Shown one piece after another: positions 1 to 64,000 of a stretch of DNA of 64,000 bases. The DNA is from Chiloscyllium plagiosum. Taxonomy: Eukaryota. The stretch is taken from the NCBI RefSeq assembly GCF_004010195.1, contig NC_057718.1:53689615-53753614 (forward strand), written 5' to 3'. How positions within the stretch are numbered: position 1 is the stretch's first letter; each line of letters begins with the position of its first letter. A program made the position numbers and the translations under genes. Under the pieces are notes generated by a model. The model saw nothing but the letters and a program-made list of their open reading frames with translations, did no database searches and was not told the origin of the DNA.

Positions 1-1055
1 GTCCTGTAAATGTAAGTTCACCCCTAAATTGACCAACAATGTGCATTTGTTCATTTGTATTATGATACTTCTATAGTGGTGAATTGAATGAATTATGTTA
101 CAAAGTGCCCTGTCAGCTTACGCTGTCATCCTCTCTACTGTGATTTACACAGTTCACAGCTGATTTTTAAAAAGGTTTTTGATGCTTGAGAAATCATTTA
201 AAAATAATTTAGCAATCTGCTTCATTACAAAGATTGCCATCCCTCTGCTTCGAAACTGAGAAGAGCAGCTGCTGTTCTATGCTTTTCAGAGAGTAGACTG
301 TTGTTTGGGCAGCTGTGGTTATTACAAATACTTCACCAAAACTTCAAACACTAATCAGCTTTCTCACAGTAAGTGTTACCTTCTTCTGAAAATAAACGTC
401 AATATCAAGAAGTTGTCATGACAGATTGTCCTTTTGACAGATGTGCATTCTGGTTGTTGTCTCAAGATAATAGGATTGAAAATTATACAAAGTTGGTTTC
501 ACACGTCAGATTGTATTTTTTTTTTCAGAATCAATTATATGAAAACTGTTTTTGTAGATGATAAAAGGTTTCTTTTTGCCCTCCCTTCAACAAAATATAA
601 TGCAGAATATTTCTCATCAACATTATCTGCAATCTGAAGACGGTAGACAGTGCACATCTGGTGAGTGACTATGGGGGGAATAAGGATGGCATGAAGTAAC
701 ACAAAGGATCTGATGGGATATGGTGGATACAGGAGTAGCAACATGGGCTGACATTGTGGTGAGGGCTAGGTAAAGGAGGAAGGGATTAGGTTTTGGGTGG
801 CCTTGAGACATTGTTATGAGCTGCAATTTCTTTGGTTTCGGAAACTAAGGTGGGTCATCTCCCCATTCCACCTTCTACAAGTGCCATCATCATGTACTGA
901 TCATACTGTCAAAAGACAAAAATAGTGTTAATGTTACACCTGCCATTTGTAAAGTATGAAAGTGCCCTCATCAGGTTTCCCCAAGCCCAGAGGAACTCTC
1001 CTTTGATTTCAGAATGTTACACCCTAACAGTCAAACCCATAAAATGGTCCCTTAA

Positions 1056-1523
1056 TAGACAATAGACAATAGACAATAGGTGCAGGAGTAGGCCATTCTG
1101 CCCTTCGAGTCTGCACCACCATTCAATATGATCATGGCTGATTATCCTTAATCAATATCCTGTTCCTGCCTTATCTCCATAACCCTTGATTCCACTATCC
1201 TTGAGAGCTTTATTCAACTCTTTCTTAAATGAATCCAGAGACTGGGCCTCCACTGCCCTCTGGGGCAGAGCATTCCACACAGCCACCACTCTCTGGGTGA
1301 AGAAGTTTCTCCTAAATGGTCTACCCCGTATTTTTAAGCTGTGTCCTCTGGTTCGGCACTCACCCATCAGCGGAAACATGTTTCCTGCCTCCAGAGTGTC
1401 CAATCCTTTAATAATCTTATATGTCTCAATCGGATCCCCTCTCAGTCTTCTAAACTCAAGAGTATACAACCCCAATCGCTCCAGTCTTTCAGCGTAAGGT
1501 AGTCCCGCCATTCCAGGAATTGA
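1056..1523 (-). mobile_element. CR1 LINE, 5'-truncated 3' fragment
   Basis: ORF2 C-terminus (LERLGLYTLEFRRLRGD..IETYKI..RNFFTQRVVAVWNALP); (CTATTGT)n tail; CCTTAA duplicated at 1050-1055 and 1524-1529. Confidence 0.92.
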
Positions 1524-1819
1524 CCTTAAGGAATGGGAGGGCAAATTCTACCAGTTCCTTGTCATGTTTTAGTATTATAATAGTTCTATAAATGTACATT
1601 TTTGCTCTTTTAGTTGAATGCACCATCCCAAAAGAAACAAAATGATGGGGAATTCTAGTTGGAGAATTAAACAGTGTCTGTATTGTCCTATTTCCCAAAG
1701 GGAGCCCAGAATCAGAAATTAAGGCTTTAACAGTGACCACCTTCATGTCCCTCTTTACATATTGGTGTCATGAAAATTAAATGTTGAAGACCTCACAGCA
1801 TGATTTATATTTACTCAAG

Positions 1820-2283
1820 ACAAGGATGTTGCCAGGGTTTGAGCTAGGGGAGAGGCTGAATGGGCTGGAGGTGTTTTCTCTGGAGCATTGGAGGCTGAGG
1901 GGTGACCTTATAGAGGTTTATAAAGTCATGAGGGGTGTGGTTAAGGTAAATAGACAAGGTCTTTTGCCTGAATTGGGGGAGTTCAGAATTAGAGGGCATA
2001 GGTTTAGGATGAGAGGGGTAAGATTTAAAATTGGTATAAGGGGCAAATCTTTCACAAAGAGGGTGGTGAGCATATGGAATGAGCTGCCAAAGGAAGTGGT
2101 GGAGGCTGGTACAAGTGCAGCATTTAAAAGGCATCTGGATGGGTGTATGAACTGGAAGAGTTTAGAGGGATATGGGCCAAGTGCTGGCAAATGGGACTAG
2201 ATTAATTTGGGATATCTGGTCGGCATGGACACGTTGGACCGAATGATCTGTTTCTGTGCTGTATATCTCTATGACTCTATGAC
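1820..2283 (+). mobile_element. CR1 LINE 3' fragment
   Basis: ORF2 C-terminus (RLRGDLIEVYKVMRG..FTKRVVSIWNELP) and (CTCTATGA)n tail. Confidence 0.92.
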
Positions 2284-3525
2284 AATGCAATTTCAAAACC
2301 TCTTCTCTTTAGTGTAACAAATTCCAATGAAGGAAAGACATCCAAAGATATAGAAAGTACAGTGCATATCTCATCAAGGAGATATTCTTTTTTAAGCTGC
2401 AAGTTACCAGAGATAGTTATTTCAGGAATTTTGTACATTTATGCTAATTCAGAACAATGATACATTCAGGAAACTCTCCTGCCTTGGTCTTTTGCACTTG
2501 GTGATGTGGACAGAGCCCTGTTACTGACTTAAATGAAATTTCAGTGGATGAAGTTGAGGGTTCAGAGGTTTATAAAATTGTGAGGGGCGTAAATAATTTG
2601 AATAACCAAGGTCTTTTCTCCAGGGTAAGTGATTCCAAACTGGAGGGCATAGGTTTTAGGTGAGAGGGGAATGATTTAAAAGGGACCTAAAGGGCAACTT
2701 TTTCATGCAGAGGGTGGTGTGTGTATGGAATGAGCTGCCAGAGGAGCAAGTTCAAAATCACACAACACCAGGTTATGGTCCAACAGGTTTATTTGGAAGC
2801 ACTAGTTTTCAAAGCGCTGCTCCTTCATCAGGTAGTTGTGAAGCAGGACCATAAGACACAGAATTTATAGCAAATGATTACAGTGTCATGCAACTGAAAT
2901 GGTACATTGAACAAACCTGGATTGTTATTAAGTCTTTTAGAATGGTTTGCAGGTTTTGGTTCATTAATATGTAAATCCCACAACTTATTTTAAGTCACTT
3001 TCTCAACATAACTTATGGTTTTATAACAAAAGGTGACACCTCAGCTCAGTCAATGCATTAAAGGTGTGAGGTTAGAGTCTGTCTGTAGCCCAATCTTGAG
3101 TCAGACTGATTCTATTTCCAAAGTAGGAATTTACAAAAAATCACATGGATTGACTGCCTGCACTGGCTGCCTGCAGATTGTGCATTTTTGAGCAAAATAG
3201 AATGCATCTGCAAATATAATTCTGCAAATACAAATCCACTCCATTGACTTACATGTGCCTGCGCATGCAGCAGTAAGAGAGAGAGTGTGTGCATGTGAGT
3301 GTGTGGGTGTGAGTGCACGTGAGAGAGAGTGTGTTTGCGTGTGTGAAAGCTTGGGAAAATGTGTGTGAGTGTGATGGGTTATAAGCCTATGAGACGGTGT
3401 GTGCGTGGGTGTGAGTATGGGGGGGTTTACGTGTGTGTGTATGAGAGAGAGCATATGTATGAGAGACAGCGTGTGTGTGTGTATGTATGAGAGACAGCGT
3501 GTGTATGTATGTGTGTGTGTGTGTG

Positions 3526-3680
3526 TGTGGGGTGCTAGAAAAGCACAGCAGGTCAGACAACATCTGAGGAGCAGGAGAATCGCTGTTTTGGGCATAAGCC
3601 TTTCAGCCTGACCTGCTGTGCTTTTCCAGCACCACACTTTCCACTCTGATGTCCAGCATCTGCAGTCCTCACTATCTCCC
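3526..3680. mobile_element. Short fold-back PLE pLTR insertion (family 1) nested in a (TG)n tract
   Basis: Arms AAAGCACAGCAGGTCAG and CTGACCTGCTGTGCTTT are reverse complements; ends with the family tail CCAGCATCTGCAGTCCTCAC. Confidence 0.8.
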
Positions 3681-5058
3681 TCTGTGTGTGTGTGTGTGTG
3701 AGAGAGAGTGTATAGTGTAGTGTGGTCACCTATAGTATGACATGAACCCAAGATCCCGGTTGAGGCCATCCCCATGGGTACTGAACTTAGCATCAGCCTC
3801 TGCTCAGCCACTTTGCATTGTTGCCTATCCCAAAGTCCACCTTGGAGGATGGTCACCTGAAGATCCAAGGCTGAATGTCCCTGACTGCTGAAGTGTTCCC
3901 CAACTGGAAGAGAACACCCCTGTCTGGTGATTGTTGCACGATGTCCATTCATTCATTGTCGTAGCATCTGCTTGGGGTCTCTAATGTAACACGCCTTGGG
4001 GCATCCTTGCCTGCAGTATATCAGATAGACAAATACGACCGGGTCACATGAGTATCTACTGCGTACACGCTGGGTGATGTCTCCATGCGTAATGGTGGTA
4101 CCTGAGTTGACACTGTGACACATCTTGCAGTGGTTGTCCTGACAGGATGGTACAGTGTTGTGGTCAATGTTTTTCTGAAGGCTGAGCAGTTTGCTGTGAA
4201 CTATCGTCTGTTTAAGGCTTGATGGCTGTTTAAACGTGAGAAGTAGAGGCATAGGGAAGGTCATGGTGAAATGCTCATCCTCACTGACAATGTGTTGCAG
4301 ACTGCGAAGAACATGGCGTACCTTTTTCAGCTCCCGGGAAGTACTGGACAATGAGGGGTACCCTATCAGTTGCATCCCATGTCTGTATCCTGAGAAGGTC
4401 ATTACGGCTTCTCACTGTGGAACATCAGAATTGGCGATCGATGAGTTGAGCGTCGTACGCCGTTCTTATGAGGGCTTCCTTGAGCACCTACGCACACACC
4501 CTCTCAAAGGTCTATACTCCATCACACCCACACACACACTTTCCCAAGCTTTCATACACGCAAACACACATTCTCATGTGCACTCACACTCACATGCACG
4601 CACTCATTCTCTCTCTCTGAAGCATGCACACGCACATATAAGTAGATGGGGTGAATTTGTATTTGCAGAATTATATTTGCAGATGCATTCTATTTTACTC
4701 AAAAGTGCACAATCTACAGGCAGTCAATGCAGGCAGTCAATCCATGTAATATTTTGTAATTCCACTTTGGAAATAGAACCAGTCTGACTCAAGATTGGGA
4801 TACAATCTGACTCTAACCTTACACCTATAATGCATTGTCTGAGCTGAGATGTCACCTTTTGTTATAAAACCTTAAGTTATGTTGAGAAGGTAACTTAAAA
4901 GAAGTTCTGGAATTTACATATTATTGAACTGAAACCTAAAACCCATTCTAAAAGATGAAAACTCAACAACAATCCAGATTTGTTCAATATATCATTTCAG
5001 TTGCATGACACGGTAATCATTTGCTATAGATTCTATGTCTTATGGTCTTATATTCCAC

Positions 5059-5099
5059 AAGCACCTGGTGAAGGAGCAGCGCTCTGAAAGCTCGTGCTT
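5059..5099 (+). ncRNA. Minimal hammerhead ribozyme motif with one core mismatch, in a PLE pLTR
   Basis: AAGCAC-CTGGTGA-AGGAGC-AGC-GCTCT-GAAA-GC-TC-GTGCTT: 6-bp stem I, stem II and AGCT palindrome; core reads CTGGTGA instead of CTGATGA. Confidence 0.65.
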
Positions 5100-5961
5100 C
5101 CAAATAAACCTGTTGGACTATAACCTGGTATTGTGTGATTTTTAACTTTGTCCACCCCAGTCCAACACTGGCTCCTCCACATCACTGCCTAAGGACCTGA
5201 TAGAGACTGGTACATTTACAACATTTAAAAAACACCTGGATGGGTATATGAATAGGATGGGTTTAGAGAGATGTGGGCCAAATGCTGGCAAATGGGACTA
5301 GATTAATTTAGGACATCTAGTCAGCATGGACAAGTTGGACTGAAGGGTCTGTTTCCATGCTCTACATCTTTATAACTTTGTGACTCTACGTTGGATGTAT
5401 GCAAACAATAAAAAGAGTTCACACACACTAGTGTTTTGGTTTAACCCTCGCATAAATCATTTATGCCAAAATTTAGTGAAAAATGTCATGTTTCCAGTCT
5501 CACCCTTAAAGTTGAGGCAAAACGCTCCATTTTTTTTGGAATTAAATGTGAGAATGCATCAGCTTTGCTTTCAATTTGGGCTTTGAGTACAAATTTTTGG
5601 AAAACTTATAAACCTACTATTGAAATACTAGCTTTGTGCAATCAGAAACAAAAGCGTTCATTGCAGGGATTAACTCCAATGAAGATCAATTCTGATAAAA
5701 CTACATGTAGTTTCATCAAGACATAAGCTTGTATCACACTTATACTTGTAATAGAATTTAGAAAACTGTAATATAAATATGATAAATTTTAAAACATTTG
5801 TAGTTACTGATTCCAGAATATAATCCACTGAGGAATATCTAAAATGCGCATCATTTTTATAACAATGATCTATTGGCTGATTGAAATGTAGCAAATGATT
5901 CATTGAATTCAATATCAAGCACAGGAATCTTTTTTTGTCTTTGGTCTTTTTATTTTATTTA

Positions 5962-6185
5962 AGATTTGTGTTTGAGTCTGGAATTCTATATAATGGAAAT
6001 AAACAGATTGTGGCCCAGTATAATGCAATTCCCAATATAATGAATATTTCATTACATGGTGCCAGTTTACTTGGATCCTTCAGAGGGATGACGTTAATGG
6101 CTTTAAAAGATTTGCAATTCAGAGTACACAAAAACTTGACTGTGGAATAATTGAGCACTGCGATAGTGAGTAGTCAGCAGAAGGC
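5962..6185 (+). mobile_element. Possible highly decayed Gypsy integrase zinc-binding region
   Basis: SGILYNGNKQIV..IMNISLHG..G..GMTLMA resembles the GILL.G.RIVIP..IL..LH..H.G..M..LA pattern. Confidence 0.3.
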
Positions 6186-6416
6186 TAGGAGTGCGAATTA
6201 ATTTTTAATTTTCCTCTGAAAAAAATTTCCACTCAGATAAACCTATGCCATCACCATTTCTTTTAAAAATAAATAAATACTGATGTGTGAATACCTGAAT
6301 GTTTGTTTCAAATGAACTCCCAGTGAAAATATTTAGAAATGGATAAAGAGGAGTAAATATTGTATTTTACATTAGCAGTTTGGACCTCTTAATGGCAAAG
6401 TTCAGTCATTTATCAC

Positions 6417-7035
6417 TAGAATCATAAAGTGATATAGATCAGAAGGAAGTCATTTGACCCGTCCTGCTTTGTGCCAGTTCTTTGGTGAGAAAATCCAACT
6501 AGTTGCACTCTTCTGTTATTTTCCAATTGCTCAAAATGTATTTTTCTTTGCAGTATTCATGTATTGAAAAATGTGTTGCTGGAAAAGCGCAGCAGGTCAG
6601 GCAGCATCCAAGGAGCAGGAGAATCGATGTTTCGGGCATAAGCCCTTCTTCAGGAAAGGCTTCCTGAAGGAAAGGCTTCAGGATTATGCCCGAAACGTCA
6701 ATTCTCCTGCTCCTTGGATGCTGCCTGACCTGCTGCGCTTTTCCAGCACCACATTTTTCAGCTCTGATCTCCAGCATCTGCAATCCTCACTTTCTCCTAG
6801 TATTCATGTATTTCCTGTTGAAAGTTATGACTGAATCTGCTTCCACCGTCATTGAAAAACATTTTCCAGGTCACAACAATTTGCTGCATAATAGGTTTTG
6901 AAATCTTCATGTCTCTTTTCTGGATTCTTTCTTACCTTTGCATCTTATGGGTATCCACCCTTCTGCCACTGGAAAATTTCTCCTTATTGTTCCTTATCAT
7001 TTTAAGGGCCTCCATTAAATCTCCAAGGAGAACAA
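6417..7035 (-). mobile_element. Old CR1-like LINE 3' fragment, interrupted by a PLE palindrome
   Basis: TAGAATCATA-type tail and degenerate CR1 3' sequence on both sides of the 6566-6798 insertion. Confidence 0.55.
6566..6798. mobile_element. Fold-back PLE pLTR palindrome (family 1) with 14-bp TSD
   Basis: Inverted arms; AGTATTCATGTATT at 6552-6565 and 6799-6812; minus-strand CTGAAGAAGGGCTTATGCCCGAAACATC hammerhead motif. Confidence 0.9.
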
Positions 7036-8214
7036 CATTAGCTTTTCCACTCTTCCTCTCCTACATTAAATTCCAATTGGCATGCATCAGTCCAATTGTT
7101 TTAGATATACATTAAAGGATGTACTTCTGAAGTCTATCATTATCGTCCTCATTGTTTTTAGATTCCTGAATTGCATACCTTAACATATATCAATTAATAC
7201 TGGCCCCTGGGGAAGTCCCTCTCTAACAGCAACAGAGCTGGCATGGCGAGGAGGTATTCTACCTGCCTTGCCCCATTCTCCCCTCCTTTTACCCCCTCCT
7301 CAATCTCCCCATTCCCAAGTGGAAGCCCCAAGGGCTGTTCCACTTCAAGGAGGCAGCTGACGACCATCCTCAAGGGTGATTAACAATGGTCAGTAATGTT
7401 GGTCCAGCCAGTGATGACCATATCCCATGAACATCATGATCACCTCTAGTATTAAAAACAACCTTTCATCATTACTTGCTGTCTTCTCTTAGCCAATTTC
7501 ACATCCATGCTGCTATTATCTTTTAAAGCTCATAGACTTCAAGTTTAATATCTGGTACTTCATACATTTACAATCTCACCTAAATTACCCTCATTATTTC
7601 ATCAAGCTGCCACTGTCCCTTTAATCCCTATAGGATTAAATTATGCATTAGTCTATTTTGCGGTATATTCTCCATGCACATTACTAACCGCATTAACCTT
7701 ATTAACTTCCTCCATTACTTCATCAAAAAACTGAGTTACGTTAATCAAATCCTTTAACAAATCCTTGCAGACTTTCATTTATTAGACACCTTTTCAAAAT
7801 ACTAAATAATTCTGCTCAAGTTATTATTTATAAAGATTTCCCATCACTGATATTCAGCTGATCGGCCTGTGATTATCAGACTTATCCCTTTTTGTCTCTT
7901 CATTCGCAGTGAGATGGTAATATTTGCAATCATCCAGTCCTCTAGCCTGATTCCAATACCTACAGAGAATTGAAAGATTGTGGTCAGAGCTTCAAGTTCC
8001 AACATTAGTGTGCTCACCAACCAAAATACGTGCTATTCAGATAAGGTGATGTTTCTAATTTAAATAATGCTAATTTTTAAGTATCTTCTCTTCATTTTCA
8101 TTCACTTTTATTTCATTACATATTTCTCTTATCTTCTTGTTTACTGCTTTCATTGGCAGCATCTTTGGGGAAGGTAAATGGGTGATATTAATTTAGTACC
8201 TCAGCCACGCCATC

Positions 8215-8890
8215 ACAGAATTGCAGAATAGTTATGCAGCAGGAGGCCATTTTGTCCCTCTAATTACAACAGCCCTCCAAGTGAGCACTATGACGTTCTC
8301 TTGCCTTTTCCCCAGAACCCTGCACATTGGATTAATTTCTGAATGGAAACAATGCCCTATTGAATGCCTCAATTGAAGTTGTTTCTACTACACTTTCAGG
8401 CTGCGCACTCAGACCCGAGCTACTTGTTCAAAAATATCTTTTCTTCTCACATTGCCTTCATTTCTTTTTGCAATTTACTTTAAATCGATGTTTTCCAATT
8501 CCCGATCCCTTTACAAGTAGGAACATTTTCTCCCAATACAAACTCCTCCTGATTTTGAAAGGAATCAAACCTCCTCATAGTCTTCCCCTCTCCAAAGTAG
8601 ACCAGAAAAGTTGTGTCTACCTTTGTAAGTGAAGTTTCTCATCTATAGAATTATTCTTGTAAACCTTCTCTGCGCTGTCTCCAATGTGTTCACATCCTCT
8701 CTAAAATGTGATGCCTGATAGGGTTAATCTGTTCAATACTCCAGCTGAGGTCTAACTAGTGTCCGACACAAGATCATCATTGCCTCCTTTCTCCAGGACT
8801 CTATATTCCCCTATTAAAAAAGCCTTGGAAGATTTAACTTCTTATTGCACATATATGGCAAATTTTAATTACATATGCACATATGCATCC
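8215..8890 (-). mobile_element. Old CR1 LINE 3' fragment
   Basis: Degenerate CR1 3' sequence (reverse of LVRP.LEY..Q and the 3' UTR). Confidence 0.6.
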
Positions 8891-8990
8891 AAGAGTGTCT
8901 TTTTCAATGAATTGTAGAATCATTGAATCAGACTGTTACAAAAAAGGTTCTTAGATCTATCAAATCTGTAACACCAAAGATATACTACTT

Positions 8991-9474
8991 CAGCAAACTT
9001 TTTTTATTATCCAGCAACTCTGGGACCAGGACTGTGTCAATTTATCTAATATTCTGGATAATCAAGCGGTCCATATAATCAATGTAAAACACAAATTAAG
9101 TAATAGAAACATAATGCAGGGGTTATACACATCACTGTTATACTTTATTTATGTCATAAATCACTCTAATGATGCAACTTTGATTTAAATTAAACTTACT
9201 GGCAAAGAGCGTTCTCACTTGTGCCCTCAGCTAACGATTCAGACATTGTGGTAGATCACAGTTTTTGAGGAGAAATTGACTGAAACTTAAACCAACTATT
9301 GACATTTCATGTGGTCATTCGATCGAACAACAAGTAGATTTACATTGAAGTAAATACATTTTAAAACCTATAAGAATTGTACAGAATAATGTAATAAACT
9401 TTGAGATACATCATTTTTGCCAGATTATCAAGAGTGCTGGTTTACAAGGTACCGGTTAAGACAAACTTTGCTGA
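8991..9474. mobile_element. Possible decayed Tigger/TcMar-like non-autonomous DNA element
   Basis: Imperfect inverted termini CAGCAAAC...CTTTGCTG with subterminal TTATCCAGCA / CTGGATAATC / CCAGATTATC repeats. Confidence 0.4.
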
Positions 9475-10215
9475 ACCGACATTAACCCCACTTTCCCACA
9501 TTAGCCCCATAGCCTTGAAAGTGCCATCCAAATACTTTTTAAAGCTTGTGAGTTTTCCCAACTCAACTACCATCCAGAGCAATGCATTCCAGATTCCCAG
9601 TACCCTCTGAGCGAAAATATTTTTCCTCAAATCCCCTTGAAACCTCCTGCCTTTCTCATTAAAATTATTGGCCCTTGTTAGTGACCCTTCAACTGAGGGG
9701 AACAGCTGCTTTCTACTCACCCTGTCTATGTCCTTCATAACCTTATACATCCCTATTAGGTTCATCCTCAATCTTTCCTGCTTCAAAGAAAACAAACTGA
9801 GCTTCTCCAGCCTCTCTTCACATCTGAAATGTCCCATCCACGGCAATATCCTGGTGAATTTGCTTTGCATCCCCTCCACTGCAATCCCATCCTTCCTCCA
9901 GTGTAGTGACCAGAACTGTATACAATACTGCAGCTGTGGCTTAACAGAAGTGCTGTACAGCTCCAACAGGACCCCCCTGCTCTTATAACATATGCCATGA
10001 CTGACAAAGGCAAGTATCCCATATGCTTTCTTAACCATCCTATTCAACTGTCCTGCCATTTTCAGGAATCTGTGGACAAGCAGTCCAAGACCCCTCTGGT
10101 CCTATGAGCTTCCCAGTACCTTGTCATTCATTGAGTACTCCCTTGTCTTGTTCCTTCTTCTAAAGTTCATCACCTAACATTTATCAGGGTTAAATTCCAC
10201 CTGCCATTGACCAAT
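9475..10215 (-). mobile_element. CR1 LINE 3' fragment
   Basis: ORF 9442-10059: VKKAYGILAF..LYSTSVKPQLQYCIQFWS..FAQRVLGIWNAL. Confidence 0.9.
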
Positions 10216-10411
10216 GCACAATGCACCTCCTGCACATTCTTTGAAGTAGTTGTGTTTAGTTTATACTGAGTCTGTGTGTACTTTCATCTTTCATTATCTC
10301 ACGTTTTTCCACATGGAACTTCATCTGCCATGTCAATGCCTTCAATTTCTTATAGTTACCAATATTTCCAAGTTTTATATCATCCTAAAGTTTTGAAAAT
10401 ATTACCTGTAG

Positions 10412-10623
10412 ACCTAGATCTAATTAAATATGTATCAGGAAAGGGAAAGGTCCCAGTGCTGAACCCAAGAAACCCCATTATAAAACTTCCCACAACCTTT
10501 CTAAAACATTTCTATGGTTCCCTTATGCTAACCTAGATCTAATTAAATATATATCAGGAAAGGCAAAGGTCCCAGTGCTGAACCCAAGAAACCCCATTAC
10601 AAAACTTCTATGGTTCCCTTTAT
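10412..10623. repeat. Local tandem duplication (119-bp unit; second copy internally deleted)
   Basis: ACCTAGATCTAATTAAATAT...AAAACTTC at 10412 and 10531, each followed by TTCTATGGTTCCCTTAT. Confidence 0.9.
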
Positions 10624-11242
10624 TCTCACCTTCTGTCTCTTTGACATGTTATCTTTTGCATATTATTTTTTTGTTGTATTCAGTTTAGTAGTATTATAAA
10701 CCTTACATTTATCATAGGCCTCCCTTTTTTGTTTCACTTTAATTCCTATATGCTTATCACCTTGAAAACAATCAGTGCAAATTGTACCCAAATTTGTGAT
10801 GGTTTTAAAAAGTAAGCTTTTTTTGCTCAAGTTTCCATTCAAATCCATTGCTATTCATAGGAAGTATAATTTCCCTGAACCAATGCAATCAGACAGCATT
10901 TTAATGCATAATTTCTCAGCTGCAGTCAATGGAAAAGAGCAGCCACTTGAGTTCTGAAACAATGAACAGAACTTGAACAAACCAAACTACTTGGACTGGG
11001 GAAAACAAATTCATGATGATTGCAACTGAAATTTTAACTCAGCCTTGACATTAGCATCTGCTTCTCAACTTCACTTTGGATCACCGTTTGTTGGTGTGAT
11101 GATGAATACTGCCTATCAATTGCAGGATGTCTATTGAAATGGACCATGGCAGGATTCAGAATGGCCCATTTCACTTCTCTCTCGAAGCATACATCAAGAC
11201 GACTGGAAACGTACTGTGGGAAGGCTGCCACCTCTCCCATCT

Positions 11243-11452
11243 CCCAGTTCCCTGAAGCTTCTTTGGCATTCATGCTATAAGAGCCTGCAGAGCAGCAATA
11301 TTCCCAAAGACAGAAGGAAGAAGCCAGTCCTACAAATTAAACAGATGAGGTTGGAAATAGCTGAGAGTCAGTAAGCAGGAGAGCAGGCCCTCCCAGCTGA
11401 AATCAGTGCCACAAAACACTGACCTCCATGATCTCAGAGATGTAAGAAAGGT
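11243..11452 (+). mobile_element. Decayed Myb/SANT-like ORF of a PIF/Harbinger transposon
   Basis: Frameshifted PQFPEASL..IFPKDRRKKP..LEIAE..VS..QCHK..DL pattern ending at AAG|GTAAGA. Confidence 0.45.
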
Positions 11453-11495
11453 AAGAGGCATCTAATATTCAAACCTCACATGCTGAAAGCATCAG

Positions 11496-11616
11496 TCCTG
11501 AAGAAGGGTCACTGGACCCAAAATGTTCTCTCCATGGAGGCTGCCAGATCTGCTGAGTTTCTCCAGCAATTTCTCCTCTGTTTTTTGATTTCCAACATTC
11601 ATAGTTCTTTGATTCT
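11496..11616 (+). mobile_element. PLE pLTR fragment (family 3) with degenerate hammerhead
   Basis: CTGAAGA-AGGGTC-ACTG-GACCC-AAAA-TGTT followed by GCTGCCAGATCTGCTGAGTTTCTCCAGCAATTTC; related to 25257-25427. Confidence 0.65.
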
Positions 11617-13363
11617 TCTGGAAACTTCAGCACCCCTCGATCAGCTTATCTCTTCATTCCTCACTGTCCAGGTACATTTTCCCTTAAACAGCAAATATTG
11701 ATACTCACTGTCACATAATTGATATCTGTCCCAATTCACTACAGTCACCCATCACAAACATCATTCCCCTCTCTCCACACAATCCACTTTTCACGCCATT
11801 AAGTCTCTACTTTCAGATGATGAGTGAAGAGTTCCAGGGAGTGGTAGAGATCAAGTTTAATTCATAATTTCCATCTCCCACAGGTCCTTCAAGTACACAG
11901 GGGCTGGTACAGGAGGACCTCATCCTCATAAGTGATTACTTACTTTAAGAAAGCATTTATCTCATGCCTACCCTCCACCAGCTCAAATTCAATCATCCTC
12001 AGAGACACCACCAGGGAGATAGCTAGCCTGGCATATGATGAAGGTTACATCACTAATGAACAGTGAAGACTGGGACAACAATGGAGAGTCCCTGTTAGAG
12101 GGCACAGGACATGCCAAGCTGCCATGATGTCTTAATTTTTGTGGTCTTAGTGCTGATGCCTGCATCCATGGAGACAGTGGCTGACTAAATGGAGAAATGG
12201 GCACAGCTACCAAGCACATACTGGCCTGGACCAATGGCCTGTACACTCAGCCTGCCACTGTACATAGGGTGGAGAAAAGTGTTGCCTTGGCCTGGGAAAT
12301 GTTCTCAACCTCACAGACAGCCAAGAGTTGCATGTGAACCATGAAAGCCAAGATGAAGAAAGAGCACGTGAAGGTGGACACTCAGCTGCAGTTGAAAGGA
12401 TGACTTGTTCGAGAAGGTTTCAGATCCCCAAAACCATCTGCCACAAGGGTGTGAGCCTCCTGAGGCACAGGTCTTTGGTCAGGTTGAGAAATCAGATCCT
12501 TTGTCAATTTTTTTGTAATGCTTTGGAAAATCTGGCTGTATTTAAAATTGATAAGTGTCGTAATAGTGCATGTTCTGCTCTTAATCGTACACACCTCTCA
12601 ACAGACAGGAGTGGTGCCAAAAGACAAGAGAATTGCAAAAGTCACACACATAATCAAAAATGTTTGGAAAGATAAATCCAGCAACTAGAGACCATTTGGT
12701 TTAACCTCAGTGTTAATGCTGTTGCCGTGGTGTACATAGAACATAGAACATAGAACAACACAGCACAGAACAGGCCCTTCAGCCCTCAATGTTGCACCGA
12801 TCTGTGAACTAATCTAAGCCCATCCCCCTACACGATCCCATCATCATCATCCATGGATTGTTTAAATCTCACTAATGTTGCTAAATTAACTACATTGGCA
12901 GGTAGGGTGTTCCACGACCTTACCACTCTCTGAGTAAAGAACCTGCCTCTGACATCTGTCTTAAAGCTATCACACCTCAATTTGTAGCTATACTCCCTCA
13001 TACAAGCTGGTGTCATCATCCTAAGGGAAAGACTTTCACTGTCTACCCTATCTAATCCTCTTATCGTCTTGTATGTCTCTATCAAATCCCCTCTTAGCCT
13101 TCTCCTTTCCAATGAGATCAGACCCAAGTTTCTCAACCTTTCCTCATTAGGCCTTCACTTCAGACCAGGCAACATCCTGGTAAATCTCCGCTGCATCTTT
13201 TCCAATGCTTTCACATCCTTACTGTAAAGGGGCAACCAGAACTGTACACAATATTCCAAGTGCATTTTGTATGACATTATGGCTCTGGAACTCAATCTCT
13301 CTACTAATAAAACCTAACACACTGTATGCCTCCTTAACAGCACTATCAACCTGGGTGGCAACT

Positions 13364-13453
13364 GGTATGGGTGGGTTGCGCTTCGGCGGGTCGGTGTGGA
13401 CTTGTTGGGCCGAAGGGCCTGTTTCCACACTGTAATCTAATCTAATCTACAAA
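13364..13453 (+). mobile_element. HE1-type SINE 3' fragment
   Basis: GGTGTGGACTTGTTGGGCCGAAGGGCCTGTTTCCACACTG (CR1-like 3' end) plus (TAATC)n tail. Confidence 0.8.
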
Positions 13454-14265
13454 ATTACGGCTCTGGAACTCAATCTCTCTACTAATAAAACCTAACACAC
13501 CGTATGCCTCCTTAACAGCACTATCAACCTGGGTGGCAACTTTCAGAGATCTATGTACACCGACTCCAAGATCCTTCTGTACATCCACACTACCAAGAAT
13601 CTTTGCATTGACTCAGCATTTTGCCTTCCTGTTATTCTTCCCAAAGTGAATCACCTCACATTTATCTGCAATGAACTCTATTTAGTCATAGAGTTACAGA
13701 GATGTACAGCATGGAAACAGACCCTTCGGTCCATGTCCTCCATGCCGACTAGCTATCCCGACCCAATCTAGTCCCACCTGCCAGCACCCAGTCCATATCA
13801 TTCCAAATCCTTCCTATTCGTATACCCATTCAAATGTCTTTTAAATGTTGCAATTGTATTAGTCTCTACCACTTCCTCTGGCAGCTCATTCCATATACTT
13901 ACCAACCTTAATGTGTGAAAAAGTTGCCCCTTAGGTCTCTTCCAAATCTTTCCCCTCTCACCCTAAAACTATGCCCTCTGGTTCTGGACTCCCCCACCCC
14001 AGCGAAAATACTTTGTTTATTTATCCTATCCATGCCCCTCATGATTTTATAAACATCTATATGGTCACCCCTCAGCCTCTGATGCTCCAGGGAAAACATC
14101 CCCAGCTTGTTCAAACTCTCCCTATAGCTCAAATTCTCCAATCCTGGCAACATCCTTGTAAATCTTTTCTGAACCATTTCAAGTTTCACAACATCCTTCT
14201 GACAGGAAGGAGACCAGAATTGCACACAATATTCCAACAGTGGCCTAACCAATGTCCTGTACAGC

Positions 14266-14546
14266 NNNNNNNNNNNNNNNNNNNNNNNNNNNNNNNNNNN
14301 NNNNNNNNNNNNNNNNNNNNNNNNNNNNNNNNNNNNNNNNNNNNNNNNNNNNNNNNNNNNNNNNNNNNNNNNNNNNNNNNNNNNNNNNNNNNNNNNNNNN
14401 NNNNNNNNNNNNNNNNNNNNNNNNNNNNNNNNNNNNNNNNNNNNNNNNNNNNNNNNNNNNNNNNNNNNNNNNNNNNNNNNNNNNNNNNNNNNNNNNNNNN
14501 NNNNNNNNNNNNNNNNNNNNNNNNNNNNNNNNNNNNNNNNNNNNNN
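14266..14546. other. Assembly gap (N run)
   Basis: Run of N inside the CR1 RT. Confidence 1.
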
Positions 14547-16063
14547 ATATTGAACCCAGCACTGATCCTTGTGGCACTCCACTGGTCACAGGCCTCCAGT
14601 CTGAAAAACAACCTTTCACCACCACTCTCTGTCTTATACCTTTGAGCCAGTTCTGTATCCAAATGGCTAGTTCTCCCTGTATTCCATGAGCTCTAAGCCT
14701 GCTAACCAGTCTCCCATGGGGAACTTTGTCGAACGCCTTACCGAAGTCTACTGCTCTGCCCTCATCAATCCTCTTTGTTACTTCTTCAGAAAACTCAATC
14801 ACGTTTGTGAGACATGATTTCCCACGCACAAAGCCATGTTGACTATCCCTCCTCAGTCCTTGCCTTCCCTCCAACTTGCCCACCACCGATGTCAGGCTCA
14901 CTGGTCTATAGTTCCCTGGCTTGTCCTTACCACCCTTCTTAAACAGTGGCACCACGTTAGCCAATCTCCAGTCTTCCAGCACCTCACTTGTGACTATCGA
15001 TGATACAAATATCACAGTATGAGGCCCAACAATCACTTCCCTAGATTCCCACAGAGTTCTAGAGTACACCTGATCAGGTCCTGGGGATTTATCCATTTTT
15101 ATTTTGTTTCAAGACATCCAGCACTTCCTCCTCTGTAATATTTTTCAAGATGTCACCATCTATTTCCCTACATTCTACATTTTCCATGTCCTTTTCCACA
15201 GTAAATACTGATGCAAAATACTCGTTTAGTATCTCCCCCATCTCCTGTGGCTCCACACAAAGGCCGCCTTGCTGATCTTTGAGGGGCCCTATTCTCTCCC
15301 TAGCTACCCTTTTGTCCTTAATGTACTTGTAAAAACTCTGTAGATTCTCCTTAATTCTATTTGCCAAAGCTACCACATTTCTTCTTTTTGCCTTCCAGTT
15401 TTCCCTCTTACTCCAACTGCCTTTATACTCTTCTAAGGTTTCACTCCGTCTATCCTGTTTATACCTGACATATGCTTCCTTCTTTTTCTTAACCAAACCT
15501 TCAATTTCTTTTGTCATCCAGCATTCCCTATACCTACCTGCCTTTGCTTTCACCTTAATACTTTCTGTGGATTCTCGTTACCTCATTTCTTAAGGCTTCC
15601 CATTTTCCAGACTTTCCTTTACCTGCAAACATCTGCCCCCAATAAGCTATCGAAAGTTCTTGCTTAATTTTAAATCTAATAAAATTATGGTCACTGGCCC
15701 CAAAGTGCTCCCCCACTGACACCTCAGTCACCTGCCCTGCCTTATTTCCCAAGAGTAGGTCAAGTTTTGCACCTTCTCTAGTAGGTACATCCACATACTG
15801 AATCAGAAAATGGTCTTGTACACACTTAAGAATTTCCTCTCCGTCTACACCTTTAACTCTATGGCAGTCCCAGTTGATGTTTGGAAAGTTAAAATCCCCT
15901 GCCATAACTACCCTATTATTCTTACAGATAGCTGAGATCTCATTACAAGTTTGTTTTTCAATTTCCCTCTGACTATTGGAGGGTCTATAATACAATCTCA
16001 ATCAGGTGATCATCCCTTTCTTATTTCTCAGTTCCACCCAAATAACTTCCCTGGATGTATTTC

Positions 16064-16676
16064 NNNNNNNNNNNNNNNNNNNNNNNNNNNNNNNNNNNNN
16101 NNNNNNNNNNNNNNNNNNNNNNNNNNNNNNNNNNNNNNNNNNNNNNNNNNNNNNNNNNNNNNNNNNNNNNNNNNNNNNNNNNNNNNNNNNNNNNNNNNNN
16201 NNNNNNNNNNNNNNNNNNNNNNNNNNNNNNNNNNNNNNNNNNNNNNNNNNNNNNNNNNNNNNNNNNNNNNNNNNNNNNNNNNNNNNNNNNNNNNNNNNNN
16301 NNNNNNNNNNNNNNNNNNNNNNNNNNNNNNNNNNNNNNNNNNNNNNNNNNNNNNNNNNNNNNNNNNNNNNNNNNNNNNNNNNNNNNNNNNNNNNNNNNNN
16401 NNNNNNNNNNNNNNNNNNNNNNNNNNNNNNNNNNNNNNNNNNNNNNNNNNNNNNNNNNNNNNNNNNNNNNNNNNNNNNNNNNNNNNNNNNNNNNNNNNNN
16501 NNNNNNNNNNNNNNNNNNNNNNNNNNNNNNNNNNNNNNNNNNNNNNNNNNNNNNNNNNNNNNNNNNNNNNNNNNNNNNNNNNNNNNNNNNNNNNNNNNNN
16601 NNNNNNNNNNNNNNNNNNNNNNNNNNNNNNNNNNNNNNNNNNNNNNNNNNNNNNNNNNNNNNNNNNNNNNNNNNNN
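16064..16676. other. Assembly gap (N run)
   Basis: Run of N inside the CR1 endonuclease. Confidence 1.
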
Positions 16677-19600
16677 ATGATATCCCAGTCCCATGTTCCT
16701 AACCATGCCCTGAGTTCATCTGCCTTCCCTGTTAGGCCCCTTGCATTCTAATCAATGCAGGTTCATTTATCAGTCTTTTCTTGTTCTCTGCTTTGTCCCT
16801 GCCTGCCCTGTTTAACTCGCTTTTGTTCTCAACTGTATCAGTCTCAGATTGAAATCTTTCCTCACTATCTCCCTGGGTCCTACTCCCCCACCTTACTAGT
16901 TTAAATCCTCCCGAGCAGCTCTCGCAAATCTCCCTGCCCGTATATTAGTCCCCTTCCAATTTAGATGCAATCCGTCCTTCTTGTACAGGTCACTTCTATC
17001 CCAAAAGAGCTTCCAATGATCCAAAAATGTGAAACCTTCTCCCAAACACCAGCTTGTCAGTCATGCATTCATCTGCTCTATCCTCCTATTCCTGCCCTCA
17101 CTAGCTCGTAGGATTGGAAGTAATCCAGATATTACTACCCTTGAGGGCCTCCTTTTTAAATTCCTGCCTAACCCTCTGTAATCTCCCTTCAGAATCTCAA
17201 CCTTTTCCCTTCCTATGTCGTTGGTTCTAATGTTTACAACGACCTCCTGCGTGCCCCTCTTCCCCGTGAAAACATTCTGCACCCTCTCTGAGATATCCTT
17301 GGTCCTGGCACCAGGGAAGCAACACATCATTTTGATTTTTCACTGCTGGCCACAGAAATGTCTGTCTTGCCTCAGAGTAGAGAGTCTCTAACACAATCGA
17401 TCTCTTGGAACCAGACGTAACCTCATTATATTAGAGCCAGTCTCAATACCAGCAACTTGGATGTTCGTGCTTTGTTCCCCTGAGAATCCATCACCCCCTT
17501 AATTTTCCAAAACAGCATACTTGTTTAAAATGGGGATAGCTTTACAGGAAATTCCTATACTAACTGCCTACCTCTCTTACCTTTTCTGTAGTTAACTCAT
17601 CTATGTGACAGTATGTGCAACTTTTCCCCCTTCCTGTAATCACCATCCATCACATCCCCTTGCTCTTGTAAATTCCTCATTGCCTCTAACTGTCTATCCA
17701 ACTGATCCTTTCAATCTGATAGGATTCACAACCAACAGCATTTATTGCAGATATAATCCTCAGTAAGCGGTGACTCTCCCTAAACTCCCACATCTGACAA
17801 GAAGAGCGTATCACTTTACTATTGTCACCTCTCAGCCCAATTCTGCAGTTTATCTGAGTCGCCCTACGACCTGCAACATTCTTCCACAGTGTCCACTACT
17901 CCACCGACATTGGTGTTATCTGCAAACTTACTAACCCATCCATCTATGCCTGTGTCTGAGTCATTTATCAACAATGACAAACTGCAGTGGTCCAAAAAAC
18001 AGATCCTTGTAGCACACCACTGGTAACCGGACTCCAGGCGGAATATTTACCAACAACCCCCTCTCGATGCCTTCTTACAGAAAGCCAGTTTCTAATCCAA
18101 CCTGCTCAATCCCATGCCTCTGCATTTTCTCCAATAACCTACCATGTAGAACCTTATCAAAGGCCTTACTGTACACTACATCAACTGCCCTACCCTCATC
18201 TACATGCTTGGTCACTTCCTAAAAAAACTCATTGAGGTTTGTGAGACATGACCTGCCCTTGACGAAACCATGTTGACTTTCTGCAATCAAATTGTTGCTT
18301 GCTAGATGATTATAAATCCTATCTCTCATAATCCTTTTCAAATCTTTCCTATAACAGACGTAAGGCTCAATGGTCTATAATTAACTAGGTCAAGTCTACT
18401 ACTCTTTTTGAACAAGGGCACAACATTTGCAATCTTCCAGTCCTCTGGTACTAAACCTGTAGACAATGATGATTCAAAGACCAAAGCCAAAGGCTCCAAC
18501 ACCTCGTCTCCATCTTCCCAGAGAATCCTTGGATAAATCTCATCTGGCCCAGGGGACTTGTCTACTTTCACTCCTTCTAGAATTGATAACATTACTAGCC
18601 TCAATCCTTTCTATTCTAATATCTCATATCTCATTCTTCTCCGCTAGAATATTCTCCTTTTCCTGGGTGCAAACTGATGAGAAATATTGGTTTAGCACCT
18701 CTGCAATCTCCACAGTGTCCACGCACAACTTCCCACTTCTGTCTTTGACTGGCCCTATTCCTACCCTAGTCATTCTTTTATTCCTCACATACCTATAAAA
18801 GCTTTACGGTTCTCCTTTATTCTACCTGCTAAAGACTGCTCATGTCTTCTCTTTGTTCTTCTTAACTCTCTCTTTAAATCCTTCCTAGCTAATCTGTAAT
18901 TCTCCATCACCTCATCTGAACCATCTTGTCTCACCATCACATAAGCTTCTTTCTTCTGCTTAACAACAGATGCAATTTCTGTAGTAAACCACGGTTCCCT
19001 TACCTTATCACTTCCTCCCTGCCTGACAGGAACCTACTTATCAAGGACACACAATATCTGTTCATTAAACCAGCTCCACATTTTGATTGTCCCCAACCCC
19101 TGCATTTTGCTACCCCATTCTATGCATCCTGAGTCTTGCCTAATCGAATTATAATTGTTCTTCCCTATCGATAACTCTTGTCCTGTAGCATGTACCTATC
19201 CCTTTCCATTGTTAAACTAAACGTAACCGAATTATGATCACTTTCTCCAAAGTGTTCACCTACCACTATATCTGTCCTGGTTCATTACCAGGTACCAGAT
19301 CCAGTGTGGCCTCCCCTCTTGTCGACCCTTTGACATACTGTGTCAGGAAACCCTCCTGCACACATTGGACAAAAACTGATCCATCCGACATACTAGAGTT
19401 ATAGCATTTTCAATCAATGTTGTGGAAGTTAAATTCCCCCATAATGACCACCTTGTTTCTTTCACTCCTACCCAGGATCGTTTTGCCGATCGTCTCCTCC
19501 ACATCCCTGGAACTCTGCAGTGGCTTATAAAAAACTCAAAGCAGTGTGATCTCTCCTGTCCTGTTTCTAACCTCAGCCCATACTACCTCAGTAGATGAGT

Positions 19601-21179
19601 CCTTGTCAAAAGTTCTTTCAACCACTGTTATACTATCCTTGACTAACAAGGCCACACCTCCACCTCTTTTACTGCCTTCCCTGTACTTAATGAAAGATCT
19701 AAATTCTGGAACCTGCAACATCCCTTTCTGACCCTGCTGTATCTATGTCTCCGAAATGGCCACAACATCAAGGTCCAGGTACCTATCCATGCTGCAAGCT
19801 CACCTACCTTATTTTGGATACTTCTGGCGTGGAAGTAAATACATTTCAAACCAACTTGCTGTCTGCCAGCACACTCCTGTGACCGTGAAATCCTGTCCAT
19901 GCCCTCCCTACTCTCATCTTCCTGTGCACTGGAACTACATCTCAGGTTCCCAACCCCCTGCTGAGCTAGTTTAAACCGACCCGGATAGCATCAGCAAATT
20001 TCCCATCCAGGATATTAGCACCCCCCTGGTTCAAGTGAAGATTATCCTGTTTGTAGAGGTCCCACTTTCCCCAGAATGAGCTCCAATTATCCATGTACCT
20101 AAAACCCTCCCTCTTGCACCATCCTTGCAGCCACGTGTTCAGCTGATATCCCTCCCTATTCCTTGTCTCGCTGTCATGTGGCACAGGTAACAAACCAGAG
20201 ATTACAACTCTGATTGTTCTAGCTCTCAGCTTCCACCCTAGCTCCCTGAAATCCTGCTGTACATCCCTATCCCTCTTTCTACCTATGTCGTTGATACCTA
20301 CGTGTACCACGACTTGGGGCTGGTCACCCTGTCCCTTCAGGACCATAAAGACACAATCTGAGATATCACGCACACTGGCACCTGGGAGGCAACACACCAA
20401 CCGTGAATCTTGCTCGTTCCCAACAAACCTGCTATCCGACCCTATTGAGTCCCCAATGACTAACACTTTCCTCCTTTCCCTCCTTCCCTTCTGTGCAACA
20501 GGGACAGACTTTGTGCCAGAGATGTGCACCCCACTGCATGCCCCGGTAAGCCATCGCCCCTACAGTACCCAAAACGGTATACTTGTTTTTCAGGGGATCC
20601 CTGCAGTGACTGTTTTTTCCCCTTTTAACAGTCACCCAGCTTTCTTCGTGCCTAGGAGTAACTACTTCCCTGTAACTTTTATCTACCACCGTCTCTACCT
20701 CCCGAATGATCTGAAGTTCATCCAGCTCCCGCTCCAGTTCCCTAACGTGGTCGTGGAGAAGCAAGAGTTGGGTGCACTTCCTGCAGATGTTCTTGGATGG
20801 GACATTAATGGCATCCCTCACCTCAAACATCATTCAGGAGGAGCATTCCTCTCCCTGTATTGCCATTCCCCTTATCAGAATGTAAAAAAGAGAGACCTAC
20901 CTGATGTGACCATGGTGTTTAAGGTTACAGGAGGTGGGTGGGTGGGAGGCCCTACAAGAGTAGGGTCTCGGGTTTAGAAAACACTTACTTATATAGCTGG
21001 AGGAAAATAAAAAGTCCCTCCTTTCCCAGAAACCACTACTCTCCAATGTCAGATGTAATGATTCAAATCAGTGATTCATTGCTTCCACCCTTGTTGCTGC
21101 TGCTGCATACATAGGTGTCTAAAGGCATATGATGTAATCCCCCATAATAACAACATATGGCAGATATGTCAGTAAAGCT

Positions 21180-21395
21180 GAGGTCTATGGAATAAAAGAG
21201 AAAATGAGAATATGGATACAAATTTTCATTGAGTATATTGAAGAGTAAGATAGATAGATTCTTGAGTATCAAGGGGATCTTGAATTACAAGGTGAAAGCA
21301 GGAGAATAGGGTCAGAAACCTATTAGCCATAATTGAATGGCAGAGCAGTCTTGATGGGCTGAATGGCCTAATTCCTGCTCCTATGTCTTATGGTC
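21180..21395 (+). mobile_element. CR1 3' end fragment
   Basis: GATAGATAGATTCTTG...GAATGGCCTAATTCCTGCTCCTATGTCTTATGGTCT 3' UTR and tail. Confidence 0.75.
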
Positions 21396-21414
21396 TAAAT
21401 TTTGCTGATCTCGG

Positions 21415-21640
21415 CAAACTGGGAAGAGAGCTGACGAGCTGTTTTCTGGCCTGTAGTAAGGCATACTGTGGTGTTTCCCCAGTGGTCAGCTCTGAGGCCA
21501 TTGCTTTTCCTGGTATTAGCCTAAACTGGGTTTCAGGGCCTGCTTGTTGGCATTGACCCCCAACACAGTTTTCTGATCTCATCACCTCAGCAAGGGAGGC
21601 CTTCTCAACTCCTGCGAATGGATCACAGCTCACTTCCTCC
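21415..21640 (-). mobile_element. Possible decayed Harbinger Myb-like ORF
   Basis: PFAGVEKASLAEV...AMASELT....LLQARKQL loosely fits the Myb/MADF pattern. Confidence 0.3.
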
Positions 21641-22564
21641 AAAGCATCTGGTGCACACATCAGAAATCCTTACAGCACAGACTCTTCTTCACTGTTACAC
21701 AATTTTCTCTTGTACCTCCATAAACTGTTCTAACATCTGCTAACATTCTAAAAAACTTGTACCTTCCCTTTAAGTGATACAGGCTGCCTTTAAATAGTGC
21801 CAGCTGGCCTTATGTGATATTAACCACACACAAGCCTGGGCCCCACGTTAAAGCCTGCATTGGACATTGTAGCATTACAACAGATAATAATGTTACAGTT
21901 AAACAGATATTTCAATATCAGATATTGCTCTTACTACTGTACTGTGAATTGAGTACAGCCAGAAAAACACTTTAAATGCATTATTTAAAAAAGAAATCCA
22001 CATTTTGATATTTTCAATTATTAATTGAAAGTATCTCACCTGAAATATGGGCAGTTGCCAACAGAAAATGAGGGGAAATTCGACTAGATGCGAGAGACTC
22101 ACATTGGACATATTAGCAATAATTATGTCACATTATAACGAAATATTACTTCATGCATTGAGTGACGAGCATATTCAAAAATAATAGTACTCTCAAGGAG
22201 TAATTCTTAGTCAATAATTCTGAAACATTGTGCAGCAATTTTAACCCTACACCCCCAGCAGAAATCTGGTGGGCAAGCAGGTAAGCAAAATTTGTAATCA
22301 GAATTTCTTACAGAAGTGTCATTCTCTCTCTTTGATCTTCAATTTTAAACTGTCTTATCAGCAGAAAGAAAGACTACCAACAGGAAAATGGTGGGGTCCT
22401 TCATTAAACACATACCTTTAATGATGTATTTAAAATATAGCCAATATTTTAACCATTGTCCTGAGCAGGGGCATGATTGAGGTTTCTCCACCTAACAGAC
22501 TTGGGATTGAGGCCTCTGTAAAGGATTAACCAGAAGGATTTGATTGCTTAAAAGGACTGCCCAT

Positions 22565-23010
22565 TAGACTATAAGACCCTAAGTTAGAGGGGCAGAATTA
22601 GGCCATGCAGTCCATTCAATAATATATTTCTTAACCCCATTGTCCTGCCTTCTCCCTGTAACCTTTGATCCTTTTACCAATCAAAACCCTATCTATCTCT
22701 GCCTTAAATTCACTGAAGATGTTGGTCTCTGCAGCCCACTGTGGCAATAAGTTCTACATATTAATCACCCTCTGGCTGAAGGAATTTGTCCTCATATCAG
22801 TTTTAAAGGATTCGTCCCTTCAATCTGAGGCTGTGCCCTTGAGTCCACTCTCCTACTAGTAGAAATATCTTCTCCATGTCCCTTCAATCCAGTCTTCCCA
22901 GTATTCTGTAAGTTTTAATCAGATCTCCTGTTATCCTTCGAAATTCCATTTAGTATTCCAGACCCAGAGTCCTCACCCATTCTTCATATGACAAGATCTT
23001 CATCCCTAAC
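22565..23010 (-). mobile_element. CR1 3' fragment
   Basis: Reverse strand gives a degenerate NSFSQRVINM*NLL motif and CR1 3' UTR. Confidence 0.75.
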
Positions 23011-24379
23011 TGCTTTTACAAGAACAATCACCTCACGTAACCCGATAAAACTCTTCAGTCTTACCATTTACCACTTGAATGAAGCAAGTTATAAGCCTAT
23101 TTACATCTTCTAACTCGCTCAAACTCGACTTCCCCTTTTGTTCTGATAGTAGGTTCTACTTGCCCCCAAGTCTATCTCACCACTGACATTAACTTCCATC
23201 CCAAACATACTACATTTAAAATCTCACTTAACCAATTTTCCTATGACTTGCCTTAGCTGAGCATTTCACCTGAAACCCCCTTCTTCCTTTCTTCTTCATT
23301 CTAAAACTCAGCATCTATCTTTCAAACTATATTTAATAATGAACAAATATTTGCTTCATACAAGAGATTCCTCAGGGAATTTTGTCATCCCAACAACTGT
23401 TGGGTGCCAATTTTCTGCATTAAAACCACAATATAAATGTAAATTGTTGTTTATATTCTTTCCATTTTTTTGATCATTCTTTTCAGATTTCCTCATATTG
23501 TGCAGCATTCTTGTTGAATACAGACAAACCTCATCTGGCTTAGTAATTTTAATTTTGAGTTTATTGTGGATTTCTAGCTCCCTAATAGAAAGTTAACAAA
23601 AGTATTACACATTGATTTCACCCTTCAGGAGGGTGAAGTGGGCAGTGCCAAGAATACAAAATAGGTTCGTAGCAAATTGGCAGCCAGTTTTTCACCACAC
23701 CAGTTTTTATTTTCCGTAGGTTTAGAAACATTTGCTAAACCAAGTAAAAAATAAAGAAGGCCAGGAGATAAATGAACAAAACTTTGAACAAAAAGAATTC
23801 TGTGAACTTCAGTAGAAAAGGAACGATTGGCTGCCAATTCAATATGAATCCATTTTATACTGCCAGCCTCAACCTAATTTCAACTTTCCACTTATTGCCT
23901 TTGTGAAGCCCTAATCTTGATCAACATTTGAAGAGCTGAAGAGGACAAATTCAGAAGCATTTTATATTACCCTCACCCAAGTGGTTATTAGTCATGACTG
24001 AATTAATAGTGAACTGAACTCTGGAAGGGGACATCACAGATGAGCCTGACTGGGAGCAAGAACTCTGGTCAATATCCCCCTTTGATTGCATTAGCAAACC
24101 ACTGCCATACAGAATGAAATTAGCTGGGAAAGAGTGGACTGAAGATTAATCCTAAGACTGAGTATTTAACCTGAGATTCTCAATATCCATAACTCTCACT
24201 TACTCACTGGATCAATTCAACAAACCACCAGGGAGTGGTATGTTAAGTATGAGTGCAGTAGAATTGTATGCCACTTTTGCATTTGATTTGTCACATTGCC
24301 TGTCTAACATCATTTATTGATTGCATTATCAAAAATGACTTATTTCTAATGCTTATTCTCATACTGAAATACATCCTAG

Positions 24380-24575
24380 TCTCGGCCCATTTCTGCATCT
24401 TTCGTGAACCTCACTATTCTCTTAGAATTCCTCTCTCTCTAATTCTGGTCCTCCAATTTCCTTACCTCTGCCAATGGTGACCGTGTCTTCAGGTGCATGG
24501 ATTGTAAGCTCTGGAATTCCCCCTCTTTTGCCTTTCTTCGTCACTCTCCTTTTTTAAGCTGTTTTTTAAATCTTG
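24380..24575 (+). mobile_element. L2-like LINE 3' fragment
   Basis: GGTGACCGTGTCTTCAG...AAGCTCTGGAATTCCC (GDRVF..KLWNS). Confidence 0.5.
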
Positions 24576-25039
24576 GCTGATGTGTTATGTCTCAAAGTCA
24601 TTATGTAAGTGTACCTGTGAGAGAAACAGTACGTCAGTATAATTTAAGTGAAATGCTCATGACAGATTTCCTATATAGAATATGTGACACGGGAGCATAA
24701 AGATTTCTAATTCTACCTTACCTGAGATCACTTGAAGCATGACACTCTAATAGAAGCAAGGTTCTCTGTTGTAAGCTAATACCTTAGTATACGCCCAGTC
24801 TCTTAGATCCCTGAGAAATGTAATGTTTTGCCTATAACAGTTTACTATAGTAAATATCTGTCGGATTCTTCAATACCACAATACACACATCTAATTTCTT
24901 AGGTTATTGGGAGATAACATAGGTTTTGCTGTATGAGATAAAAGATCTGTTGGAGGCAAATCCCACACTGCTATCACTTTGCCCTTATCATAATAATTCT
25001 GTCACATTTTATCAGATGCTTAAAGCTTTGGGATGCTTT

Positions 25040-26592
25040 ACAATGTTACAAATTGAGATAAATAGGTATGATTGAGTGTCCATAACTAAGACGTGGCTGC
25101 AGGATAACCTAAAATGGAACCTGAACATTGAAGGATATGTGACATTTAGGAAGAACAGGAAGCTAGGGAAGTGTAGATGATTAACTCTGTTAATTAAAGA
25201 TGATATGACCACAATAGCGAGGGATCACCTTAATTCAGAAAACTGGGATATAGAAGTAAAAACAGAAATTGTTAGGAAGTCTGGCAGATTCTTCAGAAGG
25301 GACACTGGACCTGAAATACTAACCCTGCTTTCTCACCACATATGCTGCCAGACCTGCTAAGATTTCCCAGCAATTTCTGATTTTGTTTCTGATTTCCAGC
25401 ATCTGCAGTACTCTTTTTTTTGTTTTCGGATATAGAAGCAGTCTGGGAGGAGTTGAGAAATGACAAATGCTACTTGTGTGAATTGCGTAGGGGTCTCCTA
25501 ACAGTAACACTTCTATGTCCCTAACATAGAAGGACAGGATATCAAGGAAGAAATAATGGGAGCTTCTCAGAAGTGTACAGCAATTATCCTTGGGGATATC
25601 AATTCACATGTAGACTGGGAAAATTAGGTGGGCAGAAATGAAGTCATTGAACGTTTTCAAGACAATTTTTAAAGACTATATAGCAGGCTGTACTAAATTT
25701 GGTTTTGACCAATGAGTTAGATTAATTACTGACCTCACAGTGAAAACACCCCTGGGTAGTAGCGACCATTAAATGATTGAATTTTACATACAGTTTAAGG
25801 GAGCAAAGTGGGGTGCAAGCCTACTATTTTGCATTTTATCAAGAGCAGTTATGAGGGCATGAAAGCAAAACTATTGAAAAGTGAACTGCAATTTAGGTTA
25901 AGGGATAGATAATAGAGATGTAGTAGCAAACATTTAATGGAATATTCCAGAAAGCACAGAATAGGTACCTTCCAACAAATGAGAAAATTCTAAGGGACAG
26001 ACCATCATCCAAGAAAGTCAAAGAAGATATAAGCTCAAAGAAAATTGAGATGAATGCAAAGATAGGTGGTAGGTCAGAAGACTGGACAGAGTATAAAAAG
26101 ACAACAAAAAATTCTGAAAAGGTTAATAAAGAGAGACAAATTAGAGTACAAGAAAAAGCTAAAATCTGGAAGAAACAGAAAGGAAAAGTTCCTTCGCATG
26201 TTTAAAAATGAAAGAGCTAACAACGTTAGTGTTAGTCTCATAGAAACTGGGAAATTTCCCATAGAGTCTGGGAAATTAGTAATGGAGAATGAGGAAATAA
26301 GGAAATGGCAAATGAATTGAACAGATAATTTGCATCTATCTTCACTAGAGAGGATCCTGGAAATAGCTGTAAATCAGGAATTGAAAGGGAGGGAGAAGCT
26401 CAACTAAATTCCAGTTATGAGGGATATTGTTCTAAGTAAATTGTTAGAACTGTGAGTTGACAAGTCTCAGCTCCTGATAATTTTCATCCTATGGTCTTAA
26501 AAGAAGTGGAATAGTTGATGCATTGGGTTTAATTTTCCAAAACTCATTTGATTCAGGAAAGGATCCTTTGGATTGGAATACTTTTATTCAAA
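25040..26592 (+). mobile_element. Old CR1 ORF2 (endonuclease to start of RT), heavily decayed
   Basis: ITKTWLQD..WNLNIEGY, GDINSH.DW, LGSSDH, FHPMVLKEV motifs. Confidence 0.8.
25257..25427 (+). mobile_element. PLE pLTR insertion (family 3) with 11-bp TSD
   Basis: GGATATAGAAG at 25246-25256 and 25428-25438; short inverted arm plus degenerate hammerhead. Confidence 0.75.
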
Positions 26593-26593
26593 C

Positions 26594-28490
26594 TGTGGAG
26601 GTGCCAGTGTTGGATTGGGGTAGACAAAGTGGGAAGTCACAGGACATGAGGTTACTGTGCAATAGGTTTATTTGAAATCATACAAGCTTTCGGATCACAG
26701 CCCCTTTGTTAGATGCAGTGAGATAGGTGAACACACATACAGAGTTTATAGGCAAAGAAATCAAGGGAAGAGAGATCAAAAGATCATAGACATGGTGTGA
26801 GTGGAGTGTTGGATAATAGGTCTCTGCAGGCGATCAAGGGTGTTAGATGGTGTATAAAGTGTTTATAAAGTCAATGTCAATGCTGTGCTATAATGACATG
26901 AATATACAAAAGGTGACACTTCAGATCTGACACTGAATTGTAAGTGTGAGGCTTTGTTCACCATGGACGTGCAATCCTTATACATGCCCATACAACACAA
27001 GGATGGCCTTCAGGCCCTCAGCTTCTTCCCGTCCAACAGACCCACCCACTCCCCCTCTACCAATACCCTCCTCCAACTCGCCAAACTAGTTATTACCCTT
27101 AATAACTTTTCCTTTAATTCCTCCCATTTCCTCCAATCCCAGGGGGTGGTCATGGGCACTCAGATGGGTGGGCCTCAGCTATGCCTGCCTCTTTGCCAGC
27201 TATGTCAACCAGTCCCTCCTCAGTACCTACACAGGCACTGTGCCCCAACTCTTCTGCCGTTATATCAATGACTGCATCGGTGCAGTGTCCTGCACCCAGG
27301 CTGGACTGGAGCAGTTCATCAACTTCGCCCACAACTTCCAGCCTGCCCTCAAATTCACTTGGTCCATCTCAGACACTTCCCGCCCCTCGCTTGACCTCTC
27401 TGTTTCCATCTCCTGTGACAGTCTCCAGACAGACATTCACTATAAACCCACAGACTCTCACAACTACCTGGACTACACTTCTTCCCACTGAGTATCCTGT
27501 AAGATCTCCATCTCATTTTTCCAACTTCTCCACCTCTCCCTCTGCCACATCTGCTTGGACAAGGAGCCATTCTATTCCCAAGCATCCCAGATATCCTCCT
27601 ATTTCAAACAATGTGCTTTTTCCTCCCTTTATCATCCAGACAGCCCTCCACCGGACCACCTCCATTCCTCGTTCCACTGCTCAAAACACCCCAAATGCAA
27701 TAAAGGCAGAATCCCCTTGTCCTCATCTATCACCCCACCAATCTCCATTTCCAACACATCATCCTTAAACACTTCTGCCAACTCCAACTAGGCCCCACCA
27801 CCCAGGGCATCTTCTCCTCCCCACCCTTCTCTGCTTTCCGTGAGGACTGTTCCTTCCGACAGTCCTTAGTTTGCACCACTCTCTGCACAAAACACCCCGA
27901 ACCCCCAGGGCCCTTCCCCTGCAACCAGAAAAGATGCAAATCCTGCTAGTACACTAGGCCAGCCATCTCCATCCAGGGCCCCAAACAGTCGTTCTGGGTG
28001 AGACGCAGATTCACCTACCTCTCCTCCAACCTAGATTATTGTGTCCGGTGCTCCCACTGTGGTCTTCTCTACATCGGGGAGACCGAACATAAACTAAGGG
28101 AACGTTTCGCTGAGTATCTCAGCCAGGCCCGCATAGGCTGACTGGATCTCCCAGTCACCACTTATTTTAATTCCCCTTCCCACTCCTTTCCGATTTGACC
28201 ATCCTTGGCTTCCTCCATTGCCGCAACGAATCAAACTGCAAATTGGAGGAACAACACCTCATCTTCCACCTGGGCAGCCCTCAGCCTGCAGGACCCAACA
28301 CTGAGTTTTCCAATTTCAAATAACCTCCCTCCCCATTCCCTGCCTCCCTTCCCAGCCTCTTCCTTCCCTTCCTCTCCTCCTAGCCACCAACCAGATTCAT
28401 TTCTCCCATCGACCAACCAGTTCGTACCCTCTACCTGTCTTCGCCTATCCCCACTTCACCACTCTGCTGCTGCCACCCCCTTTATCAGAT
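26594..28490 (+). mobile_element. Penelope-like element: inverted pLTR arm (about 26594-26950) then decayed RT and GIY-YIG
   Basis: FTMDVQSLY, GVVMGTQMG, RYINDC (YIDD-like), YKPTDSHNYLDYTSSH, CGLLYIGET motifs. Confidence 0.9.
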
Positions 28491-29949
28491 GCCCGCCAAT
28501 GAATTCAAAAAAATCATCTCCTCCACCATCATGTCACACAGTTCGGTCCTGGCCTTTGGGATTGGTTGCCAATCAAACATCAGGAGGTAGCTCAATCATT
28601 ATCTGTAAACCCTAGCTACTGGGTACCTTGCCTCCATGCCATCTCTGTTCCAGGTCCCTCTCCAGCCTTTTGCCATTCTCATAACCCCAGACATCCCCTT
28701 CCCAGTAGATGGGAGGTCACTGCTGTCCATTTCTGTTTACATGCTCCTCTTCCCTTTCAGATTCTTCTACTTGCTGAAGAATTTCATCTGGAATATGCAA
28801 TTCCCATGGCACTTGGACAATGCTCCTTTCAGAGAGTCAGCCATCTCTGGTTGCAGAAATACCACCCAGCGAGGCCTTCCATATGCCTTTTGCCAATAAG
28901 CTCTATTTCAAGGGTCTTAAATGATCACTGGGGCCTCAAGTCAAGACAAGCAGTTGTCTTCCCCTCCTGACTAAATCAAATACTCGCAGTGAATATGCTC
29001 AAAGTCCCCAACAGCTGCCTCCTCGTTTTTCACCTTTTAAATTTTGCTGAAGCTCTAATTTACTAGTGTGGCCAAAGTGTTGATTTTAAAATTCTGAGAT
29101 GCATGTAACACCACTGAGAGTTGCCTCCACAATGATGTTAATTGCTCTTACTTGTTTGCAAATTGTGCGACAAGTCATCAGTTAGCTCACCATCTGCCCC
29201 AGAGAAGTATGAGCTCCAGTTAAATGATGCTGGAAGCCTCATCCGCACCAGCTCAACAGGTAGAGTTGGATTGTCACTGGACAAACTCCATGTAATCCTC
29301 AGCACTGAGGAGGCCAAATCAATATTGTTCTGGACCTGTTTAGTAATATTGATTTCGATGTAGCCCATGCATATCTGTTCTATCACGAGTGTCTAGCTGC
29401 TTCAATTATAAGTATTCAGTTTCTTGGCTCAGTGATTGCACTCAGACAATGCTTTATTTATCAAGGGGCATAGACAATTCAGAAAAGTTTTTGAAAGATT
29501 ACATTTCATTCTGCTTATCACCATTGCTAACTTTAGTGTTTCATAAAGCTTACAGTTGCTCTGATTGTTAGGATGTTTTCTTCTCCAGACATTAATCAAA
29601 AGCTGTCTGAATGAGACAGTTCATTCCATGCTAAAGTAAACCCTTTACAACGTGAGTGAGAGAAAAACTGATTGACCATTTCCTACAGAGTGGTGGGACA
29701 GAAAATCTATTGGGTTTGATACTGGTAAGGAGTCTGCCCTAATTTGGCATTATAGCCCCTCCATAACTCCCTCCAACCTGAAGAACGCAAGCTTCCAACC
29801 TTCTTGCATCATTACACCTGTTTGATTTCAGACAGCCAGGCAGAACTGGACTCTAATTATTACATACTTTGTTCGCAGAAATATATATGTGCAACTACCT
29901 CTACACCCAATAATCCAGTGTGTTCATCAGCTCCTATATGTAGGAATAC

Positions 29950-30415
29950 AAATGATGTCTTCAAGATTTTAATAGGAAAACATATTCCCACTGTTTCCAC
30001 TGGTTGAGGATTGCAGTGCTAGGAGCCGTTATCTGAATACTCGGGCCAGACCATTCAGGAGAGAAGCTAGGAAGCACTTCTACACACAAAGAGTAGTAGA
30101 GATTTGGTATGCACTTCCACAAATGGTAGTTGATGCTAAATCAATAATTCAGTTTAAATCTGAGATAGATACACTTTTTTGTTAAGCATGGATATTAAGG
30201 GGTACGAGCCTAAGGCAGGTATAGGCCACAGATCAACCATGACCTCATTGAATGGTGGAACAGGCTAAGTGTCTGAATGTGGATTAGTGGTGCTGGAAGA
30301 GCACAGCAGTTCAGGCAGCATCCAAGGAGCAGCGAAATCGACGTTTCGGGCAAAAGCCCTTCATTTACCTAAGTGTCTGAATGACCTACTCCTGTTCCTA
30401 CTTTCCTATGTTCAT
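29950..30415 (+). mobile_element. CR1 3' fragment
   Basis: FRREARKHFYTQRVVEIWYALP and CR1 3' UTR. Confidence 0.8.
30280..30368 (-). mobile_element. Minimal PLE pLTR insertion (family 1 variant) with 15-bp TSD
   Basis: CTAAGTGTCTGAATG at 30265-30279 and 30369-30383; minus strand ATGAAGGGCTTTTGCCCGAAACGTCG, truncated inside the hammerhead core. Confidence 0.88.
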
Positions 30416-32872
30416 ATTTGAATTTTTTTTATTCATGGTATATGGGCATCTCTGATTAGCATTTATTGCTTATTCTTAATTATAATCAACTCATAGACAC
30501 TTCCTAATGCCTGCACAATATTCATTTCTAAACAGGAGAGATTCTGTATCTTTAAAAGCAATAACAAATCTCCTGGTGCATGCTCCACAGTTCTTCAGAG
30601 TTCATGATTTCAGGAACACCATGAATTTTATCCATGTTTAATTCAACCTTCCCATTACCTGGATTACAGCATTATCTTATGTTCAACTGCCAAGTAAAAA
30701 TCATCTCCTTACCCAGAGTTGTTGGACAACATATCAGTCTAGGAAAACGTATTCACTCATAGAAATTATAAGGATCAAGCACCAATATTTTAAATATTAT
30801 ATCTGCTACGTCCAGTAGGACACGACTGTTATTCCAAAGCCAAGCATATGAAACTGAGCAGCGTGGCATTGGAGCAAATGCTGATCATTCCAGAATGTTG
30901 AGGGACAATCAGGAAGAAAATTATGAAGCATTGATAAGTATTGTAGCAGAATCAATGGACATGAGGGAAGCAACAATATTCCAAATAGATGACAAAATAG
31001 ACAATGAAACAAGGCAATGAAATCAGAAGATTCTGAAATCAGTTTCCCCAAACTGAGGAGGGGTGTGTGGTTTTATTCTCTGAAAGAACAATGACAGACC
31101 TTTGGGTAATGGTGAGGAGTAGCAGGCAGTGCTGCAGACAGGCTTAGAGGTCCTTGCTGTGTGCTGGATTGTCCCCTCCAACAAACCTCACATTTATGAC
31201 CTGGGTGCCATTTCTATCTTTTACTAACCCTCCATTTGTGAGAATGCACACCTGGGCCTTAGCTGGACAGAGAACCTGTTGCCTTGTCAATGAAAAGAAT
31301 GTGTCTGTCAAAATCTCAAAACATGTCTTTTTTTCTGGGAGTGGGTCCATGGCCCAGAAACAGTCTCGACTTCATTTCCAACTCCAAAGGAAAACTTGAG
31401 CTTTGTACTTGGAGTTAACTCCAGGTACATTGGAGAATGAAAAAGCTCAAAGATCATGAAAGTAACAAATGGACATATTCTGGTGAATGATAAATGCACA
31501 AATCTCCTTTGTTAAGCATAATTAATTTGTGAAAAGATGTCAAAAATGAGGTCAAAACTAATTAATAGATTAAATGTCGAAATAATGTTGGACATGGGAA
31601 AAATCTAGCTAGTCTGAGAACACTATGCATGTGGTCAATGTTACCAAACCTACTCTGAATCAGTCCCTTCATGCTCCACCTTTAATAAAAAAAACACCAA
31701 CAATACAGGAACTTTTCAGCTTTCATGTATGAGATCATTAAATATATGAATAAAATTGAAACATTGAGCCACACAATAGCTAACGAGTTTAATCAATTTC
31801 ATTGTGCTTTTAAACTAAATTTCATTACGCCAGGATTCATTTTACCACTCACCTTTGCTACAGGCATTTAATTAAAAATTAAACAACTTTTTAAAAAATC
31901 CATATCTCATTGTAACTATTTATACTTGTGCAGTTGGAGAGGCGTTCTGGAAGCCTGCCACATCAAGTCTCCAAACTGTAAGACACTCCGATCAATGATA
32001 TATGAGCCAGTTCATTTCTGATTGCCTGCCACTGAACCAAGTAAAAGTTTGTGTTCTTTTTATCGTGGCTGCTGATGCATAAACATGTGTCAAAATTGAT
32101 ATTACCGAATGTAAGTACCTCATTTTATGGATGCAATATCGCAAACAATCTTTCAGAAACTCTATGACAGGAGCAGGTTTGAACTCCAAGTATTTATCCC
32201 AATTTCAGTGACATTTTCTTTATTTTATTTTTGTTATTGATTCTATCTGAATTTTTTCTTCTGTTCTAACACCAAACATTGATGAACTCGCAAATTTACA
32301 AACGTATGAATCAGAAACAGAAATATCCCTTTCAGCCTCTCAAACCTGATAAGCCATTTGTTCAAATCATGGTGTACCATATCGTAACCTCACGTCCACA
32401 TTTTTGCTTACCTTGATAACCTCTCAGCACTTTGTTTAACAAAAATCTATCTACCTCTGCATTGAAAATACTTAAGAACTGTTCTTCTTCCTTCCTTCAG
32501 GAAGGGAGTTCCAAAGATTAAAAAAAAGTCACAGAGCAAAAAATGTTACCTCATCTATGTTGTCATTGTGTAATCCCTGATTTTTAAACAGTGACACCTC
32601 ATTCTAGGTTCTCCTTTTCACATCTACCCTGTCAAGATCCCTTAGGACTTTATATGTTTCTTCAAGTCATCTTTTACTCTTCTAAATGCTAGCTGATACA
32701 AGCTCAACTTGTCTAACCCTTCCTTATAAGGTAACCGACTTAGGAATTAGTCTTGTAATTCTTTTTTGAATGTTTTCTACTGCACTTACATCCTTCCTCA
32801 AATAAGATGACAAATGTTGTGCTCAGTACTCGAGACGTGATCTTACCAGTTCTCTGTACAACGATAACATAG

Positions 32873-34761
32873 GAGAAAGTGAGGACAGCAGATGCTGGAG
32901 ATCACGGGCAAAAAATGTGGTGTTAGAAAAGCGCAGCAGGTCAGGCAGCATCCAAGGAGCGGGAGAGTTGATGTGGTTAGATGGGAAGGAAGATGGACAG
33001 GTAGGACAGTTCAAGAGGGCAGTGCCAAGTTGGAGGGTTGAATCTGGGGTAAGGTGGGGAGAGGGGAGATGAGGAAACTGGTGAAATCAACATTGATCCT
33101 ATGTGGTTGGAGGGTCCCAGGCAGAAGATGAGGTGTTCCTCCTCCAGGCATCGAGCGGCTTGGATTCAGCAGGGGAGAAGGCCCAGGACTTACATGTTCT
33201 TGGCAGAGTGGTAGGGGGAGTTGAAGTGGTCAGTCACAGGGCGGTGGAGTTGTTGGGTGCGTGTGTCCTGGAGATGTTCCCTGAACCTTTCTGCAAGTTG
33301 GCATCCTGTCTCCCCAATCAAAAGATGTGCAGGTTAGGTGAAATAGCCATGCTAAATTGCCTATAGTGTTCAGGGATGCGTAGGTTAGGTCCACTAAGTC
33401 AGGGGTAAATGTAGAGTAATAGGATAAGGGAATAGGTCTAGGTAGGTTACTCTCAGAGGGTCACTATGGATGTGTTGCGCCAAATGACCTGTTCCACATT
33501 GTGGGGATTCTATGATGTGGAGGAGACCACACCGGGAACAATGGACACAGTAGATCAGGTGTTTGGATGTGCAGGAAACTCTCTGCTAGATGTGGAAGGA
33601 TCCTTTGGGGCCTTGGATGGAGGTGAGGGAGGAGGTGTGGGCACAGGTTTTATACATCTTGTGGTGGCAAGGGAAGGTACCGGGAATGGAGGGTGGGTTA
33701 TTCGACTCCAGAACATCCCAGATGGCATCTTACTTCAAGGACCATAATTGCCCCTTCCACATGTTCAACAATGTCCTCCAGCACATCTCCTCCATTTCCT
33801 GCACCTCTGCCCTTAAACCTCACCCCTCCAACCGCAACAAGGATAGGACATCCCTGGTCCTCACCTTCTACCCAACCAATCTCCGGATACATTGCATCCT
33901 TTGCCATTTCCACCACTTACAATCAGACCCTACCGCCAGAGATATATTTCCCTCCCCAGCACTATCAGTATTCTGGAGAGATCTTAAATTTGCAACTCTG
34001 TGATTAGGTCCAGCCCCTCTCCAACCTATATTCCACTCCTGGCACCTTCCCTTGCCACCACAAGAGGTGTAAAATCTGTGCCCACACCTCGCCCCTCAGC
34101 TCCATCCAAGACCCCAAAGGAATTCCTCCACATCCAGCAGAGATTTTCCTGCACATCCAAATATCTCATGTACACTGTCCATCACTCTTGTTGTGATCTC
34201 CTGTACATTGGGGAGACAGGATGCCAACTTGCGGAATGGTTCAGGGAACATCTCTGGGACACATGCACCAGACAACCCCACCAGCCTGTGGCTGACCACT
34301 TCAACTCCCCCTCCCTCTCTAAGTCCTGGGCCTCCTCCACTGCCAAATCCAAGCTACCAGATGCCTGGAAGAAGAATACTTCATTTTTGCCTTGGGACAC
34401 GCCATCCACATGGGATCAATATCGATTTCAGCAGTTTCCTCATCGCTCCTCCCTCCAACTTATCCCAGATCCAACTCTCTAACTTAGCACTGCCCTCTTG
34501 AACTGTCCTACCTGTCCATCTTCCTTCCCATCTATCTGCTCCACCCTCCACTCTGACTTATCACTATCACCCCCCCCACCTTCATCTACCTGTTGCCTTC
34601 CAAGTCACCTTCCCCCAGCCCCACCCCCTTCCTATTTATGTCTCAGCCCCTATGCCCCATCGCCCAACATTCCTGATGAAGAGCTTATGCCAGAGACGTA
34701 AACTCTTCTGCTCCTCGGATGCTGCCTGACCTGCTGTGCTTTTCCAGTGCTATACCTTTTG
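32873..34761 (+). mobile_element. Penelope-like element (family 1): inverted arm (about 32873-33700) plus direct GIY-YIG and pLTR
   Basis: CCDLLYIGETGCQLAEWFREHL; left arm is the reverse complement of the right; TSD ACAAC(G/T)ATAACATAG at 32858-32872 and 34762-34776. Confidence 0.9.
33312..33512 (+). mobile_element. HE1-type SINE fragment nested in the PLE arm
   Basis: AAAGATGTGCAGGTTAGGTGAA..GCCATGCTAAATTGCC..CCTGTTCCACATTGTGGGGATTCTATGA. Confidence 0.75.
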
Positions 34762-35449
34762 ACAACTATAACATAGCCTTTCTATTTTTGTGCTAATTTC
34801 TCTTGCAGTAAATAAAAACATTCTGTTAGCTTTCCTACTTATTTGTTCTGCCTGCATACTAACATTTTGAAACCCAGATCTTTCTGCATCTTCGAGCTAC
34901 AAAATCGTTCACCATTTTGATAATATGCTTCTTTTAAAATTGTTTTAATTGTTGCCAAAATGTACAATTTCATATTTTCCAACATGATACTCTATTTGCC
35001 ACATTTTTGCCCATGTGTTAATCTATCTATATCTTATATCCTCTTCACAACTTACTTTACTAACACTCTTTGTGACATGAGCAAAGTTGGCAACCCCACC
35101 TTCATTCAAGTCATTTCCATATATTGTAAACAGTTGCAATCCCACCATCAACCATGTGGTACACGACTTACCAATCTGAAAAAGACACTTTTATGCCTGA
35201 TCTCAGCTTCCTGTTAACTTCTCAAACTTTTGCTGTACAAATATGCTACCACCTACACCTATTACTACCCACATTAATCTTTGATAAGACACTTTATCAA
35301 CTTTTTATGAAAATCTAATTACAGTACATCCAGCAGTTTCCCCTTAACCACAGCTTCTATTTCTCCTCAAACAATTCCAGTAGATAAGGCAAACATGATT
35401 TCCCTTTCACAAAACCATGTTGACTCTGCTTGGTTACAATTAAACATAG

Positions 35450-35670
35450 AGGAGAAAGTGAGGTCTGCAGATGCTGGAGATCAGAGCTGAAAATGTGTTG
35501 CTGGAAAAGCGCAGCAGGTCAGGCAGCATCCAGGGAACAGGAGAATCGCCGTTTCGGGCATAAGCCCTTCTTCTGCATTCCTGAAGAAGGGCTTATGCCC
35601 GAAACGTCGATTCTCCTGTTCCCTGGATGCTGCCTGACCTGCTGCGCTTTTCCAGCAACACATTTTCAGC
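35450..35670. mobile_element. Fold-back PLE pLTR palindrome (family 1) with perfect 15-bp TSD
   Basis: About 89-bp inverted arms with one mismatch; TACAATTAAACATAG at 35435-35449 and 35671-35685; 35-nt unpaired tail at 35450-35484. Confidence 0.95.
35577..35612 (+). ncRNA. Minimal type I hammerhead ribozyme motif, intact core
   Basis: attc-CTGAAGA-AGGGC-TTAT-GCCC-GAAA-C-GTC-gatt; loopless stem III with ACGT palindrome; stem I is weak. Confidence 0.7.
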
Positions 35671-35817
35671 TACAATTAAACATAGCTAAATCTCCTGCTT
35701 TAACTTCTTTAATAATAGTTGCTAACATTTACTTATATGACAGATGGATATGAAACAACTTGAATAATCACACTGTTCTTTCCTTCTCTATCTTCAGCTC
35801 CCTCATGTCTTTTTTTG

Positions 35818-36092
35818 TTGAATTGAATTGCATTGAATTGAAATTATTGCCACGTGTACCGAGGCACAGTGAAAAGCTTTGTCCTCTGAGCAATATAGGC
35901 AGATCACATAGCTAAGTAGCATAAATAGCAAATAATAGGTAAACAGTGGCAAAAACAAAAACACAGGTACAGGCGAACGTTAAGAGTTTGTGAGTCCATT
36001 CAGTATTCTAACAACAGTAGGGTAGAAACTGTTACAAAACCAGCTGGTGCGTGTGCTCAGGCTTCTGTACCTTCTCCCCAATGGTAGAGGCT
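35818..36092 (-). mobile_element. Rex1/Babar LINE 3' fragment
   Basis: Minus strand PLPLGRRYRSLSTRTSWFCNSFYPTVVRILNG; (CAATT)n tail. Confidence 0.8.
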
Positions 36093-36521
36093 GTTCAAGC
36101 TCAGTCATAACTTTCTATGATGAGTCACTGGTCTTTTCTAACAATCTCAAAAGCTGTGCCACATTTAAGTAATTTTTGCCTTAGATTTTTGCAAGAAATT
36201 TCACCTTTCATTCCTTTACCAATTCTGTGGGCTTCACCTTCCTCAAATCATGTAACAAAGTCAGGGATATCTCTCCCATCTGAAATACTGCTGTTAATGC
36301 TTCTGTTACCAACGTATTTTACTGTATGAGAAACCTAGTGCCTGTCATTTTATCTTTTACCAATTAATTTTTCTCTACACTAGTCTCAAACTGCATTCAA
36401 ATATCATGTGTCTTGTTTGTTTTGTCCATCCTATTTTTGAATGACTGTGTTTTTGTTGAGGGAACATTGTTTAAGTTGCACATTAGTAATTAAAAAATTA
36501 ACAATATATACATTTTATTTT

Positions 36522-36733
36522 CGAGGAGAAAGTGAGGTCTGCAGATGCTGGAGATCAGAGCTGAAAATGTGTTGCTGGAACAGCGCAGCAGGTCAGGCAG
36601 CATCCAGGGAACAGGAGAATCGACGTTTCGGGCATAAGCCTTCCTGAGGAAGGGCTTATGCCCGAAACGTCGATTCTCCTGTTCCCTGGATGCTGCCTGA
36701 CCTGCTGCGCTGTTCCAGCAACACATTTTCAGC
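36522..36733. mobile_element. Fold-back PLE pLTR palindrome (family 1) with perfect 13-bp TSD
   Basis: Perfect inverted arms; TACATTTTATTTT at 36509-36521 and 36734-36746. Confidence 0.95.
36641..36675 (+). ncRNA. Minimal type I hammerhead ribozyme motif, intact core
   Basis: ttc-CTGAGGA-AGGGC-TTAT-GCCC-GAAA-C-GTC-gatt. Confidence 0.65.
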
Positions 36734-37769
36734 TACATTTTATTTTACAAATTTAATGAATAATAAGCTCAAAATTGGAGGAACTACCCCTGACCTGTTG
36801 CATGATTTAATGAAGGCTAAGGCCATTGGGTTGGCAAAGGAGTGAAAGGTGAAATTTCTTGCAAACACCTACGAATGAAAAACATTAGCACAGAATTTCG
36901 GTTTGTTGGAAATCCAAGAGAGATCAGGTACTCAACAGCGAGCTAAAAAGATCTCATACCAAGCTCCCAAACCTTTGTCATGACCCTGATCAATGAGTGA
37001 GCTGAAAATCAAGCTCCACTTCTCTATCAGAAGTCACAAATATGAAACACGATCAACCCAATTGTTAGAATGCTTGATATCTGACTGTGACCACTATCTA
37101 AGTTAGAAGAAAATCGCACTAAGTTTTATTAAGGAAAAATAAAAACTCATTTATTCTAAGAAATCTATTCTTTAAGATGTGTCAAAGTGGATCATTAGTT
37201 ACTAATGTGCAATATTCACCTTAAAGAAAAGTGCATTCATTCATAAATTGGAAAGACAAGACCAACGAGACAAACAGTTTTGTAAAAATATTGTATGTGA
37301 AAAATGTGGACAAGAAAGAACAAAGTTGGTGGATCAAGAGTTCAAATCAAAAGGAGATTTTCTTAGTTCTTTTGGTTTTTAGCGATTATCATGTTGTCAA
37401 TTGGAGTGATCCTCAATGTGTCTTCAACTGGTCAGTTAGACTTAGGTGTTGTGTTAAATTAAACATTTTCTTTATTTATTTTCCATTCACAGAGGGATAG
37501 AGGGTAATCTGACTTACTTGTAGGCTTCTGAATGCATGAATCCTACTCCTCTCTTTTCTGTGACAAACTGCTATTTATAACAAATCCAAAAGTTGTTACT
37601 GGGCAGTTGTTTTTAACCCGAACACACCAGGTGCCAGTGTGTCTCACAAAAATATCAAAATCTAGCTTCTCACAAAAGTTACATGCATTGTATAATCAAT
37701 GAGTGAACATTACACTGATGTACTTTTCCTTCAAGTTATATAAAACAGATTCATTCTCTGCAATACCAC

Positions 37770-38660
37770 AGTCCAGACTTCTATGTTGCAGCTTATATTT
37801 CAAGTAGGATGTAAAAGTTGTCTTCAGAGCACCACTAACCTGTGATTGTGATTTTTCTGAGTTCCTCCCTTTTTTCTATTTCCTGATTTGTTGCTGCTAC
37901 CTATATCCTTGATCATGAAGACTGGTGCAAAATAAGAAAAGTCATTGACTTACAAGTTAACTCTGTTTATTCTCCACAGATGCTGCCAAACCTATTGAGT
38001 TTTGCCAGCAATTTCTTTTTGTCTGATGCAAAATACCTCTTTAATTCATCTGCCATCTCTGCATTTTCGATTATCAATTCTCCAGACTGACTGTTTAAAG
38101 GACCAATTCTGACTTTGTTAACTTCTGTTTAAGGTACATAGAGAACCTCTCACTGTCTTCTGTTTTATTTTTGCAGCTAGTTTTTTCTCAAATTCAAAAT
38201 TTTTCCTTCTTCTTGATTTTTTTGGTCATTTTTCACTGTTTCAGATGTTATATCCAAACTTTGGACCTGCCATCTGTTGTTGAACAATTGTGTGCTTTAC
38301 ATTTGATGATAGCTTTACATTTCCTTTAGGTTTGATGTTATCTTTAACCTTGCCAGTTAAACATAGATGATGGTTCAGTATTTTTGATTTTTTCTTAGTC
38401 TTTGGAACATACTAATTCTATCTATTCTGAAATATCACCTGAAACATCTGGCACTGCATCTCATTGATCTATCCTTTAAGCTAGCCTTTTAGCTCGCCAC
38501 CCAGCTCTGCTTTCCTACCCTCAAAATTTTATTACTTAATATTTTTAAAAGTTTCGGTCACACTCCTCTCTGCCTAAAACTGATTGTAAAATTCAATTGT
38601 GTTACGTTTACTGCTACCTAGGGGCACATTCACTAAAGGATCATCAACTCATCTCTCATC
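37770..38660 (-). mobile_element. Very old CR1 ORF2 fragment containing a family-3 pLTR piece (37935-38022)
   Basis: Reverse of EMADEL..YFA; CTG(G/A)TGCAAAATA duplicated at 37922-37934 and 38023-38035. Confidence 0.6.
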
Positions 38661-41600
38661 CTGAGATGTAGGATGCTATTTTATTCACATTACTTATGAG
38701 CCACCGACAGACTATGAACGAGAAGGTGTTACTTTGGGACAAGCATGATCCTTCCAGTCTTATTTTTAGTCTCTTGCTGTCAATATCTGGGCCACTTAAT
38801 ACCAATGACACTTATTAAGTATAATGCATTAAGCATTGTGAAAGGCAGCCAACTTGCAATTAAGACCAAGGCTAATATCTAAACTTATAAGAATCTGATC
38901 AGGTGTGTAGTCTCTAATCTGCAAGTGCTGAACTGACTGGCAACATGCCTCTTGTGATCATAAATTTAGTTCTTTTCATACTGATGAAAATCACACTAAA
39001 ACAATTTCCACTTTCTCATAACCCTACCAACTTCAAACAGGCATTTAATAGACCTTTGACTTTCCTACAGTGTCACAGTTACTTAATTTACATCAGATAT
39101 ATGGCCTCTTTTCATACAAAAATTCATGGTGTGCAGCAAGATTAAGGATCCTGTCAGACAAAGTTTCAGGAAACCACTCAAGTGTGGAATGAAGAAATGA
39201 TGCAATTTTCCTTTTCAAGTACATTCATAAGTCATTCATATGTTGTTGTTTACATCCTCATGGCACAGATATCCAAAATATTACCACTGATCATTTGTAT
39301 TCTGAACAAAAGTCCTGCGTTCAGTTTAAAATGATGTCAATCTTGATTATTGTGATGGTCTTCACAAATAAAGGGCAATAGATTCAAGTAACTTCTTACT
39401 ATTGCTAATAGTTCACAGATTGTAGAAACAAACTCCCTTGCTTCATTTCCCTTAAGACCCAACAATCCCTTTCAAGGGAATCCAATTTAAAATAGTTTAG
39501 ATTCAGAATATGAATGAGATTTGTTCAGACTTATGAATAACACTAAATGAGGAGGAACAATTGAATTTGATGAGGAATTCCAATAACCTTTCCAAGGACC
39601 TCCATATGACTTGGAGATGGTTAGGAACATTATAGGTATGAGCCAACAATCCTATGTGTAAGGCATATTCAAAAAAAAGTATTCAAGACTTCATGCGCTG
39701 CAGAAATGGAATCAATCCAGTTCAGAGGGAAATTGAAGGAGATGTAAAGTTGCTTGTACACTTGATAGTTAACATGATCACTCACATGATGCAGCAAAGA
39801 ATGAATCCAGAGCAATAGTATTTGCTAAATAAACCAAATATGGGAGTAGATTTCACTTTGGATGTTGGCAATAAACTAGCAGTGGCCACAATATATGTAC
39901 TTTCAAGTTTTCATTGTATTGACTTCGCTGGAGATGAAAATAAATGTTTGCCAATCCAAAAATACCAGTTTGCTGCTGTGCTAAAGATGGAACTTTTACA
40001 TCAGAGGATAAGAGCTGAAACCAAGTAATTAGTCCAGTCGGTAATTGTTCTGTGGTACCTGCCTGAGGCATCACAGAGGAGACATGCTGAGCTGTGACAC
40101 TTTCCCTCTTTTCTTTCTGTAGCTGAGATGCGATATAATAGGTCAGATGAAACCTGAACACTATCATCTTTTTAAACTTCAGATTTACATCTGCATTTTG
40201 CATCAAAACAATTTGAAATATCATAAATTATTTAAAATGATTATTTATTTAAAATAATGCAAATTATACAAATACATTTTAATTCCAACAAATAGGTACG
40301 TTTCAAAAAAGATGCATAAATTTTTTTTAAAAACCTCAAAACAATATCCACTTTGAACTCTTCCACTTCCAGACATCAGGAGGTCAGGTGTATTCTTTCA
40401 GGAGATGCTCTCATGCATCAGTTTTTCCTTTTTTTCATATTGTTAACTAAAGCCAGCTGTGCCTGAAAAACCCAGCAAGTAAATGGATGCAGGAAAAGTC
40501 AGGTCCACAGCGCAGTGCCTTTATGCAGTATTGGTTGTGACCCAGAAACAGCAGGAATACTTCTTCAAGGCATCTATAAGGTTACCTCTGCATCCAATGT
40601 CCATTCCATGTTCCCAGAACTAGTCTGTCAATGGGGCTGAAAGACATCAAGAAGCCTGATTAGCAGACTTCCTGTTTGGAAATCCTCTCCTTGCTCCCTT
40701 CGCAGTCCCAGGCTCTTAATTGTTTTAGATCTGTAAAGGAAAGGTATTAGAAAGGGTCCAATCACACATGATATAGGTTGTTACTGGCACATATCCTTTA
40801 CAAGATGTGTTAAGTTTGTACAGTTCGCTTTGTTCAAACGAGCTTTAATTTGGATAATTTCAAGATATTTTCAATGTGAATATGCATGCAACACCAAACA
40901 GAGGAGATGCTTGGTTTGAATTGTTTTTAATGTGGTGATCTAGCAGGATTTTCTATTTCCTCTGACAGCATTGATGTAATTGGATGAAGGGTGAATATGT
41001 TTTTGTTGGCAGCACTGGAATATTTTTATCAGTCAAGGATGACAAAGATATTGTTTTTCTGATTCCCTGGGGATTAGTACCATCTGTTTCTGATTCTTTG
41101 AGGTAAAGTAACGTTTTTTTTTAAAAAGTCAAGAAACATATCAACAGTGGAATGATGTTTACTGCTTTGTGATTTTAATGCATGTGTTTTTCTTGGTCAG
41201 TGCATTGAAGACTGGTCTAAAGTTTGAAGCAGGACAACAATAAAGGCCCCTTGTTCTCTATCAACACACAACATAATCAATTTCAGTATATCAGACAAAA
41301 CCTTTCAAGTCTGGACTGCAACTGAAATACTTTTAAACGCACAACAGCTTTTGTTTATACAATAGGAGACAGAAAACTCAAGTACATTAGTGACCAGTAC
41401 TCAGTGACTAGTGCATATAATTAGAGTGACTTGATTAAACTTGCTGTTATGCCACATTGCCCTGAATATAAGTCTGAAGGCATGTTCTGGGTGCAGGACC
41501 TGTTTTGATGTTCTACAATCTGGAAATCAGTTCCAGAATGTCCTGAAGTTTTAAATTATTGACTATCTTTCTTCCAATAGTTTCAGGCTTAAAAGCCAGT

Positions 41601-41869
41601 TTAACTTGACAGAGGCTTGTCTAATAGGAAGCCTGAAGAAAGGAAATCAGGTATACCCAGTTGGGGGGGATGTTACAGATTGTGCCAGATTGGGGGCGTC
41701 CAATGGTGACCAGCCAGAGTGTCAGAGAGTGAGTATTTACTGAGTAGCCTGTTGAACTTTAAGCAAACACACCTCTCTTTCTGAACTAGAATCAGTACTT
41801 ATCTCATTCATTCTACCCTTCTCATTATTGTTCTTGTGCTTACCTGAGACTAAGCATAACTGGCTGACG

Positions 41870-43800
41870 CTCACAAAGAGTGGGAGTCCAGAAAGCTGGG
41901 TTACTTGTAAGGGCTTTGGACACCTGTTCAGGGCTGGAGAGGAGATTACAAGAAGAGGGGAGGATCCAGTTGTTGTGGTTTCTGTAGGTACCAATGACAT
42001 TAGCAGGACAAGGAAAGAGATTCTTCAAAGTCAGTATGAGGAGCTTGGCAGCAAATTGAGAAACTAAACCTCAAAGTAAATGACTTCTGGATTACTACCT
42101 AAGCCACGTGCTCTTGTGTATAGTGTATAGAAAAGCATGGTTTGAAGATAGCGCAGTAGAAGTGAGTTCCAGTTCCTGGGTCACTGGCACTATTATTGGG
42201 CCAAATAGCATCTGTACCATTACAACAATCTACCATCTGACCTGTGCTGGGACCAATGGTCTAGTGGACCATATGCCTAGAGAACTAGAGAGAACTTTAA
42301 ACTAAATTAGTTGGGGAAAGTGATCAAAATCTTTGAAAATGTAGCAAATTAATGAGTAGTGATAAGAGAGAATGAGACCAGACCATAAAGGAAAGGAATA
42401 GACAGGTCATAAATCAGAGTAATTGAACAAATAAGAATAGAGATTGATAAAATAATAAAAGGAGAAAACTGAAGGCTCTGAATGCGCACAGCTTTCAAAG
42501 GAAAACAGATGAAGTGATAGTGCAATAGAATTAAGTAGATACAATCTGATAGCAGTTACAGAGGCATGGCTGCAGGATGGCAAAAAACGGGGACCTGAAT
42601 ATTAAAGGGTACATGACATTCAAGTAGGACAGGAAGCTAGGAAAAGGTGAAGAGGTAACACTGTTGACTGATGATGGTATTAGCTCAATAAAGAGGGATG
42701 ACTTAAGTTCAGAAAACTAAGACATAGCAACAGTTTGGGTAAAGCTGTACAATGATAAAGATAAGAAGTGTTTAAGGAAGTGGAGAACAGGGCCTGACTA
42801 GTTTCCACAGTGTAAGATAGAGTATGAAAGAAGAAATGGGAGCTTGTCAAAATGCTACAACCATGGAGAATGTTAATTTGCCAAGAAACTAGGAAAATCA
42901 GATCGGTAAAGGTAACCTTAACAAGGAGACCATAGAATATTTTCAGGCTGTTCTTTTTTTGAAACAGCATGTCTGAAGAACAAAGAACAGGCTATACTAG
43001 ACCTAGCATGTGCAATGCAATAAGAATTGTTAACAACCTCATACTGAAGGCATGCCTGGTGACCATGATAAGATAAGATTTCACATTCAGTTCAAGGGAG
43101 AGAACAGTGAACCTAAGGCTAGTATTTTAAGTTGAAATTATCAATGCTTAAAAGCTGAGCTAACTAAAGTCAACCAGAAACTCAGGTTAAGTGTTAGGCA
43201 ATAGATATACAGTGTTGAAAGTGTGGTGCTGGAAAAGCGCAGCAGGCCAGACAGCATCCGAGGAGCAGGAGAATTAATGCTTTGGGCATAAGCCCTTCTT
43301 CAGGAATCCACACTTTTCAACTCTGGTCTCCAGCATCTGCAGTCCTCACTTTCTGCTAATAGATATACAATGGCAGATAATGAGGGGACTTTTCAGAAGC
43401 ATAGAATACATACATTGCAATGAGAAACAAAAATCCCAAATGGAGGACCCAAGATCTGTGGTTAACTTAAGGAGTAAACATTTTAATAAGTAAAGGTGGC
43501 TGGCAGGTAAGAAGATTGCATATAATATTTTAAAAAGCAAAGAAAGACCAAAAATTAATAGCAAGAGAGAAAATAGTGTACAAGAAGAAGCAAAATAGAA
43601 ATATAAAAACAGTTAGTGTTTCTATCAATAGTTCTGCAAAGGAAAATATTAACATAGTGAACGAGAGTTTTGTGAAAGGTGTGCCTGGAGAATTAATAAT
43701 GGAAAATAAGGAGATGATAGATGAATTGGAGAGGGAATTTTGCTTCTCTCTTCATCATAAAACATACAAGCTCTATTCCAGAAATAGATGTAAATCAGGA
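41870..43800 (+). mobile_element. Old CR1: ORF1 esterase end plus ORF2 endonuclease, decayed
   Basis: GEDPVVVVSVGTNDISR, SGLLPKP, DLIAVTEAWLQ, GELIMENKEMIDEL. Confidence 0.8.
43212..43357. mobile_element. Fold-back PLE pLTR insertion (family 1) with 12-bp TSD
   Basis: AATAGATATACA at 43200-43211 and 43358-43369; minus arm runs to the hammerhead, plus arm is short with the tail. Confidence 0.88.
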
Positions 43801-44629
43801 ACCAGATCAAGTACTCAAGCAAAGAGGTCTATTATTCAACACCCAAAACTAATTTAATTTCTTTGAAGAAAAGCTTGAAAAATTAGGCTGGAAACAAAGT
43901 TAAGAGTTCTGATAGGATTTAGCCATTTCCAAATTATTTACTAAATAATAAAGTTAACAACAAACAAATTAAAGTAATTCTTCAGAAACAGACCTATGGT
44001 AAACTATTTGAAAAAATTGGGAATAAAAGTAATTTCTTTGATTTCAGTGATGCAGAGCCTTAAGAGTGAAGATATGGCTAAATCTTATTATTGTGACAAA
44101 ATGAACAAGAAATGCATGGTTTATTCAGCAATGAAGAAGCTTTGTTGATTTTATTCACAAAATAAAAAAGAAAGAAAAAGATTACAAATTGTGTCAATAC
44201 TAAAGACATAGAAATAGAAAAAAAAAAGTTGATGTGAACAATATCACAACAGCTAACTTTGATCCAGTGAGGAAAACATTTAATCTCCTTGACTGATGCT
44301 TTTTTGAGAAAGTTTCCACTCTCAGATACCCTCTGCCATCTTGGAAAAATAATCTCTTTATTAATTTCAGTGAAGATGCCATTTTGGTAAAGGAAGCCCA
44401 AACTTTAGATTGGAAACAGCTTTTAGTAACTTTAATAGTTTTAGTACTACAACTGCAATCTTTGCAGCAAAAAGGATTCAAGAATAACTTTAATCAACCG
44501 AGAATACAATAAGGCAGTAAAATGAGTGAATTATACAGAAGTTAATATTCTAATAATAATTTTACAAGAGAATAACCTCCAACTTCAAGTGTCTATCAAC
44601 AAAAGGAGAATACAACACAATTCACCAGT

Positions 44630-45036
44630 ATAGTCCTTCCACCGGAGAAATTCAAACCATCCGATCCATTTGAAAGATCAGCAAATTGCAAATGTGGGAA
44701 GAGTAATTCCTCAGGTTTTAAACTGCTTCAGGTTGGATACCAAATCAAAGGCTGAACATGTAGCATATTTCTCTGTTATATGGGAAAAATATCAGAACAT
44801 GTGTATCATAGACAGCAGATTATTGAGAAACAAATTACATTTGATAACTTCCCAATAGATTTTGATCAATATTTCACTTTGAGAGAAAATAAAGCTCTGA
44901 TGAGATCAAGCTTCGCAAGCAGATAAAACTTCCTAGACAGGCAGTAGATAGTTGCATTAGTGATCTGTATGTTCTATCTAAAATGTGCCACTATTGAGAC
45001 ATATATTAAGAGCTAATTTTTGACAGATTGGTTTTG
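44630..45036 (+). mobile_element. Decayed Ty3/Gypsy gag fragment
   Basis: With frameshifts: LPPEKF..FLRF*TASGLD..LCYMG..FDQYF..REN..VDSCISDLYVLSKMCHY..ELIFDRLV. Confidence 0.65.
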
Positions 45037-46869
45037 TTCTCTTAAAGTGATCAATCACTTATTCAATCAAAGGAACATTTGGTGAAAGAATGACAGTCTG
45101 AATGGCAGTGAATGCAGAATCTAGAACATTGTTCTAGAAGTATTGTGTAGCAAAAGTTCCACTCGTGCTGAACAAGCTCCGGAAAGTGTGGACTACTGAA
45201 AGCACAACCCCAGCCTACTCATATTTGAGAGTTAAGTTTTAACCTATTGATTCATAGATGGATTATTATGTGTATCCTCATATTTTCTTATCTGGTATGT
45301 TTCTATTAAAGAAACAGCAGCACAATAAATAAATTCTCAATGTTGTGTTAAATATTTCTGTTTAGGTGAACTGAGATCTCAATTTATTTAGTATATACTG
45401 CCAGAGAGAGGATTCAACTTGCACTGCCACTTCTGATGAGGTCACAAATCAACAAGAAACAATCTGACAGGTCATTCTCTTCTATATGCAAATATCCAGC
45501 TATTGGCAGTTCCCTTTGTTGCTTGAGCACCTGGCATAGTGATTACATATGAAGCGTTATCTTTCATGCACATCATTCCTTGAGTTAAACGTTGCCAATA
45601 TAATTCTGTTTGACAAGTATAGCGATGCATGCACCTTCAGATTTTTAACTCTCATAGCATCAAGTGTTTCAAAATTTGAATGTGAAGAAAATAATGTTGT
45701 GTTGAATAATATCATTCACGTTCAGTAACAAAACAAACATCAGTATGCGTTATGAAGATTCTCCTGTGATATGGATTATCCTGGCAGGAAATGTTAAACA
45801 ATAACAATATATTGACAAACAAACTTCAGTAATACTCGATTTACATTTCTTGATGAAAATGAGAAGAGGTTCACAATTATTAAATAATTATATTATATTC
45901 ATAAATGAGACAAAAGTACATGATGGTATTGTTCTTTGTTTAGCCCCTAATGGATTGTTATGATGTGACAGTATTATTAAATATGCCACAAGTGCATGTT
46001 AGTAATTGGGTTGCAAAGGGCAGAGCCCTGCAGGATATTCCGACCTTTAGTTGGAAGGGATAGAAAGTCCAGTGGAGAATGCTGACATCCACACAAAGCT
46101 TGGTGCTGCAGGAGCTAGAATCTGTAGCACCTAGGCTGCAGAAGTATGAAGGTTATGCAGATTATAAAGGTGAAACTCACTGGACTAGAATTTCTCTTGA
46201 TGAATATGTGGCCACACCGTTCATACGTTTGTGAAATTTTCTCTGCAGAATTCAGCAAAATCATTAATCCATTCTCTTAGAATCTATCAATGTTCATGTT
46301 ATGAAGAAGAAAACTTTACAAACACATTTTTTTATCAGTAAACTGTGGTGCACAACTTCATTCCTCTTCTGATCAAGATAGATTAAAGCTTTATACAAAA
46401 GCCAAATACAAAGCAATGCAGCACCAGAAAATTAACATTCCCCTCTCGCCAATCCAGCAGTTAACGTGACTCTGACTGTTCCAGAAAATCTTGGTTATCA
46501 GTTTGTCTGCGGTGATGACACAAAATATGAGTCAGCTGTTGTGAGGAGATCTGATGTCTAACTCTTTTCATTGCAATAAAATCTAACATCAAATATTGCA
46601 TCTAAAGGTTGGTTGATTCCTGGACCCGTAATGGTGGGAAGTGGGGCACCTCAGGGCCAAATAACCATGGCCCAGGCTTCTAGGGACACTGGTATGCTCA
46701 GCTTGGAGGTGGGCCTGATGGAGATGGAGGGAAGGGCCATTACTGTCAGGTTTGGGCAATGGAAGGGCCATGGGCAGAGGCCTAGACCAGAAGAGCACCA
46801 CAGCCTGTGATTTTCATCTCTGTCTTTATTTTATTCAATATTGACTGTACCATGCCCCAAGTCAAATTT

Positions 46870-47210
46870 CCTTTTTTTATACTTTCATGGGATTTGGGCA
46901 TTGCTGGATAGGCCTTATACCCAAACCTAATTCCCTTGAGAGCATGGCAGTGAACTACCTCTTGAACCACTGCGGTCCATGTGGTGCAGGTACAACCAGC
47001 ACTGGTATTGGTGAGGTGGGGGGGGGGGGGGGGAGTGGTGATGGTTCGAGGATTTTAAAGGTGACAGTGAAGGAAACGTAATGTGGATTTGAACGTAGGA
47101 TCATGTGTGGCTTGGCAGAGAATGTGGACCTGGTTTTTCCATGCATCTGCTGCTCTTGTCGTTCCAGGTAATAAAGGTCACATCATTGGAAGATACTAAT
47201 GAAGGAGGAA
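46870..47210 (-). mobile_element. CR1/L2-group LINE 3' end
   Basis: Minus strand HGPQWFKR..H motif and 3' UTR; related pieces at about 7330-7430 (+) and about 30430-30480 (-). Confidence 0.55.
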
Positions 47211-47558
47211 ATATCTGCTCACAAATAACTTTTACTAGTTGACAATAAAACAACACAATAACTGTACAGGGGTAGGAAAGACAGTCACATGGTTTAGGAT
47301 ACCCAGCTTTACCTTCAGTATTTTGCTTTCAAGAAAGGAAAGGTAAAAAGTATAACAATCTGAAAGAAAAGCTGGAAGAAATGTGACAAATAACTTACTG
47401 AGGTCTATATCATTTATACTGAATTATTGTAGTTTTGCTGCAAGTGCTTTTTTGATTTTGTGTGCCCTTGTCCATTTTACTGGATACTCTTAGGGAAATT
47501 GTGACAAGCTTATGGTCTCCAAACAATGAATTTTTACTGCAGTTGTTAATGAAGAATA

Positions 47559-47634
47559 AGGAGAAAGTGAGGTCTGCAGATGCTGGAGATCAGAGATGGA
47601 AATGGGTTGCTGGAAAAGCGCAGCAGGTCAGGCA
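47559..47634 (-). mobile_element. Single PLE pLTR arm (family 1) with tail
   Basis: AGGAGAAAGTGAGGTCTGCAGATGCTGGAGATCAG...GCAGGTCAGGCA. Confidence 0.85.
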
Positions 47635-48062
47635 TAAACCCAGTTCATCTATCTGCCTTTTAATTTGTCTACATTAAAATATTTCAAGAATGACTTTGAT
47701 TCTAATTTATGCAAAGTCTTGAGCTACAAATCCTGACACACTGGCTGCAATTTTATGAAACCACACTGTTTAAGCCATGGGCTAGTTCCACAAATGATCA
47801 TGAAAAAATATTGTCTCAGTGCTATTGTATAAAAAGTTGAACCAATGCACCAGTGTCTCACCTTATAAAGCTTTGCAATATTTTCTTTTTAAAAGCAGAT
47901 AAAGTTATAACCACTCTCTAAAAAAAAATCCAATTTTGTTTCATGTAGGAAATCTTCAACCAGCACTGTTCTGGAGTTTTGTGAGAAACCATAAAAAGAT
48001 TTAAACTTACCTCAGGAACTATGTGAATATATTTTAGTGTTGCACAACTCAGGTGCTTTTTT

Positions 48063-49102
48063 CTAGGTTGGTCACTTGTAATCAGTGGGATTTCACCAGG
48101 ATCAGGCTGGGATTGCAACTGTTTACAATATATATTCATAACTTCGAGGATGGAAGCAAATATACTGTAGCCAAATTTGCAGATGACAAAAATAGGTGAA
48201 AAGGCTGGTTGCAAAAGGGAGACAAGAAGCTTGCAGAGATATATTGACAGGTTAGGTAGGTGGGCAAAACGTCAGCAGATGGAGTATAACGTGGTGTATT
48301 GTAATATTGTTCAATTTGGAAGGGAGAATGAAAGAACAGAATATTATGTAAAGGTAGACTGTAGAAACTGTAGAAACTGTAGAAAGCAGCAATACAAAGG
48401 GACTTGGGGGCACTTGCACACGAAACATAGAAAGCTAGCACACAGGTACAGCAGGTAATTAGGAAGGCGAATGGAATGTTGGCCCTTATCTCAAGGGGTG
48501 TATAAGAGTGGGGAAGTCTTACTGTGACTGTACAGGGTGCTGGTGAGATCACATCTAGAGTACGTTCAGCAGTTTTGGTCTCCTTATTTAATAAAAGAAA
48601 CTTCACTGTAGGTAATTTAGGGATTCACAATGATGACCCTGATATGGGAGGATTGTCTGATGAGGAAAGGCTAAACAGGTTGGAATTTTACTCTAGAGTT
48701 TGGAAGAATGAGAGGGGATCTCATTGAAACACATAGGATTCTTAAAGGGCTTGATAGGGTAAATACCAAGAGGATGTTTCCCTTCATGGAAGAGTCGAGG
48801 ACCATAAGTTATGGTCTCTGAATAAACAGTTGCCAATTTCAGACTGAGAGAGGAAGAATTTGTCCCTCGGAAGATTTAAAGTATTTGGAATTCCTTGCCA
48901 CAGAGAGTCTTGGGGAACAATTTTTGTGTATACTTAAGGCTGAGACAGATAGATTCTTGATCAGTCAAGGAATCAATGGTTATGGGAAAACAGCAGAAAA
49001 GTGGAGGTGAGGAATGTTGAAACAGCCTTGACCAGATTGAATAGTGAAGCAGACTTGTACAGCGGAATGTCCTACTCCTGTTCCTATTACAGATGGTCTT
49101 AT
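48063..49102 (+). mobile_element. CR1 RT to 3' end fragment
   Basis: SGISPGS, VAKFADDK, LQRYIDRLGRWA, LYRVLVRSHLEY, CR1 3' UTR. Confidence 0.88.
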
Positions 49103-49869
49103 GCTGGGTGAATCCGTTCCTTCAAACGTAACAACATACATTAAAAAACTTTCAATAAAATGCCAATGCACTAGGAAAAAAATCGTTTATCCCAAAAACC
49201 TCTCTGCTACGATCATAACAGCTACTGTAATGTCTTCCATCTCGCAATGGATTAAATTGTACTTACCTTAAATTGGACTTCACTTCCCACTATAATGAAA
49301 TTCAAGATTGAAAATGGAGGTAAGTTATTGGACTGGGGTTTCCATTTTAGCGGGATTGTTTGCATTTTGCATTTTCTGGGAGTTCCATTTACTACAGTTG
49401 TATGTGTGAGCTCAGGCTGATTTTCCTGCAGTTGTTCAACTTGCTCAATTTTAACTGGAAGCCAAGACTCTGATGAGAAACCTGATGTTAACCTTCCCAA
49501 CAAAACCTTCAAGGTTGTGCGTGACTCAAGCACCTCAATGTTTAAAGAAAGCTTGTGCAAAGTAGAATGAATTGTAACAAACCCATATAGTATTGATTTT
49601 AAAGAAAAACGGTTTAAAAGATTTCTCGTGGCTTTGAGAACAAGAATTGTTTCCTGGAAGAAATTCGACTCCTCGGCAGGTCTTTCCCACTTCTCAGGAT
49701 TGCAATCTCCAACACTAGAGAATTCAATGGCTCCTTCTAGAACACCTTAAGATCTCATCCAGCTTTCAAGGTTTCCCTGCTATATGCAGCCAGAGGATGT
49801 CTCCTTTTTAAAGTATACTGACTGTCTTTAAGCAGCATCCAAAATTCCCAACAATTGCCCAACCCATCC

Positions 49870-50900
49870 CAAAAGGCATGTAACATTAAGCAGCATGGGT
49901 AGCAGGGACAACCAGCCTGATAACTCTCACAATAAGATGCCAAAAGCATGTTCTCTCTGCACCCATCTGAAAAGGCATGTGCATTGTGATTGAATTTCTA
50001 GGCCATTATCTGTGTATAAGCATTTTCTGAATACATCAATGCAGAATGCTTCATATATAGCTTGTGGAGTATAGTGCACTTGGCTGCCAATCCACATAAA
50101 ATTCAAGAGCATGGAACTGGCACTCTGCATTCATCCATATAATGAGATTATTTCAATGGATCTGCAACTGAAACAGCAAACTGTCTCCCATCCAGTCTGG
50201 GCTGCTTGTCACACAAGCAGTACCATCTCTCAGAGATACTGCTATGGGATTCATGCAACTCTAAATGAAACAATTTCCTCTGCTTTGGGTTCATGAATAG
50301 AGATTTCAATCACATCTTCTAGAATCTACTTTCCCTAGGTTAGAAACTGTTCAGAGTTGTAGCTCAACATTAAGGGCAGCGATGCAGTAATAATGGAATA
50401 CAATGCTATCTCCTTAGAAGGCAAAATGTGGAAGTGCCGGTATTGGACTGGGATGGACAAAGTTAAAAAATCACATAACAATATCATGTTGTAGTCCAAC
50501 AGGTTTATCTGGAAGCACTAGCTTTCGGTGTGCTGCTCCTTCATTAGGTAGCTGTGGAGCAGGGCCATAAGATATAGAATTTATAGCAAAAATTAACAGT
50601 GTCATGCAACTGTAACAATAAGTCTTCTACATCCTCATTGACCCTGAATCTGTTTGCATTAATGTTTTAGTGTACTGCTGTGCTTGGCTGCTTTGGCAGA
50701 TATCAAAATGTTGTTGATTGTTATAGTCTTTTTCCCATTCACGGTCCTATTGATCACCAAACAGGGACATCTTATGATCTCTTGAATGACCCACATCAGT
50801 ATCTTAATTCCCATCTCGCTACATTGTTGGATAGCCCCATTAAGGCACAGAAGCAGGTATGTGAACTTCACATGCACAATCCATTCTGTATGTCTTTGTG
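49870..50900 (-). mobile_element. Highly decayed Ty3/Gypsy pol relic (RT then integrase)
   Basis: INNILISAK..H (YLDDIL-like) near 50700; LELHESHSSI, PRLD, C-x2-C and TDNGL at about 50270-49990. Confidence 0.45.
50426..50612 (-). mobile_element. PLE pLTR arm (family 2) with tail and degenerate hammerhead
   Basis: Matches 2747-2900 and 5000-5184; minus strand CTAATGAAGGAGCAGCACACCGAAAGCTAG. Confidence 0.85.
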
Positions 50901-53695
50901 GTGTGGAGTGTGTTCCTGCAGCCAATGGTGACCCTGCATTTTTAATTCACATTTATGTTGATTTTGGTGTTGCATGTTTGCTTTTGATATAGTGGAAGGA
51001 CTGGGAGGACGAAACATAGAAAGCTAGCACACAGGTACAGCAGGTAATTAGGAAGGCGATGTAATTTGGTCCTCACTGTAAATACAAGAAAGATTAGATT
51101 ATTCAGATGGAATTCTCTTCAATAAACAGCCGTGGTGGAAGGCAACTATCATGCCTTCAGTATTCTGCATTTTCTCAATTTTCTGAATTCTCCCAGAGAG
51201 TTTTTCTTTATTATGTAGCTGCTAGGAATTCGAAGTTCTCCTCCAATTCACAACATGTAGACCTGCATAATCTCATTCCCAGTCATGCTTAAAAATATCA
51301 CTCCTTTACAAATACCATTTCCCCCTTCACAACTATGACCCCCCTTTTTCCTCAGCTTTCACCCAATCTCAAAGAGTAAGTTTCCACAAATTTCCTTCTT
51401 GTGATAGTGAAATCTTTTGTTGCTTCTTCATCCTCGCTTATCACTCTGCCTCATCGTTAATTTCTATTGACTGAACCAATGGACTGAACATTGTCCACCC
51501 ATTGAGAGACCAAACCAACTGCTCCATGTAAGAAGTGCCCGACTGTGCTACCCTACTGGATGAGCCACTATGAAGCCACAAGGCTAACTATGACCCACTC
51601 CACAAACTGAAAAGACACGGACCCCCAAATGACAACATGCCAACCAGTAGACTCAGCGTGGCCATTCCCCTGGACTGGGAAAGGAGGCCGCTCAGGGCTG
51701 ACTGTGCTGGGTCCCACTCACTAATGGGTACCTCCATAAACTTCAATGAGGACTTGTCATCTCAGACTTTAACTCATGTCTATTTGCTGCACATGCAATT
51801 TGCCACATAAGCTGCTGGCACACTGTACAAGTGTGTGATTGACACAACACATTAACTGGACAGGTTAGGCCTTTACTCATTGGGGTTCCCATGATGTGGA
51901 GGTGCTGGTGTTGGACTGGGTGGACAAAGTTAATTGGAAGTACAAGCTTTCAGAGCGCTGCTCCTTCATCAAGTAGCTAGTGGGGCAGGATCATAGGACA
52001 CAGAATTTTTAATAAAAAATCAAAGTGTCATACAACTGATGTGATGAATTGAACAAACCTAGATTGCTGTTAAGTCTTTAATCTCTTAGAATGTGGTTGC
52101 AGGTTTTTGATTCATTAATACGTAAAGCACAGAACTTCTTTCAAGTCACATTCCTGAAATACCTTACGGTGTTATAAAACAAAGTTGACATTTCAGCTCA
52201 GGCAATGCATTAAAGGTGTGGGGTAGAGTCCATCTGCATCTCAATCTAGAGTTAGAATGGTCCTATTTCCAAAGTAGGAATTTATACAATGTCACATGGA
52301 CTGACTGCCTACAGATTGTGTGCTTTTTGAACAAAATAGAATGTGTCTGCAAATACAAATCTACAAATGCAAATGCAGCCCCATAGGCTGATGTGTGTGT
52401 GTATTATCAAGGGCATAGAACATAGAACATAGAACACTGCAACGCAGTACAGGCCGTTTGGCCCTCGATGTTTCACCAACCTGTGAAACCAATCTGAAGC
52501 CTATCTAACCTACACTATTCCATTCTCGTCCATATGCCTATCTAATGACCATTTAAATGCCCTTAAATGGCGAGTCTACTACTGTTGCAGGCAGTGTGTT
52601 CCGCGTCCCTACTACTCTCTGAGTAAAGAAACTACCTCTGACATCTTTCCTATATCTATCATCCCTCAGTTTAAAGCTATGTCCTCTCGTTCTAGCCATC
52701 ACCATCTGAGGAAAAATGCTCTCAGTGTCCAACTTATCTAACCCTCTGATTATCTTATATGTCTCAATTAACTCACCTCTCCATCTTCTTCTCTCTGATG
52801 AAAACAGCCTCAAGTCCCTCTGCCTTTCCTCGTAAGACCTTCTCTCCATACCAGGAAACACCCTAGTAAATCTCCTCTGAACCCTTTCCAAAGCTTCCAC
52901 ATCCTTCCTATAAATGTAGTGACCAGAACTGTATGCAATACTCCAAGTGTGGCCGCACTAGAGTTTTGTACAGCTGCAGCATGATCTCATGATTCCAAAA
53001 CTCAATCCCTCTAATAAAAGCTAACACACTGTGTGCCTTCTTAACAACCTTATCAATCTGGGTTGAATCTTTCTACCTGGACACTGACATCTCTCTGCTC
53101 ATCTACACTTCCAAGAATCTTACCATTAGCCCAGCACTCTTTATTCATGTTACTCCTTCCAAAGTGAATCACCTCACACCTTTCCGCATTAAACTCGATT
53201 TGCCACCTCTCAGCCCAGCTCTGCAGCTTATCTATGTATCTCTGTAACTTACAACATCCTTTGTCACTATTCACAACTCATCTTAGTGTCATCTGAAAAT
53301 TTACTAACCCATCCTTCTATGCCCTCATCCAGATCATTTATGAAAATGACAAACAACAGTGGACCCGCAACAGATCCTTACAGTACCCCACTAGTAAATG
53401 AACTCCAGGATGAATATTTCCCATCAACCACCACCCTCTGTCTTCTTTCAGCTCGCCAATTTCTGATCCAAATTGCTAAATCACCCTCAATCCCATACCT
53501 CCATATTTTGTGTAATAGCCTACCATGGGGAACCTTATTAAATACCTTTACTGAAATCCATATATACCACATCAATCGCTTTACTCTCATCCACCTGTTT
53601 GGTCACCTTCTCAAAGAATTCACTGAGGTTTGTGAGGCATGGCCTACCCTTCACAAAACCGTGTTGACTATCCCTAATCAACTAATTCCTTTCTA

Positions 53696-55904
53696 AGGTA
53701 GGTGGTAGGTGTCGGGAATGTTGGATGACTAGAGAAATGGAGGGTTTGGTTAAGAAAAAGAAGGAAACATGTCAGGTATAGACAGGATGAATCGAGTGAA
53801 TTCTTAGAAGAATATAAAAACAGTAGGAGTTTACTTAAGATGGAAATCTGGAGGGCAAAAAGGGGACATGAGATAGCTTTGGAAAATAGGGTAAAGGAGA
53901 ATCCAAAGGGTTTTTATAAATACATTAAGGCCAAAAGGGTAACTGGGGAGCGAATAGGGCCTGAAAATGCATTGCTGGAAAAGCGCAGCAGGTAAGGCAG
54001 CATCCAAGGAGCAGGAAGAAGGGCTTATGCCCGAAATGTCGATTCTGCTGTTCCTTGGATGCTGCCTGACCTGCTGCGCTTTTCCAGCAACACATTTTCA
54101 GCTCTGATCTCCAGCATCTGCAGTCCTCACTTTTTCCAGCGAATAGGGCCTCTCAAAGATCAGCAAGGCAGCACTTGTATGGAGCCGCAGGAGATGAGGG
54201 AGATACTAAATGAGTATTTTGCATCAGTGTTTACTGTGGAAAAGGATATGGAAGATATAGAATGTTGGGAAACAGATGGTGACATCTTGGAAAATGTCCT
54301 GGAGGAAGTGCTGGATGTTTTGAAACACATAGAGGTGGATAAATCCCCAGGACCTGATCAGGTGTACCCTAGAACTCTGTGGGAAGCTGGGGAAGTGATT
54401 GCTGGGTCTCTTGCTGAGACATTTGTATCATCAATAGTCACAGGTGAGATGCCAGAAGACTGGAGGTTGGCTAATGAGGTGCCATTATTTAAGAAAGGTG
54501 GTAAGGACAAGCCAGGGAACTATAGACCAGTGACCCTGATGTCAGTGGTGGGCAAATTGTTGAAGGGAATCCTGAGGGACAGGATGTACATTTATTTGGA
54601 AAGGCAAGGACTGATTAGGGATAGTTAACATGGCTTTGTGTGTAGGAAATCATGTCTCACAAACTTGATTGAGTTTTTTGTGGAAGTAACAAAGAGGATT
54701 GATGTGCTCAGAGTGGTAGATGTGATCTATGTGGAATTCAGTAAAGCGTTCGACAAGGTTCCCCATGGGAGACTGCTTCGCAAGTTTAGATCTCACGGAA
54801 TACAGGGAGAACTAGCCATTTGGATACAGAACTGACTCAAAGGTAGAAGACAGAGGGTGGTAGTGGAGGGTTATTTTTCAGACTGGAGGCCTGTGATCAG
54901 TGGAGTGCCACAAGGATTGGTGCTGGGTCCACTACTTTTCATCATTAATATAAATGATTTGGATATGAACATAGGAAGTATAGTTAGTAAGTTTGCAGAT
55001 GACTCCAAAATTGGAGGTGCAAAGAAGGTTACCTTGCATTACAACGGGATCTTGATTAGATGGGCCAATGGGCTGAGAAGTGACAGATGGAGTTTCATTT
55101 AGATAAATGCAAGATGCTGCACTTTGGGAAAGCAAATCTTAGCAGGACTTATACACTTAATGGTAAGGTCTTTGGGAGTGTTGCTGAACAAAGAAACCTT
55201 GGAATGCAGGTTCATATCTCCTTGAAAGTAGAGTGGCAGGTAGATAGGATAGTGAAGAAGGCGTTTGGTATGCTTTCACTTATTGGTCAGAACATTGAGT
55301 ATAGGAGTTGGGAGGTCATGTTGTGGCTGTGCAGATCATTGGTTAGGCCACTTTTGGAATATTGCGTGCAATTCTGATCTCCTTCCTATTGGAAAGATGT
55401 TGTGTAACTTGAAAGGATTCAACAAAGATTTACAAGGATGTTGCCAGGGTTGGAGGATTTGAGTGAGAGGGAGAGGTTGAATAGGCTGGGGCTATTTTCC
55501 TTGGAGCGTTGAGGGCTCAGGCATAATCTTATACAGGTTTATAAAGTCATGAGGGGCATGGATATCATAAATAGACAAAATCTTTTCACTGGGGTGGGGG
55601 AATCCAGAACTAGAGGATATAGGTTTAGGGTGAGAGGAGAATGATATAAAAGGGATCTAAGGGGCAACTTGTTCACACAGAGAGTGGTACATGTATGGAA
55701 TGAGCTGCCAGAGGAAGTGGTGGAGGCTGGTACAATTACAACATTTAAAAGGCATCTGGATGGGTATATGAAGAGGAAGGGTTTGCAGGGATATGGGCCA
55801 GGTGCTGGCAAATGGGACAGGATTGGGTTAGGATAGCTGGTCGGCATGGACGAGTTGGACCAAAGGGTCTGGTTCCGTGCTGTATATCTCTATGACTCTA
55901 TGAC
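53696..55904 (+). mobile_element. 5'-truncated CR1 LINE inserted antisense in the previous CR1
   Basis: DKSPGPD, PGNYRPV, KAFDKVPH, SGVPQG, SKFADD, LVRPLLEYCVQF; (CTCTATGA)n tail. Confidence 0.93.
53963..54137. mobile_element. Fold-back PLE pLTR insertion (family 1) with 14-bp TSD
   Basis: AGCGAATAGGGCCT at 53949-53962 and 54138-54151; inverted arms. Confidence 0.9.
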
Positions 55905-56827
55905 TTCTCATGTCCCCTCCTGGCTCTCCTTAGCGCTCTCTTTGGGTCTTTCCTGGCTAACCTGTAACTCTCAAGCACCCTAACTGAGCCATCATATCTC
56001 ATCCTAACCTAAGCCTTCTTCTTCCTCTTGACAAGAGATTCAACTTCCTTAGTAAACCACAACTCCCGCGCTGTTCAATGCCTGATCGGTACGTACTTAT
56101 CAACGACCCGCAATAGTTGCTCCTTGAATAAGCTCCACATTTCAACTCTGCCCATCCCCTGTAGTTTCCTTCCCCATCCTATGCATCCGAAATCTTGCCT
56201 AATCGCATCGGAAATACCTTCCCCTAGCTACAACTTTTGGCCTGCAGTATATATTTATCCCTTTCCATCACTACAGTAAATATAACCGAATTGTGGTCAC
56301 TATCACCAAAGTCCTCACCTACTTCCAAATCTAACACCTGGCCGGGTTCAATACCCAGTACCAAATCTAATGTGGCCTCACCTTCTTTGTTGGCTGGTCT
56401 AAATACTATGTTAGGAAACCCTCCTGCACACATTGAACAAAAACTGACCCATCCAAAGTACTTGAACTATAGTATTCCCTGTCATTATCTGGAAAGTTAA
56501 AGTCTCTCATAACAATTACCCTGACACTCTCGCTCCTCAGTAGCCGAGTCCTCAAAGGTCCTCTTTGCAACTGTAATACTGTCCTTGATTAACAGTGCCT
56601 CACCACACCGTCTGTTATCATTTTCTTTGTTCTTACTGAAACATCAAAATCCCGGAACCTGCAATAACCATTCCTGTCTCTGCTCTACCCATGTCTCTGC
56701 AATGGGCACAATATCAAAATCCCAGGTTCCAACCCATGCTGCAAGTTCACCCACTTTATTCCAGATGTTCCTGGCATTGAAGTAGACACACTTCAAACCA
56801 ACTTCTTGCTTGCCAGTGCCTTCTTGG

Positions 56828-57068
56828 GATTAGATTTTTTTGTAGATTAGATTCCCTACAGTGTGGAAACAGGCCCTTTGGCCCAACAAGTCCACACCAA
56901 TCCTCCGAAGAGTAACCCACCCAGACCCATTTCGCTCTAACCAATGCACCTAACATGATGGGCAATTTAGCATGGACAATTCACCTGACCTGCACATCTT
57001 TGGACTGTGGGAGGAAACTGGAGCACCCAGAAGAAACCCATGCAGACACGGGAAGAATGTGCAAACTC
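56828..57068 (-). mobile_element. HE1-type SINE, 5'-truncated
   Basis: Minus strand GAGTTTGCACATTCTTCCCGTGTCTGCATGGGTTTC...GGGCCTGTTTCCACACTGTAGGGAATCTAATC. Confidence 0.85.
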
Positions 57069-59799
57069 TACTCTTGAAACCTTAGTTCTGACTTCACTAC
57101 TCTCAACCTCTTGTATACTTGAACTACAGATTTGGTTCCCATGCCCCTGAAGAGCATTAGCAAACACCTCTCCCCAGGATATTGGTACCCCTCTGGTTCA
57201 GGTGAAGACCATCCTGTTTGTAGAGGTCCCACCTACCCCAGAAAGAGCCACAATTATCCAGTAATCCAAAGCCATCCCTCCTGCACCATCCCTGTAGTCT
57301 CTCTCCCTATTCTTCACCTCGCTAGCACGTGGCACGGGCAACAAACCAGAAAAAACAGCTCTGTTTGTTCTACCTCTAAGCTTCCACTCTAGCTCCCTGA
57401 ATTTCTGCCTTAAATCCCCATCTCTCTTCCTACTTATGTCATTGGTGCCTATGTGGACCACGACTTGGGGCTGTTCCACCTCCCCCTCAAAATCCTGAAA
57501 ACACGATCAGAGACATCATGAACCCTGGCACCTGGGAGGCAACACAACAATGTGAGTCTCTCTCATCCCCACAGAACCTTCTATCTTCCCCCTAACTATA
57601 GAGACCCAGATGACTAATGTTCTGCTCCTCTTCCTCCTTCCGTTCTGAGCAACAGGGACAGACTCCGTGCCAGAGACCTCTGCCCCATTGCTTACCCTTG
57701 GTAAGTCGATCCCCCCCTCCCCCAACATATGGTATACTTGTTGAAGGGAATGGCCACAGGGACCCCTGCACTGCCTGCCGGTCCCCTTTCTTGTGGTAAC
57801 CCATCTCCCTACTTCTTTTACCTGAGGTGTGACTTCCTCCCTGTAACTCCTCTCAATAACCCCCTCTATCTCCAGAAAGACCCGAAGTTCATCCAGCTCC
57901 AGCTCCAGTTCCATAACGTGATTTTCAAAGAGCTGGAGTTGGGTGCACCTCCCACAGATGCAGTCAGCAGGAACACGAGTGGTGACCCTTATCTCCCACA
58001 TCCTGCAGGAGGAACATTCAACTGCCCTAACCTCCATTCCCACTATTCTAAATTCCCAATGAGACTACTAAAAACTTTAAAAAAAAGAAACTCGTCACCT
58101 TACCAATCCAGCGAACAGAACTTTTTTTTTGGTTAGAGGAGGAGAATGTTGGGAGATACTACCTGAGTAGTGTTTTGGGTAAAACAACCACCCAAGTATA
58201 AAGCCTTATTTATCCAGCAGTCCCGAGTCCGCTCCTGCTCATTGTGGGCTCCGCCTATACACGAGGTAAACTTTTATATCTTTTAAATCTTTTAAAATTT
58301 TCATTCCCGTCGGGCGTCTGGTTCTCGCTGTCACTCCTCCCACTCCAACTGCCGCCAACAAAATGAAGAACGCTGAACGCTGGGCATTTTGAAACCACCA
58401 GCTTCTGACGTGACACAACAGATGTTTTACAGAAACTCAGCACCCATGGACCCAGTCAAACCAGGAACATTCCTCTTAACAACGGACGTTTCGGCACACT
58501 ACACCAGGACGACAGCATCACTGCAACAGCCTCAGCACTCAATACCAACAACTGTCAATCTCCAGGCACCATCCTACAACTCATCCACTGCATTCTTGAC
58601 CACAACGTCTTCACCTTTGACAACCAGCTCTTCAGCCAGACACGCGGAGCAGTCATGGGGACCAAAGTTACACCCCAATATTGCCAACATTTTCATGCAC
58701 AAGTTTGAACAAGACTTCTTTGCTGCACAGAATGTCCAACCAACACTATACACCAGGTTTATTGACAACATTTTCTTCCTCTGTGACCCATGGTGAGGAG
58801 TCACTGAAACAACTTCACAGTGATATCAACAAGTTTCATGCCACCATCAGAATTACCATGGCCTACCCTTTGGAATCAATCTCATTCTTGGACACACACA
58901 TCTCCTTCAGGACAGGCACCTCAGTACCTCACTCTACCACAAACTCGTGGACAACCTTACGATGCTGCACTTCTCTAGCTTCCACCCTAAACATATTAAA
59001 ACATGTTTAGGGTGGAAGCCATCCCCTACGGACAAGCCCTATACATACACAGATTGTTCAGATGAAGAGGAACACGGCACACACCTGAAGATGCTGAGAG
59101 ATGCCCTCATAAGGACAAGATAAGATGCTTAACTCATCAATTCGCCCATTCCAATGTGCCAAAGCGAGAAACTATAATGACCTCCTCAGGCAACAGACAC
59201 GGGATACCCTTCATCATCCAGTATTTCCTGGGAATGGAGAAACTACACCATTTTCTTCGCAGCCTGCAACACATTATTGATGAGAATGAGCACCTCACCA
59301 AGACCTTCCCTACGCCTCCAGTTCTCACTTTTAACAACTGTCAAACCTTAAACTGACCAGCAAACTACCCAGCCTTCAGGACAACATTGACCACCGCACC
59401 TCACAACATTGTCATGGCAACCACTGCAAGACGTCTCAAAGTACTGACACGAGCACCACCATTACAGTTGGGGACACCACCCACCACGTGCAAGGTGCTC
59501 ATGTGAATCAGCCAAAGTTGTCTATCTCATAGCTGCAGGCAAGGATCCCCGAACCCAAGCAGGCGCTACAACGGATGAATGGACACTGTGCAACAATCGC
59601 CAGACAGGAATGTTTCCTCCTGGGGGATCACTTCAGTGGTCAGGGACATTTGGCCTCAGATTTTTGGGTGACTGACCTCCAAGACGCACTTCGGGATATG
59701 CAACAACGCCGAGTGACCGAGCAGAGGCTGTTAGCCACGTTCGGTACCCATGCGGATGGCCTCAAACAGGAGCTCACTACAGGTGACCCCACTACACTA

Positions 59800-59982
59800 T
59801 ACACTTTCACACACACACTCACAGCCACACTCACACTCATGTGCACACCCTCTCACAGGCATATACTCCGTCACACTTGCGCATACACTGTATCAAGCAC
59901 ACATACATCCTCACTCACACACACACACTCACTCTCTCCCTCTCTCTCTCACATACACACACACGCACGCACGCGCACACTC
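59800..59982. repeat. Imperfect (CA)n/(CT)n microsatellite internal to PLE family 2
   Basis: Same tract at 3275-3720 (reverse) and 4490-4640. Confidence 0.85.
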
Positions 59983-61394
59983 ATATCAGCCTATGGGGCG
60001 AATTTGCATTTGCAGATTTGTATTTGCAGACACATTCTATTTTATTTGGAATGCACACAATTTATAGGCAGTCAGTCCATGTGACATTTTATAAATTCCT
60101 ACTTTGGAAATAGAATCAGTCTGACTCAAGACTGGGATGCAAACTCCACACCTTTAATGCATTGTTACCTTGAGAATGTGACTTGAAAGAAGTTCTGGGA
60201 TTTACATATTAATGAATCAAAATCTGCAAATCCATTCTAAATAATTAAGGGACTTAACAGCAATCTAGGTTTGTTCAACACATCACATCAGTTGTATGAC
60301 AGTTTGATCTTTTGCTATAAAATTCTGTGTCCTATGACCCTTTAGCTACCCGATAAAGGAGCAGTGCTCCAAAAGCTTGTATTTCCAAATTAGCCTATTG
60401 GACAATAACCTGGTGTTGTGTGATATTTACCTTTGTTAGGGTTCAGAAGATTGAGGGGTGATTTTATTGGAACATATGTGGTCAGGGGAACGGTGGCATA
60501 GGTGATCTGAAGGTGTGTCCACTGGTGAGGGAATCTCAAACTCAGGGACAAAATTACTGAATAAAGGGAAACACATTGAAAATTTGAGATGTTTAGGAAT
60601 TACTTTTCCCCAAGGGTAGTGAATCTCTGTGCCTGGAATTCTCTGCTCCAGAGAGTTGTAGAGGCTAGGTCACTGATAATATTTAAAGAGAAGCTGGATC
60701 AATTTTTGATATTTTGGTGAAACTAAAGACATGAAAACGTAGCTGAGTCCTGGGGGTATAGTATTATTGAATGGCGGGGCAGCCTTGTTGGGCAGTATGG
60801 AATGCACCTGTTCCTATTTCCTGCTATCAGGAGCAGGAAGTGGTCGCAGTCAGGTGTTGAGTTTGGAAAATGCTGGTAGTACTTGAGCTAAATTGGAATG
60901 TATTTATTGGATTTCGGCCTGTTAGGTCGAGTCACCGGGATAAATATCTCTTGGAATGTATGACATCCTTTATAAACAGCAGCAAGTGAGAAAGAGAAAC
61001 AGAGGCTTTACTTTCCAGAAGCTATTACTCTATTCGTAATGCTAGACCAGTTAATGAAAAGTCAGCTATCTCCTCTTTCCAACGAAAGTTATTTAGTGTT
61101 TCAATATCAGAGGATATTTTGAACTTTGCAGCTAGAAGTGCAGTGGGCAGTGACACAACAAAGGAAAATATCATTCACTATTTAATTCCCACCAAGAAAC
61201 CATTGAAAATGGTGAAATGGTGAAAAATCCCAACATTTCAGTTTTGAATCTTTGAATAGATCAGTATGTTGCATTCAGGGCTAACTAGACAACATCAGCT
61301 GAGGCTTCAGATTTTTGTTTAAGTTATTTTCCCAAGCTGATTGCCTTCTTTCTAATCAGAGACAAGTGCAGTCTCATCTTGACTTTTACTCACC

Positions 61395-61830
61395 TTGGAG
61401 TAAAATGAGTTTTTAGTTGTCGTGGAATGATCCAGTGTTCAGTAGTCAGCATGGAACCTTTGATGTTAACCACTGGTTTTCAGGTTTGTTGGTGCGGATG
61501 ATTTATCTTATTTCTTTCAGCAAACAAATTCCATGTTCTCTATTTTTGTTCTTGAATGGTTTAGCTCTGAGTCAATGGTCTGCATATGATGTTAATTTTC
61601 CTTTCTGCCTCTTGATTTGTTTTGCAAGCGGCTGTGTGATCAGTTGGGTCAGTAGGTGTAGCAAGCTTGATTTCCTCTCTCAGAGTAGAGAGAAGCTCTC
61701 CTGCGTTGTGATGAGATGTTGTTGAGCAATTTCACAACATGTGGTTTTTGTATTTACTCAGACGCTATCCAGTTTTGGATGAGTGACTTCCTTATACCAT
61801 TCATTTCTTTACATACAATTTGGACAGTCT
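61395..61830 (-). mobile_element. Decayed Ty3/Gypsy integrase C-terminal relic
   Basis: KEMNGIR, SYADH*LRAKP, VVNIKGSMLT..THF motifs in the expected order. Confidence 0.45.
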
Positions 61831-62204
61831 CTCAGTGTAGACAAACTAACTTCATTAGACCAACAACAGTATCATTGATAGACACATCTCACTTACTGAT
61901 GACAGTAATGGGACCAGGGCATCAGGTTTGTTTCCATTAGCGGTGGAGGAAGAGCAAGGATGATGTACAAAGCTCTATTTACAAGGCAGAAATTTACTTT
62001 TTGAGACTAAGTGTGGAGATGGGGCTTTAAGTGCGAGAGACATGTGCATTTTCTCGCAGGTTTGCATTCTTCTGAGCTCACTACAAGTTTTATGTGGGCA
62101 CAAAGTTCTTGCCACTACCGGGATCTTCTCGATGCCAATTTCTGGGTGCCATGTTGAAATCGGACTCAAACAGCAACTTCATCCCCCCTCCGGATATGTT
62201 GGTG

Positions 62205-62400
62205 ACATGCCAGAAAACAACTCCATTCTTCCATGACATCTCCCTAAAGGTGCTCCGGTTGCATATGGCCAAGAAAAAGGAATGTGCTGTTTGTCAGGAT
62301 TGAGAGGCCATCTTGAGTCACCACAACAGCCTAAACTGAGGAAAGTCAGAAGACAGTACTGCAAGGGGATGAGTGAGCTGCTGAGCACTGCCCCAATAAG
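62205..62400 (+). mobile_element. Decayed Harbinger Myb/SANT-like ORF
   Basis: TPFFHDISLKVL..KKKE..RPS..QYCKGMSELL. Confidence 0.5.
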
Positions 62401-63624
62401 TGATATTTTCTATTCAGTGTAAGCTTGCTACTACACAGGGTTGTCATATGCAAGATTGAGTGCAAAGCATTGCCATCAGATGCTATATGTGTAATCACTG
62501 TCTGCCACTTCACTGTGCCAACCAAGCTGTACTGCTTGCACCACAGTGCAACTGCCTCTCACACATCTGCCAAGGTTCATAGTTAATAGAGCTCTAACTC
62601 TAACCACCTCAAACACCATCAGCTCATTGACATTTCATCCCAACTAGAAGTATCTACACAGCAAATCGATTCTCACCACGGGCTACAATGGGGCAAGGAT
62701 GCAGCCACAAATCATGGCTTCAGAAGGTACACTTCACAAGGATATTCCGTGTACATATCAGGGAAAAGTAATCTTGTTCTGCATCAACTTAAGGTCCTTG
62801 ACCACAATGAATAGACTTCATTCAGAGCCCATTGGCTCATAACTTCTCCCAAAACAGTGCTCCTTATAATCACTGTCACAACTGTGTTGCAAGGCAAATG
62901 CTGATGACCTAGTCCCATTATTCCAATAGTCTACATCATTATTATGAATGTAAAGTGCCGATTAAATTGTCAAAATAATTTTTTGTACTAACAGGACTGA
63001 GTTGATGGAGCTGTACAGACAAGGAGATAATATCATATCAGCCACACACAGACTGGAGAGGAGGTAAAGGAAGCTGCCCAACCTCTGTCTAATGTTGTGG
63101 TACTGGCATATGAGATCATGGCTGCCTGCTTGGATCAGGTGGTAGTCACTGTGAAGGGCCACATCCTGCAGAATGTGCAGGATTTGCTAGATACATGAAA
63201 GGATTTCATTCCATTGCACAAGCCATGGATGCATTCATTCACTGATGAAGCAAGAGGGACCCAAAGGACCCTTAATCTTCCTCCAAGTGCTGTATTCCCT
63301 CAAACAGTGAAGGAGATGCCAGTATGTGATAACAAGAAGGAGGAATGATAGACAAGCACCCAGGAACTGTCATCTCATGGCATTCCAGATCTACTCCATC
63401 ACATCACCTCTCCTATCCCAGGAGCACCTCCACCATGTCCAGCTGAGGTGGTTGCATCTCTATAAGAGATGTCAACAGGCCAGAGTCTTCAAAACTGACA
63501 CCCAAGAGGAAATTCCTGCCGAAATTATCTGAGACATGATAGCAAAGCAGTCATAGGCTTCCTCAAGCTATCCACTGCTAGAGCTGTTGGGGACCTGGGG
63601 AGTATGGGATGCTGTGAGGGACCC

Positions 63625-63860
63625 TGGTCCAGTCCAGATAGAGTGTGCTGAATCATCCTGGCGTGCTGTACACTGCACAATTGGAGCAAACATGTAGGCA
63701 ATGTACTGGATTGTGAGAAACTGGTGGAATGGGAACAGTCTTCTGAGGAGAAGGTGGACATTGAGGAGGAAAGGCTGTAATGGCACGAAACTGGAACAGC
63801 ACAAACCTGCAGCGATAGGAAAATACAGATCTGACCAGATTTTAGGTGCATGGGAATTAA
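63625..63860 (+). mobile_element. Harbinger (HARBI1-like) DDE transposase C-terminal relic
   Basis: SPDRVC*IILACCTLHNW followed by acidic EQSSEEKVDIEEE. Confidence 0.7.
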
Positions 63861-64000
63861 TCTTCTATTCAGAACGTACAGCATACTATGCAATATTCCT
63901 GTGACCATTTTAAATCTGTTGAGACATTTGACTTTTCAGGTTGAATCTGTCATGTTTTTTAGATAACTGTGAGTGATGTTGAGTTTGTGACTGTACCATC

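Follow-up and report, generated by a model that had tools for sequence, protein, structure and literature searches.

The insert and its relatives in the window

The insert at 35450-35670 of the 64-kb window (the whole stretch of DNA that was analysed, 40.5% GC and rich in retroelement remains) is 221 nt long, contains no ORF and is located between exact 15-bp target-site duplications (TSDs), TACAATTAAACATAG. On the plus strand the order is TSD, reversed 35-nt tail, 89-nt inverted arm, 97-nt sense arm and TSD (Table 1). The two arms, at 35485-35573 and at 35583-35671, each measure 89 nt and are 99% complementary across a 9-nt spacer, with 1 difference in 88 between inverted and sense arm; the insert is nevertheless asymmetric, the tail at 35450-35484 having no counterpart on the sense arm. 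A chance control found an exact 15-mer repeat at about the same spacing at 146 of 20,000 random window positions, tandem repeats counted in. The preliminary description of this DNA, a 221-bp insert with ~89-bp inverted arms and a perfect 15-bp TSD, is thus borne out. The locus is a true insertion of the hammerhead-bearing end of a Penelope-like element (PLE), present as two copies head to head, and it is young. A second high-copy repeat starts ~130 nt to the right of the insert (35814-35873 and beyond; summed contig depth ~2e5).

Table 1. Coordinates of the insert, its predicted hammerhead elements and related copies; junctions are given as inverted end/sense start in the coordinates of the 35450 copy
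Feature	Position	Strand	Junction	Basis or remark
Left TSD	35435..35449	.		15 bp, exact match to 35671-35685
Insert (35450 copy)	35450..35670		35583/35574	
PLE tail, 35 nt, inverted arm only	35450..35484	-		arm comparison
Inverted tail-bearing pLTR-end copy, ending inside the CUGAAGA box (equivalent to 35583)	35485..35573	-		self-complementarity
Sense tail-less pLTR-end copy (97 nt), hammerhead front edge to inner end	35574..35670	+		self-complementarity
Initiator-like motif CATTC, A at 35577; sense arms begin here	35575..35581	+		contig loose ends at 35576-35578
Minimal type I hammerhead motif, whole	35576..35613	+		pattern match; ribozyme activity predicted
Hammerhead helix I, weak	35576-35580 with 35609-35613	+		motif reading
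Hammerhead CUGAAGA box	35581-35587	+		motif reading
Hammerhead extra A	35588	+		motif reading
Hammerhead helix II	35589-35600	+		motif reading
Hammerhead GAAA	35601-35604	+		motif reading
Hammerhead C-G / UC	35605-35606 / 35607-35608	+		predicted cut after 35608
Right TSD	35671..35685	.		15 bp, exact match to 35435-35449
Older, longer insertion of the same layout, TSD 14 of 15	32871..34761	+		alignment, protein search
Near-identical sister fold-back, different centre, 13-bp TSD	36522..36733	+	35590/35578	alignment
Sister fold-back (6566 copy), 14-bp TSD, ~27 nt of templated-looking fragments at centre	6566..6798	-	35593/35578, ~27 nt between	alignment
Sister fold-back (53963 copy), sense arm begins downstream of core, 14-bp TSD	53963..54137	-	35583/35614	alignment
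Older sister (43212 copy), very short inverted arm, 12-bp TSD	43212..43357	-	~35656/35577 (inverted end by eye)	alignment
Older sister (3526 copy) inside CA microsatellite	3527..3680	-	35632/35590 (BLAST); sense start ~35581 by eye	alignment
Lone sense arm, related subfamily, 15-bp TSD	30280..30368	-		alignment
Lone tail-bearing inverted arm, no TSD seen	47559..47634	-		alignment

The same design had been proposed for copies at 3526, 6566, 36522, 43212 and 53963, with a single-arm form at 30280. All of these exist, but the sense arm of the 53963 copy lacks a hammerhead core, and the 43212 and 3526 copies have decayed cores and short inverted arms. The tail-only arm at 47559-47634 had been missed, as had the PLE copies at ~25257-25427, 11485-11620 and 2748-5184. 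TSDs of 12-15 bp flank 7 of the 9 family copies, one other being in a microsatellite and one being without. Poly(A) tails are absent from the PLE-type family insertions; within the window the PLE tail is found on every inverted arm (8/8) and on no sense arm (0/8) of the 16 arms from nine copies that were aligned.

The centres of the two-armed short copies in the window all differ (6/6), and the 35450 and 36522-36733 copies have unlike junctions although only 2 of 92 bases distinguish them. Sense starts fall within 35574-35590 in 6 of 7 short copies, and inverted ends range from 35583 to ~35656. The exception to a sense start at the hammerhead edge is the 53963 copy, which shares the inverted end at 35583 with the 35450 copy. 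Variants are mostly concordant between the arms of one copy, e.g. a private G on both arms of the 36522-36733 copy, and the arms disagree at subfamily-type sites in two copies, 53963 (35619) and 6566 (CAACAC/CACCAC). A tree of 11 arms over 71 columns, omitting the 5 of 16 arms that are too short or deleted, has low support, and only near-identity is drawn from it. The centre of the 6566 copy (6657-6683) consists of short direct and inverted fragments of the hammerhead front edge, as repeated template switching in end joining would give. The 53963 copy is situated in a LINE piece related to that at 14248-15108 / 19969-20559.

The longer insertion at 32871-34761 (1.9 kb) is made up of a tail-bearing inverted arm and a sense arm, ~83% alike and each with a broken PLE GIY-YIG endonuclease region. 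The arms of the insert had been matched to the pLTR of this element; the match stands, its ends being 82-88% identical to the insert arms and tail, but this level of identity makes it an older relative and not the source copy. Its inverted arm lacks ~165 nt including the hammerhead (32975-32985) and carries an extra piece at 33310-33512 that matches 56848-57013. The TSDs of this element (32858-32872) and of the insert (35435-35449) both begin ACAA-like and end AACATAG, a pattern that is absent from the remaining TSDs and may reflect chance or a common host repeat.

Pfam models applied to 20 window ORFs gave no GIY-YIG match, the window piece of the long element being without any Pfam match, and a word-index protein search with its 68-residue frame returned no candidate. 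An exhaustive phmmer search with the frame returned 437 proteins at E<=0.001, and an Atlas search with the same frame gave a first match of 0.95, with GIY-YIG on 18% of members. Among eight phmmer matches scanned with Pfam, seven have GIY-YIG (E<=0.01) and four RVT_1, the Pfam cut-off for GIY-YIG being exceeded by 3-4 of the eight (P0020, P0062, P0003, P0002); the relatives of the region are proteins in which RVT_1 and GIY-YIG occur together (P0020). A CxxxxCxxC linker precedes GIY-YIG at ~34040-34070, and the linker motif (Cx2-5CxxC) occurs in 52 of the 83 protein matches with enough upstream sequence. The element of the insert is probably an endonuclease-bearing (EN+) PLE, and the linker points to the Neptune clade. 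The 64-kb window contains only broken PLE ORFs and no intact autonomous PLE.

Other PLE families have also left remains in the window. A second family at 2748-5184 (2.4 kb) has the inverted layout. Its long arm is tail-less and contains what remains of a GIY-YIG region (3722-4460, minus strand), and its shorter arm bears 35 nt of tail (5150-5184). A hammerhead-like motif peculiar to this family occurs at 2831 (-) and ~5066 (+), and the 3526 mini copy is inserted within the element. A third terminal-repeat family is represented by a short fold-back at ~25257-25427 that is centred on the hammerhead edge and flanked by an 11-bp TSD, and by an older single arm at ~11485-11620. A broken PLE at 26954-28480 (+) retains RT and GIY-YIG regions, its 3' end stopping before any visible hammerhead. 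Pfam matches to RVT_1 at 14248-15108 (-) and to a GDSL esterase-like domain at 19969-20559 (-) are presumably the remains of CR1/L2-type LINEs.

The hammerhead motif and its folding

The motif CTGAAGA-A-GGGC-TTAT-GCCC-GAAA-C-GTC is present at 35581-35608 on the sense arm, as had been described. Several features of minimal hammerheads (min-HHR) are found there, namely CUGAnGA, the extra base, a G10.1-C11.1 helix II, GAAA, the palindromic 15.2-16.2 and UH. The homology of arms and tail, the protein search and the published description of such motifs (Cervera 2014) together support both parts of what had been proposed, an origin from a PLE and a motif of the minimal type I. In folding, GAAACGUC pairs with itself over 4 bp at -3.1 kcal/mol. 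Helix I consists of C-G, U-A, a U.U mismatch and A-U, followed by a mismatch, as against the 4-5 bp typical for the class, and a forced active-like fold has -3.8 kcal/mol against -8.2 for the MFE. Two other PLE families in the window have the same boxes with different helix II sequences, as judged by eye from copies that are both partly decayed.

A pattern scan of the window with <=1 mismatch gave four motif matches against 0.06 expected, these being related repeat copies and not independent events. A relaxed hammerhead scan gave four matches, where 30 shuffles averaged 0.7 and reached at most 3, which is weak alone. The check by covariance models that had been suggested came out negative: with Rfam models there were 10 matches over the whole window at E<=5 and three over 35574-35670 at E<=10, none to a hammerhead family. 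This is not taken against the motif because Cervera 2014 used a dedicated descriptor and not the canonical models. The sub-threshold Rfam matches, mostly to microRNA hairpin models, were rejected as a by-product of the fold-back.

RNA of the whole insert is predicted to collapse into a single hairpin (-191.3 kcal/mol, z -26.9); there the probability of helix II is 0, and pairing takes up 25 of the 28 core bases. Single arms fold with a stability no greater than that of shuffles (z -1.14 to 0.59, 7/7), and the opposite strand of the insert has no CUGAnGA box. The hammerhead is probably carried along as a passenger by the PLE terminal repeat, and it is predicted to be unable to fold in RNA spanning the whole insert. 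Since the insert covers the predicted cut after 35608, the template RNA would have been uncleaved there. Inverted arms ending at the cut site, as joints at 35608, 35609 and 35611 might suggest, find no support in the window, where no copy (0/7) has such an end. For annotation, such hairpins score as microRNA-like, and they inflate genomic ribozyme counts though the motif would be blocked in the fold-back.

Copies in public contigs and the probable building of the hairpin

Three public DNA contig sets, X2 and X5 (both from organism A) and X11, were aligned to the sense arm and right flank. The aligned contigs number 50,093, 32,499 and 46,436 in the three sets, which indicates a very abundant family; the depths give no copy number. 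The best-supported loose 5' ends among those listed are at 35576-35578, with 293, 213 and 129 contigs in X2 (213 at 35577), 233 and 218 in X11 (218 at 35577) and 83 in X5 (at 35578); smaller piles occur in X5 at 35626 (72) and 35586 (49) and in X11 at 35625 (63). The consensus before 35576 resembles by eye the PLE body upstream of the hammerhead (34650-34672), and before 35577-35578 there is long flank sequence of low agreement. Just before 35577 the consensus letter is G in X2 (213) and X11 (218), a C being ruled out there by construction and the G carrying no frequency.

Among the joints listed, 12 rows, which carry no label for the kind of joint, were considered. Six run from 35608-35621 to 35577-35580, all six with inserts ending in G, and the non-tail junction inserts reaching 35577 among those listed likewise end in G (4/4). 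The other six start at 35656-35671 and are head-to-tail in appearance; their inserted letters resemble the tail start, and they were not counted as inversions. Opposite-strand joints number at least two among those listed. The joint listing is blind to near-symmetric centres, those of the 35450 and 36522-36733 copies being absent from it, and the contig data are for this reason compatible with a high-copy family of fixed centre. Subfamily variants at 35619 and 35623 divide the family. In organism B a 226-nt contig aligns from 35864 to exactly 35671 and continues with 32 letters unlike the arm, which is a probable empty site at 35671; in X2 and X5 the depth is zero over part of the unique right flank. 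Pattern scans for further copies in viral contigs, metagenome contigs and prokaryote genomes gave no matches. Several joints from the arm 3' end to 35574-35626 look as if other loci carried partial tandems of the terminal repeat, arranged head to tail, and such tandems could permit dimeric hammerhead folding.

The insert is likely a complete but miniature EN+ PLE insertion whose hairpin was built anew, as it would be at each insertion. The PLE protein, supplied by an autonomous copy elsewhere, would cut the target with a 15-nt stagger, as the observed TSD indicates, and both freed 3' ends would serve as primers for reverse transcription that began at internal sites of the PLE RNA. As the layout and in vitro results for a different PLE suggest, initiation at an outer site would yield a cDNA with the 35-nt tail and initiation at an inner site a tail-less one. 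The tail-less cDNA would run to a fixed point at the hammerhead front edge, where an uncleaved RNA most likely had its 5' end. The tail-bearing cDNA would halt at a variable point, and head-to-head joining of the two would often involve microhomology or a few added bases.

Support for PLE insertion comes from the layout, an inverted 5'-truncated copy with a one-sided 30-40-nt tail and TSD being the published PLE signature, and from the recurrence of this layout at 1.9 kb with GIY-YIG and at 2.4 kb in a second family. With two freed ends and separately primed cDNAs, the hairpin would be made afresh at each insertion, and the six differing centres argue against a fixed fold-back family. Several points weigh against this account. 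The sample of centres is limited to six two-armed copies; other loose 5' ends exist (35586, 35625, 35626) and the 53963 sense start is off the hammerhead edge; and the variants shared by both arms would also be expected of a hairpin master or of self-priming by a fold-back. Twin cDNA synthesis itself is known in vitro only, from a Poseidon-clade element according to the available text of Frangieh 2024 (PMC11167929). Of the earlier suggestion that the inserts are a stereotyped abortive PLE product, the first adjective is apt and the second is probably wrong, since sense arms have a fixed starting point, as expected of a cDNA copied through to the RNA 5' end.

Less firmly, the fixed sense start may be the 5' end of the RNA. 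Two things point this way, the motif CATTC at 35575..35581, which we liken to the initiator consensus and presume to act in a promoter, and the internal promoters held by PLE pLTRs (Arkhipova 2013, PMC3846280; Schostak 2008, PMC2377424, as far as the accessible text of each extends). A tentative extension, somewhat more doubtful than not, is that the short copies are untruncated: they would be full-length cDNAs of a capped RNA from the initiator (A35577), with internal starts ~95 and 130 nt downstream and the cap copied as an extra G, the arms being made by a PLE dimer on both target strands, sometimes from two RNA molecules. The G before 35577 in X2 and X11 and at the end of the 4/4 listed junction inserts points in this direction. 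Reverse transcriptase can copy the cap as an extra G, as in work on L1. A paper bearing on this rule (PMC5860796, in its available part) speaks of untemplated bases only.

A rather unlikely account of the RNA source is SINE-like, in which transcripts come from solo pLTRs or from short copies with initiator and tail retained, and are copied in trans by the PLE protein. The inversion would still be made at insertion, and the account differs from the miniature PLE insertion only in where the RNA comes from, with which it is compatible. Very many copies begin at 35577-35578 joined straight to unique flank, and the young subfamily variants (35619, 35623) fit such a source; moreover pLTRs are described as sufficient in cis for mobilisation in trans (Arkhipova 2013, PMC3846280, in its available part), and non-autonomous PLEs are on record (Craig 2021, PMC8557442, likewise in part). 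The PLE-body-like consensus before 35576, on the other hand, shows that related terminal repeats sit on longer elements, and the sense arms of the inserts have no tail.

Unlikely, too, is an origin in a single cDNA that folded back and primed itself, or in abortive hairpins left by RT stalling at the hammerhead helix. Helix II is a stable small hairpin, and the concordance of arms within a copy would be expected of one cDNA; self-priming has also been proposed from palindromes at inverted junctions (Arkhipova 2013, PMC3846280, in the text available). However, one arm reaches the hammerhead edge without a tail, so that the tail-bearing arm would need a further template switch, and starts pile up 11-13 nt upstream of helix II, where RT is already past the helix. 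The disagreement of arms in the 53963 and 6566 copies is weaker evidence on the same side, later mutation being possible.

An independent retrozyme-like fold-back family, in which a hairpin RNA of 220 nt, linear or circular, is processed by the hammerhead and retrotransposed as a unit, had been put forward in the preliminary description and is very improbable. Its own test there was whether centres are unique, and the 6/6 differing centres in the window speak against it, as does the absence of retrozyme features: there is one motif per insert and there are no head-to-tail units, the copy spans the cut site and neither starts nor ends there, the motif is of the minimal PLE type and would be paired to its own antisense in whole-insert RNA, and the other strand is without a CUGAnGA box. 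What it would account for is the young, abundant, ORF-less and TSD-flanked state of the copies with private variants common to both arms; some joints, too, have depths of 38-135 against ~10-22 for ordinary long contigs, so that a few centres may recur, and retrozymes are reported as derived from PLE pLTRs in the available part of a preprint (Li 2026, bioRxiv 10.64898/2026.07.22.740005). An assembly artefact, or rearrangement by repair or misassembly after insertion, can practically be dismissed: inverted repeats are prone to misassembly and centre deletion, and the 53963 copy may have lost its centre later, but the exact TSD, the one-sided tail, the six short and the long copies of equal polarity, the opposite-strand joints in independent public contigs and the probable empty site in organism B all stand against it.

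The insert bears on how PLEs make inverted repeats and tails and on the role of PLE hammerheads. One such insert holds, within 221 bases, both cDNA starts, both stops and the junction, and the abundance and youth of the inserts allow direct statistical tests of the PLE mechanism; it is the fixed start and possible cap G that could still make them a large natural test of PLE integration. If the capped full-length reading were true, the genome would preserve single PLE integration events in very large number, a natural archive sufficient to decide how inverted pLTRs and tails originate, and a single arm could act as a polymerase II SINE of a PLE.

Comparison with known systems

Retrozymes of the non-LTR type resemble the insert in being small, non-coding, hammerhead-bearing and kin to PLE pLTRs (PMC7229834; 10.64898/2026.07.22.740005; both as partly available). 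They are head-to-tail tandems with a hammerhead per unit and circular RNAs (PMC7229834, available part), unlike the insert, a head-to-head pair whose single motif would be blocked by antisense; all window copies have one motif and are head to head. The available text of the retrozyme preprint describes sampling of one cartilaginous fish (Li 2026, bioRxiv 10.64898/2026.07.22.740005).

The min-HHRs of metazoan PLEs have no helix III loop, a palindromic 15.2-16.2, an extra base at 9/10.1 and G10.1-C11.1 (Cervera 2014, PMC4209133, from its available part, as for the statements on that survey that follow). The motif of the insert shares all those core features; its helix II is 4 bp and its helix I weak (2 bp, U.U mismatch, 1 bp). 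Most min-HHRs are solo, and opposite-strand pairs 100-700 bp apart are ascribed to truncated PLEs; in the assay the single motif tested gave no cleavage and dimers gave low cleavage (PMC4209133). Sharks are not mentioned in the accessible text of that survey (PMC4209133). Among the titles and abstracts searched, which took in few subscription papers, there was no report of such shark mini fold-backs, and supplements or figures may hold examples.

Purified PLE protein is able to cut and extend both strands, and in the same work two internal RT start sites bound the tail, with mostly uncleaved RNA templates (Frangieh 2024, PMC11167929, in its available part). The insert shares a minimal hammerhead within the pLTR with that element, Poseidon of Anolis carolinensis (PAc), and on the account above would also resemble it in its tail bounds, in the use of both target strands and in an uncleaved template (PMC11167929). 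PAc is a Poseidon-clade element with an ORF beginning within helix II, on the available text (PMC11167929), unlike the local long element with its Neptune-type CxxxxCxxC linker and the local hammerhead, from which no long ORF begins.

PLE units typically consist of an inverted copy with a tail and TSD (Arkhipova 2013, PMC3846280; Craig 2021, PMC8557442; Schostak 2008, PMC2377424), as described in the available parts of these papers. The insert matches EN+ PLE units so described in the head-to-head inverted 5'-truncated copy, the one-sided 30-40-nt tail, the TSD, the short overlap or palindrome at the junction and the initiator-like motif in the pLTR; it differs in that the unit is only ~150-230 nt, has no ORF, has a fixed sense start and is very abundant. 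On the features tested the insert behaves as an EN+ PLE insertion, of a kind already known.
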